IMG/VR virus record: IMGVR_UViG_3300034072_002256
Span: 1 to 64,000 of that record
DNA: 64,000 bases
From: a virus
Reading direction: 5' to 3' (one strand)
Part shown: positions 1 through 64,000 of the stretch, piece after piece
How positions within the stretch are numbered: position 1 is the first letter of the stretch
Layout: the number at the start of each line of letters is the position of its first letter
The notes under the pieces: model-generated
Told to the model about the DNA's origin: nothing
What the model saw: only the letters and a program-made list of their open reading frames with translations
Database searches by the model: none
Made by a program: the position numbers and the translations under genes

Positions 1-378
1 TTAGGTCTCTTCACCATTTTCTGCATCCGTGTGTATAGGACAGAAATCAGTATTCGCTATTGCGATATGACTGCATAATCCTCCCTTTTGGGTTAACGCA
101 GTACACCGATCGATCATATCTTTCTCTTTAAATCTGTAGGTAAAATAGCCGTCGTTTCCTTTTGGCTCTTTTTCATAAACGTCAACACTGTAATTTCGCC
201 AGCTCTTGTCGATCCGATCACTTTTAACTAATTGATATTGTTTATCTTTACTTACTCGATACCAATAGCCATTAAACTGTATGATTTTTTGTTTCATACC
301 TCGAGTGTCAAACGAATCATATACCTCTCCGTCGAGGCATCCTCCGACAAACTTAACTTTCGCTTTTCCAACAGCCAT
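1..378 (-). CDS. Hypothetical protein with C-terminal Cys/His cluster (cargo downstream of integrase)
   Basis: 125-aa ORF with GGGAG RBS upstream; C-terminal RCTALTQKGGLC...FCPIH resembles a small Zn-binding motif. Confidence 0.6.
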   Translation of the reverse strand: MAVGKAKVKFVGGCLDGEVYDSFDTRGMKQKIIQFNGYWYRVSKDKQYQLVKSDRIDKSWRNYSVDVYEKEPKGNDGYFTYRFKEKDMIDRCTALTQKGGLCSHIAIANTDFCPIHTDAENGEET

Positions 379-400
379 GTTGTTCTCCCTTCAATTGATT

Positions 401-1495
401 TTAATCTATCCAACGAGCATAAATTCGGCGGATCATGCCCCAGTCTTTGTGTCCCATTTGCTTTGCTATTCTGGATGGGTCTTCACCTGCGGTCAGCATG
501 GTCGATGCATAGGTATGGCGGCAGGTGTATTGGCTGCGATAGGCGACATTTGCGAGTTTGAGTGCTGGATTCCAAAAACGCTCGCGTGGGACGCCATCAT
601 AAACCCACGGTTTCATGTTGCGCGGATCTAGAAAAATACGTTGCTCTGGTGCTAGGTCAGGGTGATAGCTTTTAATGTGCTTTAGCACTGCCAAAGCTCG
701 GCTATCAAGTTCATGAGTACGGGCAGAACTCAGCGTTTTTGTGCCTGCTGTTTTGCCATTGACGATAGATTGGCGGATGTAAATGCGTGGTTTGTCACGG
801 TCTAAATCAATGTCCTGCCAGCGCAGGCCTAATTGTTCACCGGTACGTAAACCAGTCCAAAACGCAAATATGTAAAAATCGCGGGCAGCATTGTCTGGTA
901 GGGCATTAATAATCTTTTCGCGTTCATCAGCCGTGAAGGGTTTCGGCTCGGGCGCAGTCCTGGCGGCAGGTTTGCATTTATCAATTGGGTTATTCGCTAG
1001 AATGTCGTCATATACCAGTTCCTTGAAAACGCAGTGCAGTACAGAGCGGATTTCATTGATGGATTTACCAGATAAATCAACCTGCGCCGCCCAGTCTTTA
1101 TAGTGAGATGGCTTAAATTCTGCTGCTGTCATCTGGCCAAAATTGGGCAGAACATGCGTGTTTACCTTACTGACATATCCTCGATAAGTGCTGCGTGCCC
1201 AGTTTTTGCTGTTTCGATGAAACCATAAATCTACTGCTTTACTGATGGTTATATACGCGGCTTTATTGTTGCTGAATTTGTAAGCATTAGGGCTCGCAGG
1301 AAAATGTCTAGCGTAATCGAATTGCCCCATATCAATTTCATAAAGAACCTGTTCACGTTTGCGCGCGACTTCAGCTAATCGGGTTTTTGTTGGCGCACCG
1401 CGAATGGTTTCGCGGCAGCGAACTGCCTGATACATAAACTCAATTCGAATTGAGTTTTCACCGGCATAAATACCTTTGTATTGGGTTGGCTGCAT
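401..1495 (-). CDS. int: Tyrosine integrase with N-terminal arm-binding domain
   Basis: Catalytic motifs TGLRTGE, YTCRHTYAS, QMGH and IYARW; N-terminal SIRIEFMY...RCRETI arm-binding segment. Confidence 0.93.
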   Translation of the reverse strand: MQPTQYKGIYAGENSIRIEFMYQAVRCRETIRGAPTKTRLAEVARKREQVLYEIDMGQFDYARHFPASPNAYKFSNNKAAYITISKAVDLWFHRNSKNWARSTYRGYVSKVNTHVLPNFGQMTAAEFKPSHYKDWAAQVDLSGKSINEIRSVLHCVFKELVYDDILANNPIDKCKPAARTAPEPKPFTADEREKIINALPDNAARDFYIFAFWTGLRTGEQLGLRWQDIDLDRDKPRIYIRQSIVNGKTAGTKTLSSARTHELDSRALAVLKHIKSYHPDLAPEQRIFLDPRNMKPWVYDGVPRERFWNPALKLANVAYRSQYTCRHTYASTMLTAGEDPSRIAKQMGHKDWGMIRRIYARWID

Positions 1496-1498
1496 GAC

Positions 1499-1723
1499 TT
1501 AATTCCCTGTTTCAATCCAATCCTGAAAAGCAGGAAGACAAATAAAAATGCGTCCATTGCGTTTAGTCCAGTGAACATCTAAGCGGATCTTGCCTTTAAC
1601 ACGTAATGCATTTATCGCATCTTTGGACCAACCAATCAGTTCTGCACATTTTTCGACTGTCACCCATTTGAGTGGGTACGACTGAAGTAAATCTTGATCT
1701 GTTTGCTTCATGAATAGCCTCAT
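1499..1723 (-). CDS. xis: Excisionase-like winged-helix protein
   Basis: 74 aa, KWVTVEKCAELIGWS...VHWTKRNGRIFI, directly upstream of int. Confidence 0.8.
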   Translation of the reverse strand: MRLFMKQTDQDLLQSYPLKWVTVEKCAELIGWSKDAINALRVKGKIRLDVHWTKRNGRIFICLPAFQDWIETGN

Positions 1724-1912
1724 TTAAGGGATAGCAAAAGCCAGCCCTTTTAAATTCAATTAATGGGGATTTTCAAAAAAATGGCGCCAATAGCAGATTG
1801 CGGAATTACTTTGGGGCTTAGGTTGGTTGGTTTTTCGCCCTGACAATGAATGTAATCAATTACCCCCCAGTCGTCAACTGCGAATATTGATAAAATAGCT
1901 ATAAATATCATG

Positions 1913-1957
1913 GTGTTAACGACGTTAATGGCGTTAACGGTTTCAACGGTGTTAAAG
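1913..1957. repeat. Five tandem degenerate 9-bp repeats (consensus G[T/C]GTTAACG)
   Basis: GTGTTAACG ACGTTAATG GCGTTAACG GTTTCAACG GTGTTAAAG. Confidence 0.65.
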
Positions 1958-2041
1958 GCATAGTTGGCTTCAACACCGTTAAAGAGAAATAAACCGATTA
2001 AGATTTGATGATTTAAAAAAGTACTAAACATCTGAATTTAA

Positions 2042-2284
2042 TCACTTTTCATTGATGATTCTGTAGGTTTTACAAAATTCGGCTTTTGTGAACTGTCCTA
2101 CTCGGTCGATGAACTTCACAACAATTTCGACTTGTTCGTTTAGTGTCAGGACTCCGCAGATAATCCCGAGATTTTCAGGCTGAAACTTTGTCTCCCGATC
2201 AATTTTGATAACGGTCAGATTTATGAGCTCGACGACTTCAGAAATACTGAATTGTTCGCTGTTTGATATTTTGGGTTTAGTCAT
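2042..2284 (-). CDS. Hypothetical protein
   Basis: 80-aa ORF just downstream of rep, same strand. Confidence 0.55.
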   Translation of the reverse strand: MTKPKISNSEQFSISEVVELINLTVIKIDRETKFQPENLGIICGVLTLNEQVEIVVKFIDRVGQFTKAEFCKTYRIINEK

Positions 2285-2296
2285 TTCATGTTCCGT

Positions 2297-2320
2297 ACAG
2301 TTATTTACACAAGTCCAAGG
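2297..2320 (-). other. P2/186-type rolling-circle origin
   Basis: Minus strand CCTTGGACTTGTGTAAATAACTGT resembles the P2-family ori (CCTCGGAGTxCTGTCAATAACTG) and overlaps the rep stop; adjacent hairpin at 2336-2371. Confidence 0.7.
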
Positions 2321-3792
2321 TTGCCCCCTCGCGTCCCGACACCGACCCGCCTAAAGGCGGGATGGTGTCGGTGCCACTCGGCGGCCCCGGTGTGATGTGC
2401 CATTTTCGAAAGCGAGTAATTAGAGTGAACCCGCGATAGTTGAAACCAACTACCGAAGGCTTTCGGATTTCCTGATAGCGATTTAAAACGGACTTGCAGA
2501 CTTCCCCAGTCTGAAAATCGATTTCCTCACTTTCGCGGATTTGATAACACGGGCTGAGCGTGTGTTCTTTTTTGGGTGTATTGACTGACTTCATTGCGAT
2601 GCAAAACGCCGCCCAGTTGGCACTATCTGCGGCAGCGTATGAGTCATTTAAATCGTAAAACGGTGAGTCACAGGCTTTAAGTCGGCGCAGTTCCCGCCAG
2701 ACCGTAACACTTGGCCCGCCGATCTGCTGGAACTGGCGAATACCTGCCGCTTTTGACCATGCGTTGATGCGGGCAGCGACCAAATCTGAGGCTTGGCCGC
2801 TGGTGTCGGTGCCGACTGCAAAGCCATCGATGTTTTTTGAGATGTATTTGGCGATGTAGCCGGCAGCGCTGCCTTTTTGTGGGTCTATGTCGATGAACTT
2901 CACCCGATACAGTTTTGCGCCTTTCTCGTCTGGCGAATCCTGCAAGCCATAGTGGCTGATGATGTCTTTAAATGGTTGTAGTTGGTGCGGCGCCATAAAC
3001 AGCAACAGGTGCCAGTGCGGTGTTCCGTCGTGGTGCGGTTCAACTACGCGAAAGCCATAAGGTTTGATTTGTTCGCGGTCTAGTTTGGCGCGGCAGAGTT
3101 GCCAGACATGATTCAGATAATCCTGGGCATCGTTAATGCTGGAACCGTCATAAGCAGAATTCGGAATGCCGGTGGCGTTGGTGGCGTGCATCCGTGATGG
3201 TGTAGTTAAAGTGACGAATACCGCTACGTGCTGGCAGTATTGGGCGACTTCTTCAAAGCCGCGAATTCTGACCATCAGTTCATGACGGCGGATCACCGGA
3301 TTACTGATGTTGTGTTCGGCAATCTCCGACAGCGGAATACTGAAACCTTCTTCATTTTGCAGATAGGTGTTTTGCATGTATTGCTGGCTTAAGAGCTGAT
3401 TGTGGCGGTGCCGGTTTAACGAGACATCACCGCAATACACGGCCCGACGTTTTGACACATAACCCAATGCGCGCTCGACCTGATTAATCAGTGATGCCGT
3501 TTTGCGGCGAATACGGCGCAGCCAGAACTTGGCATCCTGCAGCCGGTTTTGTATTTCGGTGTTGGTGTAGTCGAGTTTGCCCAACTGGTATTGCTCGAAA
3601 CGGAGCAGGGCAGAGGCAAGGTCAGCGGTTTTGCAGTAATCGGCCTGACTAACGGCAAAGCGTTTGAGTTCGGAAAGGTCAGCCGAGAAATCGAGATCAG
3701 CAATCACCATCGCCTGATGAATGGTATTGAGCAGATAGAGGGCGTGATTTTCTTCGACCAGCTGTTGGTCAGACAGATATTTTTTCAGGATG
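2301..3792 (-). pseudogene. P2 gpA-like replication endonuclease, 3' portion; 5' end displaced by prophage insertion
   Basis: HUH motif EPHHDGTPHWH, YIAKYISKNIDG catalytic tyrosines, RQFQQIGG; ORF-track residues upstream of 3792 come from prophage end DNA. Confidence 0.88.
3788..3792 (+). repeat. 5-bp target site duplication GGATG (left copy)
   Basis: GGATG directly precedes the TGTA left end; same pentamer at 42370-42374. Confidence 0.9.
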
Positions 3793-3994
3793 TGTAACCC
3801 ACCGTTAGGTTTGATAATAACAGAGGTAATAAGGGAATAGATGGGAAAAAGCGGGAATTCATGGGAATTCCTTTGACCACAAGGCTTAGAGACGAGTGTT
3901 ACATGATTTTTGTCGGCGAAGAATCGAATGCGTGTGCCGTACGATTTGATAAAAACGAAGCCACAAAAATGAATGAGTTCGAAGAGTTTGATAA
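3793..3994 (+). repeat. Prophage 1 attL with transposase-binding sites
   Basis: TG terminus; (G/A)TTTGATAA at 3809, 3944 and 3986. Confidence 0.8.
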
Positions 3995-4073
3995 ATTCAG
4001 GAAAAAGCACCCATTCAAGGAGGATCCAAGTAAATTGGGGCTTCAAGGCCAGTTTAAGATGGTTTTAAAATCG

Positions 4074-4206
4074 AAAAGGGATCAAATTCGCTTCCGGATC
4101 CCTTTTCGAAAAGGGAAGAATGAGATCCCTTTGCGTAAGCATATGATTTATAATGGATAATCAGGATTCTGGTGTAAGGCTGATCCCTTTGCATCTGATC
4201 CCTTTG
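4074..4206. repeat. Five GATCCCTTT repeats (operator or transposition-enhancer candidate)
   Basis: Copies at 4075 (reverse), 4097, 4124, 4182, 4197. Confidence 0.8.
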
Positions 4207-4213
4207 AATCGGA

Positions 4214-4954
4214 TCACATTGTCCGTCCAAACCACAATACTTTGCCCACTATAGATACGTCATTAGGCATCGCATCAAGTTTCACATCAAATGGTTGATA
4301 TGCTGGATTGGCACTGGTGATGTGCAGCACACTTCCTGGGAGCCGCTGAACTCGCTTCACAACTAAGTTGTCGCTATCGATCCTGAGCACATAAATACCA
4401 TCGCCAGGGAGGTTATCCCTTATATCTACCAAAATCACGTCTCGGTCATTTAATGTGCCTTCCATGCTGTCGCCAACGACTGTAATGACAGCACAGTTTT
4501 TTGGATTCACTCTTAACACCTGCTCCAGCCAGTAGCGCCTGAAAGCCATTGTGTGCATGCGAGTTTCATTTTCCAGGTGGACTCCATGCCCTGCAGCGGC
4601 TTTGACGTTGTATCGGGGGATAAATACAAATTCCTCCAGGTCAACAGGATGGCCGTCAATGTCAAAAGCTGAATGAGCAGAAGGCGCAGAACCGCTGTTT
4701 TCTTCTTCGCCGGTAGCAAGCCAAGAAATGCTAACTCCAGCATACTTTGCGATAAGAACTAATTTTTCCAGGGTTGGAGTTGCCGTCCCGCTCACATATT
4801 TGTGCAGCGCACCGTAGGAGATTCCGGTCTCTTTAGCGAACGCTCTTAGGCTTTTTGAGCCAAGTGCGCTTACAAATCGGGCTGAAAAACCTAAATCCGC
4901 ATCCGATTTGTTATCACTATAAGAATCATCTAATTCTACTTCTGACGTAGACAT
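4214..4954 (-). CDS. CI-like repressor, HTH + S24 peptidase
   Basis: N-terminal HTH; AAAGHG cleavage region; GDSM serine and VKR lysine motifs; divergent from ner. Confidence 0.92.
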   Translation of the reverse strand: MSTSEVELDDSYSDNKSDADLGFSARFVSALGSKSLRAFAKETGISYGALHKYVSGTATPTLEKLVLIAKYAGVSISWLATGEEENSGSAPSAHSAFDIDGHPVDLEEFVFIPRYNVKAAAGHGVHLENETRMHTMAFRRYWLEQVLRVNPKNCAVITVVGDSMEGTLNDRDVILVDIRDNLPGDGIYVLRIDSDNLVVKRVQRLPGSVLHITSANPAYQPFDVKLDAMPNDVSIVGKVLWFGRTM

Positions 4955-5030
4955 GTTTTGCTTTTCTCTTTTGAATCAATGTTTTACTGTTTAAGTTAAA
5001 TTATCAGTCACTAAAAGAATCAAAAAGTGA

Positions 5031-5059
5031 TTGACCGGTCTCTTTTGTGGATCAATACT
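5031..5059 (+). promoter_or_regulatory. Early promoter (Pe-like)
   Basis: TTGACC-N17-AATACT upstream of ner. Confidence 0.6.
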
Positions 5060-5120
5060 GTATTACAACGAATAACACTTAAGCGTTATTACAAGTAATA
5101 ACAACAAAGGATCTCAAAAA

Positions 5121-5369
5121 ATGTCTCCCAATGGAACCACTAAATGCGATTGGCATAGAGCAGACATAATCGCAGCTCTAAAGAAGAAAGGGACTTCTTT
5201 AGCTGCGTTATCCAGATCAGCTGGGTTGAATCAACGGACTCTAAATAATGTTTTGGAGCGTAAGTACCCCAAAGCAGAAGAGTTGATCGCAAATGCGCTT
5301 GGTGTAAAGCCTTCTGAGATTTGGCCTTCGCGTTACCCATGCAATTCAGACGAGGTCGGCCATGACTAA
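5121..5369 (+). CDS. ner: Ner/Nlp-family regulator
   Basis: DWHRADIIAALKKKG...EIWPSRY signature. Confidence 0.93.
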   Translation: MSPNGTTKCDWHRADIIAALKKKGTSLAALSRSAGLNQRTLNNVLERKYPKAEELIANALGVKPSEIWPSRYPCNSDEVGHD

Positions 5370-7584
5370 AGAGTGGTTCACCTCTGGAGAGCTTGCCGGC
5401 ATTTCTGGCATGCCTAAGACAGTTCGTGGTGTCAGGATTAAAGCCGAAAAGTCTCTTTGGTTGTCACGCGCTAAAACTAAAGGCCAAGGGTTTGAATATC
5501 ACGTTTCTAATTTCCCTGATGAAGTAAAAGCGGCATTACTTTCGAACGAGGCCGCAGGTGAGACTTCAAAAGAAATCTCTGAGCGAGTTGAGCGCGAGAT
5601 AGCAAATGAGGCAACTAAAGAACAGTTAAATTCTGAGTCTCAGATGCAGGAATTGGCAAAAATGCCTGTGAATCAGAGCAGCCTTGTTTTAGCCAGGTTG
5701 GAGCTGTTATCTGCATACAATCAATTTCTGTCCCCGTATAAAAAAGCCCGTCAACTCACCGTTGGTGAAAAGTTGTTTGTGGAGCAATACAACTCCGGCG
5801 CTTTGCAGATGCCGAACTGGGTAAAAGTCGAAATACCTACAGTCAGTGTGATGACCATTCGACGTTGGAAGGCAAAGCGTGAATCCAGTGGGACCACAGC
5901 ACTCGCTGATGCCTATAAAAAAACAAAAGCATCCACCTTTGAGCGATATCCAGAGGTCGCTGAGTTCGTGTTGGCATTGATCACAGCCAAGCCTCATCTG
6001 ATGAAAAAGAGCAGAGAGGTGGCAAATTTAATCGATGTGAAACGCCGGGAGCTTTACAAGGATTGGCCACAAGTATCTGCGTCAGCTGTTCAACGACATT
6101 TGGAAAAGCTAAGCCAAAGTATCGTGACGGAGCTGGCCTATACCACAAATCCCAGAGAATTTAACAACTCACACCGACCTCTGTTTGGCCGAATGTATCC
6201 GTGGATTTCTGGGCCAAATCAGGTGTGGGAATTGGATTCAACCCCGACAGATGTGCAGCTTAATGTAGAAGGCAAGGCGAGAAGATACAGCATTATCGGC
6301 GCTATCGACGTTTTCACTCGACGGCTGAAAGTGGTGCTGATGCCAGCTTCGAGTAGTGAAGGCATTTGTCTTTTATTGCGTAAATGTCTGCTGGATTGGG
6401 GCATCCCAGAGCCAGATTCTGTGATCCGAACTGACAATGGTTCTGACTACGTCAGCAAAACGACCATCGGGATTTTCAATTTACTGCAGTTAAATCAAAG
6501 CCGCGCGAACGCTTTTAGTGGTTGGGAAAAACCTTTTATTGAACGAGCTTTTAAAACGCTAAGCCATGGTTTGATGGAGAAGCTACCTGCATACCAAGGC
6601 CACAACGTTGCCGACAAAAAACGCCTGCAGGATATGCAGAGTTTTGCTGAGAGCATTGGTGCGAAGCGTAAGAAACGTGATCAGGAACTGCTGGAATTGT
6701 CTCTGACACCTGCTGAGCTGCAGGGGATTCTGGATGACTGGCTGGCCTTTGATTACCACCACAAAAAACACTCTGGCTTGAAGGACATGACGCCGTTTCA
6801 AGTCTATGCCGAAAGTGGCTATCGGCCACGTGTGCCGGCCAACCCGCATAGTCTTGATTTACTGCTGAATTACGTCGGAACAGCAACCGTGATCCGCGGA
6901 TCTGTATCAGTGAACTCAGTGAAGTACACAGCGCCAGAACTGATGGAAAGCGCTTGGGACCGTCGGACTGTTCGGGTGTTTCTTGACCCGAGTGATGTCG
7001 GCCGTGCCACGCTTTACCCAAGTGATAGCTGGGGGGACTTTGTTGAAGCTATCAACATGGACTTAATTGGCCGTGATATCGACCCTGGCCAGTTCCGGGA
7101 GCGCCGCAAAGAAGCCACCAAAACATTGCGGGAGTTTAAAAGGACTGCTGAACAGCTGCAGGAAAAATTCGGCATCAATGAGCTGGCGGCCGTTGAGTTG
7201 GCACAGAAGAAACTCGCAAACCAAAGCCTCATTGGTTTCAACAGACCAGGGCAAGTGTCAGACAACGAAGCTATCGCAGCATTAAGCCAATCAGCAACAA
7301 GCCTATTAAACAAATCGGCAGAGCCTGTGTATTCAGAGGCCGAACTGAAGGCTATTGCAGCAAGACGTGCAGAGATTGATAGGCGGCGGGAGCAATTAAC
7401 GGAGCAAAGCAGCAAGGTGCTTCGCAGTGAGCATGAACAGGCTGAGTTTTTAACCAGAGAAAGTCTGGTTCGAGAACTAACCAGTGCAGAAGCCGATTGG
7501 CTGAAGAAATTCCGCTCGACGCATGTCATGACCAGAAAACGTCTCGACAGAATTTTAGAAGAGGGCAAGCGCGCCAACGGATGA
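5362..7584 (+). CDS. MuA-like DDE transposase
   Basis: N-terminal Mu HTH (EWFTSGELAG); WELDST, RTDNGSDY and KPFIERAF DDE motifs. Confidence 0.95.
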   Translation: MTKEWFTSGELAGISGMPKTVRGVRIKAEKSLWLSRAKTKGQGFEYHVSNFPDEVKAALLSNEAAGETSKEISERVEREIANEATKEQLNSESQMQELAKMPVNQSSLVLARLELLSAYNQFLSPYKKARQLTVGEKLFVEQYNSGALQMPNWVKVEIPTVSVMTIRRWKAKRESSGTTALADAYKKTKASTFERYPEVAEFVLALITAKPHLMKKSREVANLIDVKRRELYKDWPQVSASAVQRHLEKLSQSIVTELAYTTNPREFNNSHRPLFGRMYPWISGPNQVWELDSTPTDVQLNVEGKARRYSIIGAIDVFTRRLKVVLMPASSSEGICLLLRKCLLDWGIPEPDSVIRTDNGSDYVSKTTIGIFNLLQLNQSRANAFSGWEKPFIERAFKTLSHGLMEKLPAYQGHNVADKKRLQDMQSFAESIGAKRKKRDQELLELSLTPAELQGILDDWLAFDYHHKKHSGLKDMTPFQVYAESGYRPRVPANPHSLDLLLNYVGTATVIRGSVSVNSVKYTAPELMESAWDRRTVRVFLDPSDVGRATLYPSDSWGDFVEAINMDLIGRDIDPGQFRERRKEATKTLREFKRTAEQLQEKFGINELAAVELAQKKLANQSLIGFNRPGQVSDNEAIAALSQSATSLLNKSAEPVYSEAELKAIAARRAEIDRRREQLTEQSSKVLRSEHEQAEFLTRESLVRELTSAEADWLKKFRSTHVMTRKRLDRILEEGKRANG

Positions 7585-7655
7585 CACCGGTCGCGCTTAC
7601 CAGCAAACCGCTTGGCTGTTGCAAAGCCATGCAATTCACAACACGGAGTATATAG

Positions 7656-8381
7656 ATGAAAAACAAAACAGTCGAAGTCAAAAACGTGACCCGAACGCAG
7701 GAAATGTTCGAGAACCTGAGTTCGCGCAGCATGATCACACCAGGCATTGGCCTAATTCATGGCCCAAGCGGCTTCGGTAAAACGACCACTGTCACATACA
7801 TGTTTAATGAATTGACCGTGTCGGGCCAGCAACCACTTTATGTGCGCTGCTATGCAACGGACACCCCTAGTTCATTTTTAGCGCGGGTTATGGGGGAGCT
7901 TGGCGCACAACCGATGTTCCCGCTGCGCAAGATGGTTGATTACGTGGTTCAGGCGATGAACGAGCGCAGTTTGGCGCTGTTTGTTGACGAGGCCGACCAC
8001 ATTGTCAGCCAGGCAAAAACCATGGAAACCATCCGTGATTTATACGACAGCACTGAGCAGCCCGTGGTGCTGATTGGCATGGAAGAAATTGCCCGCCGTA
8101 TTTCTCACCGCAAACAACTGTTTAACCGGATCTCGGAGTGGGTTGAGTTCGTGCCTGCAGATATTGAAGACGTCCATTTGTTCGCAACAGATCTGGTGGA
8201 TGACCGGGTTCAGGTCGGTGAAGACCTGCTCGACTTTATCCGGCAAAAGTCGGGCGGTGAAGTGCGCCGTATTTTAATCGCTTTGGAAAAAATCGAGCGT
8301 GCGGCACTGGCCAGCGGTGAAACCTTTGTCGATTTGCACAGCTGGGGCAACCGCCCACTGTTCCTGAACCATCGTCGTTAA
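7656..8381 (+). CDS. MuB/TniB-like AAA+ transposition ATPase (241 aa, no N-terminal HTH)
   Basis: Walker A GPSGFGKT, Walker B LFVDEAD; follows transposase. Confidence 0.92.
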   Translation: MKNKTVEVKNVTRTQEMFENLSSRSMITPGIGLIHGPSGFGKTTTVTYMFNELTVSGQQPLYVRCYATDTPSSFLARVMGELGAQPMFPLRKMVDYVVQAMNERSLALFVDEADHIVSQAKTMETIRDLYDSTEQPVVLIGMEEIARRISHRKQLFNRISEWVEFVPADIEDVHLFATDLVDDRVQVGEDLLDFIRQKSGGEVRRILIALEKIERAALASGETFVDLHSWGNRPLFLNHRR

Positions 8382-8396
8382 TTGCGGAGCTGGTCA

Positions 8397-8993
8397 ATGA
8401 CTAAACACGAATTAGCTTGGGACAAGATGAAGCAAATGGAGCGCTTCACTGTTACCGACGTGGCTAATGCGGTTGAGATGGACCTCGAAGAATGTCGCAA
8501 ATCAATAAAACGCCTTGAAAAATCAGGCTATCTGGAAATTGTTTCGGGAATTGGTGTGGCTGGAAGGCCGTATTTTTATCGGGTGAAACCTGAGGTTACC
8601 ACCACACCACAGTTTGGACGTGGTGGTACAAGCGGACTGAAAAAAGTCCGCTCAGGCATGAATGGGCAGCAACTGATTTGGAACGCATTGCGGATAAACC
8701 GAAAGTTGACTGTTGGGACTGCAGAGGCAGTTACAAAACTAAATTCAAGAACGATTTATCGCTACCTGAATGACCTCGAAAAAGCTGGCTATGTGAAGTG
8801 TCAGCGGCATGACAGGGTTGGTTCGAACTTCGACCGGACTGGCGTGCAGAACATTTGGAAACTGATCCGTGAGACAGGCCCCAAAGCTCCAATTTTGCGC
8901 AGAGGCAAAGGGTTTTGGGACCAGAACGAAGATAAGTTTTATTCCTTAGATGGTGGAAAAACTGTTGGAGGCCGCACGGATGAAGTGGCTTGA
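8397..8993 (+). CDS. Tandem winged-helix DNA-binding protein
   Basis: GGAG RBS then ATG 8397; two wHTH-like repeats (..IKRLEKSGYL.. and ..YLNDLEKAGYV..). Confidence 0.8.
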   Translation: MTKHELAWDKMKQMERFTVTDVANAVEMDLEECRKSIKRLEKSGYLEIVSGIGVAGRPYFYRVKPEVTTTPQFGRGGTSGLKKVRSGMNGQQLIWNALRINRKLTVGTAEAVTKLNSRTIYRYLNDLEKAGYVKCQRHDRVGSNFDRTGVQNIWKLIRETGPKAPILRRGKGFWDQNEDKFYSLDGGKTVGGRTDEVA

Positions 8994-9477
8994 AGTATTG
9001 AGGGAGCAGGTGGGCCTAAACGGTCAACGGCCAGTTGCTGACAAGCTTGGTGTCAGTAACACAGTGATCAGTCAGGTCGTTAACGAAAAATACCCTGGCG
9101 ATATGGGCCGAATTCAGGCGCTGGTGGAAAGCGTGTACATGAGCAAATCAGTGCTTTGTCCGGTGCTGGGCGAAATTGCCTGGCATACCTGCCAGATGCA
9201 CCAGAAAAACACTCACACCGGCAATCCGACCAAGCTGCGCTTGTATCGGGCCTGTCGCAGTGGCTGTGAAAACTCTGACTTGCCAGTGACGCAAAACATC
9301 CAGTTAAACCCGAGCGCCACACTTAATCGCAGCCTGAAGGTTTACGACGCAGATGCTGTTATAGCCAGGTTAAAACGCCAGGTGGAATCAGACGGCGGCG
9401 GACCGGCCCAGTTGGCAGAGTTGCTACAGGCAGAACTGAAGAATTTGGCCACCAAACTGAACAGAACGGACAAATGA
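8980..9477 (+). CDS. HTH protein with Cys-rich segment
   Basis: QRPVADKLGVSNTVISQV HTH; CPVLG..C...C...C; overlapping start. Confidence 0.75.
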   Translation: MKWLEVLREQVGLNGQRPVADKLGVSNTVISQVVNEKYPGDMGRIQALVESVYMSKSVLCPVLGEIAWHTCQMHQKNTHTGNPTKLRLYRACRSGCENSDLPVTQNIQLNPSATLNRSLKVYDADAVIARLKRQVESDGGGPAQLAELLQAELKNLATKLNRTDK

Positions 9478-9749
9478 CCATGAAAAACGCAAACGATATC
9501 AAGTTGGCACTCCGCGATGCCACCAACGCAGTGAACCTGTTGGATAAACGCGGCTACAAGGTGATTGGCCTCAGCATGAATCACGTGCAGCCAATCATCA
9601 CCATCAGCACACCACCGGCCAGCAAAACGCCAAAGGGTACAGAGATCCGCTGTATCCGTGAGCGTGGCGCTGCGCCAGAACGAATTATGGCTGCGGTATT
9701 CAGTGGGTGCCTCGTCACCTGGAATGCCGACGATTCGGCCATGCAGTAA
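9474..9749 (+). CDS. Hypothetical early protein
   Basis: Overlapping ORF conserved in prophage 2. Confidence 0.75.
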   Translation: MTMKNANDIKLALRDATNAVNLLDKRGYKVIGLSMNHVQPIITISTPPASKTPKGTEIRCIRERGAAPERIMAAVFSGCLVTWNADDSAMQ

Positions 9750-9780
9750 CCCGCCAACAACCATCGCTATTGGAGACCCC

Positions 9781-10410
9781 ATGGATACTTCTACACATGC
9801 AATTCCTGCCGGCTACTGGCAGAACGCTCAGGGTGCGTTAATCCCTGTGGAAATGGTGAAGCCGATTGACCGGGCACGGAATGATTTAGTGCATGAACTG
9901 GTGCAAAAGGCCAATGAACTGAGCCAGTTAATGGCCAAGTTTAAGACTTCAGCTTTTGCTGATATTGCTGCTTTTGTTGACCTGTCGCTGGAGCAGTACG
10001 ACACCAACGTTGGCGGCAAAAAGGGCAACTTGACGCTGTACAGCTTTGATGGCCGCTACAAAGTGCAGCGCGCTATTCAGGAGCACCTGCAATTTGATGA
10101 AAGGCTGCAGGCGGCACGGGCACTAATTGACGAATGCCTGGCTGATTGGACGGCCGGCGCTGCACCGGAATTAAAAGCTATTGTGGCCAACGCCTTTAAC
10201 ACGGACAAGGCCGGCAACATCAGCACCAGTCGGGTGCTGGGACTGCGTCGACTCGATATTAAAGACGAGCGCTGGCTTAAGGCCATGACCGCAATTGGTG
10301 AAGCGGTGCAGGTTGTCGGCAGCAAGGCTTACATCCGGGTGTATGAGCGCATCGGCGAGTCAGATATGTACCGGTCTATTCCCCTGGATATTGCGGCGGT
10401 GCAGCTATGA
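9781..10410 (+). CDS. DUF3164-like early protein
   Basis: GYWQNAQGALIP...GGKKGNLTLYSFDG...YIRVYER; GGAG RBS. Confidence 0.85.
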   Translation: MDTSTHAIPAGYWQNAQGALIPVEMVKPIDRARNDLVHELVQKANELSQLMAKFKTSAFADIAAFVDLSLEQYDTNVGGKKGNLTLYSFDGRYKVQRAIQEHLQFDERLQAARALIDECLADWTAGAAPELKAIVANAFNTDKAGNISTSRVLGLRRLDIKDERWLKAMTAIGEAVQVVGSKAYIRVYERIGESDMYRSIPLDIAAVQL

Positions 10411-10610
10411 CAGCGCCAGCACGTAAGCGAGCCGTACGGCCTGACGATGAAGCCATTCGGCGTGAAATCGCGGTGTCTTTGGCTATTCGGGAACAGTACG
10501 TCACTAATCAACCAGGTAACACCTTTGAACAGGGAGTAGCTGCAGCGCTGCTGTGGGTACTGGGCAACGGCGAACTGCCGAACGGGGAGACAAAGGGATG
10601 GATGAACTGA
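10407..10610 (+). CDS. Hypothetical protein
   Basis: 67 aa, conserved in prophage 2. Confidence 0.7.
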   Translation: MTAPARKRAVRPDDEAIRREIAVSLAIREQYVTNQPGNTFEQGVAAALLWVLGNGELPNGETKGWMN

Positions 10611-10622
10611 CCAAAGCATGAA

Positions 10623-10691
10623 GCGAAACAGTCCGGTATTGATGACCGGGCTGTCTATCCAGCGTCGTGGCTGGGTACTGATGAGCAGCGA
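10623..10691 (+). ncRNA. Type II hammerhead ribozyme
   Basis: GC-GAAA, stem III, GUC (cut after 10655), stem I TATCCAGC/GCTGGGTA, CUGAUGA-GC; loop I UCGU can pair with 3' GCGA. Confidence 0.9.
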
Positions 10692-10705
10692 AGAGGTAAG
10701 CAGTT

Positions 10706-11272
10706 TTGCAGACGAAAACATCAAAGCAGCATCTGATTAAGATGCTCCACATCGGCAAAAGCCAACTGCACATGGCCGATGAAAGCTATCGGGCGCTATT
10801 GGCCCACCACGGCAAAGGCAAAACCAGCAGCACTCAGTTAAACATTGTAGAGCTGCAGGCTGTGTTTGATGCCATGGTTAATCTGGGTTTTAAGGTCGCT
10901 AAAAAGCCAGTTAAACCGGGGCAAAAACGCTTAAGCCCAGCCCGTGCTGATGGCCCGCAGGACATTCGCGCAGTGATCCGCGCTGTTTGGGTATTTATGG
11001 CCAAGGCCGAGTTCCTGAACAATGGCAGCGAAACCGCGTTGAATAGCTGGGTGCAGCGCATGACCGCTGAAATGAATAGCGGCATGGGTGTCGCTGAGGT
11101 GCAGTGGCTGCAGGATGACATGGCCGTGAAGGTGCTGGAGTCTTTGAAGCGTTGGTGCCGGCGTGAAATGTTCAACGCTCTACGCTCTGACGGCCACGAA
11201 ATCCACCCACAGGCCAGTTACAGCCAGGTGCTGTCTAAATGGCAACGAATCTATGAAGGGCAGAGCGCATGA
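10706..11272 (+). CDS. gemA: Mu gp16/GemA-family protein
   Basis: LIKMLHIGKSQL..YRALL..GKTSS...IRAVW...ESLKRW; TTG start after GAGG. Confidence 0.85.
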   Translation: MQTKTSKQHLIKMLHIGKSQLHMADESYRALLAHHGKGKTSSTQLNIVELQAVFDAMVNLGFKVAKKPVKPGQKRLSPARADGPQDIRAVIRAVWVFMAKAEFLNNGSETALNSWVQRMTAEMNSGMGVAEVQWLQDDMAVKVLESLKRWCRREMFNALRSDGHEIHPQASYSQVLSKWQRIYEGQSA

Positions 11273-11751
11273 AGTTAGGCCGCTGCCCAGTTTGTCACAG
11301 TCACATTCAGCTGGACGCATTGATCCAGGATGAAGCTGGCCGTCAGCTACTTGGCCTGATGTCAAAGCTGGGTTACCAGCTGGCACCGGCGCTGGTGAGT
11401 TATCTGGGCCTGTTCCGGCCCGCCAAACAAGACCTATCCAATGGCCGCGCTTTAAATCTGGCGCAAGAAACACTGGCACTGACATCTAACCAGCCGTTGT
11501 TGGCTGAGGCACTGCGCGAGACTGTGCAAAGCATTCACAACAAACGGCACCAGGGCGAAAACAAGCCGCTGGCCAATCACAACTATCTAAGGCGGGTGAT
11601 GGAAGCCAAGGCGCAAGCGCCGGTGGCCAATCGTTCGCCCAGTATTGAGCTGAAGCAACAGCACCAGCTGTCAGCAGCGGAAGACCGCAGATTGTTTGAA
11701 GAGCGCATGCAGCAGTTAGGCGGCCGTGTATTTACCAAGGTGGAACCATGA
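11269..11751 (+). CDS. Conserved Mu-like hypothetical protein with N-terminal CPVC
   Basis: MKLGRCPVCH...YLGLFRP...PLANHNYL; conserved in prophage 2. Confidence 0.8.
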   Translation: MKLGRCPVCHSHIQLDALIQDEAGRQLLGLMSKLGYQLAPALVSYLGLFRPAKQDLSNGRALNLAQETLALTSNQPLLAEALRETVQSIHNKRHQGENKPLANHNYLRRVMEAKAQAPVANRSPSIELKQQHQLSAAEDRRLFEERMQQLGGRVFTKVEP

Positions 11752-12170
11752 GCGAACAGCAGTTAGACGCCTTTTCGACGCCAGAAGAACTGCAGGATTT
11801 ACTGCAGCAGTTGGAGAATTTGCCTGACGACCAGCGTCAGGATGTGGTGAAACGCATTCCGGCCATGCTCCAAAGCCTGATGGCACTGTTCACCAGTGAG
11901 CTGCGCAGCAAAGGCGCCAAGGATCCAGAACGGCTGGCAGAACACCTGGTGATTTGCATGGCGAACTACTTTGGCGGCATGCAGCTGTATTTACCACGCA
12001 ACGATAAGCTGGCGCTGGAACTTCGCAACATCCGGATTTACCAGCAACACCGGGGCGGCAATACAGAACAGCTGGCGCGCCAATACGGCCTGACGTCAAT
12101 TCAGATTTATCATATCGTGCGGGAGCAGACTGTGGCTGAGCGGGCTAGACGGCAGATGGGGTTGTTTTAG
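11748..12170 (+). CDS. Mor/C-family transcription activator
   Basis: YFGGMQLYLP...RNIRIY...LARQYGLT..QIYHIV. Confidence 0.9.
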   Translation: MSEQQLDAFSTPEELQDLLQQLENLPDDQRQDVVKRIPAMLQSLMALFTSELRSKGAKDPERLAEHLVICMANYFGGMQLYLPRNDKLALELRNIRIYQQHRGGNTEQLARQYGLTSIQIYHIVREQTVAERARRQMGLF

Positions 12171-12183
12171 AAACGCTAGGTTG

Positions 12184-12213
12184 TTGAGTCTTTTAAATGT
12201 TTTCCGTTATAGT
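12184..12213 (+). promoter_or_regulatory. sigma70 promoter of the ParB/methylase moron
   Basis: TTGAGT-N18-TATAGT; same at 51490-51519. Confidence 0.65.
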
Positions 12214-12242
12214 CACAAAATTGACCATGCAAAGGAAAGCCA

Positions 12243-13691
12243 ATGTACTCTTCTGAAACTCTCAACCTCGCAAAACTTGTTGTTAACCAAGACAATCCTC
12301 GATTTCCTGAACCTCAAGAAAATCAAAGAGCTGCAATAAACACAATGCTCAGGTTACAACAAGATAAGTTAATACAACTGGCAACTGATATTTGCGAAAG
12401 AGGATTAGATCCGACTGAAAGAGTTTTAGTGGTGCCATCGATTGAATATGAGGGGCGCTTTAAGGTCCTCGAGGGAAATCGTCGTATAACTGCGCTTAAA
12501 ATTTTGCACGAAAATGGTTTGATAGATGATGAAAAGACAAAAGCTGTTATAAGCCGACTAGCAAAAACAGCTCAGTCACTACCTCAGACAATCGAATGTG
12601 CAGTTCTGGAGGATGAGGCAGACTCTGAGCACTGGGTTTCATTGAAACATACAGGACAGAATAGTGGAAAGGGTCGTGTTGAATGGCAAACTACTGAAAA
12701 AGAACGTTTTAAAGCTAGCCTAGGCAAAGAATCCTATACGAATCAATTTTATACATATCTTATGTCGGAAGACATGTTTGAAGATATGAGAGCTGATATC
12801 AAAAGGTTGGTCAAACCTACGAATATAGGTCGCTTGCTAGGCGATCCGCATGTTCGAAAATGTCTCAATTTGGAGCCAATAAACGGTTTTTTATTTTGCA
12901 AGATTTCTAAAGAACAATTCTTTGATAAGTGTTATGTGTTGGTCAATGAAATGCTTGGTAACGGTGCTATCGAAAACTTTCGAGTGCAGAACATTTTTTA
13001 TAAAGAAGACCGCTCAGGTTTGATGTCAAAGCTCCGCATCAATGAGTTTTTCACTGGATTGAGAGACAAACCATGGAAAATTAGTGAGCCTCAGAAATAT
13101 CAGGAAGAAACACCGAATTCGCAAACTCAGGGAAGTGAGACTCAGCAAAGTGGTTCTGAAAAAAGCAGAAATGCCAATCAAGAAAGCACTTCCACTACTA
13201 CTGATACGACTAAACCTGATAATAAAGAAACCGGCAGCAGGAAGCATCGACCTGAAAATTCAGATAGGAATAAACTGATTAGTCAGTATTTTACGCTTAA
13301 AATTGAGTCTCAAAAGTGCAATGAGATATTTAAGGAGCTGAAAACGAAGTTAGTTCCTATTGAACCGTATAAATACAGCATTAGTGTAATGATACGAATT
13401 TTTCTCGATTTATCAGTCTCATACTTCATCGAGCATAGAGTACCCAAGGCAAAGAGAGTAAAATGCCAAGGGCTACATGAAAAAATAGTTTTTGTTAGCA
13501 ACTACTTGCGAGACAATGACGAATTGGCACCGAGTCAAGCGACCGCAGTACAGACATTTTCCAGCTCTGTTACGGGGAGAACTGGTGATTTACAACAGTA
13601 TGTACATAACGAAAGTTTCCAGCCCGAAAAATCCAAGCTTATTGCCGAGTGGGATAATTTTTCTCCCTTATTTCGCGCTATCTGGAAATAA
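12243..13691 (+). CDS. ParB/Srx-like N-terminal domain protein with putative C-terminal HEPN-like domain
   Basis: NPRF and VLEGNRR ParB motifs; helical C-terminus with IRIFLDLS and LQQYVHN; AT-richer than flanks. Confidence 0.75.
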   Translation: MYSSETLNLAKLVVNQDNPRFPEPQENQRAAINTMLRLQQDKLIQLATDICERGLDPTERVLVVPSIEYEGRFKVLEGNRRITALKILHENGLIDDEKTKAVISRLAKTAQSLPQTIECAVLEDEADSEHWVSLKHTGQNSGKGRVEWQTTEKERFKASLGKESYTNQFYTYLMSEDMFEDMRADIKRLVKPTNIGRLLGDPHVRKCLNLEPINGFLFCKISKEQFFDKCYVLVNEMLGNGAIENFRVQNIFYKEDRSGLMSKLRINEFFTGLRDKPWKISEPQKYQEETPNSQTQGSETQQSGSEKSRNANQESTSTTTDTTKPDNKETGSRKHRPENSDRNKLISQYFTLKIESQKCNEIFKELKTKLVPIEPYKYSISVMIRIFLDLSVSYFIEHRVPKAKRVKCQGLHEKIVFVSNYLRDNDELAPSQATAVQTFSSSVTGRTGDLQQYVHNESFQPEKSKLIAEWDNFSPLFRAIWK

Positions 13692-13706
13692 CAAGGTCAA
13701 TTTGGA

Positions 13707-14561
13707 ATGAGATACTACACCCCGTTACGGTACCCAGGTGGAAAAGGCAAGCTTTCCTATTTCTTAAAAGCGTTGCTAGAAGATAATAATCTTGTTGGAG
13801 GCGCTTATGTAGAGCCATTTGCTGGTGGTGCAGGGATAGCCTTAGAATTGCTCCTTCAAGAATTTGTTAGCGAGATTTACATAAACGACATCGACTACGC
13901 TGTTTATTCTTTTTGGCGCTCTGTTATCGACCACACTGAAGATTTGTGTGCTGCTATTGAAAATACAGCAGTGACAATCGATGAATGGCATAAGCAACGT
14001 GAAATACTGAAATCTTCAGATGACATTTTGGAATTAGGGTTTGCTGCGTTTTTTTTAAACAGAACAAATCGGTCAGGGATTCTCAATGCAGGTGTAATCG
14101 GAGGGAAAAAGCAAGACGGAAAGTGGAAACTTGATGTCAGATTTAACAAGGCGGAGCTAATCGAACGAATCCGAAAAATAGCAAGTCATAGAGAGCGTAT
14201 TCATGTTACCAATATGGATGCTGTTCAATTCTTAAACACAATCACACATATTTTGCCGCGTCGTTCTTTAATTTATTTAGACCCGCCCTATTACGTAAAA
14301 GGGCAAGGTCTCTACAGGAACTTTTACGAACATCAAGATCATGTAGATATAAAAAATGTCGTCGCGAGTATTCCTGATATTCCTTGGATGGTTTCGTACG
14401 ACAATTGCCCTGCGATTAGAGAAATTTATTCAGATTTTGAAATCTTTGAGTACGCACTCCAGTACACGGCGCAGGATAAGAAGGTTGGTTCGGAACTAAT
14501 GGTTTTCTCCGACTCACTAGCACTGCCTGAAACAACGCTTGGCAAAAGTCTAGTAGCTTAG
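13707..14561 (+). CDS. DNA adenine methyltransferase (Dam/D12 class)
   Basis: PLRYPGGK, EPFAGG and YLDPPY motifs. Confidence 0.93.
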   Translation: MRYYTPLRYPGGKGKLSYFLKALLEDNNLVGGAYVEPFAGGAGIALELLLQEFVSEIYINDIDYAVYSFWRSVIDHTEDLCAAIENTAVTIDEWHKQREILKSSDDILELGFAAFFLNRTNRSGILNAGVIGGKKQDGKWKLDVRFNKAELIERIRKIASHRERIHVTNMDAVQFLNTITHILPRRSLIYLDPPYYVKGQGLYRNFYEHQDHVDIKNVVASIPDIPWMVSYDNCPAIREIYSDFEIFEYALQYTAQDKKVGSELMVFSDSLALPETTLGKSLVA

Positions 14562-14597
14562 TTAAGTAGTTTAATCTCAACAGTTTATCTAGAAAAA

Positions 14598-14633
14598 CTA
14601 ATCTGCGGTCACCAATGACCAACCGCAGATTAG
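14598..14633 (+). promoter_or_regulatory. Hairpin occluding the RBS of the first lysis gene
   Basis: CTAATCTGCGGT/ACCGCAGATTAG 12-bp inverted repeat; same in prophage 2. Confidence 0.6.
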
Positions 14634-14637
14634 GCCG

Positions 14638-15072
14638 ATGTCCCCCAAGCTTAAACTCCATTTAAAAACTCATTCTTTTTCCCACGGCACCTATGGCGAA
14701 CTGTTTGACGGTAATACCGGCGAACGGCTTTGCGTAACGGTCGAATGCCCCTGGTTAAACAACGAAGCGGGCCGCAGCTGTGTGCCGGCCGGCGACTATG
14801 TTGTTGAATTCCATGTCAGCCCACGCTTTGGCAAATCCCTGATTATTGCCGCACCAAGTCTTGGTGTTACCCACGAAGGCCCGAGCCTTCGCACTCACTG
14901 TTTATTCCATGCCGCTAACCGGGCGTCAGAACTCAAAGGCTGTATTGCGCCAGGTGTGCGTTTTGGCTCTGTTGACGATGACTGGGCAGTGCTGGATTCG
15001 CGTAAAGCACTCGACAAGCTGCTGGTACTGGTTGGCAACGATAAAGTGCCACTGCGTATCGAGCGTGCGTGA
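14638..15072 (+). CDS. DUF5675-like putative endolysin
   Basis: TYGEL...CVTVECPW..N....SCVPAGDY...FHAAN..ELKGCIAPG; position at start of late genes. Confidence 0.75.
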   Translation: MSPKLKLHLKTHSFSHGTYGELFDGNTGERLCVTVECPWLNNEAGRSCVPAGDYVVEFHVSPRFGKSLIIAAPSLGVTHEGPSLRTHCLFHAANRASELKGCIAPGVRFGSVDDDWAVLDSRKALDKLLVLVGNDKVPLRIERA

Positions 15073-15329
15073 TGGGGCGCAACTGGGACTGGAGCTTTGA
15101 CTGCGGGCGCGAAAAACGCCTGCAGGCAGAGCACGCAGCTGCCCACGGCGGCGCACCGGTGCCGGTTAAACCACCTCTGCATAGCCATGACGGCACGATG
15201 CAATCTTTCTTCGAAAATGGCTGGGCCTCGCCAACACCGGTGGAGATCCAGCGTCATATCCACCCACCGCCGCCGATTGGTTTACAACTCAAAACCAACC
15301 AACGGCTGCGCGACCTGTTAGGAATTTGA
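15069..15329 (+). CDS. Hypothetical protein
   Basis: Overlapping ORF conserved in prophage 2. Confidence 0.65.
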   Translation: MMGRNWDWSFDCGREKRLQAEHAAAHGGAPVPVKPPLHSHDGTMQSFFENGWASPTPVEIQRHIHPPPPIGLQLKTNQRLRDLLGI

Positions 15330-15910
15330 TTATGTCCATTGCACTTGTGGCCAGCGTGGCCGCCATGGCTGTGCGCCAAGGTCCAAACGTGATCCGCGGT
15401 ATTGCGTCTTTATTTGGCGGGAATGATACCGCTGACAAAGTGGCCAACATTGTGGAGCAAGTCGGCAGTATCGCCGGTATCAGTCCGGAGCAAAAAGTTG
15501 CGAAAGTCGCCGAGAAAATCGCAGCGCTGCCACCGGAAGTATTGCTGGGGTTAGAACAGCTCAAAGTGGAGCTGGAAAAAGAACAAACCCGGCGCCAGGA
15601 GCTGGCTTACAACGACCAGCAAACCACGCACCGCGAAACCCAAATGACGATCCGAAACGGCGATAACGCCACGGACGAATATGTCCGTCGAACCCGGCCG
15701 ATGATGGCCCGGCAGTCGTTTTATCTCGGGTCGTTGTATGTGATTGCGATGGAGCTGTTGCTGGCGATTGGTAAAACAACCACTGGCGCCGATTGGGCAC
15801 TGGCCATGGCGATTTATACCCCAGCGCTTAGCTACATGGGCCTGCGGACTCTGGATGGCTTTGCGCCTTTTGGTAAAAACAGCAGCCAAAAGCCAGGGAA
15901 GCCGGCATGA
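15326..15910 (+). CDS. Putative holin-like membrane protein
   Basis: Coiled region then YVRRTRP and two hydrophobic helices; lysis-cassette position. Confidence 0.6.
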   Translation: MIMSIALVASVAAMAVRQGPNVIRGIASLFGGNDTADKVANIVEQVGSIAGISPEQKVAKVAEKIAALPPEVLLGLEQLKVELEKEQTRRQELAYNDQQTTHRETQMTIRNGDNATDEYVRRTRPMMARQSFYLGSLYVIAMELLLAIGKTTTGADWALAMAIYTPALSYMGLRTLDGFAPFGKNSSQKPGKPA

Positions 15911-16140
15911 CAGATGTAATCGACCAGGCTGCACTGCGGGAAGAGCAGATCCGACAACAGGCTATCAATGCTGTGCTTAGCAAACCGCTTGAATCTCAGG
16001 ATATCGACGACGCGGGCAATCATTACTGCAATGACTGCGGCATTCAGATCCCGCCCAAACGCATTGCTGCAGTGCCCCATGCCGTGTGCTGTATCGACTG
16101 CCAAACCATCCGCGAACACAAGGGAAAGCACTTTGTTTGA
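15907..16140 (+). CDS. TraR/DksA C4 zinc-finger protein
   Basis: DVIDQA; CNDCG..IP..RIAAVP.A.CCIDCQ. Confidence 0.9.
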   Translation: MTDVIDQAALREEQIRQQAINAVLSKPLESQDIDDAGNHYCNDCGIQIPPKRIAAVPHAVCCIDCQTIREHKGKHFV

Positions 16141-16471
16141 AGACATCAATTACACCGGGGCCAAGTTCTGGCTGGACTTTCTGCAAGTCGCTTTTACCGC
16201 GTTGATTGGCTTGTATGTCTGGCTCAGCAAGCCCACCAAGCAAAACAAAATCGCCACTGAACAGCTCAAGGACATTCTGGTGGCGCAGGACCGTCGACTG
16301 GGAGAACTGGAGTTAAAGCTGCAGTTCATTCCAGACCAGGACGAATTCCATGCCCTGGATAAAAAGGTGTCTGAGCTGGTCGGCAAGATGGACAACGTGC
16401 ATGGCCGGATGCGCAGTGTCGACCAAAAACTGGATTTATTAATCGAAAACGAACTGCGAGGGAAATCCTGA
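16133..16471 (+). CDS. Mu gp25/DUF2730-like membrane-anchored protein
   Basis: TTG start; N-terminal TM helix, coiled C-terminus ending LLIENEL. Confidence 0.7.
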   Translation: MFEDINYTGAKFWLDFLQVAFTALIGLYVWLSKPTKQNKIATEQLKDILVAQDRRLGELELKLQFIPDQDEFHALDKKVSELVGKMDNVHGRMRSVDQKLDLLIENELRGKS

Positions 16472-16761
16472 TGTTGCAGGAATTGATGACCGAACATCAG
16501 CGGCTGGCCATTTTACGCCTGCTGGCTGAGGACTCAGGGTATGACCTGAACGAGTCCATTTTACATGATGGCGTGAATGCGCTGGGGCTGGATATCAGCC
16601 GGGACCAGCTGCGGACACAGTTAGCCTGGCTCAGTGAACAGGGCTGTGTGACGCTCGACAAAGTTGGCTCTGTGCAGGTCGCCAAATTGACCGGACGTGG
16701 CTTAGACGCCGCCACAGGCCGCGCTCGCATCCCAGGGATTAAACGCCCAACACCACAATAA
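16471..16761 (+). CDS. Mu gp26-like winged-helix protein
   Basis: RLAILRLL...LAWLSEQG...LTGRGLDAATGRARIPGIKRP. Confidence 0.8.
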   Translation: MLQELMTEHQRLAILRLLAEDSGYDLNESILHDGVNALGLDISRDQLRTQLAWLSEQGCVTLDKVGSVQVAKLTGRGLDAATGRARIPGIKRPTPQ

Positions 16762-16773
16762 AAGGTGCCCCCG

Positions 16774-17355
16774 ATGAATGACAAAGTCACCAGGGGCCGT
16801 CGCAGCAAAATCCATCTGTTACCCGAAGAGATCCGGCGTGAGCTGGACGCCAAGCTGCGCGATGGCCGCCTGACCCAGCAAGACGTGCTGGACTATATCA
16901 ACGACCTTATCGAACAAAGCCAACTGCCTGAAGACGAAAAGTCAGAGCTGAAAATCAGCCGCTCTGGCCTGAACCGTTATGCGACTCATCTTGAAACCAT
17001 AGGCAAAGACATTCGCGAACTGCGGGAAGTTAGCAATGCATTGGTTGCACAGCTTGGCGACAAACCTACTGGTGATGTCAGCAAGATGATTTTGGAGATT
17101 GGCCGCACTCAGCTGTTCAAAGCCATGATGCAGCAGTCGTCAGCGGAAGAAATGGATATCGGCCTGATTAAGGACGCCATGTTGGCTGCACAGCGCCTTG
17201 AAGCTGCAGCGATGCAAAGCCATAAGCGCGAAAAAGAGATCCGCCAGTTGTTTGCCGCTGAGGCTGCCGAAGCTGCTGAAAAAGTCGCGAAGCAAGCCGG
17301 TTTAACCGCCGAAGGTGTGGCCACGCTTAAACGTGAAATTCTGGGGATCGCCTGA
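16774..17355 (+). CDS. Terminase small subunit (Mu gp27/DUF3486-like)
   Basis: GRRSKIHLLP...ISRSGLNRY...ILGIA; upstream of TerL. Confidence 0.85.
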   Translation: MNDKVTRGRRSKIHLLPEEIRRELDAKLRDGRLTQQDVLDYINDLIEQSQLPEDEKSELKISRSGLNRYATHLETIGKDIRELREVSNALVAQLGDKPTGDVSKMILEIGRTQLFKAMMQQSSAEEMDIGLIKDAMLAAQRLEAAAMQSHKREKEIRQLFAAEAAEAAEKVAKQAGLTAEGVATLKREILGIA

Positions 17356-19055
17356 TGAAGCTGCGTAAGGTCATTCAGGCGTCTGTGCTGGCAAGCAGCC
17401 TGGTGCTATCGCCTTTGGCTCAGGCGATTCAGGTCAAAGCACCGGCCAGTCAATCAGCCATTGCAACCAATGCGCCTGTGCTGCAGGTGACAGCCGCGCA
17501 GAACGCGCAGGCAGTTGCTGATCACAACGCAGGCCAGCTCAGTCTGTTTGATCCTGGCGAAGTGTTGCTGGGTTACCAGAAACGCTGGATAGCGGACGAA
17601 AGTCCTTTAAAAATTGCTGAGAAAAGTCGGCGAACCGGCATTACCTGGGCAGAAGCATGTGATGCGGTGCTGTGTGCATCCACCCGGCGCCAGGATGGCG
17701 GCTGCAACCATTTCTATGTGGGCAGCAACAAAGAGATGGCCCGCGAGTTTATCGAAGCGGCGGCCATGTGGGCGCGGGTCTTTAATAAAGCCGGTTCAGA
17801 AATTCAGGAAGAGCTGTTTGTTGATGATGGCCAAGAAGGCAAAGAGATCCTGACCTTTGTCGTGCACTTTGCCAGCGGCTACAAGATTCAGGCGTTAAGC
17901 TCCAACCCGTCGAACCTTCGCGGTATGCAGGGTAATGTCACCATCGACGAAGCCGCATTCCACGAACGTCTGGCCGAAGTATTAAAGGCTGCCCTGGCAT
18001 TGACCATGTGGGGCAGTAAAGTCCGTTTAATCAGCACCCATAACGGCATTGAAAACCTGTTCAACCAGCTGATTCAAGACAGCCGCGCCGGCAAAAAACG
18101 CTACTCAATCCATACCATCACGCTGGATGATGCCTGCCGCGATGGTCTGTACCAGCGCATCTGCCAGACACGAAAGCTCAGCTGGAGCATGGAAAAAGAA
18201 ATCGAGTGGAAGGAAGGTCTGCTTAAAGACACCGCCACCGAAGAAGACGCGCTGGAAGAATATTTCTGTGTGCCCAAGGCAGGCTCCGGGGTCTATCTCA
18301 AACGGACGCTGATTGACCGGGCTATGGTCAAAGAAGTGCCGATTGTGCGCTTTAAGCCCTCCAAAGATTTTGAACTCTTGCCGGAATCCACCCGCGATAA
18401 GCTGGTGCTGGACTGGTGTAACGACGTTCTGAAACCATTGCTCGATGCGCTGCCGGATAACTGCCGCCATGTGTTTGGTGAAGACTTTGCGCGCCGGGGC
18501 GACTTGTCGGTTTTTGTCCCGCTGACCATCAAACCAGATCTCACCAAGCGGGTGCCGTTTGTGGTGGAGCTATCAGGCACCACCTATGACGCCCAGCGCC
18601 AAATCATGTTTTACATCCTGCAGCGATTACCCCGGTTTACCAGCGCGGCTTTTGATGGCACCGGTAACGGCGGCTATCTGGCTGAGGCGGCCCGGCTTCG
18701 CTATGGCACTGAAGTGATTGACTGCGTGATGCTCAGCCAAGCCTGGTATCGCGAGTGGATGCCCAAGCTTAAAGCTGAGTTTGAAGACGGCAACATCGAG
18801 ATCCCGCGCCACCAGGATATTCAGGATGACCTTTGCAAAATCCAGCTCAAGAACGGGATCCCGCAAATTGAGAAAGGTTCAGGCAGCGGCTCTGATGGCC
18901 AACAGCGTCACGGCGACTTTGCAGTAGCGCTGGCCATGGCCATTCGCGCCAGCTGGATGGAAGGCGGCAGTATTGATTTTATTCCATTGCCCGGACGCAC
19001 TGAAGCCGGCGATGACGACGATGACTTACCCAGCCATGACATTGGCTGCTTCTGA
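17355..19055 (+). CDS. Terminase large subunit (Mu gp28-like)
   Basis: YQKRW, KSRRTGITWAEA, IDEAAFH, GEDFAR and HGD motifs. Confidence 0.95.
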   Translation: MKLRKVIQASVLASSLVLSPLAQAIQVKAPASQSAIATNAPVLQVTAAQNAQAVADHNAGQLSLFDPGEVLLGYQKRWIADESPLKIAEKSRRTGITWAEACDAVLCASTRRQDGGCNHFYVGSNKEMAREFIEAAAMWARVFNKAGSEIQEELFVDDGQEGKEILTFVVHFASGYKIQALSSNPSNLRGMQGNVTIDEAAFHERLAEVLKAALALTMWGSKVRLISTHNGIENLFNQLIQDSRAGKKRYSIHTITLDDACRDGLYQRICQTRKLSWSMEKEIEWKEGLLKDTATEEDALEEYFCVPKAGSGVYLKRTLIDRAMVKEVPIVRFKPSKDFELLPESTRDKLVLDWCNDVLKPLLDALPDNCRHVFGEDFARRGDLSVFVPLTIKPDLTKRVPFVVELSGTTYDAQRQIMFYILQRLPRFTSAAFDGTGNGGYLAEAARLRYGTEVIDCVMLSQAWYREWMPKLKAEFEDGNIEIPRHQDIQDDLCKIQLKNGIPQIEKGSGSGSDGQQRHGDFAVALAMAIRASWMEGGSIDFIPLPGRTEAGDDDDDLPSHDIGCF

Positions 19056-19066
19056 CGGTACTCACC

Positions 19067-20635
19067 ATGAAACGACAATCACCCATCCTCGACCGCTGGG
19101 GCAAACCCATCAATATTGACCTTGAAGTGCCGCAGACCAAAGATGAAGCCGCGCTGGCACACCTGCAAAGCCACTACGGCGGGCACCCATCGTCTGGCCT
19201 GACTCCGGGCCGTATTGCAGCAATATTAAAAGATGCCGAACGCGGCAACCTGATTGCTCAGTGCGAACTGGCCGAGGATATGGAAGAGAAAGATGCTCAT
19301 ATCCAGTCTGAGTTGGGGAAACGCCGGCTGGCACTGATGTCTGTGCCCTGGAACATCACCGCGCCACCTGGTGCCAGCGCTGAAGAAAAGCGCGATGCAG
19401 AAATGATTGAATCACTGCTGCGCTCTGCGACCTGGCTTGATGATGCGATTTTTGATGCAGCAGATGCCATTCTAAAAGGCTTCAGCAATCAGGAACTGCA
19501 TTGGGATTACATCGAGAACACGCATGTCATTGTGGGATGTGAGTGGACAGATCCAAGCTGGTTCCAGGTGCATCCAAATGAACGCAACCAGCTGATGCTG
19601 CGCGATGGTAGTCATACCGGCATGGCCCTTCGCCAGTTCGGCTGGTTAAGCCATCGTGCGAAATCTAAAAGTGGCTACATTACCCGCACTGGTTTGGCCC
19701 GAGTTCTGGCATGGCCTTATCTGTTTAAAAACTACAGTGTGCGTGACTTGGCGGAATTTCTGGAGATTTACGGTTTGCCGCTTCGGATTGGTAAATATCC
19801 GGAAGGGGCCAGCCAGACAGAGAAAGCAACGTTACTTAGGGCCGTGATGTCGATTGGCCACAATGCCGGCGGCATTATTCCCAAAGGTATGGAGATTGAG
19901 TTTGAGAAGGCCGCAGACGGGGCATCAGATCCGTTTATGGCGATGGTCGCCTGGGCGGAAAAGTCGCAGAGTAAAGCGATTCTGGGCGGAACGCTCACCA
20001 GCCAGGCTGACGGGAAAAGTTCGACTAATGCGCTTGGTAACGTGCATAACGATGTGCGTGAAGATATCCGTAATGCCGATTTAAAAGCCCTTCAAAACAG
20101 CATTACACGGGACATTATTTATCCGTTGTATGCACTGAACTGTAAGAGTTACCAAAGCCCACACCGCCATCCGCGCTTTGAATTCGACACCTCAGAGGCT
20201 GAGGATTTATCTGCGCTGACATCACCGCTAAAAACTTTGGTGGAGTTGGGTATCCAAATCCCGCAAAGCTGGATCCATGAAAAAGGGCGGATCCCGATGC
20301 CGGCCAACAATGAACCCGTGCTGACACTGCAGGCAGTAAAGACTGAGCCAGTCGAGCAGCTGCGAGGGGTTGCTGTATTAAAAGCGGACGTCAGTACCGA
20401 TGACCAGACAGCAATTGAACATGCCCTGGATGCGCTATCGGCTGGTGAACTCAATACCGATATGGTGAGTGTATTAAAGCCGCTGATGGCTTTGGCAGAG
20501 CAAGACCCGGATGGCCTTAGTGCCAAACTTGGCACTATCTGGCCTCAGATGGACGACCAGGCGCTGACAGAGCGGATTGCACAGGTCATGTTTGTGGCTG
20601 AATTGTGGGGGCAGGTGAATGCCGAAGCCATTTAG
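19067..20635 (+). CDS. Portal protein (Mu gp29/DUF935-like)
   Basis: DLAEFLEIYGLPLRIGKY; ALGNVHNDVR. Confidence 0.92.
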   Translation: MKRQSPILDRWGKPINIDLEVPQTKDEAALAHLQSHYGGHPSSGLTPGRIAAILKDAERGNLIAQCELAEDMEEKDAHIQSELGKRRLALMSVPWNITAPPGASAEEKRDAEMIESLLRSATWLDDAIFDAADAILKGFSNQELHWDYIENTHVIVGCEWTDPSWFQVHPNERNQLMLRDGSHTGMALRQFGWLSHRAKSKSGYITRTGLARVLAWPYLFKNYSVRDLAEFLEIYGLPLRIGKYPEGASQTEKATLLRAVMSIGHNAGGIIPKGMEIEFEKAADGASDPFMAMVAWAEKSQSKAILGGTLTSQADGKSSTNALGNVHNDVREDIRNADLKALQNSITRDIIYPLYALNCKSYQSPHRHPRFEFDTSEAEDLSALTSPLKTLVELGIQIPQSWIHEKGRIPMPANNEPVLTLQAVKTEPVEQLRGVAVLKADVSTDDQTAIEHALDALSAGELNTDMVSVLKPLMALAEQDPDGLSAKLGTIWPQMDDQALTERIAQVMFVAELWGQVNAEAI

Positions 20636-21944
20636 CCTGGCATCCGCTTTTGGTATGCCACCCAAAGATGCGGTGGCCTACTTTCGGGCCAAAGGCTATG
20701 CCGTCTCTGATAACTGGTGGGAAGTCTGGCAGGCGTCTCATGCCAGAGCATTTACCGTGGCCAAAGCCATGCGAATGGATGTGCTGACCACTATCCGGGC
20801 AGAGCTGGACAGAGCTATGTCTCAGGGCAGAACGGCAGACCAGTTCGCAAAAGACCTGGCGCCGACGTTAAAGAAGCTTGGTTGGTGGGGCAAGCAAATC
20901 TGGGCTGATGCAGCCGGTAATGCTCAGGAAGTGCAGCTTGGCAGCATGCACCGCCTACGCAACATCTACCGGGTCAATATGCAAACTGCGTACATGGCGG
21001 GCCGATATCGAGAGCAACTGGCCAATGTGGATGACCGGCCTTACTGGATGTATGTCGCTATTAAAGACAGCCAGACCCGGCCAAGTCATGCCAGGTTAAA
21101 TGGTCGGATTTTTCGTTACGATGACCCTATCTGGAAACACATCTATCCACCAAACGGGTGGGGCTGTCGTTGCCGCGTTCGGGCATTGACCGAAGCCCAG
21201 GTGAAAAAGCTTGGCCGCTCTGTTGAAAACGGTGCTGGGTACATTGAAGAAATTAAGGCTGAAGCGGGCGTTGATAAACGTACCGGCGAAGTGATCACCG
21301 TGGACCATGTTCGGATTAACTTACCGGGTGGAAAGAGTATGCAGCCGGATGTGGGCTGGGCCTATTCACCAGGGGAAGCCGGTTTCGGGACTGATGTGGC
21401 CATCGCACAAAAGCTGGCCCAAGCCAAAGACATCGACCTTCGCAGTCAGCTTATCCAATCTCTCAATAACAGCGAGCTTCGCCAGGCACAATTCGCCAAC
21501 TGGGTGGACAAGGCGCTGGAGAATCGCCGGGCCGGGAATTCGGTGCAGACTCTGGGGTTCATGCAGGATTCTATCCGCGATGTCGTCAACAACAAGCTCG
21601 GTATCGAGGCCAGTTATCTGATGGCCATCTCAGAAAAAGAGCTGCTGCATGCAGATAGCCCAAAACACCAGGCAAAAGGCGTCACGTTAAGTGCGACTGA
21701 GTATCAGCAATTACCAATGCTGCTGCAGCAGGCTGAAGCGGTGCTTTGGGATAAGGCGAATAATAATCTGATGTATGTGTTGCCATCGGTTGATGGTCAG
21801 GCCATTAAGATAATCGTCAACGCGAACTGGCAGATGAAGAAACAGCCACAGCTTTTAAACGCGGTGATCAATGTGTACAAAGTGCAGTGGGAAATGCTCG
21901 GTGGTGAGCAGTATGAAGCCATTCAGGGGAAATTGAGCAGGTAA
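20619..21944 (+). CDS. MuF head morphogenesis protein with C-terminal PBECR-like nuclease domain
   Basis: RAFTVAK and YPPNGWGCRCRV MuF motifs; C-terminal LLHADSPKH..KG...LP.LL...AVLWDK..NNLMY. Confidence 0.85.
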   Translation: MPKPFSLASAFGMPPKDAVAYFRAKGYAVSDNWWEVWQASHARAFTVAKAMRMDVLTTIRAELDRAMSQGRTADQFAKDLAPTLKKLGWWGKQIWADAAGNAQEVQLGSMHRLRNIYRVNMQTAYMAGRYREQLANVDDRPYWMYVAIKDSQTRPSHARLNGRIFRYDDPIWKHIYPPNGWGCRCRVRALTEAQVKKLGRSVENGAGYIEEIKAEAGVDKRTGEVITVDHVRINLPGGKSMQPDVGWAYSPGEAGFGTDVAIAQKLAQAKDIDLRSQLIQSLNNSELRQAQFANWVDKALENRRAGNSVQTLGFMQDSIRDVVNNKLGIEASYLMAISEKELLHADSPKHQAKGVTLSATEYQQLPMLLQQAEAVLWDKANNNLMYVLPSVDGQAIKIIVNANWQMKKQPQLLNAVINVYKVQWEMLGGEQYEAIQGKLSR

Positions 21945-22014
21945 CGGTGGGCCTCGAACCTCACACTCCCAACGCATAGCGACGGCGATTTACCAATTAA
22001 TCGTACGTTACCTG
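21938..22014 (-). ncRNA. tRNA-like RNA (degenerate cloverleaf) antisense to the MuF 3' end
   Basis: Acceptor GGTAACG/CGTTACC, U8-A9, D arm CGAT-TAATTGGTAA-ATCG, GGTTCGA T loop; imperfect anticodon and T stems; no encoded CCA. Confidence 0.75.
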
Positions 22015-22022
22015 TCCCCATC

Positions 22023-22051
22023 AGTATAAATCGAGGATAGAAAATGACCAA
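22023..22051 (-). promoter_or_regulatory. sigma70 promoter for the tRNA-like RNA
   Basis: Minus strand TTGGTC-N17-TATACT ending 8 nt before the RNA stem. Confidence 0.65.
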
Positions 22052-22502
22052 CCCCTTTGTGGTCGAACATAACTTTGATGAGCTGTCGGCTGCATTAACT
22101 GGCCTGCAGCATCGTGCTGAAGATTTAACACCAGCCATGCGCAAGATTGGCGGCCTTTTGTCTGACATCACAGAAGAAGCTTTTGAAACGGAGTCTGATC
22201 CGGTAACCGGTGAATCCTGGCCGTGGCTGTCTGAAAACTACTTAAAGCGCCGACCAAACCGACGCAATGGCCAAATGCTACAGGCAAGTGCCGGCGGTCT
22301 GGCATCGAGCATCGCAGTCGATACAGGGGACATCTGGGCACAGATTGGCAGCAACAAACCTTATGCTGCTATACACCAGTACGGCGGCACCGATGATATG
22401 GCGCCAGGACCAGCTGCTATTCCTGCCCGGCCTTATCTTGGCTTTGGAGAAAGCCACCATGATGAGATAGTCGGGATCATCAGAACTTATATTGAAGGGT
22501 GA
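22044..22502 (+). CDS. Mu gpG-like virion morphogenesis protein
   Basis: GSNKPYAAIHQYGG...IPARPYLG. Confidence 0.9.
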   Translation: MTNPFVVEHNFDELSAALTGLQHRAEDLTPAMRKIGGLLSDITEEAFETESDPVTGESWPWLSENYLKRRPNRRNGQMLQASAGGLASSIAVDTGDIWAQIGSNKPYAAIHQYGGTDDMAPGPAAIPARPYLGFGESHHDEIVGIIRTYIEG

Positions 22503-22645
22503 TTGTTACAGCGACGCACAGGAACGATTTTGGCGGCCTGTATTCGGATTTGGTGTCGTTGGGTTAAGTAGACATGCCTTGACTGTGTATGGCAGATTTA
22601 AAGGCCTATTAAACGGCATAAAATTTGGGATGCAGGACGCGTTGC

Positions 22646-23374
22646 ATGAAAACTATAGAAATCGAATCGGTTGAACAATTTATAAAAGCAATTGGTAGTG
22701 ATCACTTCTTTGTCCAGACAATCTATAGAGGACAATCATACAGGCAAGGTCTGTTGCCTGGAGTTTGTAGAGGAGATAATAAACGCAACACAACGAGTTC
22801 TGAAAAATTAATGTTGGAGCAATTGCGATTGCAAGCAGGCTCCTTAATATCGTCGAGCACGATGACAGATCTAGAGCTTATGATTTTTGCGCAGCATCAC
22901 GGGTTAAAGACGAGACTGTTGGATTGGTCAACAAGTCCGCTGGTGGCTCTTTGGTTTGCATGTCAAGACGCAAACCCAAATTCAGATAGTTATGTTTACA
23001 GCCTTGAATGCGATGACATAGTTGTCACTCAGAGATCTATTTCAGATCCTTTTGACCTAGAAAGAACGGTAGTTTTTCAGCCTGCGGTGAACAATAATCG
23101 GATGGCGGCACAGTCCGGATGGTTTTCACTGCACCACTTTTCTGAGAGTGATGGTCAGTTTGTCCCATTAGAAGCAAATAAGCGTATGCAAGGTGACTTA
23201 TTAGTCGAGTATTACATTAGTAAAAAAGTTCGTGAGTTTCTAGTTCTACAACTTGATGCTCTCGGTGTTCATCACAAAAGTATGTATCCTGATTTTTCTG
23301 GTCTATGTGAACATATAAACTATACCTACAAACACCTTTTAAAACCCGCAAAGACGAATAGTAAATTCCTTTAA
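22646..23374 (+). CDS. FRG-domain protein (moron)
   Basis: IYRGQS, AQHHGLKTRLLDWSTSPLVALWFAC, RMAAQSGWF; AT-rich; absent from prophage 2. Confidence 0.88.
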   Translation: MKTIEIESVEQFIKAIGSDHFFVQTIYRGQSYRQGLLPGVCRGDNKRNTTSSEKLMLEQLRLQAGSLISSSTMTDLELMIFAQHHGLKTRLLDWSTSPLVALWFACQDANPNSDSYVYSLECDDIVVTQRSISDPFDLERTVVFQPAVNNNRMAAQSGWFSLHHFSESDGQFVPLEANKRMQGDLLVEYYISKKVREFLVLQLDALGVHHKSMYPDFSGLCEHINYTYKHLLKPAKTNSKFL

Positions 23375-23435
23375 TTTAGCCACTTAAACCTTCTCCCGCA
23401 AAATCAGCTCAGTGAATTTTTTGACCTGAGCTGAT

Positions 23436-24539
23436 ATGTCCACCAAAACCGCCATCGCCCTTGCTGTTCTGACCGCCACCACTGGCGGCATGGCTGTATT
23501 GACCAGTGTGCTTGATTTGTCTGTTGACGATGAATGGGCGCAGCTGACACCAGATGGTGAATTCTCTGCTGTCGACGGCCGGCCTTTTGATGTGCCTGGC
23601 CGCAAATGGTTGATGAATGCCGATATCGCCGCTCAGGTGATTGCCCGTGTGCAAAGCCGTGCAAATGACCTGGTCATTGACTACGAGCATCAGACTCTGG
23701 AAACAGAGAAAAACGGCAAGCCAGCCCCGGCTGCCGGTTGGTTCAAAGAAATTGAGTACCGCCCAGGGCTTGGTCTCTTTATCAAACCTGTCTGGACGGA
23801 AAACGCAGCGGAGTTCATCCGCAAAAAAGAATACCGCTATCTGTCCGCCGTTTTCCCATACGACAAATCCACTGGCGCCGTGCTCGATGTCCGCATGGCG
23901 GCAATCACCAATTTCCCTGGTCTTGATGGCATGCAGTCTCTTGCCGCATTGGCCGCCCGGAAGTTTCAAACCAACCAACCTAACCACGGAGACGCCCACA
24001 TGTGGAAACAACTTTTAGCCAAGCTGGGAATTACCCTGGCTGATGGCCAGGAGCCAACAGCTGAGCAAGTCGCTCTGGCTGAAACTGCATTGGCTGCCTT
24101 AAAGGCCAAAGCAGACCAGTCCGACAGCCTCAATGAACAAGTCGCAGCACTCAAAGCCAATCCTGGCAATGTCGACCTGCAGCAATATGTGCCGGTGACC
24201 ACTTACAACGCTTTGTTGGGTGAAGTGGCTGCACTGCGTCAGAACGCTGAAACCGGCGATATCAATCAGCTGATTGAGAAAGGCCATCAGGACGGCAAAG
24301 TGCTGGCCGCTGAAAAAGACTACCTGCAGCAGTTCGCGACTCAGCACGGCTTTGCTGCGCTCAAATCATTGATTGCCGCCCGGCCAGTTTTGGCGGCGCT
24401 GAAGTCAACCCAAACCTCCCAAACCCAACAATCTGAATCCGGCAAAACGGAGCTGAGCGCCGAAGATCTGGCTGTGTGTAAAGCCTGCGGTATCAGCCCT
24501 GAAGACTTCCGGAAAACCAAAGAAGGAATGACCGCGTGA
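23436..24539 (+). CDS. Mu gpI-like prohead protease/scaffold
   Basis: IDYEHQT, PAPAAGW, EYRYLSAVF. Confidence 0.92.
   Translation: MSTKTAIALAVLTATTGGMAVLTSVLDLSVDDEWAQLTPDGEFSAVDGRPFDVPGRKWLMNADIAAQVIARVQSRANDLVIDYEHQTLETEKNGKPAPAAGWFKEIEYRPGLGLFIKPVWTENAAEFIRKKEYRYLSAVFPYDKSTGAVLDVRMAAITNFPGLDGMQSLAALAARKFQTNQPNHGDAHMWKQLLAKLGITLADGQEPTAEQVALAETALAALKAKADQSDSLNEQVAALKANPGNVDLQQYVPVTTYNALLGEVAALRQNAETGDINQLIEKGHQDGKVLAAEKDYLQQFATQHGFAALKSLIAARPVLAALKSTQTSQTQQSESGKTELSAEDLAVCKACGISPEDFRKTKEGMTA
24000..24539 (+). CDS. Nested scaffold protein (gpZ-like internal in-frame start)
   Basis: CACGGAGA RBS then in-frame ATG; same arrangement at 63130 in prophage 2; known for Mu I/Z. Confidence 0.7.
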   Translation: MWKQLLAKLGITLADGQEPTAEQVALAETALAALKAKADQSDSLNEQVAALKANPGNVDLQQYVPVTTYNALLGEVAALRQNAETGDINQLIEKGHQDGKVLAAEKDYLQQFATQHGFAALKSLIAARPVLAALKSTQTSQTQQSESGKTELSAEDLAVCKACGISPEDFRKTKEGMTA

Positions 24540-24910
24540 GCTTAGCAACCCGTGAAGGCTTAAAGCGTCGCTACCCAGTGAAGGCTGCGACCAAGTTAAC
24601 GGCTAATACCGCCATCTTACTGGTGGCCGGCCTTGCGACTCCCATCGCGATGGTCGCCGGCTTATCAGGTGGTGTCAGCACTTTTGAAGTGGATAACACG
24701 GCTGGCGCTGACGGTGCTGCATTTGTGGAAGTGATTGTTGGTGAGCACAAGTTTGTGAACTCCGGCGATATCACCCGCGCTGAAGTCGGCACGACCGCTT
24801 ATTTCGTCAATGCCCGTTCTCTGTCGAAGGTAAACACCGGTGGCCGTCCAGCTGCGGGGAAAATTACCCAGGTCGACGAAGACGGCGTGTGGGTTGTGCT
24901 CGGCGTTTAA
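24536..24910 (+). CDS. Capsid decoration/cement-like protein
   Basis: 124 aa between protease and capsid, DNTAGADGA...GVWV. Confidence 0.65.
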   Translation: MSLATREGLKRRYPVKAATKLTANTAILLVAGLATPIAMVAGLSGGVSTFEVDNTAGADGAAFVEVIVGEHKFVNSGDITRAEVGTTAYFVNARSLSKVNTGGRPAAGKITQVDEDGVWVVLGV

Positions 24911-24948
24911 TGCCAGGCATCAGTTTTAACCGGTTTTAGGAAAACAAC

Positions 24949-25842
24949 ATGAAAATCACACAAGCTGCCTTATCGGCACTTTTCACAGCGGTCAATGCCG
25001 CATTTAACCAAGGGCGCAACTCATACACGCCTTCCTGGAGTCGCATTGCCACATTGGTCACTTCGACCACGTCGCAGGAAAACTATGGCTGGCTGGGTGA
25101 GTTCAGCCGACTGCGCGAATGGATTGGCGACCGCCAGGTCAACAAAGCCAAAGTGTTCGATTACTCGATTAAAAACAAAAAGTTTGAAGCCACTGAAGGT
25201 ATTCAACGCGAGTACATCGAAGATGACACCTATGGCGTGTTAATGCCGAAGTTCTCGGACATGGGCTATGCCGCCGCATCACACCCGGATGAACTGGTGT
25301 ATGCGTTATTGGCCGCCGGCTTTACCAGCAACTGTTTTGATGGTCAGTTCTTCTTTGATACCGACCACCCGGTTGGTCTTGAAGGTCAGGAAACGTCTGT
25401 CAGCAATATGCAGGCTGGTGCTGGTTCGCCTTGGTTCCTGCTCGATACCAGTCGCCCGTTAAAGCCGCTGATTTTCCAAAAACGTCGTGAATACAACCTG
25501 GCAGCAAAAACCGATGCCGGCACGTCTGATCACGTGTTTATGAAAGATGAGTACCTGTACGGCGTGGATGCACGGGTCAACGTTGGCTTTGGCTTCTGGC
25601 AGATGGCGTTTGGTTCAAAGGCCGCTCTGGATGAAACCAACTTCAACGCTGCTGTGGAAGCGATGATGAGCTTCAAGTCCGATCAGGGCCGTCCACTGGG
25701 TGTCAATCCGAACCTGCTGGTTACGGGGCCGAAAAACCGTGCTGCAGCCAAAGCACTGATTGAAGCCCAGCAAAAGGCCAATGGTGCCAGCAACCCGAAC
25801 TACAAAGCTGTGGAAGTTCTGGTTGTCCCTTGGCTGCAATAA
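24949..25842 (+). CDS. Major capsid protein (Mu gpT-like)
   Basis: YGWLGEF..LREWIGDR, CFDGQFFFDTDHPV, KPLIFQKR, GFGFWQMAFG. Confidence 0.95.
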   Translation: MKITQAALSALFTAVNAAFNQGRNSYTPSWSRIATLVTSTTSQENYGWLGEFSRLREWIGDRQVNKAKVFDYSIKNKKFEATEGIQREYIEDDTYGVLMPKFSDMGYAAASHPDELVYALLAAGFTSNCFDGQFFFDTDHPVGLEGQETSVSNMQAGAGSPWFLLDTSRPLKPLIFQKRREYNLAAKTDAGTSDHVFMKDEYLYGVDARVNVGFGFWQMAFGSKAALDETNFNAAVEAMMSFKSDQGRPLGVNPNLLVTGPKNRAAAKALIEAQQKANGASNPNYKAVEVLVVPWLQ

Positions 25843-25850
25843 GCCCTGGT

Positions 25851-25876
25851 GAGTGACGGCTTGCCGTCACTCCTTT
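25851..25876 (+). terminator. Stem-loop after capsid gene
   Basis: GAGTGACGG-CTTG-CCGTCACTC followed by CTTT. Confidence 0.6.
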
Positions 25877-25907
25877 CTCCTGTTCCTGACAAAGAGGACA
25901 TCATGCG

Positions 25908-26291
25908 ATGGAAACAATCGTTGTTGTATCGGGTGCTCATAGCGGTTACCGCCGTGCTGGGCGCGCATTTGAACCCGGTGAGAATATTGTGGAGCTTTCG
26001 ACAGTTAGCGAAGAGCAGTTATTGCAGCTCAAAGCTGATCCGCGGCTGGTTGTATTACAAGCGCCATCTGATGGCGTATCTGCGACCGGCAATGCTTCGC
26101 AAAGCGTTCAAACCTTAGAGGAAGCCTTTGCACTGCTGGACCCGGCAAACACTGAGCACTTTACCGGCTCTGGCCTGCCGCAAACACAGGCGCTGACCAA
26201 GCTGGTGGGCCGCACAGTCAATGCAGCTGAGCGCGACAGTGCCTGGGCGGTATTCAAAGCCAAACAAACACCGGCTGACGGTCAGGGCTAA
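25908..26291 (+). CDS. HI1506-like head-associated protein
   Basis: GYRRAGRAF...LKADPRLVV; post-capsid position. Confidence 0.7.
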   Translation: METIVVVSGAHSGYRRAGRAFEPGENIVELSTVSEEQLLQLKADPRLVVLQAPSDGVSATGNASQSVQTLEEAFALLDPANTEHFTGSGLPQTQALTKLVGRTVNAAERDSAWAVFKAKQTPADGQG

Positions 26292-26293
26292 CC

Positions 26294-26713
26294 ATGTACG
26301 CCACAGTCTCTGATTTGCAGCAACGATTCTCCGACAGCGAACTGGTCTCACTGACCGACCGCATGCAGACAGGCTCCATTGATATGGACCTGCTGCAGGG
26401 GCGCATCACCAGCGCATCGGCCCGGATGGATAGTTATCTCGCTGGACGTTACAGCTTGCCACTGGCGCAAGTCCCAGTGGTGCTTGTTGATGTTTGTGCG
26501 GATTTGGTGCGCTACAGCCTGTATGACCAATCAGTGCCGGATGTGGTGAAAAGCCGCTTTGATGATGCCGTTCGCTTTTTAGAACAAGTCAGCAAAGGGG
26601 CTGTCCAGCTGCAAATTCAGGGGATTGGCCCTGCAGCACAACCAGAGAATCTGATTGTGATGGAGTCAGACGGCCATGTCTTTGGCCGGCGTACCAGCAA
26701 AGGATTCATCTGA
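26294..26713 (+). CDS. Mu gp36-like head-tail adaptor
   Basis: MYATVSDL...DSYLAGRYSLPL. Confidence 0.88.
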   Translation: MYATVSDLQQRFSDSELVSLTDRMQTGSIDMDLLQGRITSASARMDSYLAGRYSLPLAQVPVVLVDVCADLVRYSLYDQSVPDVVKSRFDDAVRFLEQVSKGAVQLQIQGIGPAAQPENLIVMESDGHVFGRRTSKGFI

Positions 26714-27150
26714 TGCTCAAACAGGTCGTTGAAAAGCTTCGTCAGGCTTTGGACAACCATGGGGCGTCACGATTCCCCGAGGTTGGCAGTGCCATGACTG
26801 TGGCCAATGCCTTTGATAACGGCTGCCGGAAACCGCTGGAACTCTACGTGGTGCCGCTCCCTGGGAGTTACCGCGCAGCCAGTCAGGATCTGGGGCCACT
26901 GGTTCAGGTCGGGGTTGAAGATGTCGGCGTTATCGTCGGGATGCGTTCTCCAAACGATGCCACCGGCACGAAAGTCGCGGCGGAGCTGGATGCGCTCAAA
27001 TCTGACTTGCTGGAGTGCTTGCTGGGTTTTGCGCCCACACCAAATCACGAGCGGTTAACTCTCAAATCGTTCGATCCGATAGGCCTTAAAAAAGACTGCT
27101 TTTGGGTCATATACCGCTTCAGTAGCGCTGTGTATATCCGGCAGAACTAA
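26713..27150 (+). CDS. Tail terminator-like protein (gp37 position)
   Basis: Synteny; overlapping start. Confidence 0.65.
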   Translation: MLKQVVEKLRQALDNHGASRFPEVGSAMTVANAFDNGCRKPLELYVVPLPGSYRAASQDLGPLVQVGVEDVGVIVGMRSPNDATGTKVAAELDALKSDLLECLLGFAPTPNHERLTLKSFDPIGLKKDCFWVIYRFSSAVYIRQN

Positions 27151-27160
27151 GGAAAGCCAG

Positions 27161-27301
27161 ATGGCAAAAAAACAAGAGCAGCCGGCCGAACCGGCAGAGT
27201 TTACCCCGCCAGGTGGCGGTGGTCGTTATCAACTGATTGATGGTGTGCCAGAGCCAGTGACTGACGCTGAGCAGGCCAACGAACAACCAACCGGAGAGTA
27301 A
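27161..27301 (+). CDS. 46-aa hypothetical protein (not in ORF track)
   Basis: AAGGA RBS, MAKKQEQPAEPAEFTPPGGGGRYQLIDG...; fills the gap before the tail tube gene. Confidence 0.6.
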   Translation: MAKKQEQPAEPAEFTPPGGGGRYQLIDGVPEPVTDAEQANEQPTGE

Positions 27302-27303
27302 GC

Positions 27304-28251
27304 ATGCCTGCATTACGTGCCGAAGAAGAATATATCCTGGTCAAAGTCAGCTCTGCTGCCTATGGCCTCGACCAGGCGCTGGTCGCTGCAGATGCAGTGC
27401 CGGTGTTTGATGTGCAGTACAGCCCTGAGTACAGCAAAACCACGATGAAAGAAGCCCGTGGCTTCCCAGGTGGCGCTGCTGACAAAGTCACAGGCGGCTA
27501 TCAGAAGCTGACCTTTAAAGCCTACGTCCGTGGTTCATCTGCCAAGGATGTCCCAACCATCAACGGCAAGCTGCTGCGTTTATGTGGTAACAGCGAAACC
27601 ATCACGGCGACGACCAGCGTGACCTATGCGCCGGCAACCGACAGTTTTGAGCACGGCATCATTTACTACTACGTCGGTGGTGCAAACGGCGTGCTGCATA
27701 AAATGGCGGGTGTCCGGGGTAGTGCGAAGCTGGTGAGCAAAGTTGGTGATTTGGACTATTACGAGTTCGAATTCATGGGCCTTGATACCGGTCCAGTTGC
27801 TGCGGGCGCGTTGCCGGCTGTGAGCTGGGTTGGCCTGTCGACGCCGATGCACACCGCGGCAGCGACGGTGGAAACCATGACCCTGTTTGGTCAGGCGGTC
27901 GGGATGGCCAACATGACCATCACGTTTGGCAATAAGTTTTCGCACATGCATGTGACCGGTGAAGAAGAGATCGCCTTTGAAAGTCGCGAAGGCTCGGTGG
28001 ATATCTCCATCGTGGAGCCGAACCCGGCCACCATCAACTGGTGGAACAAATCGCGGGCTGGCGACCAGGGCGCGTTGGTGTATCAGCGCGGTAAAACCGC
28101 CGATGCCACCAACATTCTGTTAGCCAACATTCCGAACCTGCAGCTTGGGGGTGTCACCCGCCGAAAAGAAGCCGGCAAGTTGTTCCTGGACATCAAGCTC
28201 AGCATCGTGCCTACGGCCAAAAACAGCGATTACACCATCGTTACCAAGTAA
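27304..28251 (+). CDS. Major tail tube protein
   Basis: 315 aa, precedes chaperone pair and tape measure; SVTYAP..HKMAGVRG pattern. Confidence 0.78.
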   Translation: MPALRAEEEYILVKVSSAAYGLDQALVAADAVPVFDVQYSPEYSKTTMKEARGFPGGAADKVTGGYQKLTFKAYVRGSSAKDVPTINGKLLRLCGNSETITATTSVTYAPATDSFEHGIIYYYVGGANGVLHKMAGVRGSAKLVSKVGDLDYYEFEFMGLDTGPVAAGALPAVSWVGLSTPMHTAAATVETMTLFGQAVGMANMTITFGNKFSHMHVTGEEEIAFESREGSVDISIVEPNPATINWWNKSRAGDQGALVYQRGKTADATNILLANIPNLQLGGVTRRKEAGKLFLDIKLSIVPTAKNSDYTIVTK

Positions 28252-28329
28252 ACCCGCTGCAGTCTCCCTGGAGTCGTGGGCACGGATGCCCCCTCTTTTT
28301 TAAACCACCTTTTAATCGAGATTTAAACC

Positions 28330-28755
28330 ATGAAATTCCAACTGACCGCTTTAAAACAACAGCAATTCAAAGCCGCGATTTGTGCCCGTATTCCGACGGA
28401 CAAGATTGATGACAAAGGCAACACCGTGTTTGGTGAGGCGCATTTCGTTGGTCTGTTTAAAACCCAGCCGATCTCCTTTGCTCGCGAGCAGTTCGAGCAG
28501 CTGGAAGTCCTTCGCGAAAGTGGCGATACCAAAGGCGCTTTATCACTGGCCGCCAAGCAGCTGGACGATGCTTTTATTGGTTTTGAAAAACACCCATCAC
28601 ACGATTTCCCGTTCTTAGACGGCGACGAGCCGATTGCCTGCACTCCGGACAGCATCAAAGCGCTGCTGGATATCAAAGAAGTGCGCGAAGCCATTCAGGA
28701 CGCATTTAACACAGCGCGCTCCGGAGATGTCCTCACAAAAAACTCGAAGAAGTAG
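28330..28755 (+). CDS. Tail assembly chaperone (G-like)
   Basis: Synteny; ends in slippery A AAA AAC. Confidence 0.8.
   Translation: MKFQLTALKQQQFKAAICARIPTDKIDDKGNTVFGEAHFVGLFKTQPISFAREQFEQLEVLRESGDTKGALSLAAKQLDDAFIGFEKHPSHDFPFLDGDEPIACTPDSIKALLDIKEVREAIQDAFNTARSGDVLTKNSKK
28737..28743 (+). other. -1 ribosomal frameshift site AAAAAAC
   Basis: In-frame X XXY YYZ heptamer; the -1 frame is open into the 28797-29108 ORF. Confidence 0.8.
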
Positions 28756-29108
28756 CGACCTGGTGGGCCGGTGGTGCAACCAGCAAGGCAAGCCTGGTGC
28801 GAGAGCGCATGGAAGCCATGGGAGCGCCGCCGGAAGCCATCGAGGCCGCTACGACCGGAATTGATACGACCCCGGATATCCAGCCGGGAAATCTGATGAC
28901 CGTGCAGGTGTTTTTTGCGGTGTCGACCCAGTGGGTGCATGCCGGCATGTCCGGTGTCCGGGTCGGCCTGAACTACCCGGCGGTTGAAGCCAGATGCCGC
29001 GTGATGCCCGATTACCAGGCATTAGAACTGGATGAGCAGAACCTGATTTGGTCAGGGCTGCAGCGGATGGAAAAAGCCGCGCTGGAAGTCTGGCGCAGTA
29101 AAGACTGA
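28740..29108 (+). CDS. Tail assembly chaperone frameshift extension (GT-like, DUF1799-like)
   Basis: FFAVSTQW..GLNYPAV...LQRMEKAAL. Confidence 0.75.
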   Translation, partial: KLEEVATWWAGGATSKASLVRERMEAMGAPPEAIEAATTGIDTTPDIQPGNLMTVQVFFAVSTQWVHAGMSGVRVGLNYPAVEARCRVMPDYQALELDEQNLIWSGLQRMEKAALEVWRSKD

Positions 29109-29119
29109 TGTAAGGATGG

Positions 29120-32100
29120 ATGATGAGTGACTTAACCTTAGCGATCAAATTGACCACAACCGGTGGCCAGGTGGTGGTTAAGGATATTGCCTCAATCAAC
29201 GCGGCGGCAAAGTCAGCAGCGGTCTCACTGGATGGCATTGGCGAGGCTGGCAGCGAAGCCGGCGAGGGCTTAGAGCAGACTGCCAAAAGCGGGAAAGCCG
29301 GCGCGCAGAGCCTCAAACAAACCGGTGAGGCGGCCGCTGCAGCCAAACGTGGTCTCTTACAAACCAGCGAAGGCGCGGACGCATTAAGCCGTCAGGCGAA
29401 ACAAGCCGATGCGGATTTAAACAGTCTGCGCGGTCAAATGCTGGCCATGGTCGGCGTTGGTGCGGCGTTTTATGGCGCACTGGCTGCAGGCTCTGGTCTG
29501 GTCGACTTTGCTTACCTGGCCGATGATTTCAATACGCTGCAGCAGCGCATCAAGACAGCCACCAAAGAGACCCATGATTACAATCAGGTCTCCGCTGAGA
29601 TGTATGCCATTGCCCAGCGAAACGGTGCAGAGCTTCAGTCGACCGTTGAGCTGTTTCAGCGCTTAAGCTCCAGCCGTAAAGACCTCAAAGCCACGAATGA
29701 TCAGATGCTGCAGTTTACCGATGCCGTGCAAAAGCTGGGTGTCATTGGTGGCAGCAGTAATGATGCCATGGCCAATGGCCTGATGCAGTTAAGTCAGGGT
29801 TTATCGGGTGGCATTCTGCGGGCCGAAGAATTTAACTCAATCCTGGAGAACATCCCGGAGCTTGCTGTTCGCATTGGTGCCGGTATGGATGACATCGGTA
29901 AAAGCAGCAAAGAGCTGGGCCTTGGCGACCTTCGCAAGCTGGTGCTGGCCGGCGAACTGCTGTCCAAAGATGTCTTAAACAGTATCCTGGTGCAGCTGCC
30001 ACAAATCCGCGCTGAGTTCGAACAGATGCCGGTAAGCCTCAGCCGCGCCTCTCAGATGATGGAAAACAGCTGGTCAAAAGCTGCCGCACAGCTTGATTTA
30101 ATGCTGGGCCTCTCCACTAGCATGGCCGGGCTTTTCCAGCAAATTTCCAAAGATTTAGACGCCTTTAGCACGGGCGACTTAGATAGTTTGTCCCCAACCA
30201 TGCAGGCGACTATTGAGACCGCAGAGCTTCTGATTTACATCCTGGGCACAGCTGCAGTGGTGGCCATGGGGCGCTATGCAGCGTCAGTAATTGCCAGTGT
30301 GCAGGCTCAGCTGCTGGCCAATACCCAAGCCATCCGCACGGTCTCTGCGCTTGGTCTGGTAACCACAGTGACCGGCACCGCCACGGTCGCGACCAACGCT
30401 CTTGCGATGGCGCAGCGCCTGCTGCTTGGTCCGGTGGGGTTGGGGCTTACGGCCATCAGTGCGCTGGCGGTCGCCTTTGGGGTCTATAAAGACCGGGCGG
30501 CAGAAACTGCACAGAAAAATGCAGAGCTGACTGCCAGCTTTAAAACGCTTACTGCTGCCGCCCAGGAAAACACGATTTCGCAATACAAGCAGCAGCTGCA
30601 GGACGTTCAGCAAGCGCTTGCCGAGGCGCAGAAAGAGCTGCAAAGCTCGATGAACAAAGCGCCCACCGGTCAGTTTGGTGGCTTTGGTGACCTCGCTGGT
30701 CATTCCGCCAAAGTGGCTGAGTTAAAGGCCAAGCAAGCGGAACTGAAAAGCACCATTGAAGCGCTGAGCACCGCGCAAAAGGCAGGAAAAGCCGATGCCG
30801 ATGCGATGGCCGAAGCCACCGCCAATCTTGGCGCGCACTCAGCCTCCAGCGCCGACAATATGCTCAAACTCTATAACGCACAGATGCTGTCCGCTCAGGC
30901 GGTGGATGCACAGGGCCGGGCACTGGCTGGCGTTGATTTAGAACTCTTTAAAGCGCAGTTCGTTGAAGCCAAAGAGCTGCCCAAAGAAGCGGCTGCTGCT
31001 ATCCGTGAATTTGCTCAGACCGCCAAAAACGCGGCAACAGCGCTTGATTTGTCCAAAGCCCTCACCAGCCTTCGTACTGAAAACAGCCTACTTAAAATCA
31101 AAAACGCTGAGGGCGAGCGGGCCTATCAAATTGCAAAAGTCCTGAGTCAATACCAGGGCGCGCCAGAGAAGTTATTGGCGGCCCTTCGCCAGGAACTGCA
31201 GCTGCAGATGTCGCTCAATCAACTGAAAGAGCAGCAGGACTATTTAAAGAATATCCAGCAAGAGAATGATTTGCTGGTGGTTCGCATTCAAAAGGGCGAG
31301 CAGGAATATCAACTCCAAAAAGCAATTCGCCAATTAAAGGCAGACGATCCGGCCTTTATTGCTGCGCTTGAAAAAGAAATCACCCGGCAAAAAGAGCTGA
31401 ACGAACAATTAGAGCTGCAGAAGTATTTTAAAGATGGTGGCTTTGATGCGGCGTTAGATAGTTTGACCCAAATGGGCCGGATTGGTGGCGAAGTCGGCAA
31501 TGTGCTGATTGATTCCTTTGGTGACTTGGCCAATGTGTTGGAGCACATGACCGAGCAGCAGGATGATTTCACCAAAGCCTTTAAAAAGCTCAGCGAAGAG
31601 CGCGCTAAAGCCAGCAAACTGGACGACCCAGCCAAAAAAGAAGCGGCCCTTAAAAAAGTATCGGCCACTGAACAAGATTTAATGCGCAAGCAAACCCAGG
31701 CGCAGCTTGGCAGTTATGCCAGCATCGCCGGCGCGGCCAGCAAGATGTTCAGTGAGAACAGCAAAGGCCGCGAAGCCTTGCACCGCATGGAAATGGTCTT
31801 TACTGCGGCTGAAATCGCTCTGGCTATTCAAAAGGCTGCAGCCAATGCGCTGGCAGCTATCACCAATCAAGGTAATGGCGATCCATACACGGCTTTTGCC
31901 CGCATTGCGGCAATGGCGGCGCTGATGGCAGGTCTTGGCGTCTTCAGTGGCTCCGCATCCGGCAGCGCGCCGAGTGCTGCCCAGCGCCAGGAAACGCAGA
32001 GCACCGGCACTGTGCTTGGTGATAGCAGCGCCAAATCTGAGTCTATCGCCAATGCGCTAGGCCGGATTGAAGACTTAGAACTGGACCAATACGCCGAGCT

Positions 32101-34975
32101 GCGCTCGATTAACGGCAGCATCCGCGAACTCTCTGCCGGCATTAAAAACTTGGCCGTCAACCTGGTCGCCAGTTACGGCCGTTTCAATGAGTCTAATTAC
32201 CCTGGGGAGCTGGGTAAAGACTACAACCTGCAGCTGGGGAGCGGCTTGGCTTCTGTGGTCGGCGGCGGTGTGATTGGCCTGGTCGCAGATAAGCTACTGG
32301 GCGGTCTTGTCGGTGGCCTTACCAATAAACTGCTCGGCGGGCTGTTTGGCTCAACCAAAAAAGAGCTGGTCGACAGTGGTCTCTCGTTTGGTGCTCAGGA
32401 ACTCGGTGACATCATCAGCACGGGCCTGATGAATGCCACGGTTTATGACGTGATCAAAACCACGAAAAAGAAACTGTTTGGCCTCAGTAAATCATCAAGC
32501 GAATCCACCGAATATCGCGCCATTGATAACGCGCTTCGAAGCGAGTTTGCCCGCATCTTTGCCCACATGGGCGAGTCTGTGACTGAAGCCGTCAGTCTCC
32601 TTGGTCTTGAGACCAACAAGACGTTGGAATCGTTTGTTATCAATCTGCCGGCGCTGTCGTTTAAAGATCTCAAAGGCGATGAAATCGAAAAAGAGCTGCA
32701 GGCGATGTTCAGCCAGCAGGGCGATTTGATGGTGCAGTACCTGGTGCCAGGCATCGCAGAGTTCCAGAAAATGGGTGAAGGCTTATATGACACCCTCATC
32801 CGGGTTGCCCAGGAACAAGCGGTGTTTAATGCGGCCATGAGCAATCTGGGCCTGCAGCTCAGCCGGTTCTCCGGCGTGACCAAAGCCGTGGAGCTTGAAG
32901 TTGCGCAGGCGCTGATTGAACTCATGGGCGGGATTGAGGAATTCCAGAGCGCGACCAGCACCTATTTCAGTGAGTTTTATAACGAGTCCGAGCAGCTGCA
33001 GGCCATCACCAAAAACCTGCAGGCACAGTTCACATCGCTCGGTGTGGCCATGCCGGCAAGCCGTGATGGCTTTAAAGACTTGATTGATGGTCTGGATCTG
33101 ACCACCGACGCCGGCCAGGCAATGTTCGCGGCCCTGATGAAGCTGGTGCCAATGATGGATGAATTCTATGACGCGGCAGAGCGCGCCGCCGAGGAAGAAA
33201 AACAGCGCCTGCAGGATAAAGCCGCATTGGAGAAATCCTTTGCAGATCAGCTCGCCAAAATGGGCATGTCTGATGTGCAAAAGTCATTGTTTGACCTCAA
33301 TGCCTGGTTTGAAGAGCAGAAAAAGGCCGCTGAAGAAGTCGGCGCCGATACGGTTTTTCTGGAACGCCTGTATGGCCGTAAACGCCAGGAGCTGTTTGAC
33401 CAGCAACTGGCGGCCATCAACAGCAAGGCAGAGCAGGAACTGTCAGCCCTTAAAACCAAGTTTGAAAGCCTGTTTAACAGCTTAAAACAGCTCGGTGAAA
33501 GTCTGACAGGATCCATGCTGGAAGTTCGCCGGCAGATGTCCGGCTGGGATGAATCTGGTTATCAGCAGAGCCAAATTGCCGCCCTCAAAGCCGGCCTTGG
33601 CCAAGGCTCGATTGAAGAGCAGATGTCCCAGGTATCGCGGCTGCAATCGGCTGTGATGGCGCGCTACAACGCCGAAATGGCCGCTAACAACCAGCTGCTG
33701 CAAAGCCAGCTGCAGGCGATTGACTCGTTAAAATCCAACTACCAGGCATTTGTCAGCCAAATGCAGGCCGCAAAATCCGCCCTGGCTGATTCGATGTTAT
33801 CCATTCGCCGGCAAATGCCTGGCTGGAATGAGGTCAGCTATCAACGCGGCAATATCAGCAGCCTTCGCGCCAATGTGGGCAAGGGCAGCACGACTGAGCA
33901 GCTGACGAACCTGCAGCAGTTGCAGCAAGCCATCATGGACCGCTACAACGCGGAACTGTCCCAGCAGCAAGCCCTGCAATCTGCAGCGGAATCGCGCTAC
34001 CAGACGGACATGGCTGCCTATGAGGCGGCACAAGCAGCGGCCCGGCAATTACTGGCTGCAGCGGATGCGCTGCTGTTAAGCGACTTGTCGCCGGCAAAAA
34101 TGGGCGAACAGTTTGGTGAAGCCCAGAGCCAGTTTAATGCGCTGCTCTCCAAAGCCAAGTCTGGTGATACCGATGCGATGTCCCAGCTCTCTCAGGTGGG
34201 AAATGACTACCTCAGTATTGCTCGCGATTACTACAGCAGCGGCAGCAGTGAGTATGCGTCCATCTTTAACCAGGTGCAGGCTGCCTATCGTAGTTTCGCC
34301 GGCACAGCCAACGGCACTGATAATTCAGTGCCGCGCCCGGTGCTGCAGTTCCAGGCGCAATCACTAGAGCTTCAGACCGGTACGCTCGCCGAACTCGAAG
34401 AGTTGCAAAAGCTGATGGACGAACTCGCCAAAAAGGCTGAGGAAGAACAAAAGGCAGAGCTGGAGAAAGCGGAAGCGCTACTGAAGGCTTACCAGGACAA
34501 AACGGTGGAACTGCAAAGCGGCGCGCTTGATGAACTCAAGGCACTGAAACTTGTGCAGGAAAAACTGGCTGAGCAGGCCCAGGCAGCCTATGCCGCAGAG
34601 CAGGCCAAGATCCTTGCAAAACAGGATGAGGAAATTGCCAACCTAAAAGCCTTATTTGACCAATCGGATGCGACCATCGGCAACAAGCTCGATGGCATCG
34701 CTGCAGCGATTTTAGACCTCGATTTGGCGCCAGTGATTGTGATCCCGCCAGTGGTCGTGACGCCACCGGCAGCGACATCAGATGCAACAGATGGCCTGCA
34801 AAACGCAGGCGCGCCGGTGGTGCGTGATGGCACCAATCCGATTGTGGACGCGCTCGATACGCTGAATCAATCCCAGCAACAGCAGACCGATACGCTTCGC
34901 CGGGAGCTGGCTGATATGCGCCGTGAACTGGCCCGCACACAGGAAATGGCGATGAGTGCGCGGAGGCTGGCATGA
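29120..34975 (+). CDS. Tape measure protein
   Basis: 1951 aa, Ala/Gln-rich helical, QLSQGLSGGILRAEEFNSILEN motif. Confidence 0.93.
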   Translation: MMSDLTLAIKLTTTGGQVVVKDIASINAAAKSAAVSLDGIGEAGSEAGEGLEQTAKSGKAGAQSLKQTGEAAAAAKRGLLQTSEGADALSRQAKQADADLNSLRGQMLAMVGVGAAFYGALAAGSGLVDFAYLADDFNTLQQRIKTATKETHDYNQVSAEMYAIAQRNGAELQSTVELFQRLSSSRKDLKATNDQMLQFTDAVQKLGVIGGSSNDAMANGLMQLSQGLSGGILRAEEFNSILENIPELAVRIGAGMDDIGKSSKELGLGDLRKLVLAGELLSKDVLNSILVQLPQIRAEFEQMPVSLSRASQMMENSWSKAAAQLDLMLGLSTSMAGLFQQISKDLDAFSTGDLDSLSPTMQATIETAELLIYILGTAAVVAMGRYAASVIASVQAQLLANTQAIRTVSALGLVTTVTGTATVATNALAMAQRLLLGPVGLGLTAISALAVAFGVYKDRAAETAQKNAELTASFKTLTAAAQENTISQYKQQLQDVQQALAEAQKELQSSMNKAPTGQFGGFGDLAGHSAKVAELKAKQAELKSTIEALSTAQKAGKADADAMAEATANLGAHSASSADNMLKLYNAQMLSAQAVDAQGRALAGVDLELFKAQFVEAKELPKEAAAAIREFAQTAKNAATALDLSKALTSLRTENSLLKIKNAEGERAYQIAKVLSQYQGAPEKLLAALRQELQLQMSLNQLKEQQDYLKNIQQENDLLVVRIQKGEQEYQLQKAIRQLKADDPAFIAALEKEITRQKELNEQLELQKYFKDGGFDAALDSLTQMGRIGGEVGNVLIDSFGDLANVLEHMTEQQDDFTKAFKKLSEERAKASKLDDPAKKEAALKKVSATEQDLMRKQTQAQLGSYASIAGAASKMFSENSKGREALHRMEMVFTAAEIALAIQKAAANALAAITNQGNGDPYTAFARIAAMAALMAGLGVFSGSASGSAPSAAQRQETQSTGTVLGDSSAKSESIANALGRIEDLELDQYAELRSINGSIRELSAGIKNLAVNLVASYGRFNESNYPGELGKDYNLQLGSGLASVVGGGVIGLVADKLLGGLVGGLTNKLLGGLFGSTKKELVDSGLSFGAQELGDIISTGLMNATVYDVIKTTKKKLFGLSKSSSESTEYRAIDNALRSEFARIFAHMGESVTEAVSLLGLETNKTLESFVINLPALSFKDLKGDEIEKELQAMFSQQGDLMVQYLVPGIAEFQKMGEGLYDTLIRVAQEQAVFNAAMSNLGLQLSRFSGVTKAVELEVAQALIELMGGIEEFQSATSTYFSEFYNESEQLQAITKNLQAQFTSLGVAMPASRDGFKDLIDGLDLTTDAGQAMFAALMKLVPMMDEFYDAAERAAEEEKQRLQDKAALEKSFADQLAKMGMSDVQKSLFDLNAWFEEQKKAAEEVGADTVFLERLYGRKRQELFDQQLAAINSKAEQELSALKTKFESLFNSLKQLGESLTGSMLEVRRQMSGWDESGYQQSQIAALKAGLGQGSIEEQMSQVSRLQSAVMARYNAEMAANNQLLQSQLQAIDSLKSNYQAFVSQMQAAKSALADSMLSIRRQMPGWNEVSYQRGNISSLRANVGKGSTTEQLTNLQQLQQAIMDRYNAELSQQQALQSAAESRYQTDMAAYEAAQAAARQLLAAADALLLSDLSPAKMGEQFGEAQSQFNALLSKAKSGDTDAMSQLSQVGNDYLSIARDYYSSGSSEYASIFNQVQAAYRSFAGTANGTDNSVPRPVLQFQAQSLELQTGTLAELEELQKLMDELAKKAEEEQKAELEKAEALLKAYQDKTVELQSGALDELKALKLVQEKLAEQAQAAYAAEQAKILAKQDEEIANLKALFDQSDATIGNKLDGIAAAILDLDLAPVIVIPPVVVTPPAATSDATDGLQNAGAPVVRDGTNPIVDALDTLNQSQQQQTDTLRRELADMRRELARTQEMAMSARRLA

Positions 34976-36399
34976 GTTTCGCGCAGTGGATAAAGCTACC
35001 GGCCCTCGACCGTTGTTACCTGCTGGAAGTGTCTTATCGCCTTGCTGGCCAGTTGTATGTGCTGCGCCGTTCGACGCATCCGTATCGGACGCACCCTGGC
35101 GATACGCCGGCACTCACGCCATACCCGGACACTATTTTGCAGTTGCCGGAATTTGAACGTGACATGACCGAAGTCTTTGCCGGCTTTAGTCGCACCGGGT
35201 TTGGTGATCTGCAGCTTTTCCTCGATGACGATATCCAGATGCTGATTGACTCCGCCAACGTGGCCGGCATGAGTGTGACGCTGCGCTGTGGTGACATGAG
35301 CTGGCCATTATCAGACTTTGGGGTGGTGCTTTCAGGTGCTCGGGTGGAACAGCTCGATGCAGTCAGTAGTGATACAGCGCGCCTTAGCTTCAAAGACGCG
35401 GCAGCGCTTTTCGATACGCCGGTCCCAAGGGCCACCATCAGCACCGGGCCAAATGCCGGCAAGCCAGTGCCCCTGACATACGGCCGCTGCTTTAACGTGA
35501 GTCCTGAGCTGATTAACGAAGCGACGCGCACTTACCAGGTCCATGATGGCGCGGTACAGGCCATCACTTCGGTGCGGGAAAATGGCCTCGCCATTCCTTA
35601 CACCGCGAACCTCGCCGCCGGCACTTTTACTCTGACGAACAATGCCAAAGGTCGCATTACAGCAGACGTTGATGGCGCGGTGGTGAGCAGTACCTGGTTG
35701 CAGTCAGCCAAACAAATTATTGATGCCCTGATTAGCCGGATAGGCATTGCGCCTTCAACCGGCACACTGCCGGGTTATGCACTGGGCCTTTTTATCGGCC
35801 GGGACCAAACCCTGAAATCTGCACTGGATGATTTGGTGTCATCGGTGGGCGGTTCCTGGGCATTTAACCGGGCAGGCCAACTTGTTTTAACGACTTTTAA
35901 TGCCCCGTTAAACCCAACTGCGATGCTTACGGCAGACGATATCGCTGACGCAAGTCTGTTACCGCGCCGCCGCTTAGCACCTGCCAAAAGTGTGAAGCTT
36001 GGGTATCGGCGCAACTGGACACCGCAGGCTGATGGCCTTGCCGGCAGTGTGCGCGAAACGATGCCGGGACAAGCTGCGCTTTATGAGGCTCAGGAGAGCC
36101 TGGTCACTGCCATTAATCCTGATAACCCGGACTATCCGGATGCGGCGGTTATTAGTCACAGCACCCTGATTGCGAGCCAGGCGGATGCACAGACTGAAGC
36201 AAGCCGGCGGGCAGTTTTAGGTGCAGTTCCCCGGACGGTCTTTGAACTCAGTGCCTTTACCGCACCGCTTGCGATGGAGCTTGGCCAAGTCGTGCAGGTG
36301 ACATATCCGCAGTATTTCGAGGCAGGCGCGCCTGCAGTCATTACCCGCATTGTTGATGTGCTTTCTGACAATACCTGCAAGCTGGAGATTTACCGATGA
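34972..36399 (+). CDS. Tail tip/hub structural protein
   Basis: Follows TMP; GKPVPLTYGRCFNVSP. Confidence 0.7.
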   Translation: MSFAQWIKLPALDRCYLLEVSYRLAGQLYVLRRSTHPYRTHPGDTPALTPYPDTILQLPEFERDMTEVFAGFSRTGFGDLQLFLDDDIQMLIDSANVAGMSVTLRCGDMSWPLSDFGVVLSGARVEQLDAVSSDTARLSFKDAAALFDTPVPRATISTGPNAGKPVPLTYGRCFNVSPELINEATRTYQVHDGAVQAITSVRENGLAIPYTANLAAGTFTLTNNAKGRITADVDGAVVSSTWLQSAKQIIDALISRIGIAPSTGTLPGYALGLFIGRDQTLKSALDDLVSSVGGSWAFNRAGQLVLTTFNAPLNPTAMLTADDIADASLLPRRRLAPAKSVKLGYRRNWTPQADGLAGSVRETMPGQAALYEAQESLVTAINPDNPDYPDAAVISHSTLIASQADAQTEASRRAVLGAVPRTVFELSAFTAPLAMELGQVVQVTYPQYFEAGAPAVITRIVDVLSDNTCKLEIYR

Positions 36400-37238
36400 A
36401 CCGCATCCGGATGCTGGTCAAAAACTTATGGGATATGGCCGCGCTGACGTTGGAGCAGGGCGGTGCTGTCGGGACTTTACCGCTCTCGAATAGCCAGCGT
36501 TATGGCAAATCATTAACTGCAGCAATCACCCCTGTTGCCGGCAATTCAGCGGTAGTTTTCACGTTACCGGAAATGTCTCTGGCCAGTGGCCTGGTGATTT
36601 ACCGGCACTGGCTAAGTAACGCCGGCAAGTGGCGCGTGGAGCTGTTTGATGGCCCGAACGCCACTGGCACGAAGGTCTATGACTCTGCACTTTTGGACGC
36701 TGTGGCGACTAAATCACTTGGTGAGCTGGACTGGCTGGTCGACCCGCTCATAGCAAGTCCCTTTGATGCCTGGCCGTTTAAATTCAGCCAGCATTGGTTC
36801 TCACCGCAGTTTTTTCGCTCTGGGCGTCTCTCGATTTCAGATGCGGATGGCCGGGACGGGTTACATGAGTTTGACCGGATTTACTTAGGTCAGGTGTTTG
36901 AGCCATCGGTCAATTTCAGCTGGGGTGCTGGCCATCAGTGGCAAAGCACAGAGCGTCAGTATGTGACGGCTGCCGGCAGTGTGTTTGCCAATGAGCGCAT
37001 CAAAACCCGCGAAATTAAATTCACGTTGGACCATTTATCAGAGTTGGAGCGGCCGCACTTGTCGGCAGCTATTCGCACGGTGGGGATCTCAAAGGATTGG
37101 TTTATCAGCCTGTATCCGGAAGCCGCCACGGTGAAAGAAATCGAGTACGCCATGAGCTGCAAGTTCACAGCGCTACCCGGCCTTACCAACACTCACTTTA
37201 ACAACTACGCCGCGCCATTCGCGGTACGGGAGGCATGA
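36396..37238 (+). CDS. Tail tip structural protein
   Basis: Synteny; overlapping start. Confidence 0.65.
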   Translation: MNRIRMLVKNLWDMAALTLEQGGAVGTLPLSNSQRYGKSLTAAITPVAGNSAVVFTLPEMSLASGLVIYRHWLSNAGKWRVELFDGPNATGTKVYDSALLDAVATKSLGELDWLVDPLIASPFDAWPFKFSQHWFSPQFFRSGRLSISDADGRDGLHEFDRIYLGQVFEPSVNFSWGAGHQWQSTERQYVTAAGSVFANERIKTREIKFTLDHLSELERPHLSAAIRTVGISKDWFISLYPEAATVKEIEYAMSCKFTALPGLTNTHFNNYAAPFAVREA

Positions 37239-38155
37239 TGACGGCTTTAGTAAAACCCGCCGTTGTTTTTGAACTAACAGACCGGGGCGGAGATTACTTC
37301 GCTAAGCTCCAGGCATTAGCTACCGGTGTGGATACCGCCTTTGAAGCATACAACCAGCAGCTGGCTGCAGCACAAACCGCTGAACAAATTAGCCAGGCGA
37401 CCGCGCAACTGTATCAACAAACGTCTGATTTGGTTGAAGAGGCCCAAGGTTATGTTACTCAGGTTTACAACGCTATTGGTACTGCAGGGAATTCCGCTCA
37501 ATATGCAGCTCAGCTGCTGACTGCCCGGCTTATTGCGGGGGTGCCTTTTAATGGTACGCAAAACATCGTTCTGACAGCTGACAATGTCGGCGCAATGTCG
37601 AAAACTGCCACTGCAGTCACTGATTGGAATAACGCCCTGACAAATGGGGCCTTTTATTCTTTGAGTGGTGCTGCCAACGTGCCCAAAGCTGCGGCAGGCT
37701 GGCAAGGATTTGTTTCAGTGCTAAACGCTGAAAACGTCCGCCAAATCGTCTGGTCAGCTGATGGTCCTGCTGTTGAGATATATAGCCGCTGCGGTGACGG
37801 CACCACACTGGTTTGGGGAGCTTGGGTTTCGCTACGTCATTCTGCGGACCAACTGGATAATACTGACTACATCACAGCCGCATCGTCAATTGCGCGAAAG
37901 GGTGTTGTAACCCGCGCAGCAATTGTTCCTGCTACTGCCTCGGTGACAATCACCATTCCTTCCGGCTACCAGAATAAAGATCGCATCGAATTAGACGTCA
38001 TGGTCCCTGCAGGCCGTCAGATAACTCTGTCGTGTGCACTCAGTATGGATGTTGCAAACGGCACCAATGGCACCAGTCATACCCTGACGGGGCCTGTATC
38101 AGCAACTATTTCCCTCATCAATCGCAGCACATTATGGCAGCTGTTTATTGCCTGA
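37235..38155 (+). CDS. Tail fibre-like protein
   Basis: LLTARLIAGVPFNGTQNIVLTADNVGA fibre motif; DWNNALTNGAFY knob-like segment. Confidence 0.75.
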   Translation: MMTALVKPAVVFELTDRGGDYFAKLQALATGVDTAFEAYNQQLAAAQTAEQISQATAQLYQQTSDLVEEAQGYVTQVYNAIGTAGNSAQYAAQLLTARLIAGVPFNGTQNIVLTADNVGAMSKTATAVTDWNNALTNGAFYSLSGAANVPKAAAGWQGFVSVLNAENVRQIVWSADGPAVEIYSRCGDGTTLVWGAWVSLRHSADQLDNTDYITAASSIARKGVVTRAAIVPATASVTITIPSGYQNKDRIELDVMVPAGRQITLSCALSMDVANGTNGTSHTLTGPVSATISLINRSTLWQLFIA

Positions 38156-38172
38156 TGGCATAGGAGAACGCA

Positions 38173-38577
38173 ATGGAACTTTCAATGTTGCTGGGTGGTG
38201 GAATTAAGAGTAACCAAACAGGTTTCGTCTCAATTTCAAACCCACTATACGGCACCGTAAACGGCGAGGACGGCATCTATATCGATGTAACAATTTCTGC
38301 TGTGGATGTGACCAAATCAATCGCCAATTTTGATGGCAATGTGTTTCTGCGAACGTTAGGAACAAGTAACAGCTCCCTGGGTTTTGGAGTGGATTACATT
38401 CGTGCTCAGACAATTGACAGCAATAATGGCGTCTATCAAGCGCTGCAAAGAGTGCGTGCACGACTTATCAACTCCACCACATTGCGCCTATCAACCATCA
38501 CAAATTTAGCGGCAAGCGAATATACGTTAGGCGACTGCAAATTCATTGGCCGCTGGCAAGTCGTGGAGACCAAATAA
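38173..38577 (+). CDS. Tail fibre-associated protein
   Basis: GGGIKSNQTG...DVTISAVDVTKS...WQVVE. Confidence 0.6.
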   Translation: MELSMLLGGGIKSNQTGFVSISNPLYGTVNGEDGIYIDVTISAVDVTKSIANFDGNVFLRTLGTSNSSLGFGVDYIRAQTIDSNNGVYQALQRVRARLINSTTLRLSTITNLAASEYTLGDCKFIGRWQVVETK

Positions 38578-38578
38578 C

Positions 38579-39094
38579 ATGTTCAGATACGCCATTTTAG
38601 ACGCTAGTGGTTCGGTGATTAGTATCGCTGACTTATCAGGCCCGGTAGACCTTCCAGACTACATCATGCTGAGCGCTGATTCGGATGTGCAGACTGGGGA
38701 CTACTACAACAGGGGCACGGCAGAGTTTAGCCGGCCAGTTCCAATGTTGCCGACGCCGGCACCAAAAATCAGCGAAACCAATCTTGGCCGCAAAATTACC
38801 GCTAATGCATTTCGTGCTCGGTTTGACTGGGATGAGTCTGTGGACTTTGAAAACGCTTTGGCATCAAGTGCAGAGCTTCGGGTTCTGGATAAGCGCCTGC
38901 AGGCCGTTGTTGCCACACATGTTGATTTGGACGACCCGACCTACTCAGCAGTCGCGATGCCGGCATTGGTGACGGCGGGGATCCTAACCTCCGCCAGATC
39001 AGCAGCAATCCTTGCGGCACCCGTGCAGTGGAAAGAATTACCGCCTTCAATCCAGCAGCAGTTCATTGCTGCCGGCTATCAAATCGACGTTTAA
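38579..39094 (+). CDS. Tail fibre assembly-like protein
   Basis: ITANAFRARF...VDLDDP...GILTSARSAAIL. Confidence 0.6.
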   Translation: MFRYAILDASGSVISIADLSGPVDLPDYIMLSADSDVQTGDYYNRGTAEFSRPVPMLPTPAPKISETNLGRKITANAFRARFDWDESVDFENALASSAELRVLDKRLQAVVATHVDLDDPTYSAVAMPALVTAGILTSARSAAILAAPVQWKELPPSIQQQFIAAGYQIDV

Positions 39095-39105
39095 ACAGGG
39101 TTTAA

Positions 39106-39567
39106 ATGATGGATGAATTACAAAAAGTACAGTTAATTTTTGCGCGGGGTCACTCTGTTGGCAGTTATGCGATCCGCGTACGCTACCAGTCGCGCTGGTC
39201 CCACGTAGCCATCATTATTGGCGATGTGGTGCACGAGGCCATCTATCCGGATGGCGTGGTGAAAACACCGCTGCAGGAATTTAAAGACCGTTATGGTGCT
39301 GGCAACTGGGAGATTGCAACCGCATACGCCGCGCCTGGCTGGCAAACTCGGGCCAATAGCTTGCTTGGCCTTGAGTACGATTTCTGGGGCGCCGTTGGCA
39401 TTGGGTTTGGCACTCGCAAACTGGATAACCCGTTTGCGCTTTGGTGTAGCCACCATACGGCCATCATCCTTGGCACTTTACGCCAGGAACGTCTGAACCG
39501 TCTGGCGCCGGAGCATTTGTGGATTGTTACACAGCCGGCAAATGATGCCGCAGGAGTTGCAGCATGA
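39106..39567 (+). CDS. Permuted papain-like (YaeF/YiiX-type) enzyme
   Basis: SRWSHVAI His precedes YDF and WCS Cys. Confidence 0.75.
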   Translation: MMDELQKVQLIFARGHSVGSYAIRVRYQSRWSHVAIIIGDVVHEAIYPDGVVKTPLQEFKDRYGAGNWEIATAYAAPGWQTRANSLLGLEYDFWGAVGIGFGTRKLDNPFALWCSHHTAIILGTLRQERLNRLAPEHLWIVTQPANDAAGVAA

Positions 39568-40253
39568 GCTTACATTCAGTATTGGAGGCCATGCGTGGCC
39601 AGCCATATCCAGTGATCCTCGAAACGTTACGCCAGCAATCAGCACCTGCCATTGGCAAAATCCAAGGCAGCCAGCTGAAACTCCTGCAGTCGTTTATCGG
39701 TGCCACCGGGTTACGTAATCGGTTGGCGAATGCGACTCCGGAACAAGCAGCCGCTGCGGCATCAGTCACAGAAGCCATTCAACCAGCTTATCTGGCGCGG
39801 GAAGACTCATACAGCATCAATCTGGCCGACCCACAGGTTGCGCAGCTACTGATCGATGCCGTAAGTGCTGGCGTTTTGACTGCAGACGAAAAAGCTTACC
39901 TGATCCAACTAGCGACCTATTCAAAGCCACTCTGGCCAAACGTGACACTGCGTGACGTTGTGGCTTATTTCGAACCGAGCCTGGTTGATGTGGGGGATTG
40001 GGTCGAAGTGGAACCGGGCGAGTCTCAGCGGTTACGTTTGAAGTTGGCCGCAGTCACGCCAGAATCCACATATATAGTGGTGCAGATGCAGGAAAACGAC
40101 GGCGAGTGGTCGGAATGGTTCCATGCGACAGCACACCATGGCATCCAGCAGCTGCGCTCATACACCTTTGCGGTGCCTCATAACGGTTTACCGCGCCGGA
40201 TGCGCTGGCGTGGTGGCGAATACCGCATTGACGGCACTGTGACGGCGGTCTGA
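39564..40253 (+). CDS. Hypothetical protein
   Basis: Overlapping ORF with GGAG RBS. Confidence 0.7.
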   Translation: MSLHSVLEAMRGQPYPVILETLRQQSAPAIGKIQGSQLKLLQSFIGATGLRNRLANATPEQAAAAASVTEAIQPAYLAREDSYSINLADPQVAQLLIDAVSAGVLTADEKAYLIQLATYSKPLWPNVTLRDVVAYFEPSLVDVGDWVEVEPGESQRLRLKLAAVTPESTYIVVQMQENDGEWSEWFHATAHHGIQQLRSYTFAVPHNGLPRRMRWRGGEYRIDGTVTAV

Positions 40254-40254
40254 T

Positions 40255-41529
40255 ATGCCTAATGCAGTAACTACTCAAGGCCAAGGCGCAGATGCTTTTA
40301 TTTCAATGCCCAGCTGCACAATCAATGCCGGCACAAACACTGGCATCAGCGGTATTGAGATTGATGTAAAACCTTTAACAGGCAGCGCTGCAGGATTCAT
40401 CAACCTGTTTGGCGTTTCGTCTACCAATGTGACAGCGTTGCGGATAAATACTGCGACACAAACCCTTCAATGGCGATACAGCAGTACGGTTTATCTTGAG
40501 TCTGCTGCGGGTACAGCTCCACTTAATGAGCGTCACAAGTATGGTGCTGAGTGGGAAGAGTCTACTTTATCGCTGTATTTAACTAAAAATGGTGTCCGAA
40601 TTGCTGGGCCATACGTTGCCCCATCTGCAGGCTCTTTGATTACCAATGTTCCGTGGAATCAAATTGGTAAGGTTGGCTCGACTGCACCTGGTGGTGCGAT
40701 GGCATTCGAGCTTTATGGCGTTCGGACCTACGGCAATAACTGCAGCTATCAATCGCAATGGGATGAAACTGGCGCGAGTGGTGCCGGTACTGCTTGGGCA
40801 AATGACTCAGTTGACAGAAATCTAAACCTAACAAGTTTTGCTGGCACATCCAACAGTTGGTGGGTGTTTTACAGCAACCTCTATATCGGTGAAGGCACTT
40901 TCAACGCTATCGCAACAGCGAGCGTTGCACTGACAGGTTCTAAAATTGGCAATGGAAGCATCCCGGCAGTAGTTGCCGCAGCTGTTGCAGGCAACGGCTG
41001 CAAAATTGGTACCGCGCAGCTCAGCACGCCAATTGCTGCCGGCATTGAAATGTCCGCGGTAAAAGTTGGCGTGGCTGAAATGCCAATCGAGGCAAATGCT
41101 GAGGTCGATCTTTACTCCGGCAATCTGTACATCGGAACGGGCACTTTTTCCGTGTCCGCTGACGCGAACGTGACTCTGGTGGGTTCAAAAGTCGGCTGCA
41201 GTGCGGTTGAGTTTGTTGCCGTGGCCACTAGCTATCTGAATGCGACCAAGACAGCAAATAGTATCGCGCCAGTTCCAGCGACATCTGCATTGGCGTTTGA
41301 TGGCTATAAGATTGGATATGCACCAGCTGTTGTACATGCATCTGTCGCCATGACGTTATCAGGTGGTCGCGTAACAAATGAATCCGCGCCTGTAACTGTC
41401 GTATTCATTCGAACATCCAGCAAGTTGTCATACAACGTCAAAACATCAAGTCGCACCATCCACAGCGTCAAAACGACCAGCCGTTACCAATATCACTTGA
41501 AGACTTTTAGCGGAGGCGACCATGCCTGA
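40255..41529 (+). CDS. Putative fibre/adhesin with beta-rich N-domain and ~20-aa repeats
   Basis: Two NLYIG.GTF blocks and repeated K[I/V]G units. Confidence 0.6.
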   Translation: MPNAVTTQGQGADAFISMPSCTINAGTNTGISGIEIDVKPLTGSAAGFINLFGVSSTNVTALRINTATQTLQWRYSSTVYLESAAGTAPLNERHKYGAEWEESTLSLYLTKNGVRIAGPYVAPSAGSLITNVPWNQIGKVGSTAPGGAMAFELYGVRTYGNNCSYQSQWDETGASGAGTAWANDSVDRNLNLTSFAGTSNSWWVFYSNLYIGEGTFNAIATASVALTGSKIGNGSIPAVVAAAVAGNGCKIGTAQLSTPIAAGIEMSAVKVGVAEMPIEANAEVDLYSGNLYIGTGTFSVSADANVTLVGSKVGCSAVEFVAVATSYLNATKTANSIAPVPATSALAFDGYKIGYAPAVVHASVAMTLSGGRVTNESAPVTVVFIRTSSKLSYNVKTSSRTIHSVKTTSRYQYHLKTFSGGDHA

Positions 41530-41851
41530 TCCATTAGTGCAGCTCAGACAGGGTACTGGCGGTGTCATTAACATTGAACACGATATCGATGGCCAACCAA
41601 TTGACGGTATAACAGCCGCTAAATATGAGCTTAGAGACCGAGGCGGCAACGTCTTGCTGACCTTAACAGAAGGTGCAGGCATCACCTGGAAAGATGGGTA
41701 TATCGTCATTTCTATCACAAAAGACCAGTGCAAAACGCTTGCTGGCAATTACGAACATGAATGCGCTGCAGTTGACTTGGCTGGGCGCGATTTAACGGTC
41801 CTTGAAGGCCCCATTAACTTTAAACCACGTAAGACTTGGAGCGAATTATGA
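41522..41851 (+). CDS. BppU-like small structural protein
   Basis: LRQGT...G.PIDGIT..AKYELR...L.GNYEHE...VLEG. Confidence 0.5.
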   Translation: MPDPLVQLRQGTGGVINIEHDIDGQPIDGITAAKYELRDRGGNVLLTLTEGAGITWKDGYIVISITKDQCKTLAGNYEHECAAVDLAGRDLTVLEGPINFKPRKTWSEL

Positions 41852-42201
41852 GCATGTCTGATAAAGCAAAAAACAGGGCGGCGAACGCGATCATTGCAGT
41901 ACAGGCGTCATTGCATAGCGGTGACCCAGGCGCTGATGGCGCAGCCAATGAGCTACCGACAGCAGGTGGCATCTATTCCCGCAAGCCAACTAACTACGGA
42001 GCTGCGGTGGCGGGGAAGCGCAGCCTGCCTGCTGATATTCTTTTTGACACACCACCGGGTTCATCGGTGTCACACTATGTGATTTGGGATGAAGACGGTG
42101 ACGTAGTTAAAATTGGGCAGTTCGCTAAGACAGAAACTTACTCTGGCCAAGGCCAGCACAAGATAAAGGCTATTGGAAGTGAGCTGACTGTCAACGGTTA
42201 A
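41848..42201 (+). CDS. Small virion structural protein
   Basis: SLHSGDPGADGAANE...YSRK...VSHYVIWD. Confidence 0.55.
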   Translation: MSMSDKAKNRAANAIIAVQASLHSGDPGADGAANELPTAGGIYSRKPTNYGAAVAGKRSLPADILFDTPPGSSVSHYVIWDEDGDVVKIGQFAKTETYSGQGQHKIKAIGSELTVNG

Positions 42202-42232
42202 GCCAAACAGTCATACCTGTTTCAGATGAATG

Positions 42233-42255
42233 AAAGCCCCGTTTAAGGGGCTTTT
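42233..42255 (+). terminator. Rho-independent terminator ending the late operon
   Basis: AAAGCCCC-GTTTAA-GGGGCTTTT. Confidence 0.8.
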
Positions 42256-42288
42256 AACTATCTCAAAATAAATAAACCGATTCGTTTG

Positions 42289-42369
42289 GTTTGATAAATT
42301 TGTATCGTTGAGTTTGATAATTTATCAAACCGTGCGGCGCAAATTTATCAAACCGTGCGGCGCGCTACA
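42289..42369 (-). repeat. Prophage 1 attR with transposase-binding sites
   Basis: 22-bp direct repeat AATTTATCAAACCGTGCGGCGC (42319, 42342); opposed GTTTGATAA sites (42289, 42312); CA terminus. Confidence 0.9.
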
Positions 42370-42374
42370 GGATG
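42370..42374 (+). repeat. GGATG target duplication shared by prophage 1 attR and prophage 2 attL
   Basis: ...CTACA-GGATG-TGTAACCC... Confidence 0.9.
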
Positions 42375-42503
42375 TGTAACCCGTCATAGAGTTTGAAAAA
42401 GGATAAGGGAAAAGTGGGATTTGCCGGGAATAGCCGAAAACACGTGGGAGCCTTGGAAAATAAGGCTTTGCGGGTTTTGAAGAAAACTTTTCAGGAATGA
42501 TGA

Positions 42504-42713
42504 GATCGGACGTAAAAAGCGTTAAAGATGAAAAATACTTTCGGACGCTAGAGAATAACCCACATAGTATGAAAAAACGTCCGATTTAAGAAATCGATGC
42601 CTAGCGCGGCTTACAGAACAATACTTATCAAATTATCATAATAAAGTGGTGATCGGACACCAGGATAGATCGGACGTGGGATAACGGAAGGATCGGACCT
42701 GGTATGTCCGATC
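42504..42713. repeat. GATCGGAC repeat array
   Basis: Perfect copies at 42504, 42651, 42668, 42691, 42706 (reverse); partial copies at 42541 and 42578. Confidence 0.8.
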
Positions 42714-42726
42714 CTCAGCTTAAAAA

Positions 42727-43557
42727 CTACTCTTTTGACTTATTTCTGGATCTTGCAGATGACAATGAACGGTAGACTTTATCTAATGATTCATCAGTAA
42801 GTTCAGTCAAGCTCTGCACACCAAATTCACTTAGTTTCGAAACTAGCCAACGCTTCCCGAACTCTGAGTTCGTATTCACTTTGATGTATGCATACTTTCG
42901 ATTTCGCCAAGAAGAATTGTCCGATTTTTCAGCTGCTGTGGTTGAATTCAATCGGCCAATCCACTTCAAGAGATAAGTTTCAGCAGTGGAAAACTTTTCA
43001 AGGGGCAGCAATCGATAAGATGCAACCTTGCAATGAGAATTGAGCGAAGACCAAATAGACCGATATCCCTTCGGCGCTTTCTTCGTGATCTCTTCTAAAC
43101 GAACGACTTCAGCGACTAATTCAGTCAATCTGGAGGCTTGAGATTCGCTAATGTGCTCAATCCCTGGTGAAGTTTTCGCGATTGTGACTTTTTTTAGATT
43201 GTTTGTGACGATGTTATTCACAGTTGATCCGGCTTCTGCCTTCATCAGCAAATTCCCAGAATTCTGTTTTACCACTAATTTAGATTCATTCACCCTGGGG
43301 GGGACTGCAGGCGCATTTGCATCTTCAGCGTCCTGCAGATTAGCGGATTTTATTCCCGTCAGTACGTATTGAACGTCAATTCCATATCCAGCTGATTTAG
43401 CTAGGAGTTCGGCGTCTAAACGACTTTGCCCGATTTCATATCGGCGCAAAGTTTCCGCACTAATTCCAAGTTTGTCAGCAAAATCGCGTTGTGAATATCC
43501 TATCCGGCTCCGTTCTTCAACGAGACGAAGCGCAATATCAGCTCTGTCAAAACTCAT
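42727..43557 (-). CDS. XRE-HTH repressor with non-peptidase C-terminal domain
   Basis: RLVEERSRIGYSQRDFADKLGISAETLRRYE...IDVQYVLTG; no S24 motifs. Confidence 0.82.
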   Translation of the reverse strand: MSFDRADIALRLVEERSRIGYSQRDFADKLGISAETLRRYEIGQSRLDAELLAKSAGYGIDVQYVLTGIKSANLQDAEDANAPAVPPRVNESKLVVKQNSGNLLMKAEAGSTVNNIVTNNLKKVTIAKTSPGIEHISESQASRLTELVAEVVRLEEITKKAPKGYRSIWSSLNSHCKVASYRLLPLEKFSTAETYLLKWIGRLNSTTAAEKSDNSSWRNRKYAYIKVNTNSEFGKRWLVSKLSEFGVQSLTELTDESLDKVYRSLSSARSRNKSKE

Positions 43558-43567
43558 AAAAATCCGT

Positions 43568-43596
43568 TTGACTACCACAATATTGTGGTATATCTT
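43568..43596 (+). promoter_or_regulatory. Early promoter with 18-bp palindromic operator
   Basis: TTGACT-N17-TATCTT; TACCACAATATTGTGGTA (43573-43590) is a perfect palindrome; second inverted repeat CATTGCA-N7-TGCAATG at 43621. Confidence 0.78.
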
Positions 43597-43662
43597 TTAA
43601 TTGAAATCGAAACAAACCTTCATTGCAATTGCAGTGCAATGACATCAAAACGGGTAATTATC

Positions 43663-43935
43663 ATGGACAAAGACGCTATTAAGCAAGCGCTTCATGCCAA
43701 AGGGTTTTCCTTCACCATGATCGCTGAAGCTTTAGGAGTTGGACCGAACGCGGTGTCTGCTATCGCCTCACGAAGAGGCCAATCTAAACGAGTTGCTGAT
43801 GCTATAGCAAAGGCGCTCGAAATGCCGGTTGAGGAAATATTCCCAGATATCGAAAGTTACAAACGTGACAGGCTGCCATGTGGCAAAGAAAAGGATGCCA
43901 AGCGAGCTGAACTAGCCAAGTTATTGGCGAGCTGA
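43663..43935 (+). CDS. Ner/Cro-like HTH regulator
   Basis: IKQALHAKGFSFTMIAEALGV...VADAIAKAL...EIFP. Confidence 0.82.
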   Translation: MDKDAIKQALHAKGFSFTMIAEALGVGPNAVSAIASRRGQSKRVADAIAKALEMPVEEIFPDIESYKRDRLPCGKEKDAKRAELAKLLAS

Positions 43936-43942
43936 GGTCTAT

Positions 43943-46204
43943 ATGCAGGAATGGTTTGTTGCAAACGAAATTGCAGGTCTGCCTGGGTTACCAACTACAG
44001 AGCGGCGTACCCGTGATTCACTCGAAAAGCTTGTTGAAGGCAAGCCTGGGCTAAAGCGAAATCGTGAAGGTACTCGTGGTTTTGAGTACCACTACACCTG
44101 TCTTTCAGTCGAAGCTCAATCCGTATTGCTTGAACGCTCTTTACTGGCAGGCAATTCAGAGAAAACAGTAATTGAAGAAAAATCAGTAACACGCAAGGAG
44201 TGCTCTGATTCAAGGACGCGTGCTGAAGACAAAATTAGCAAGGGTTTGGCCGCTCTTGGTCAGATCGTTGCGCTTGAACCTAAAAAACGAGAGTTAGTTG
44301 AAGCAAAAATTGCTCTTGTTCGTGCTTATGACGACTACCTTGAACAATTTGAAGTCACCCGCAGCAAATGCGCGGGAGAGCGTGCATTCATAGAAAACTA
44401 TGATTTGCTAGTTCCAGACTGGATTCGTAAATCAATTCCTAGCGTCAGCATTAGTACTATTAAACGAGCAAAAAAGGGTATTGAAAGCCACAAAATTGCA
44501 GAGCTGGCCGGAAACTACAAATCTGACAAGAAGTCAGTTTTCGATCTCAATACAGAAATGGCGAATTTTGTTCTGGCTTTGATTACAGCCAAACCGCATT
44601 TCATCAGCAAGCCGAAAACTGTTAAAAACGCGATACAAGTCAAGATTAATGAAGGCTACAACTGGCCAAACGTCTCTAATAGTTCGGTTAGCAGGCATCT
44701 TTCAAAATTAACGAAAACTTTGTCGGCAGAGCTTGCATATGCAACTAACCCTAAGGAGTACAACAACAGCCATCGCCCAATTTTTGCTGAGATGTATAGC
44801 TGGATCACTGGACCAAACCAAGTTTGGGAACTTGATTCCACGCCAACAGATGTTCAGCTCAACGTCGCCGGAAAAGCTCGTAGATATAGTGTCATTGGCG
44901 CAATTGACGTTTTTACGCGGCGAATGAAAGTAGTTTTAATGCCGTCAAGTTCCAGTGAGGGCATTTGTCTGTTACTTCGAAAATGCTTGCTGGAATGGGG
45001 TATCCCCCAGGAAGGCGCTGTAATAAGGACAGACAACGGATCGGACTATGTAAGCAAAACAACTACCGGGCTTTTCAGCATGCTGGGCCTCTCTCAAAGC
45101 AGAGCCAAGGCATTCAGCGGTTGGGAAAAACCATTTATTGAGCGTGCATTCAAAACTATGTCGCACTCATTAATGGAGAAATTACCAGCATATGTGGGGC
45201 ACGATGTTGCCGACAAAAAGCGACTGCAAGAAATGCTCAGCTTCGCAGAAAGTATCGGCGCAAAACGCAAAGAGCGAGATCGCCAACTTCTTGAAATCAG
45301 TCTAACGCCTGAAAGGCTTCAGGCAGCACTCGATGATTGGTTGGAATTTGATTACCACCACCAACCGCACGAAGGCCTTAACAAAAGAACTCCGTTTGAG
45401 GTTTATTCGGAGAGCGGCTATCGACCGCAGTTGCCAGAAAATTCTCATAGTTTGGACATCCTTTTAAATTATGTCGGGACTGCCACAGTGGTTCGCGGCG
45501 GCGTGTCCGCCATGAACGTCAAATTTACATCACCGGAGCTGATGGAACCGATTTGGGACCGAAGAAAAGTACGTGTTTTTCTTGATCCATCAGATGTTGG
45601 TCGAGCAACTTTGTACCCACTTGATAGTTGGGATATGCACGTCGAGGCCGTGAATATCGACCTTATTGGGCGCGACATAGATCCCGCAATGTTCAGGGAA
45701 AGTCGCCGAGAAGCAGCTAAAACTTTGCGCAAGTTCAAACAATCAGCAGCTGCGCTTCAAAAGGATTTTGGTATTGATGATCTTGCAGCATTAGAGCTGG
45801 CACAAAAGAAATTGGCCAATAGCAGTCTAGTTGCATTTAACAAAACTGAAGTGGACATAAACAATCCAGCCATTTCTGCATTGAGCAAAACGGCGACCGT
45901 TTTGATGGATGGTAAGAAAGAACGTACATGGTCTGAAGCAGAGCTAAAAGCCATTGAAGCTAGGAGGCAATCATTAGAGCAACAGAGAGCGGCGCAGGCC
46001 CGCAGGGAAGAAAACCTTTCTGAGCAATCACGTGTAGTACTTCGCACTGAACACGAACAAGCAGAGTGGCTTACCCGCGAAAGCTTGGTTCGGGATCTTA
46101 GCGAGGTCGAAAAAACTTGGCTAATTAAATTCCGCAATACACACGTGATGACGAGAAAACGGCTGGACAGAATTCTAGAAGAAAGCAAGCGCGGAGTCGG
46201 TTAG
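43943..46204 (+). CDS. MuA-like DDE transposase
   Basis: Same DDE motifs as 5362-7584; divergent N-terminal third. Confidence 0.95.
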   Translation: MQEWFVANEIAGLPGLPTTERRTRDSLEKLVEGKPGLKRNREGTRGFEYHYTCLSVEAQSVLLERSLLAGNSEKTVIEEKSVTRKECSDSRTRAEDKISKGLAALGQIVALEPKKRELVEAKIALVRAYDDYLEQFEVTRSKCAGERAFIENYDLLVPDWIRKSIPSVSISTIKRAKKGIESHKIAELAGNYKSDKKSVFDLNTEMANFVLALITAKPHFISKPKTVKNAIQVKINEGYNWPNVSNSSVSRHLSKLTKTLSAELAYATNPKEYNNSHRPIFAEMYSWITGPNQVWELDSTPTDVQLNVAGKARRYSVIGAIDVFTRRMKVVLMPSSSSEGICLLLRKCLLEWGIPQEGAVIRTDNGSDYVSKTTTGLFSMLGLSQSRAKAFSGWEKPFIERAFKTMSHSLMEKLPAYVGHDVADKKRLQEMLSFAESIGAKRKERDRQLLEISLTPERLQAALDDWLEFDYHHQPHEGLNKRTPFEVYSESGYRPQLPENSHSLDILLNYVGTATVVRGGVSAMNVKFTSPELMEPIWDRRKVRVFLDPSDVGRATLYPLDSWDMHVEAVNIDLIGRDIDPAMFRESRREAAKTLRKFKQSAAALQKDFGIDDLAALELAQKKLANSSLVAFNKTEVDINNPAISALSKTATVLMDGKKERTWSEAELKAIEARRQSLEQQRAAQARREENLSEQSRVVLRTEHEQAEWLTRESLVRDLSEVEKTWLIKFRNTHVMTRKRLDRILEESKRGVG

Positions 46205-46272
46205 CGGCCACACCCGCGCTTGCCAAGCAAACCTGTGGTGGTCCCACAGAATTTACATAACGGAGTATATCG

Positions 46273-46998
46273 ATGAAAAACAAAACAGTCGAAGTCAAAA
46301 ATGTGACCCGGACGCAGGAAATGTTCGAGAACCTGAGTTCGCGCAGCATGATCACACCAGGCATAGGTCTTATTCATGGCCCGAGCGGCTTTGGAAAAAC
46401 AACCACAGTCACATATATGTTCAACGAGCTGACGGTGTCGGGCCAGCAACCTTTATATGTGCGCTGTTATGCGACAGATACACCCAGTTCATTTTTAGCA
46501 AGGGTTATGGGGGAACTTGGTGCACAACCAATGTTTCCGCTTCGCAAGATGGTTGATTACGTGGTGCAGGCCATGAACGAACGCAGCCTGGCGCTATTTG
46601 TTGACGAAGCTGATCACATCGTCAGCCAGGCAAAGACGATGGAAACCATCCGCGATTTATACGACAGCACCGAGCAGCCTGTGGTTCTGATTGGCATGGA
46701 AGAAATTGCCCGCCGCATCTCACACCGTAAGCAGCTGTTTAACCGGATCTCTGAATGGGTCGAATTTGCGCCGGCAGACATTGAGGACGTGCATTTGTTT
46801 GCTACTGATTTGATGGATGACCGGGTTCAGGTCGGTGAAGATCTGCTCGACTTTATCCGGCAAAAGTCAGGCGGTGAGGTACGCCGGATTTTGATCGCAT
46901 TAGAAAAAATCGAACGTGCGGCCCTTGCCAGCGGTGAAACCTTTGTCGATTTGCACAGCTGGGGCAACCGCCCACTGTTCCTGAACCATCGTCGTTAA
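46273..46998 (+). CDS. MuB/TniB-like AAA+ ATPase
   Basis: Near-identical to 7656-8381. Confidence 0.92.
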   Translation: MKNKTVEVKNVTRTQEMFENLSSRSMITPGIGLIHGPSGFGKTTTVTYMFNELTVSGQQPLYVRCYATDTPSSFLARVMGELGAQPMFPLRKMVDYVVQAMNERSLALFVDEADHIVSQAKTMETIRDLYDSTEQPVVLIGMEEIARRISHRKQLFNRISEWVEFAPADIEDVHLFATDLMDDRVQVGEDLLDFIRQKSGGEVRRILIALEKIERAALASGETFVDLHSWGNRPLFLNHRR

Positions 46999-47013
46999 TT
47001 GCGGAGCTGGTCA

Positions 47014-47610
47014 ATGACTAAACACGAATTAGCTTGGGACAAGATGAAGCAAATGGATCGCTTCACTGTTACCGACGTGGCTAATGCGGTTGAGATGGAC
47101 CTCGAAGAATGTCGCAAATCAATAAAACGCCTTGAAAAATCAGGCTATCTGGAAATCGTTTCGGGAATTGGTGTGGCTGGAAGGCCGTATTTTTATCGGG
47201 TGAAACCTGAGGTTACCACCACACCACAGTTTGGCCGTGGCGGCACAAGTGGACTGAAAAAAGTCCGCTCAGGCATGAATGGACAGCAGCTGATTTGGAA
47301 CGCATTGCGGATAAACAGAAAGTTGACTGTTGGGACTGCAGAGGCAGTTACAAAACTAAATTCAAGAACGATTTATCGCTACCTGAATGACCTCGAAAAA
47401 GCTGGTTATGTGAAGTGTCAGCGGCATGACAGGGTTGGTTCGAACTTCGACCGGACTGGTGTGCAGAACATTTGGAAACTGATCCGTGAGACAGGTCCCA
47501 AAGCGCCAATTTTGCGCAGAGGCAAAGGGTTTTGGGACCAGAACGAAGATAAGTTTTATTCCTTAGATGGTGGAAAAACTGTTGGAGGCCGCACGGATGA
47601 AGTGGCTTGA
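47014..47610 (+). CDS. Tandem winged-helix protein
   Basis: Near-identical to 8397-8993. Confidence 0.8.
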   Translation: MTKHELAWDKMKQMDRFTVTDVANAVEMDLEECRKSIKRLEKSGYLEIVSGIGVAGRPYFYRVKPEVTTTPQFGRGGTSGLKKVRSGMNGQQLIWNALRINRKLTVGTAEAVTKLNSRTIYRYLNDLEKAGYVKCQRHDRVGSNFDRTGVQNIWKLIRETGPKAPILRRGKGFWDQNEDKFYSLDGGKTVGGRTDEVA

Positions 47611-48094
47611 AGTATTGAGGGACCAGGTCGGATTGAACGGTCAACGGCCTGTCGCTGAAAAGCTGGGTGTCAGTAACACAGTGATCAGCCAGGTCGTCAA
47701 TGAAAAATACCCTGGCGATATGGGCCGAATTCAGGCTCTGGTGGAAAGCGTGTACATGAGCAAATCAGTGTTGTGTCCGGTGCTTGGTGAAATCGCCTGG
47801 CATACCTGCCAGATGCACCAGAAAAACACTCACACCGGCAATCCGACCAAGCTGCGCTTGTATCGGGCCTGCCGCAGTGGCTGTGAAAACTCGGATTTGC
47901 CAGTGACGCAAAACATCCAGTTAAACCCGAGCGCAACGCTTAATCGCAGCCTGAAGGTTTACGACGCAGATGCAGTGATCGCCCGGTTAAAGCGCCAGGT
48001 GGAATCCGATGGCGGCGGGCCGGCTCAATTAGCTGAGTTGCTGCAATCAGAACTGAAGAATCTGGCGACCAAACTGAACAGAACGGACAAATGA
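47597..48094 (+). CDS. HTH protein with Cys-rich segment
   Basis: Homologue of 8980-9477. Confidence 0.75.
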   Translation: MKWLEVLRDQVGLNGQRPVAEKLGVSNTVISQVVNEKYPGDMGRIQALVESVYMSKSVLCPVLGEIAWHTCQMHQKNTHTGNPTKLRLYRACRSGCENSDLPVTQNIQLNPSATLNRSLKVYDADAVIARLKRQVESDGGGPAQLAELLQSELKNLATKLNRTDK

Positions 48095-48366
48095 CCATGA
48101 AAAATACTAACGCTATCAAGCTGGCGCTCCGCGACGCCACCAACGCCGTGAACCTGTTGGATAAACGCGGCTACAAAGTGATTGGGCTGAGCATGAATCA
48201 AGCGCAACCAATCATCACCATCAGCACTCCACCGGCCAGCAAAACGCCAAAGGGTACAGAGATCCGCTGTATCCGTGAGCGTGGCGCTGCGCCAGAAAGA
48301 ATTATGGCCGCGCCGTTTAACGGGTGTTTAGTCACCTGGAATGCCGACGATTCGGCCATGCAGTAA
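48091..48366 (+). CDS. Hypothetical early protein
   Basis: Homologue of 9474-9749. Confidence 0.75.
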   Translation: MTMKNTNAIKLALRDATNAVNLLDKRGYKVIGLSMNQAQPIITISTPPASKTPKGTEIRCIRERGAAPERIMAAPFNGCLVTWNADDSAMQ

Positions 48367-48397
48367 CCCGCCAACAACCATCGCTATTGGAGACCCC

Positions 48398-49027
48398 ATG
48401 GATACTTCTACACATGCAATTCCTGCCGGCTACTGGCAGAACGCTCAGGGTGCGTTAATCCCTGTGGAAATGGTGAAGCCGATTGACCGGGCACGGAATG
48501 ATTTAGTGCATGAACTGGTGCAAAAGGCCAATGAATTGAGCCAGTTAATGGCCAAGTTTAAGACTTCAGCTTTTGCCGATATCGCTGCTTTTGTTGACCT
48601 GTCGCTGGAGCAGTACGACACCAACGTTGGCGGTAAAAAGGGCAACCTGACGCTGTACAGCTTTGATGGCCGCTACAAAGTGCAGCGCGCTATTCAGGAA
48701 CACCTGCAATTTGATGAACGGCTGCAGGCGGCGCGGGCACTGATTGACGAATGCCTGGCTGACTGGACGGCCGGCGCTGCACCGGAATTAAAAGCCATCG
48801 TGGCCAACGCCTTTAACACTGACAAGGCCGGCAACATCAGCACCAGCCGCGTGTTAGGCCTGCGTCGCCTCGATATCAAAGACGAGCGCTGGCTTAAAGC
48901 TATGACCGCCATTGGTGAAGCGGTGCAGGTTGTCGGCAGTAAGGCTTATATCCGGGTGTATGAACGCATCGGCGATTCAGAAATGTACCGGCCTATTCCT
49001 CTGGATATCGCGGCGGTGCAGTTATGA
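48398..49027 (+). CDS. DUF3164-like protein
   Basis: Homologue of 9781-10410. Confidence 0.85.
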   Translation: MDTSTHAIPAGYWQNAQGALIPVEMVKPIDRARNDLVHELVQKANELSQLMAKFKTSAFADIAAFVDLSLEQYDTNVGGKKGNLTLYSFDGRYKVQRAIQEHLQFDERLQAARALIDECLADWTAGAAPELKAIVANAFNTDKAGNISTSRVLGLRRLDIKDERWLKAMTAIGEAVQVVGSKAYIRVYERIGDSEMYRPIPLDIAAVQL

Positions 49028-49227
49028 CAGCACCAGCACGTAAGCCAGCCCCACGGCCTGACGATGAAGCCATCCAGCGTGAAATTGCGGTGTCATTGGC
49101 CATCAGGGAACAGTACGTCACTAATCATCCAGGTGACACTTTTGAGCAAGGTGTTGCAGCCGCATTGCTCTGGGTACTCGGCAATGGCGAACTGCCAAAC
49201 GGGGAGGCCAAGGGATGGATGAACTGA
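49024..49227 (+). CDS. Hypothetical protein
   Basis: Homologue of 10407-10610. Confidence 0.7.
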   Translation: MTAPARKPAPRPDDEAIQREIAVSLAIREQYVTNHPGDTFEQGVAAALLWVLGNGELPNGEAKGWMN

Positions 49228-49442
49228 CCAAAGCCTTATGGGAAATGCGCCAGCACATGATTTCACTCTGTGTGCTTTACAAGCTGGACGTATGGCCGCA
49301 AGTGCCCGGCTATGAATGCCTGATGAAAGGCATCGCCAGTACAGCCGGTATCGACGAAGACACACTCTGGAACTGGTTCGAAAACACTTGCGAGAGCGTT
49401 GAACAGCTGCAGGAGTTTGTCGAATTTCATAAAGCAGCATGA
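49215..49442 (+). CDS. Acidic hypothetical protein (reduced to MDELTKA* in prophage 1)
   Basis: 75-aa ORF ending at the ribozyme. Confidence 0.7.
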   Translation: MDELTKALWEMRQHMISLCVLYKLDVWPQVPGYECLMKGIASTAGIDEDTLWNWFENTCESVEQLQEFVEFHKAA

Positions 49443-49443
49443 A

Positions 49444-49512
49444 GCGAAACAGTCCGGTATTGATGACCGGGCTGTCTATCCAGCGTCGTGGCTGGGTACT
49501 GATGAGCAGCGG
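49444..49512 (+). ncRNA. Type II hammerhead ribozyme
   Basis: Same core and stems as 10623-10691; cut after 49476. Confidence 0.9.
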
Positions 49513-49521
49513 GAGCATTCA

Positions 49522-49941
49522 ATGATTAGCAAAGAGCAGTGGGCGACAATCGAAAAACATTTCAGTGAGCGAGTGTTTCACACTGAAAAATTCCAGTTGG
49601 GCGAAACTTTATTATCCGTCAGCAAGACATTTGTCGAAAAAAACAAACTCGGCTTAGTGGTTTACATAGACGGGGTTATTCAACCGTCCCAAGGAATTCA
49701 ATCCAGCAGTTTATTTAACCCGCTCACAAGTCAGGTGTGGTGCAAACGCACAAAGCATCTTTACTCACCGGCAAAGAAACAGAAGCTCATCAACGAGTAT
49801 GGCAAGCGTCGGATCAAACAGTATTTTCCGGATTTGGATAAAACCTATTCATATTTCTCTCCACTGTTTACCAGTGAAAAAACGCTCATTCGGCAGTTTA
49901 AAAAATTGGATGGGTTAAGTGTTGTCGCCGAGAGCGAATAA
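49522..49941 (+). CDS. Hypothetical basic protein flanked by hammerheads
   Basis: GGAG RBS, MISKEQWATIEK..., 139 aa; absent from prophage 1. Confidence 0.78.
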   Translation: MISKEQWATIEKHFSERVFHTEKFQLGETLLSVSKTFVEKNKLGLVVYIDGVIQPSQGIQSSSLFNPLTSQVWCKRTKHLYSPAKKQKLINEYGKRRIKQYFPDLDKTYSYFSPLFTSEKTLIRQFKKLDGLSVVAESE

Positions 49942-49997
49942 GCGAAACGCCAATTGGCGTCTATCCAGCGTCGTGGCTGGGTACTGATGAGCAGCGA
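49942..49997 (+). ncRNA. Type II hammerhead ribozyme (alternative stem III)
   Basis: GC-GAAA-CGCC-AATT-GGCG-UC; same stem I and CUGAUGA; cut after 49961. Confidence 0.9.
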
Positions 49998-50011
49998 AGA
50001 GGTAAGCAGTT

Positions 50012-50578
50012 TTGCAGACGAAAACATCAAAGCAGCATTTGATAAAGATGCTCCACATTGGCAAAAGCCAACTGCACATGGCCGACGAAAGCTATCGGGC
50101 GCTATTGGCCCACCACGGTAAAGGCAAAACAAGTAGCACTCAGCTGACCATTGCAGAACTGCAGGCTGTGCTGGATGCCATGGTTAATTTGGGTTTTAAG
50201 GTCGTTAAAAAGCCGGTTAAACCGGGGCAAAAACGCTTAAGCCCAACCAGTAGCGATGGCCCGCAAGATATCCGCGCAGTGATCCGCGCTGTTTGGGTGT
50301 TTATGGCTAAGGCCAAATTTCTGAACGACGGCAGTGAAACCGCTTTGAATAGCTGGGTGCAACGCATGACCTCTGAAATGAATGGCGGCATGGGTGTGGC
50401 TGAAGTTCAGTGGCTCCATGATGGCATGGCTGTGAAGGTGCTGGAGTCCTTAAAGCGCTGGTGTCGGCGTGAGATGTTCGACGCTTTGCGTTCTGACGGT
50501 CATGAAATCCACCCGCAAGCCAGTTACAGCCAGGTGCTGTCGAAATGGCAACGAATTTATGAAGGGCAGAGTGCATGA
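50012..50578 (+). CDS. gemA: Mu gp16/GemA-family protein
   Basis: Homologue of 10706-11272. Confidence 0.85.
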   Translation: MQTKTSKQHLIKMLHIGKSQLHMADESYRALLAHHGKGKTSSTQLTIAELQAVLDAMVNLGFKVVKKPVKPGQKRLSPTSSDGPQDIRAVIRAVWVFMAKAKFLNDGSETALNSWVQRMTSEMNGGMGVAEVQWLHDGMAVKVLESLKRWCRREMFDALRSDGHEIHPQASYSQVLSKWQRIYEGQSA

Positions 50579-51057
50579 AGTTAGGCCGCTGTCCCGTTTG
50601 TCACAGTCACATTCAGCTGGATGCATTGATCCAGGATGAAGCCGGCCGGCAGTTGCTTGGCCTGATGTCAAAGCTGGGTTATCAGCTGGCGCCAGCCCTT
50701 GTGAGTTATCTGGGCCTGTTCAGGCCAACGAAGCAAGACTTATCCAATGGCCGTGCCTTAAATCTGGCGCAGGAAACACTGGCCCTGACATCTAACCAGC
50801 CGTTACTGGCCGAAGCACTGCGCGAAACCGTGCAAAGCATTCACAACAAACGGCACCAGGGCGAAAACAAGCCGCTGGCCAATCACAACTATTTAAAGCG
50901 GGTGATGGAAGCCAAAGCGCAAGTGCCGGTAGCCAACCGTTCGCCCAGTATCGAACTGAAACAACAGCACCAGCTGTCACCGGCGGAAGACCGCAGATTA
51001 TATGAAGAGCGCATGCTGCAGTTAGGCGGCCGTATATTTACCAAGGTGGAACCATGA
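50575..51057 (+). CDS. Conserved Mu-like hypothetical protein
   Basis: Homologue of 11269-11751. Confidence 0.8.
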   Translation: MKLGRCPVCHSHIQLDALIQDEAGRQLLGLMSKLGYQLAPALVSYLGLFRPTKQDLSNGRALNLAQETLALTSNQPLLAEALRETVQSIHNKRHQGENKPLANHNYLKRVMEAKAQVPVANRSPSIELKQQHQLSPAEDRRLYEERMLQLGGRIFTKVEP

Positions 51058-51476
51058 GCGAACAGCAGTTAGACGCCTTTTCGACACCAGAAGAGCTGCA
51101 GGATTTACTGCAGCAACTGGAGAACTTGCCGGACGACCAGCGCCAGGATGTGGTGAAACGTATTCCGGCAATGCTGCAAAGTCTGATGGCTCTGTTTACC
51201 AGCGAACTGCGCAGCAAGGGAGCTAAGGATCCAGAGCGACTGGCAGAACACCTGGTGATTTGTATGGCGAACTACTTTGGTGGGATGCAGCTGTATTTAC
51301 CGCGCAACGACAAGCTGGCGCTGGAGCTTCGCAACATCCGGATTTATCAGCAACACCGGGGCGGTAACACAGAACAGCTGGCCCGCCAGTACGGCCTGAC
51401 GGCAATTCAGATTTATCACATTGTTCGGGAACAGACTGTCGCTGAGCGGGCGAGGCGGCAGATGGGACTATTTTAG
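51054..51476 (+). CDS. Mor/C-family activator
   Basis: Homologue of 11748-12170. Confidence 0.9.
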   Translation: MSEQQLDAFSTPEELQDLLQQLENLPDDQRQDVVKRIPAMLQSLMALFTSELRSKGAKDPERLAEHLVICMANYFGGMQLYLPRNDKLALELRNIRIYQQHRGGNTEQLARQYGLTAIQIYHIVREQTVAERARRQMGLF

Positions 51477-51548
51477 AGACGCGATGTGGTTGAGTCTTTT
51501 AAATGTTTTCCGTTATAGTCACAAAATTGACCATGCAAAGGAAAGCTA

Positions 51549-52997
51549 ATGTACTCTTCTGAAACTCTCAACCTCTCAAAACTTGTTGTTAACCAAGATA
51601 ATCCTCGATTTCCTGAACCTCAAGAAAATCAAAGAGCTGCAATAAACACAATGCTAAGGTTACAACAAGACAAGTTAATACAACTGGCAACTGACATTTG
51701 CGAAAGAGGATTAGATCCCACTGAAAGAGTACTAGTGGTGCCATCTATTGAATATGACGGACGCTTCAAGGTCCTCGAGGGGAATCGTCGTATAACCGCG
51801 CTTAAAATTTTGCACGAAAATGGTTTGATTGATGATGAAAAGACAAAAGCGGTCATCAGCCGACTAGCAAAAACAGCTCAGTCACTGCCTCAGACAATTG
51901 AATGTGCAGTTCTGGAGGATGAGTCAGACTCTGAGCACTGGGTTTCATTGAAACATACAGGGCAGAATAGCGGAAAGGGTCGTGTTGAATGGCAAACCAC
52001 TGAAAAAGAACGTTTTAAAGCTAGCCTAGGCAATGAGTCCTATACGAATCAATTTTATACATATCTTATGTCGGAAGACATGTTTGAGGATTTGAGAGCT
52101 GATATCAAAAAGTTGGTCAAACCTACGAATATTGGTCGTTTGTTAGGCGATCCTTATGTTCGGAAATGCCTTAATTTGGAGCCAATAAACGGTTTTTTAT
52201 TTTGCAAGATTTCTAAAGAACAATTCTTTGACAAGTGCTATGTGTTAATTAATGAAATGCTTGGTAACGGTACTATCGAAAACTTTCGAGTGCAGAACAT
52301 TTTTTATAAAGAAGACCGCTTAGGCCTAATGTCAAAGCTCCGGATCAATGAATTTTTCACTGGATTAAGAGACAAGCCTTGGAAAATTAGTGAACCTCAG
52401 AAATATCAAGAAGAAACACCGAATTCGCAAACTGAGGGAAGTGCGACTCAGCAAAGTGGCTCTGAAAAAAGCAGAAATGCCAATCAAGATAGCTCTTCCA
52501 CTACTACTGATGCGACTAAACAAGATAATTCAGAAACCGGCAGCAGGAAGCATCGTCCTGAAAATTCAGACAGGAACAAACTGATCAGTCAGTATTTTAC
52601 GCTTAAAATTGAGTCCCAAAAGTGCAATGAGATATTTAAGGAGCTAAAAACGAAGTTAGTTCCTATTGAACCGTATAAATACAGCATTAGTGTAATGATA
52701 AGAATTTTTCTTGATTTATCAGTCTCATACTTCATCGAGCATAGAGTACCGAAGGCTAAGAGAGTAAAATGCCAAGGGCTACATGAAAAAATAGTTTTTG
52801 TTAGCAACTACTTGCGAGACAATGACGAATTGGCACCGAGTCAAGCGACCGCAGTACAGACATTTTCCAGCTCTGTTACGGGAAGAACTGGTGATTTGCA
52901 ACAGTATGTACACAACGAAAGTTTCCAGCCAGAAAAGTCCAAGCTTATTGCCGAGTGGGATAATTTTTCTCCCCTATTTCGTGCTATCTGGAAATAA
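51549..52997 (+). CDS. ParB-like/HEPN-like protein
   Basis: Homologue of 12243-13691. Confidence 0.75.
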   Translation: MYSSETLNLSKLVVNQDNPRFPEPQENQRAAINTMLRLQQDKLIQLATDICERGLDPTERVLVVPSIEYDGRFKVLEGNRRITALKILHENGLIDDEKTKAVISRLAKTAQSLPQTIECAVLEDESDSEHWVSLKHTGQNSGKGRVEWQTTEKERFKASLGNESYTNQFYTYLMSEDMFEDLRADIKKLVKPTNIGRLLGDPYVRKCLNLEPINGFLFCKISKEQFFDKCYVLINEMLGNGTIENFRVQNIFYKEDRLGLMSKLRINEFFTGLRDKPWKISEPQKYQEETPNSQTEGSATQQSGSEKSRNANQDSSSTTTDATKQDNSETGSRKHRPENSDRNKLISQYFTLKIESQKCNEIFKELKTKLVPIEPYKYSISVMIRIFLDLSVSYFIEHRVPKAKRVKCQGLHEKIVFVSNYLRDNDELAPSQATAVQTFSSSVTGRTGDLQQYVHNESFQPEKSKLIAEWDNFSPLFRAIWK

Positions 52998-53012
52998 CAA
53001 GGTCAATTTAAA

Positions 53013-53867
53013 ATGAGATACTACACCCCGTTACGGTACCCAGGTGGAAAAGGCAAGCTCTCCTACTTTATAAAAGCGTTGCTAGAAGATAATAATCTTG
53101 TTGGAGGCGCTTATGTAGAGCCATTCGCCGGTGGTGCAGGGATAGCCTTAGAATTGCTCCTTCAAGAATTTGTTAGCGAGATTTACATAAACGACATCGA
53201 CTATGCTGTTTATTCTTTTTGGCGTTCTGTTATCGACCATACTGAAGACCTGTGTGCGGCTATTGAAAATACAGCTGTGACAATCGATGAATGGCATAAG
53301 CAACGTGAAATACTGAAATCTTCAGATAACATTTTAGAATTAGGGTTTGCAGCATTTTTTTTAAACAGAACAAATCGGTCTGGGATTCTTAATGCAGGTG
53401 TAATCGGTGGGAAGAAGCAAGACGGAAAGTGGAAACTTGATGTCAGATTTAACAAGTCAGAGTTAATCGAACGAATCCGAAAAATTGCAAGTCATAGAGA
53501 ACGTATTCATGTTTCCAATCTGGATGCTGTTCAATTCTTGAACACAATCACGCATATTTTGCCGCGTCGTTCTCTAATTTATTTAGACCCTCCGTATTAT
53601 GTAAAAGGACAAGGTCTCTACAGGAACTTTTACGAACATCAAGATCATGTAGATATAAAAAATGTTGTAGCGAGTATTCTTGATATACCTTGGATGGTTT
53701 CGTACGACAATTGTCCTGCGATTAGAGAAATTTATTCAGATTTTGAAATCTTTGAGTATGCACTCCAGTACACTGCGCAGGATAAGAAAGTTGGTTCGGA
53801 ATTGATGGTTTTCTCTGACTCACTCGTACTGCCTGAAGCAACACTTGGTAAAAGTCTAGTAGCTTAG
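53013..53867 (+). CDS. DNA adenine methyltransferase
   Basis: Homologue of 13707-14561; DPPY. Confidence 0.93.
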   Translation: MRYYTPLRYPGGKGKLSYFIKALLEDNNLVGGAYVEPFAGGAGIALELLLQEFVSEIYINDIDYAVYSFWRSVIDHTEDLCAAIENTAVTIDEWHKQREILKSSDNILELGFAAFFLNRTNRSGILNAGVIGGKKQDGKWKLDVRFNKSELIERIRKIASHRERIHVSNLDAVQFLNTITHILPRRSLIYLDPPYYVKGQGLYRNFYEHQDHVDIKNVVASILDIPWMVSYDNCPAIREIYSDFEIFEYALQYTAQDKKVGSELMVFSDSLVLPEATLGKSLVA

Positions 53868-53943
53868 TTAAGTAGTTTAATATCAACAGTTTATCTAGAA
53901 AAACTAATCTGCGGTCACCAATGACCAACCGCAGATTAGGCAG

Positions 53944-54378
53944 ATGTCCCCCAAGCTTAAACTTCATTTAAAAACTCATTCTTTTTCTCACGGCACGTAC
54001 GGCGAACTGTTTGACGGCAATACCGGTGAACGGCTTTGCGTTACTGTCGAGTGCCCCTGGCTAAACAACGAAGCTGGACGCAGCTGTGTACCAGCCGGCG
54101 ACTATGTTGTTGAATTGCATGTCAGCCCACGCTTTGGCAAATCTCTGATTATTGCTGCACCAAACCTTGGTGTTACGCATGAAGGCCCGAGCCTTCGCAC
54201 TCACTGTTTATTCCATTCTGCGAACCGCGCGTCTGAACTCAAAGGCTGCATTGCACCAGGTGTGCGTTTTGGCTCTGTTGACGATGACTGGGCGGTGCTG
54301 GATTCGCGTAAAGCGCTGGATAAGCTGCTGGTGCTAGTTGGCAACGATAAAGTGCCACTACGTATCGAGCGTGCGTGA
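53944..54378 (+). CDS. DUF5675-like putative endolysin
   Basis: Homologue of 14638-15072. Confidence 0.75.
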   Translation: MSPKLKLHLKTHSFSHGTYGELFDGNTGERLCVTVECPWLNNEAGRSCVPAGDYVVELHVSPRFGKSLIIAAPNLGVTHEGPSLRTHCLFHSANRASELKGCIAPGVRFGSVDDDWAVLDSRKALDKLLVLVGNDKVPLRIERA

Positions 54379-54635
54379 TGGGGCGCAACTGGGACTGGAG
54401 CTTTGACTGCGGGCGCGAAAAACGCATGCAGGCAGAGCACGCAGCTGCCCACGGCGGCTCGCCAGTGCCAGGCAAACCACCTCTGCATAGCCACGACAGC
54501 ACCATGCAATCTTTCTTCGAAAAAGGCTGGGCCTCGCCAACACCGGTAGAGATCCAGCGTTACATCAACCCTCCGCCGCCGATTGGTTTACAACTCAAAG
54601 CCAACCATCGTCTGCGCGACCTGTTAGGAATTTGA
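54375..54635 (+). CDS. Hypothetical protein
   Basis: Homologue of 15069-15329. Confidence 0.65.
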   Translation: MMGRNWDWSFDCGREKRMQAEHAAAHGGSPVPGKPPLHSHDSTMQSFFEKGWASPTPVEIQRYINPPPPIGLQLKANHRLRDLLGI

Positions 54636-55216
54636 TTATGTCTATTGCACTTGTAGCCAGTGTGGCCGCCATGGCTGTGCGCCAAGGCCCGAACGTGATC
54701 CGCGGTATCGCTTCTTTATTTGGTGGCAATGACACCGCAGATAAAGTGGCCAACATTGTGGAGCAGGTCGGCAGTATCGCCGGTATCAGTCCGGAGCAAA
54801 AAGTTGCGAAAGTCGCCGAGAAAATCGCAGCGCTGCCACCGGAAGTATTGCTGGGGTTAGAACAGCTCAAAGTGGAGCTGGAAAAAGAACAAACCCGGCG
54901 CCAGGAGCTGGCTTATAACGACCAGCAAACTACGCACCGCGAAACCCAAATGACGATCCGAAACGGCGATAACGTCACGGACGAATATGTCCGCCGCACC
55001 CGGCCGATGATGGCCCGGCAGTCATTTTATCTTGGGTCGCTATATGTGATTGCGATGGAACTGCTGATGGCCATAGGTAAAACCACAAGTGGCGCTGATT
55101 GGGCACTGGCCATGGCGATTTATACCCCAGCGCTTAGCTACATGGGCCTGCGGACTCTGGATGGCTTTGCTCCCTTTGGTAAAAACAGCAGCCAAAAGCC
55201 AGGAAAGCCGGCATGA
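54632..55216 (+). CDS. Putative holin-like protein
   Basis: Homologue of 15326-15910. Confidence 0.6.
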   Translation: MIMSIALVASVAAMAVRQGPNVIRGIASLFGGNDTADKVANIVEQVGSIAGISPEQKVAKVAEKIAALPPEVLLGLEQLKVELEKEQTRRQELAYNDQQTTHRETQMTIRNGDNVTDEYVRRTRPMMARQSFYLGSLYVIAMELLMAIGKTTSGADWALAMAIYTPALSYMGLRTLDGFAPFGKNSSQKPGKPA

Positions 55217-55446
55217 CAGATGTAATCGACCAGGCAGCACTGCGGGAAGAACAGATCCGGCAACAGGCAATTAATGCTGCGCTTAGCAAACCGCTTGAAT
55301 CTCAGGATATCGACGAGTCGGGTAATTATTACTGCAATGACTGCGGCATTCAGATCCCGTTCAAACGCATTGCTGCAGTGCCCCATGCCGTGTGCTGCAT
55401 CGACTGTCAAACCATCCGCGAACACAAAGGAAAGCACTTTGTTTGA
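55213..55446 (+). CDS. TraR/DksA C4 zinc finger
   Basis: Homologue of 15907-16140. Confidence 0.9.
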   Translation: MTDVIDQAALREEQIRQQAINAALSKPLESQDIDESGNYYCNDCGIQIPFKRIAAVPHAVCCIDCQTIREHKGKHFV

Positions 55447-55777
55447 AGACATCAATTACACCGGGGCCAAGTTCTGGCTGGACTTTCTGCAAGTCGCTTT
55501 TACCGCGTTGATTGGCTTGTATGTCTGGCTTAGTAAGCCAACCAAGCAAAACAAAATCGCCACGGAACAGCTCCGGGAAATTCTGCTGGCACAAGACCGT
55601 CGACTGGGAGAACTGGAGTTAAAGCTGCAGTTCATCCCGGATCAAGACGAATTCCATGCCCTGGACAAAAAGGTTTCTGAGCTGGTCGGCAAGATGGACA
55701 ACGTGCATGGCCGGATGCGCTCGGTGGATCAGAAACTCGATTTACTCATTGAAAACGAACTGCGAGGGAAATCCTGA
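55439..55777 (+). CDS. gp25/DUF2730-like protein
   Basis: Homologue of 16133-16471. Confidence 0.7.
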   Translation: MFEDINYTGAKFWLDFLQVAFTALIGLYVWLSKPTKQNKIATEQLREILLAQDRRLGELELKLQFIPDQDEFHALDKKVSELVGKMDNVHGRMRSVDQKLDLLIENELRGKS

Positions 55778-56067
55778 TGTTGCAGGAATTGATGACCGAA
55801 CATCAGCGGCTGGCCATTTTACGCCTGCTGGCTGAGGATTCCGGGTATGACCTGAACGAATCCATTTTGCATGATGGCGTGAACGCACTGGGGCTGGATA
55901 TCAGCCGGGACCAGCTGCGGACGCAATTAGCCTGGCTCAGCGAGCAGGGCTGTGTGCAGCTCGACAAAGTAGGCTCAGTGCAGGTCGCCAAACTGTCCGA
56001 ACGTGGCTTAGATGCTGCCAATGGCCGTGCCCGCATCCCTGGGATTAAACGCCCAACACCAAAATAA
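55777..56067 (+). CDS. gp26-like protein
   Basis: Homologue of 16471-16761. Confidence 0.8.
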   Translation: MLQELMTEHQRLAILRLLAEDSGYDLNESILHDGVNALGLDISRDQLRTQLAWLSEQGCVQLDKVGSVQVAKLSERGLDAANGRARIPGIKRPTPK

Positions 56068-56078
56068 AAGGTGCCCCG

Positions 56079-56660
56079 ATGAATGACAAAGTCACCAGGG
56101 GCCGTCGCAGCAAAATCCATCTGTTACCCGAAGAGATCCGGCGTGAGCTGGACGCCAAGCTGCGCGATGGCCGCCTGACCCAGCAAGACGTGCTGGACTA
56201 TATCAACGACCTTATCGAACAAAGCCAACTGCCTGAAGACGAAAAGTCAGAGCTGAAAATCAGCCGCTCTGGCCTCAATCGCTACGCGACCCATCTTGAA
56301 ACTATCGGTAAGGACATCCGCGAACTGCGGGAAGTCAGCAATGCCTTGGTGGCACAGCTTGGCGACAAACCTACTGGTGATGTCAGCAAGATGATTTTGG
56401 AGATTGGCCGCACTCAGCTGTTCAAAGCCATGATGCAGCAGTCTTCAGCGGAAGAAATGGATATCGGCCTGATAAAGGACGCCATGCTGGCTGCACAGCG
56501 CCTTGAAGCTGCGGCGATGCAAAGCCATAAACGCGAAAAAGAGATCCGCCAGTTGTTCGCTGCAGAGGCCGTAGAAGCTGCGGAAAAAGTAGCGAAGCAA
56601 GCCGGCTTAACTGCCGAAGGCGTGGCCACTCTTAAGCGCGAAATTCTGGGGATCGCCTGA
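56079..56660 (+). CDS. Terminase small subunit
   Basis: Homologue of 16774-17355. Confidence 0.85.
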   Translation: MNDKVTRGRRSKIHLLPEEIRRELDAKLRDGRLTQQDVLDYINDLIEQSQLPEDEKSELKISRSGLNRYATHLETIGKDIRELREVSNALVAQLGDKPTGDVSKMILEIGRTQLFKAMMQQSSAEEMDIGLIKDAMLAAQRLEAAAMQSHKREKEIRQLFAAEAVEAAEKVAKQAGLTAEGVATLKREILGIA

Positions 56661-56935
56661 TGAACTTATTTTCAGAACGAGTCGCAAATTTGCTGGGGTT
56701 CATCACGAAAGCGCAGGCGAAAAGCGAAGGGTATTCCCATCACGCGAGCTACTACGGAATTCCGCTTTGGATGGGTGACATTGAAAGTGATGGTCCAATT
56801 GTCTCCGTAAAATGGCGACCGCTGGACTGTGTAATGGATTTGTTCATGTACATCGAGGCGTTCATGTTTCCGCTAGTCCATGGCGCAGATACCGAACCCA
56901 TGTTCATGTTTAAAATCCATGGGGAATTGAAGTGA
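56660..56935 (+). CDS. Hypothetical protein inserted between terS and terL
   Basis: 91 aa, overlaps both neighbours; absent from prophage 1. Confidence 0.75.
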   Translation: MNLFSERVANLLGFITKAQAKSEGYSHHASYYGIPLWMGDIESDGPIVSVKWRPLDCVMDLFMYIEAFMFPLVHGADTEPMFMFKIHGELK

Positions 56936-58635
56936 AAGTGCGCAAAATCATTCAGGCGTCCGTGCTGGCCAGCAGCCTGGTGCTTTCACCATTGGCTCAG
57001 GCCATTCAGGCCAAAGCACCTGCCAGCCAATCAGCGATCGCTACCAATGCGCCAGTGTTGCAGGTGACTGCAGCGCAGAACGCGCAGGCAGTTGCTGATC
57101 ACAACGCCGGCCAGCTCAGTCTGTTCGACCCTGGCGAAGTCTTGCTGGGTTATCAGAAACGCTGGATAGCCGACGAAAGCCCTTTAAAAATTGCCGAGAA
57201 AAGCCGGCGAACTGGCATTACCTGGGCAGAAGCTTGTGATGCGGTGCTATGTGCATCCACCCGGCGCCAGGATGGCGGCTGCAACCATTTCTATGTGGGC
57301 AGCAACAAAGAGATGGCCCGCGAGTTTATCGAAGCGGCGGCCATGTGGGCGCGGGTCTTTAACAAGGCCGGCTCAGAAATTCAGGAAGAGCTGTTTGTTG
57401 ATGACGGCCAGGAAGGCAAAGAGATCCTAACCTTTGTCGTGCATTTTGCCAGTGGCTATAAAATCCAGGCGCTTAGCTCCAACCCGTCGAACCTTCGCGG
57501 TATGCAGGGTAATGTCACCATCGACGAAGCCGCATTCCACGAACGTCTGGCCGAAGTATTAAAAGCCGCCCTGGCACTGACCATGTGGGGCAGCAAAGTC
57601 CGTTTAATCAGTACTCATAACGGCATTGAAAACCTGTTTAACCAGCTAGTTCAAGACAGCCGCGCCGGCAAAAAACGCTACTCAATCCATACCATCACGC
57701 TTGATGATGCCTGCCGCGATGGCTTGTATCAGCGCATCTGCCAGACACGAAAGCTCAGCTGGAGCATGGAAAAGGAAATCGAGTGGAAGGAAGGTCTGCT
57801 TAAAGACACCGCCACCGAAGAAGATGCGCTGGAAGAATATTTCTGTGTGCCAAAGGCTGGCGCTGGCATCTATTTGAAACGCACGCTCATTGAGCGCGCC
57901 ATGGTCAAAGACCACAGTATTCCGATTGTTCGTTTTACGGCGCCCAAAGACTTTGAGCTGTTATCCGATGCAGACCGGCAGCGCATTGTCAGTGAATGGC
58001 TGGAAAACAATGTGCAGTTTTTGCTGGAGCAGCTGCCGGCGAACTGCCGGCATGTATTCGGCGAGGACTTTGCCCGCAAAGGTGACTTGTCAGTATTTGT
58101 ACCATTAACCATCCGGCCGAACCTGACCAAACGGGTGCCATTTGTCGTTGAGATCTCCAACGGCACTTATGAAGCTCAACGCCAAATCCTGATGTACATC
58201 ATGGAGCGCCTGCCGCGCTTTACTGGGGCAGCATTTGATAGCACCGGTAACGGCGGGTATTTGGCTGAAACGGCTAGGCTGAAGTTTGGCACTGAAATGG
58301 TCGATTGCGTGATGCTAAGCCAAGCCTGGTATCGGGAGTGGATGCCCAAGCTTAAAGCCGAGTTTGACGATGGCTTTATCGAGATCCCGCGTCACCAGGA
58401 CATCCTTGACGACCTTTGCAAAATCCAGCTGAAAAACGGCGTGCCACAAATTGAGAAAGGCTCCGGCAAAGGCACGGATGGCCAGCAGCGCCACGGTGAC
58501 TTTGCAGTTGCGCTGGCCATGGCCGTTCGCGCCAGTTGGATGGAAGGTGGCGAAATCGACTTCACCTCAATCACAGCACTAACACAAAACAAAGACTCCC
58601 CCTCAGAAATGCAATCCTCATCAGGATGTTGGTAA
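56932..58635 (+). CDS. Terminase large subunit
   Basis: Homologue of 17355-19055. Confidence 0.95.
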   Translation: MKVRKIIQASVLASSLVLSPLAQAIQAKAPASQSAIATNAPVLQVTAAQNAQAVADHNAGQLSLFDPGEVLLGYQKRWIADESPLKIAEKSRRTGITWAEACDAVLCASTRRQDGGCNHFYVGSNKEMAREFIEAAAMWARVFNKAGSEIQEELFVDDGQEGKEILTFVVHFASGYKIQALSSNPSNLRGMQGNVTIDEAAFHERLAEVLKAALALTMWGSKVRLISTHNGIENLFNQLVQDSRAGKKRYSIHTITLDDACRDGLYQRICQTRKLSWSMEKEIEWKEGLLKDTATEEDALEEYFCVPKAGAGIYLKRTLIERAMVKDHSIPIVRFTAPKDFELLSDADRQRIVSEWLENNVQFLLEQLPANCRHVFGEDFARKGDLSVFVPLTIRPNLTKRVPFVVEISNGTYEAQRQILMYIMERLPRFTGAAFDSTGNGGYLAETARLKFGTEMVDCVMLSQAWYREWMPKLKAEFDDGFIEIPRHQDILDDLCKIQLKNGVPQIEKGSGKGTDGQQRHGDFAVALAMAVRASWMEGGEIDFTSITALTQNKDSPSEMQSSSGCW

Positions 58636-60200
58636 TGCAAACAGATAAAAATGGCACCATGTTCCGGGTGCGAGAGAAACAAAAACAGACCGATAACAGC
58701 CCGCGCATTCTGCAGCTGCGCCGGGAGTTCGCCGAACATCCAAGCCGTGGTTTAACGCCGATGACTCTGGCGGCCATTATGACGGATGCAGAGCAGGGCA
58801 ACTTACTGGCGCAGTGTTACCTGGCTGAAGACGTTGAAGAAAAAGACGGCCATATCTATGCCGAGCTGTTCAAACGCCGGATGGCGCTGACCAGTGTGCC
58901 GTATCGTATTGAACCACCACGCAACGCCAGTGCCCAGGAAAAGAAAGACGCCGCCACCTACAACGATGTGTTGTCCGATATCCCCAACTTTGAAGATGTG
59001 ATCTTCAATATGGCCGACGGTATTTTAAAGGGCTTCAGCAATCTGGAGTTTCACTGGGAGCGCTATAACGACTTTCGCTTGCCGGCGGATTTTCAGCACC
59101 GGCCGGCTACATGGTTCCAGTTATCTCCGCATAATCAGGACCAGTTGGTGCTGCGTAACGGCACTTCTGAAGGCGAAGCGCTGGCGCAGTTCGGCTGGAT
59201 CCAGCATCGCCACGCTGCCAAAAGTGGTTACGTCGCCCGCACAGGTTTGATTCGCCAATTAGCCTGGCCATTTATCTTTAAGAACTATTCGGTACGAGAC
59301 CTTGCCGAGTTCTTGGAGATCTATGGCATCCCGATCCGGATTGGTAAATATCCGGCCGGCGCCAGTGATGATGAAAAGAACCGGCTGCTGCAGGCCGTCT
59401 GGAGTGTTGGCCACAACAGTGCCGGCATTATGCCAAAGGGCATGGAAATGGATTTTGTCGAAGCGGCCAAAGGCGGCGGCGATCCGTTTTTGAGCATGAT
59501 GTCCTGGTGTGAGCGCGTCCAATCCAAGGTTATTTTGGGCCAGACATTAACAGCACAGGTTGACAGTACCGGCAGCCAGGCGCTGGGGAATGTACACAAT
59601 GAAGTCCGGCTTGATATCCGAAATCATGACTTGCGCCAACTGGCCAGCACGCTAAATCGCGATTTACTGTGGCCAATGCATATGCTGAACGGCAAATCGT
59701 ACACCGGCGACCCGCGCCGGATGCCGCAGCTGAAATTTGATATCGAGGAAGCCGAAGATATCAAGCTGTTCAGTGAAGCGTTGCCAGCTTTGGCCAATGC
59801 CGGTATGAGGATCCCAACAGCCTGGGCACATCAAAAATTATCAATCCCGTTACCGGAGAACGACGAACCGGTGCTGGGAGCACAAGCACCAGTTGTACCA
59901 GCAAAAGAGAAAGCGGCAGCGCTGACAAGGGCCATAGCCAGCCTGAAAGCCGAATTGCCTGAACAAGACATTGCTGACCAGCTTGCGGCACAGCTGCGAG
60001 CAAAAGCAGCGCCAGTGATGGGCAAGTTGTTAAAGCCAATTGAAGAATTGGTCGCGAACGCCACCAGCCTGGAAGACTTGCTGCAGCAACTGCTGACACT
60101 TGAAGGCAAGCTGGATGAATCAGAACTGGCCGAAGTGATGCAGCTGGCGCTGAGTGCGGCAGAAATGGGTGGCCGGTTTGATGTTGCTGTGGGGAACTGA
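58635..60200 (+). CDS. Portal protein
   Basis: DLAEFLEIYGIPIRIGKY; divergent homologue of the prophage 1 portal. Confidence 0.92.
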   Translation: MQTDKNGTMFRVREKQKQTDNSPRILQLRREFAEHPSRGLTPMTLAAIMTDAEQGNLLAQCYLAEDVEEKDGHIYAELFKRRMALTSVPYRIEPPRNASAQEKKDAATYNDVLSDIPNFEDVIFNMADGILKGFSNLEFHWERYNDFRLPADFQHRPATWFQLSPHNQDQLVLRNGTSEGEALAQFGWIQHRHAAKSGYVARTGLIRQLAWPFIFKNYSVRDLAEFLEIYGIPIRIGKYPAGASDDEKNRLLQAVWSVGHNSAGIMPKGMEMDFVEAAKGGGDPFLSMMSWCERVQSKVILGQTLTAQVDSTGSQALGNVHNEVRLDIRNHDLRQLASTLNRDLLWPMHMLNGKSYTGDPRRMPQLKFDIEEAEDIKLFSEALPALANAGMRIPTAWAHQKLSIPLPENDEPVLGAQAPVVPAKEKAAALTRAIASLKAELPEQDIADQLAAQLRAKAAPVMGKLLKPIEELVANATSLEDLLQQLLTLEGKLDESELAEVMQLALSAAEMGGRFDVAVGN

Positions 60201-61639
60201 TGCCAACACCACCCCCAAATACCGCTCAGTACGGCAGCTTGCCATTTAAAGAAGCCATCGCGTTTTTCCGGGCCAAAACCAATCTGCCCAGTGAGCGCTG
60301 GGCAGATATCTGGCGCGAGCAGCACAACGTCGGTTTTATGGTTGCCGGTGCGATGAAGACCGATTTACTGGCTGATTTACGCCAGGCGGTGGATGCAGCT
60401 ATCGCCGAAGGGCGCAGTTTAAAGTGGTTTCAACGCGAGTTTAAAAACATTGTGAAACGCACCGGTTGGGAACATACCGGCGATGCCGCCTGGCGGGCGC
60501 GGACCATTTACGACACCAATATGCGCCAGGCTTATAACGCAGGTCGTTATCAGCAACTGCAGCAGTTTGAATTCTGGCGTTATGTGCATGGTGATAGCCG
60601 ATATCCGCGCCCAGCACACCAGGCTAAACACGGCTTGGTTTTACCTAAGACTGCAGCCTTTTGGCAGGTATGGTTTCCGCAGAACGGCTGGGGCTGTAAG
60701 TGCAAAGTTATTGGCGAGACTAAACAAAGTCTGGAGCGAAAAGGCCTGAAGGTTTCCGACGAACCAGAAATCGAGCGCCGTGAATGGGTCGATAAAAAGA
60801 CCGGCGAAGTGCACCTGGTACCAAAAGGCATTGATCCAGGGTTTGACTATGCACCCGGCGCAAGCAAACCCAGTGAGCAAGTAAAACAGCAACTGGATGA
60901 CAAGTTACCTCTGGCAGAGCGTTTACCAGACCGGTTAGTTCCTTCAGCTTTTAGCACGGTGCCAGGTGTAAATATCCATCGGCTGAATGAGAAACTGACA
61001 GAACTCGCAGCAACCTCTGCTGGCCCACAAGTGCAGCTGTTGTCGCAGTTCCTGCAAAAGCATGACATCAAAACGATGTTCATTACCCAAGCTCAGATGA
61101 ACCCCAAGGCGATTGCGGCAGCCAAGCTACGTGGAGATATACAGGATTATCTCTCCAGCGAGTTGGGTTATCACCCGATGAATCTGTATACACTCAGAGA
61201 GTTTGAGCAGGCTGCTGGGTTCACCGCGCCAGATTTTAATCACGTAGTGATTAAGGCCGGCGTAAGCTCGATGTTAAGTCGAACTGTTGTCAGTGAGTTG
61301 CAGCAAGCAGTAAATGCTGTGATAAGACTAAAAGCTGCGGAACGGCCGGCGTTTACGTTGTCAAATATTATTAGTAAGTACGCCACGAATGGCGAAGACG
61401 CAGTGTTGCTGACCAATTGGTTACATGAGATTGGCCACCAGTTGCATTATAAAACAGGTGGCGGCATACCAAAGTCTTTGAGCAAATATTGGCTAACCGA
61501 ATATCAGCTGACCGATTATAAAGAATGGCACGCAGAATTGTTCACACTCTGGGTATTAGACCGGGCCGCGCTCGACGCATGGAATAAGGATGTTGCTGTA
61601 TACTTCGATGCGCTGATGCGTCAAGTAATGGGAGGCTGA
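60200..61639 (+). CDS. MuF protein with C-terminal zincin metallopeptidase-like domain
   Basis: FPQNGWGCKCKV MuF motif; HEIGH plus downstream EWHAELF. Confidence 0.82.
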   Translation: MPTPPPNTAQYGSLPFKEAIAFFRAKTNLPSERWADIWREQHNVGFMVAGAMKTDLLADLRQAVDAAIAEGRSLKWFQREFKNIVKRTGWEHTGDAAWRARTIYDTNMRQAYNAGRYQQLQQFEFWRYVHGDSRYPRPAHQAKHGLVLPKTAAFWQVWFPQNGWGCKCKVIGETKQSLERKGLKVSDEPEIERREWVDKKTGEVHLVPKGIDPGFDYAPGASKPSEQVKQQLDDKLPLAERLPDRLVPSAFSTVPGVNIHRLNEKLTELAATSAGPQVQLLSQFLQKHDIKTMFITQAQMNPKAIAAAKLRGDIQDYLSSELGYHPMNLYTLREFEQAAGFTAPDFNHVVIKAGVSSMLSRTVVSELQQAVNAVIRLKAAERPAFTLSNIISKYATNGEDAVLLTNWLHEIGHQLHYKTGGGIPKSLSKYWLTEYQLTDYKEWHAELFTLWVLDRAALDAWNKDVAVYFDALMRQVMGG

Positions 61640-61642
61640 TAA

Positions 61643-61903
61643 ATGGCAATCGAAGACATTTTCACGATGCTGGAAAATGGCACCTATCCACCGGCGGAGC
61701 TAACGCCTTTGAGTGACCAGGCGTTTGCATTGTTAAAAACCGATCTGCCATTTAGGGAAAAGTGGATGCAGATCCAAATATTGTCAAAGCAAGTACGCCG
61801 AGCAGGTGGTGAAGATGCAGACCGCTTTAAGTGGGTGATTGAATCGATTTATGCCGGTGCAACTGCAGAGGAAATCAGCCTTATGCATGAGGACATAGTC
61901 TGA
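61643..61903 (+). CDS. Candidate MuF toxin immunity protein
   Basis: 86-aa ORF immediately after extended MuF, GGAGG RBS. Confidence 0.6.
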   Translation: MAIEDIFTMLENGTYPPAELTPLSDQAFALLKTDLPFREKWMQIQILSKQVRRAGGEDADRFKWVIESIYAGATAEEISLMHEDIV

Positions 61904-62349
61904 TGGCCGGCGTACGACTCAATGCTCAACTGACCGGTGTGGCTGATTTGGTGGATACCCTCAATCAGCTGATGAATAAAACCCGGGATCTACAGCCAGC
62001 ACTTTCTCAAGTCGGCGAATATCTGCTGGAGTCGCACCAATCTCGCTTTCAACTGGAAGTTGCCCCAGACGGCACCCCTTGGGCACCGTTGGCTGCGGAA
62101 ACCCTTGCCCGTAAAAAAGGTGAAGATCGCATCCTGCAGGACCAAGGTACTTTGCGTGACACTTTGAGCTATGAAGCTACCGCCTCTGAACTGCTGTTCG
62201 GTTCAAATCTGGAATATGCCGCAACGCATCAGTTTGGCCGCGAAGAGGATGGGATTGAGGGCCGCCCATTTATCGGCATCACCGATGGCCCCTGGCAGGA
62301 TAGTGTGGAAATTTTGGGGATTTTGCGAGACCATCTGAATACGCCTTAA
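61903..62349 (+). CDS. Mu gpG-like virion morphogenesis protein
   Basis: PDGTPWAPL...GSNLEYAATHQFG...RPFIG. Confidence 0.9.
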   Translation: MAGVRLNAQLTGVADLVDTLNQLMNKTRDLQPALSQVGEYLLESHQSRFQLEVAPDGTPWAPLAAETLARKKGEDRILQDQGTLRDTLSYEATASELLFGSNLEYAATHQFGREEDGIEGRPFIGITDGPWQDSVEILGILRDHLNTP

Positions 62350-62571
62350 AAACGCCTGAGAAGCGATTTGAGGCAAGAGGCGCAATCACGCTATCAAAAG
62401 TAGGGTTGGCAGCGCTCAAAATCAGTTTTAAACACCATTTAAACGGTTTGGTTGTGGCAGCTCTCGAAGAAATTCCGGGAGAACCTTCCAAAATTCGCAA
62501 ATTGCTTTAATTCAGTCCAGCACTCAGACCATATCAAAATCAGCCCAGTGAGTTTTTAACCCTGGGCTTTT

Positions 62572-63684
62572 ATGTTTTCCAAATCTGCTTTGTCCATCGC
62601 CGTTCTCTCTGCTGCCAGTGCTGGCCAGCTGGGTTATGCCGTTCTGACGGCAGAACTGAGCGAAGGCGATGACTGGAAAATGTTGCTGCCTGATGGCGAG
62701 TTCTCTGCTGTTGATGGCCGGCCGCATGATGTGCCAGGTGGCAAATGGCGGATGAATGCCGAAGTTGCCGCACGACTGATTGCTAAAGCGGCACTTCGCC
62801 AAAATGACCTGGTGATTGATTACGAACACCAAACCTTAAACGCGGCCACTACTGGCATTGCTGCACCTGCTGCGGGCTTCTTTCGCGAATTTCAATATCA
62901 GCCAGGCAAGGGGCTTTACGTCAAACCTTTATGGACTACACGTGCTCAGGGCTTTGTTGATGCCAAAGAGTACCGTTACCTGTCTGCCGTTTTCCCTTAT
63001 GACACCACTACCGGCGAGCCAACAGAAATTCTGATGGCGGCGCTGACTAACAATCCCGGCGCCATCGGTATGGAGGCGCTTGCGTCTCTGGTGGCTCGGT
63101 TTGAACAACCCACCCACGGAGATAAACCCATGTCTGATTTGCTGATCCAGTTGATGGCAAAGCTCGGCATTACTCTGAAGCCAGGCGACACCCTGACTGA
63201 CGAGCAAGCCCAGGCCGCGCTGACCGCTGTGACCCACTTACAAGGCAGTGCCGGCAGTGTTGCCGCTTTAACTGCAAAAATCGAAACCCTTGAATCCGCC
63301 GGCGCCGGCAATGTTGACCTGTCGCAGTACGTGCCCATCGCGCAGTACAACGCCGCGTTGACACAGGTGGCCGCCCTAACGGCAACCACAGCCAGCCTGA
63401 CTGTGGAGCAAGTGATTGCCCAGGCAGAGCAGGACGGCAAGCTGATCCTGGCGTCGGAAAAAGACTACCTGGTGAGCCTCGGCAAGCAAAACATGGCTGC
63501 ACTGACAGCACAGCTTGCTGCCCGTCCGGTCGTTGCCGCTTTAACGGCAAAGCAGACCGAACAGCGCAAAGCGCCGGATACGCAAGACAAATCATCGGTC
63601 GCTGCGTTAACGGCTGACCAGAAATCAATCGCTGACCAAATCGGCATTTCCCACGCTGAGTTGGCTCAGGGCTTAGGAGTTTAA
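62572..63684 (+). CDS. gpI-like protease/scaffold (internal scaffold start 63130)
   Basis: IDYEHQT, EYRYLSAVF, ALTNNP. Confidence 0.92.
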   Translation: MFSKSALSIAVLSAASAGQLGYAVLTAELSEGDDWKMLLPDGEFSAVDGRPHDVPGGKWRMNAEVAARLIAKAALRQNDLVIDYEHQTLNAATTGIAAPAAGFFREFQYQPGKGLYVKPLWTTRAQGFVDAKEYRYLSAVFPYDTTTGEPTEILMAALTNNPGAIGMEALASLVARFEQPTHGDKPMSDLLIQLMAKLGITLKPGDTLTDEQAQAALTAVTHLQGSAGSVAALTAKIETLESAGAGNVDLSQYVPIAQYNAALTQVAALTATTASLTVEQVIAQAEQDGKLILASEKDYLVSLGKQNMAALTAQLAARPVVAALTAKQTEQRKAPDTQDKSSVAALTADQKSIADQIGISHAELAQGLGV

Positions 63685-63688
63685 GCAC

Positions 63689-64000
63689 ATGGCACTTGTT
63701 ACCAATGCAACCTTAAACGCGATGCGCGTTGGCTTTAATAAAGTTTTTGAACAGGGCAAAGCTCGGGCAAAGCCGCAGTATATGCAGGTGGCCACAGTGG
63801 TTCCCAGCACCACCAAAAGCAACACCTATGGCTGGTTAGGTCAGTGGCCGGGCTTTCGGGAGTGGGTGGGCGATCGCGTCATCAATTCGATGAAAGAGCA
63901 CGCCTATTCCATCCAGAACAAAGACTTTGAAAGCAGCGTCGGTGTGGACCGCAACGATATCGCGGACGACAACCTGGGCGTCTATAACCCGATGTTCGAT
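63689..64000 (+). CDS. Major capsid protein (gpT-like), truncated by window edge
   Basis: AGGAG RBS; MALVTNATLNAMRVGF...NTYGWLGQWPGFREWVGDR. Confidence 0.9.
   Translation, partial: MALVTNATLNAMRVGFNKVFEQGKARAKPQYMQVATVVPSTTKSNTYGWLGQWPGFREWVGDRVINSMKEHAYSIQNKDFESSVGVDRNDIADDNLGVYNPMFD

Follow-up and report, generated by a model that had tools for sequence, protein, structure and literature searches.

The locus analysed here raises the question of how two different Mu-like prophages came to lie side by side, in one orientation, at a single five-base target in a rep gene, and whether the second insertion was guided by the target sequence, by the surrounding DNA or by the phage already in place. 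Phage Mu itself is the standard textbook example of insertion that is both near-random and subject to target immunity. The window, meaning the whole stretch of DNA analysed, is made up of the first 64 kb (64,000 nucleotides) of a viral-collection record that is 75,273 bp long.

Anatomy of the array and its support by reads

The layout was read directly from the sequence: the rep gene on the minus strand, GGATG, prophage 1 (3793-42369, TGTA...TACA), GGATG again, and prophage 2 (from 42375). The first copy of the 5-bp target duplication (3788-3792, plus strand) is followed by the left tip of prophage 1, TGTAACCC.... The middle copy (42370-42374, plus strand) is common to both tips; it stands between the right tip of prophage 1, which ends in ...GCGCGCTACA at 42369, and the left tip of prophage 2, which also begins with TGTAACCC.... 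The first-pass annotation had described two elements in tandem, in one orientation and with only a shared, base-exact pentamer between them, and this reading of the layout confirms it.

Prophage 1 (3793-42369, plus strand; 38,577 bp) is a complete-looking Mu-like siphophage by its gene content and TGTA...TACA tips. The tips are inverted repeats (TGTAACCC... against the reverse complement TGTAGCGC...), and a GTTTGATAA-type site is found in both tips at equal distance. The right end (42320-42369, plus strand) contains 21-bp direct repeats at 42320-42340 and 42343-42363, which are putative transposase sites R2/R1, and terminates in the tip GCTACA; the right end of a prophage in Rheinheimera sp. 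4Y26 has almost the same sequence. Pfam and PHROG matches revealed an S24 repressor (4214-4954, minus strand) and a Ner-like protein (5121-5369). MuA (5362-7584) carries the Pfam domains HTH_Tnp_Mu_1, rve and Mu-transpos_C and is followed by a B ATPase of 241 aa (7656-8381; Pfam AAA_22/TniB), behind which lies a conserved putative DNA-binding protein (PHROG 2030). PHROG matches also identified a Mor-like protein (11748-12170), terminase (17355-19055), portal (19067-20635), MuF-like protein (20619-21944), protease (23436-24539), major head protein (24949-25842) and a tape measure protein of 1951 aa (29120-34975), and the regulatory and head set of a Mu-like phage (repressor, Ner, Mor, portal, MuF, protease and major head) is thus found in prophage 1. 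A megablast comparison of prophage 1 with a phage collection and a single-protein scan of genome contigs gave no match.

Prophage 2 (42375-64000, plus strand, continuing to the contig end at 75,273) is colinear with prophage 1. The record stops within its tail genes, and its right end and right flank lie outside the contig. An HTH repressor (42727-43578, minus strand) was identified from the ORF list and Pfam. The MuA protein of 753 aa (43943-46204) is 61% identical to that of prophage 1, and B (46273-46998) was assigned by its position in a stretch with 83% nucleotide identity to the corresponding stretch of prophage 1. Pfam found the Mu DNA-binding domain, the rve core and the Mu C-terminal domain in both MuA proteins, and an AAA+ B lies beside MuA in both prophages, as an AAA_22/TniB match in prophage 1 and by the 83% stretch in prophage 2. 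The nucleotide identity between the two prophages falls from 83-93% across the early region to 64-77% across the late one. The description of two different Mu-like phages therefore holds, since the elements are colinear yet range from 64 to 93% nucleotide identity. Tips accompanied by 5-bp duplications complete the resemblance to Mu, with GGATG on both sides of prophage 1 and with ATTGG and ACTCT in two relatives described below. A low-GC cassette of two genes also separates Mor from the late genes in both prophages. In prophage 1 this cassette matches the defence system PD-Lambda-5 A+B (12243-14561; A, 482 aa, 1e-139; B, an adenine methyltransferase, 3e-127), and its homologues in prophage 2 (51549-53867) were assigned from 93% nucleotide identity to the prophage 1 stretch.

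The frequency of GGATGTG is unremarkable (11 matches against 8.2 expected); the improbable part is its position, not its occurrence. By our estimate for a 4-Mb genome, a random second insertion in the same orientation into either duplicated pentamer has a probability of ~2.5e-7. Chance was rejected as the cause of the base-exact stacking. Models of recombination or duplication were also rejected, since they do not produce a base-exact tip-to-tip joint between different phages.

The junction was checked with Logan contigs of public runs over 32400-52399. Part of the junction stretch was present in 20 public runs, and most of it in four, which come from one subsurface/soil metagenome study. Contigs of two runs from one study, X1 (depth ~340; 42346-46341) and X2 (depth ~10; 42340-46341), cross the junction with zero mismatches, so that the junction is supported by reads; the source sample is possibly among these runs. 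In X1 the depth of prophage 1 equals that of prophage 2. This run also contains a second version of the right end, which has an extra A behind 42264 (depth 320/610 there) and is unlike prophage 1 upstream. It reads CA-GGATG-T-CGCGGCTGG..., and beyond GGATG and T it continues into CGCGGCTGGTTAAGC...; of 30 bases in the continuation, 27 agree with the rep leader of an intact island, and the frame ...TSRD/ILKKYLSD is kept. This second version is taken to be the right end of prophage 2, and with that assignment the full array reads rep-GGATG-prophage 1-GGATG-prophage 2-GGATG-rep leader. The right flank predicted for prophage 2 in the first-pass annotation, CA-GGATG followed by the 5' part of rep in frame with ILKKYLSD, was thus found on the X1 contig.

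The final ~110 nt are common to the two right ends and cannot be phased with 31-mer contigs, and the pairing of prophage 1 before prophage 2 is taken from the assembled contig; under any phasing, a Mu right end plus GGATG directly abuts the left tip of prophage 2. The possibility that one site has different occupants in two strains was rejected, because a right end, and not rep, precedes that left tip. An artefact of assembly or phasing would leave prophage 1 alone in rep, the right end before prophage 2 coming from another copy or strain and being joined through the ~110 nt. Such a misjoin is favoured by the two-in, two-out repeat that these nucleotides form in the 31-mer graph, by the metagenomic nature of the sample and by the contig break within prophage 2. 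It is contradicted by the right end plus GGATG that every phasing places before prophage 2, in two runs and at full depth, by the equal depth of the two prophages, and by the presence of GGATG at both exits of the repeat, which is expected for a tandem and would otherwise be an unexplained coincidence. Among the explanations considered in this study, an artefact is given the least credence.

Similar phages were found on other contigs. A 79,619-bp contig carries the exact MuA of prophage 2 plus a MuA like that of prophage 1, and a 596-kb contig carries a MuA like that of prophage 1. The search of viral contigs yielded a 5.3-kb fragment and one contig that stops at the right tip, without flank. 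In a metagenomic phage resembling prophage 1 (MuA 90% identical; IMGVR_UViG_3300034682_000235 (L165) / _000385 (L001)) the contig stops exactly at the right tip, a pattern expected if flanks are variable, as they would be for a phage that is packaged or is actively transposing.

The interrupted rep gene and its island

The interrupted gene (2301-3792, minus strand; 497 codons) encodes a P2 gpA-like rolling-circle replication endonuclease (Pfam Phage_GPA, 8e-81; PHROG 91, annotated as 'nicking at origin of replication', 4e-147), and the insertion cuts it off from its 5' leader. The Phage_GPA catalytic domain is present, and like gpA of phage P2 the protein matches Phage_GPA and PHROG 91 over the catalytic region. 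Unlike gpA, it comprises ~510-580 codons without the usual N-terminal ~150-200 residues and is encoded on a ~6-kb integrase island beside ssrA. Downstream of rep lie two small island ORFs of 91 and 80 aa (1756-2284, minus strand, from the ORF list), which gave no significant family match, and the tyrosine integrase of the ssrA-linked island (401-1495, minus strand; Pfam Arm-DNA-bind_2, Phage_int_SAM_3 and Phage_integrase). In Rheinheimera the tmRNA 3' end recurs as a 26-bp copy ~6 kb away, on the other side of the island. This copy, together with the tmRNA gene beside the rep leader, identifies the host element as a ~6-kb ssrA-integrated island. The first-pass annotation had placed a P2-type rep gene on another mobile element; the gene is indeed P2 gpA-like, whereas the element is this island and not a P2 prophage.

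Comparison of the rep codons that differ from Rheinheimera revealed 47 synonymous against 25 non-synonymous changes, and the conservation reaches and passes the insertion point. By this codon-wise conservation the rep frame is coding on both sides of the insertion point. The frame is open and conserved codon by codon up to the tmRNA terminator in three islands (L131, L132 and L134) and in the rebuilt Rheinheimera site. No ATG, GTG or TTG start for rep is conserved among the leaders compared, a candidate TTG included; completion or expression of the gene may be confined to the excised circular form. As to cargo, the Rheinheimera island carries an AbiL-like pair, AbiLi ATPase plus AbiLii/RloB (L129:7815-9045, L056:3-776), and the window island has a different ORF in the same place (1-378, minus strand) without a match. 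The small integrase-plus-Rep element appears to swap defence cargo.

The closest relative in a genome is the prophage of Rheinheimera sp. 4Y26, whose MuA is 65% identical to that of prophage 1. Its left flank is homologous to that of the window (integrase 68% identical in amino acids, rep region 74% in nucleotides). This prophage of 36,994 bp is bounded by a perfect ATTGG duplication and lies in the homologous island, displaced by 125 bp from the counterpart of the site in the window and 76 bp from the tmRNA gene. Rejoining its flanks restores an open frame of 583 codons, which reaches a terminator hairpin and the 3' end of the tmRNA gene 136 bp past the insertion. The probability of such proximity by chance is estimated by us at ~1e-4 per comparison. 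The island is unoccupied, with an uninterrupted leader, in four related genomes, so that four of the six islands seen are empty. One of these intact islands (L131) has the empty site ...CGCGA-CATCC-TC..., that is, the pentamer CATCC on the rep strand. The ~200-bp leader that separates rep from the tmRNA terminator is highly conserved; within it lie the terminator hairpin, a palindrome of 16 bp and several direct repeats. A scan of viral contigs for the leader motif gave no match.

These features raise the possibility that the structured leader acts as a chromosomal hot spot, similar to the BIME-adjacent hot spots of phage Ab30, and that both phages landed independently on one base without any involvement of the resident end. 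A strong, point-like hot spot could produce the same base and orientation in this way. The independent insertion 125 bp away in another species, the conservation of the leader and its palindrome and repeats are in line with such a hot spot. The D3112-type phages Ab30 and 2P1 have hot spots of 300- to 3000-fold beside hairpin-forming repeats, where a single base received as many as 27 of 142 local events (PMC5977238). In the Ab30/2P1 pattern insertions cluster ~55-60 bp from the hairpin and occur in both orientations; the two insertions here lie ~17-42 and ~87 nt from the hairpin/palindrome, and one orientation was seen. Against the hot spot, the Rheinheimera insertion is 125 bp off and not on the same base, and most of the islands seen are empty. 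The remaining evidence on the hot spot comes from related prophages.

Insertion sites of related prophages

The left tip TGTAACC, which is conserved, was located in 36 related loci. No consensus of the target pentamer was found among these 36 relatives, and most left flanks are unrelated. Two close relatives (L002 and L003) adjoin a ferritin-like gene and a PIN/MazE pair; the isolate run X7 contains the left end of prophage 2, with 1 mismatch in 830 nt, beside a different flank; and the rep protein matched the flank of no relative besides Rheinheimera sp. 4Y26. There is thus no fixed insertion site for the relatives of prophages 1 and 2.

Insertion is not random either, because the Rheinheimera hit 125 bp away is joined by several pairs of independent insertions that have a neighbourhood in common. 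A Mem_trans transporter gene of Aeromonas received three independent insertions, 66 and 407 bp apart, in different species (L016, L019 and L079). Two independent insertions lie within or just after a dsbA-like gene of Shewanella, 164 bp apart and again in different species (L059 and L084). In Vibrio, Photobacterium, Shewanella and metagenomes, six related prophages stand between 20 bp and 1 kb away from a tRNA-Asn gene (L012, L073, L068, L020, L075 and L076); two of these insertions are independent and ~13 bp apart, and the others are 86 bp to 1 kb from tRNA-Asn. The Mem_trans, dsbA-like and tRNA-Asn neighbourhoods all speak for local hot spots.

These results bear on the proposal, made in the first-pass annotation, that the phages possess a sequence-directed pathway aimed at rep. 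In a Tn7-like pathway of this kind, a phage-encoded selector would recognise a P2-type rep gene, insert at a fixed base and in a fixed orientation, and so disable the island. The use of one pentamer and orientation twice, the presence of a relative in the same gene region of Rheinheimera sp. 4Y26, and the short B ATPase (AAA_22/TniB-like) followed by the PHROG 2030 protein are what such a pathway would predict, and disabling the island could pay, given the AbiL-like defence pair of the Rheinheimera island. The mapping of flanks does not support the proposal. The 36 relatives lack a conserved pentamer or flank and sit mostly at unrelated sites, among them the near-identical prophage 2 in X7 and the two close relatives at unrelated genes, and four islands are empty. 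Only Rheinheimera sp. 4Y26 falls in the same gene region, and its insertion is displaced by 125 bp, where a Tn7-like element would have one attachment site at a fixed distance. A TnsD/TniQ-type selector was likewise absent from the Pfam matches of the prophage 1 repressor, MuA and B and from the PHROG matches of the ORFs behind B, although a remote homologue might escape such matches. A rep-directed selector is very unlikely to account for the array.

Analysis of the relatives revealed further pairs in which one prophage lies on or in the end of another. Upstream residents were recognised by their tips, since the tail proteins of prophage 1 had no homologues in the flanks of the other loci. 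In a Shewanella genome (G001) this phage family is represented by just two left tips and two right ends. Prophage B of this genome (53505-90956), bounded by a perfect duplication of ACTCT, separates the two terminal repeats in the right end of prophage A and lies 26 bp inside the tip of A and in the same orientation, and a tail gene is found just upstream of the A/B junction. Prophage A (G001:C1; 16467, 90987) has the outer flanks CTATT and AGAAA without duplication and a frameshift or stop in its MuA gene, and 13 nt of the right tip (GCGATCCGCTACA) are repeated at 53474-53486, just inside its right end. These features of prophage A look like signs of older rearrangement, and the history of the locus appears more complex than described here.

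In the metagenome contig L005, a right tip ending in ...GCGCTACA is followed by 4 nt and then a left tip, a spacing that fits a 5-bp target starting on the last base of the resident (~1 bp inside). In run X5 a left end like that of prophage 2 abuts an end-site motif of the GGTTTGATAA type, which is compatible with several end contexts, and the flank of L081 resembles a right-end site without a clear tip. The offsets from the resident right tip are 0 in the window, about -1 in L005 and -26 in the Shewanella genome, always in the same orientation. By our estimate, a right tip of the family lies at most 30 nt upstream of 3 of ~39 left ends, against ~0.3 expected from the 7-mer alone. A chromosomal hot spot does not explain the Shewanella and L005 stacks, which lie in or on the end of a resident, and the uniform orientation of all stacks differs from the Ab30 hot spots, which show no orientation bias. 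Taken with the evidence from the leader, a hot spot acting alone is unlikely to be the explanation.

Genomes were also surveyed for lysogens by a MuA profile search, the Vibrionaceae being covered by a sample. The survey found 18 lysogens in 179 Shewanellaceae genomes, with one double lysogen, which is the stacked pair; 12 lysogens in 103 Aeromonadaceae genomes, with no double lysogen; and 18 lysogens in the 401 Vibrionaceae genomes, with two double lysogens (G676 and G648). The sole double lysogen among the 30 lysogens of Shewanellaceae and Aeromonadaceae is therefore stacked. The two Vibrionaceae double lysogens showed no clear stacking on their small or separate, fragmented contigs. Full-text searches of the literature gave no description of end-to-end stacking of Mu-like prophages.

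Proposed target choice at the resident end

The chemistry is ordinary Mu transposition, as shown by the tips and duplications. We consider it somewhat better than even (probability about 0.55) that the array arose by ordinary Mu-type transposition in which the second phage inserted at offset 0 from the tip of the first, within a locally favoured region. The first phage, probably prophage 1, would have entered the rep frame at its 5' leader, by transposition, on the ~6-kb island beside the tmRNA gene and created the GGATG duplication. The second, probably prophage 2, would then have targeted the five bases just outside the terminal CA of the resident, in the same orientation. Both events would be the work of a DDE transposase making a 5-bp staggered cut, and their outcome would be GGATG-prophage 1-GGATG-prophage 2-GGATG. 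The incoming transposase may bind the end repeats of the resident, and the bound, bent end DNA may be captured as a target, the reverse of what target immunity does in Mu. Such binding is to be expected because the ends carry transposase-binding repeats and the right ends of prophages 1 and 2 are nearly identical. A target at offset 0 is the duplicated pentamer of the resident itself, and the base-exact 'reuse' therefore calls for no recognition of GGATG. The ssrA-rep leader is perhaps locally favoured, which would account for both the first hit and the independent Rheinheimera hit. We infer the arrival order and the molecular cause of the attraction to ends from the sequences compared.

Guidance by the resident phage end had been named in the first-pass annotation as an alternative. 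It fits the data best, because the other pairs are stacked inside or at right ends, where no chromosomal site can act; its molecular cause is the conjectural part. Stacking is not universal, as the two Vibrionaceae double lysogens on fragmented contigs indicate, and this counts against guidance by ends. So does the target immunity of Mu, which predicts avoidance of DNA that contains transposase sites. On genomic evidence, the stacking at 0, about -1 and -26 departs from such immunity.

A more general suggestion is that this family, in Rheinheimera, Shewanella, Aeromonas and Vibrionaceae, actively homes to the termini of resident relatives, in an inverse of immunity, and to a few chromosomal landmarks, among them tmRNA and tRNA-Asn flanks, maybe through the TniB-like B and the DNA-binding protein behind it. 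We regard this as possible, though doubtful.

Comparison with known systems places the two phages close to Mu and to the D3112/B3-type siphophages (Ab30 and 2P1). They have in common a MuA-type DDE transposase with a Mu DNA-binding domain and an AAA+ B, a repressor, Ner, a Mor-type late activator, Mu-type head genes, a long tape measure protein, TG...CA tips with repeated sites, and 5-bp duplications. The B protein described here differs in being short (241 aa) and TniB-like. Mu avoids DNA that carries its ends, whereas here relatives lie on or inside the end of a resident in the same orientation. Ab30 and 2P1 are known to have strong local hot spots, as in the neighbourhoods reported here, and 0.4% of their events fall within phage copies; the target immunity of Mu is summarised in the same source (PMC5977238). 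The hot spots of Ab30 differ from the present stacks in lying beside BIME hairpins without orientation bias.

Tn7-like arrays at attTn7 resemble the present array in their single orientation, in the duplicated target shared by neighbours and in an AAA+ regulator of the TnsC/TniB kind. They differ from it in that no TnsD/TniQ-type selector was found here, the relatives have no common attachment site, stacking also occurs inside the end of the resident, and it is the resident tip, not a host gene, that determines the position. In the IR-targeting of IS30 and the tandem dimers of IS21 and IS30, an end bound by transposase is the preferred landing place, and the abutted ends lie a few bases apart. 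The transposases of these end-targeting insertion sequences are unrelated to MuA in detail, and their junctions connect copies of a single element and act as reactive intermediates, in contrast to the stable array that two different phages of 38 kb form here.

The anatomy of the array is solid; for the mechanism of target choice and the order of arrival, our account is a reading of sequence. If relatives do land on or in the ends of residents and re-use a few hundred bases across species, target choice in transposable phages would be open to reversal or tuning. This would bear on the formation of poly-lysogens and on competition, as a newcomer that splits the end of a resident disables it, as well as on the origin of prophage arrays and mosaics and on Mu-type systems as insertion tools.
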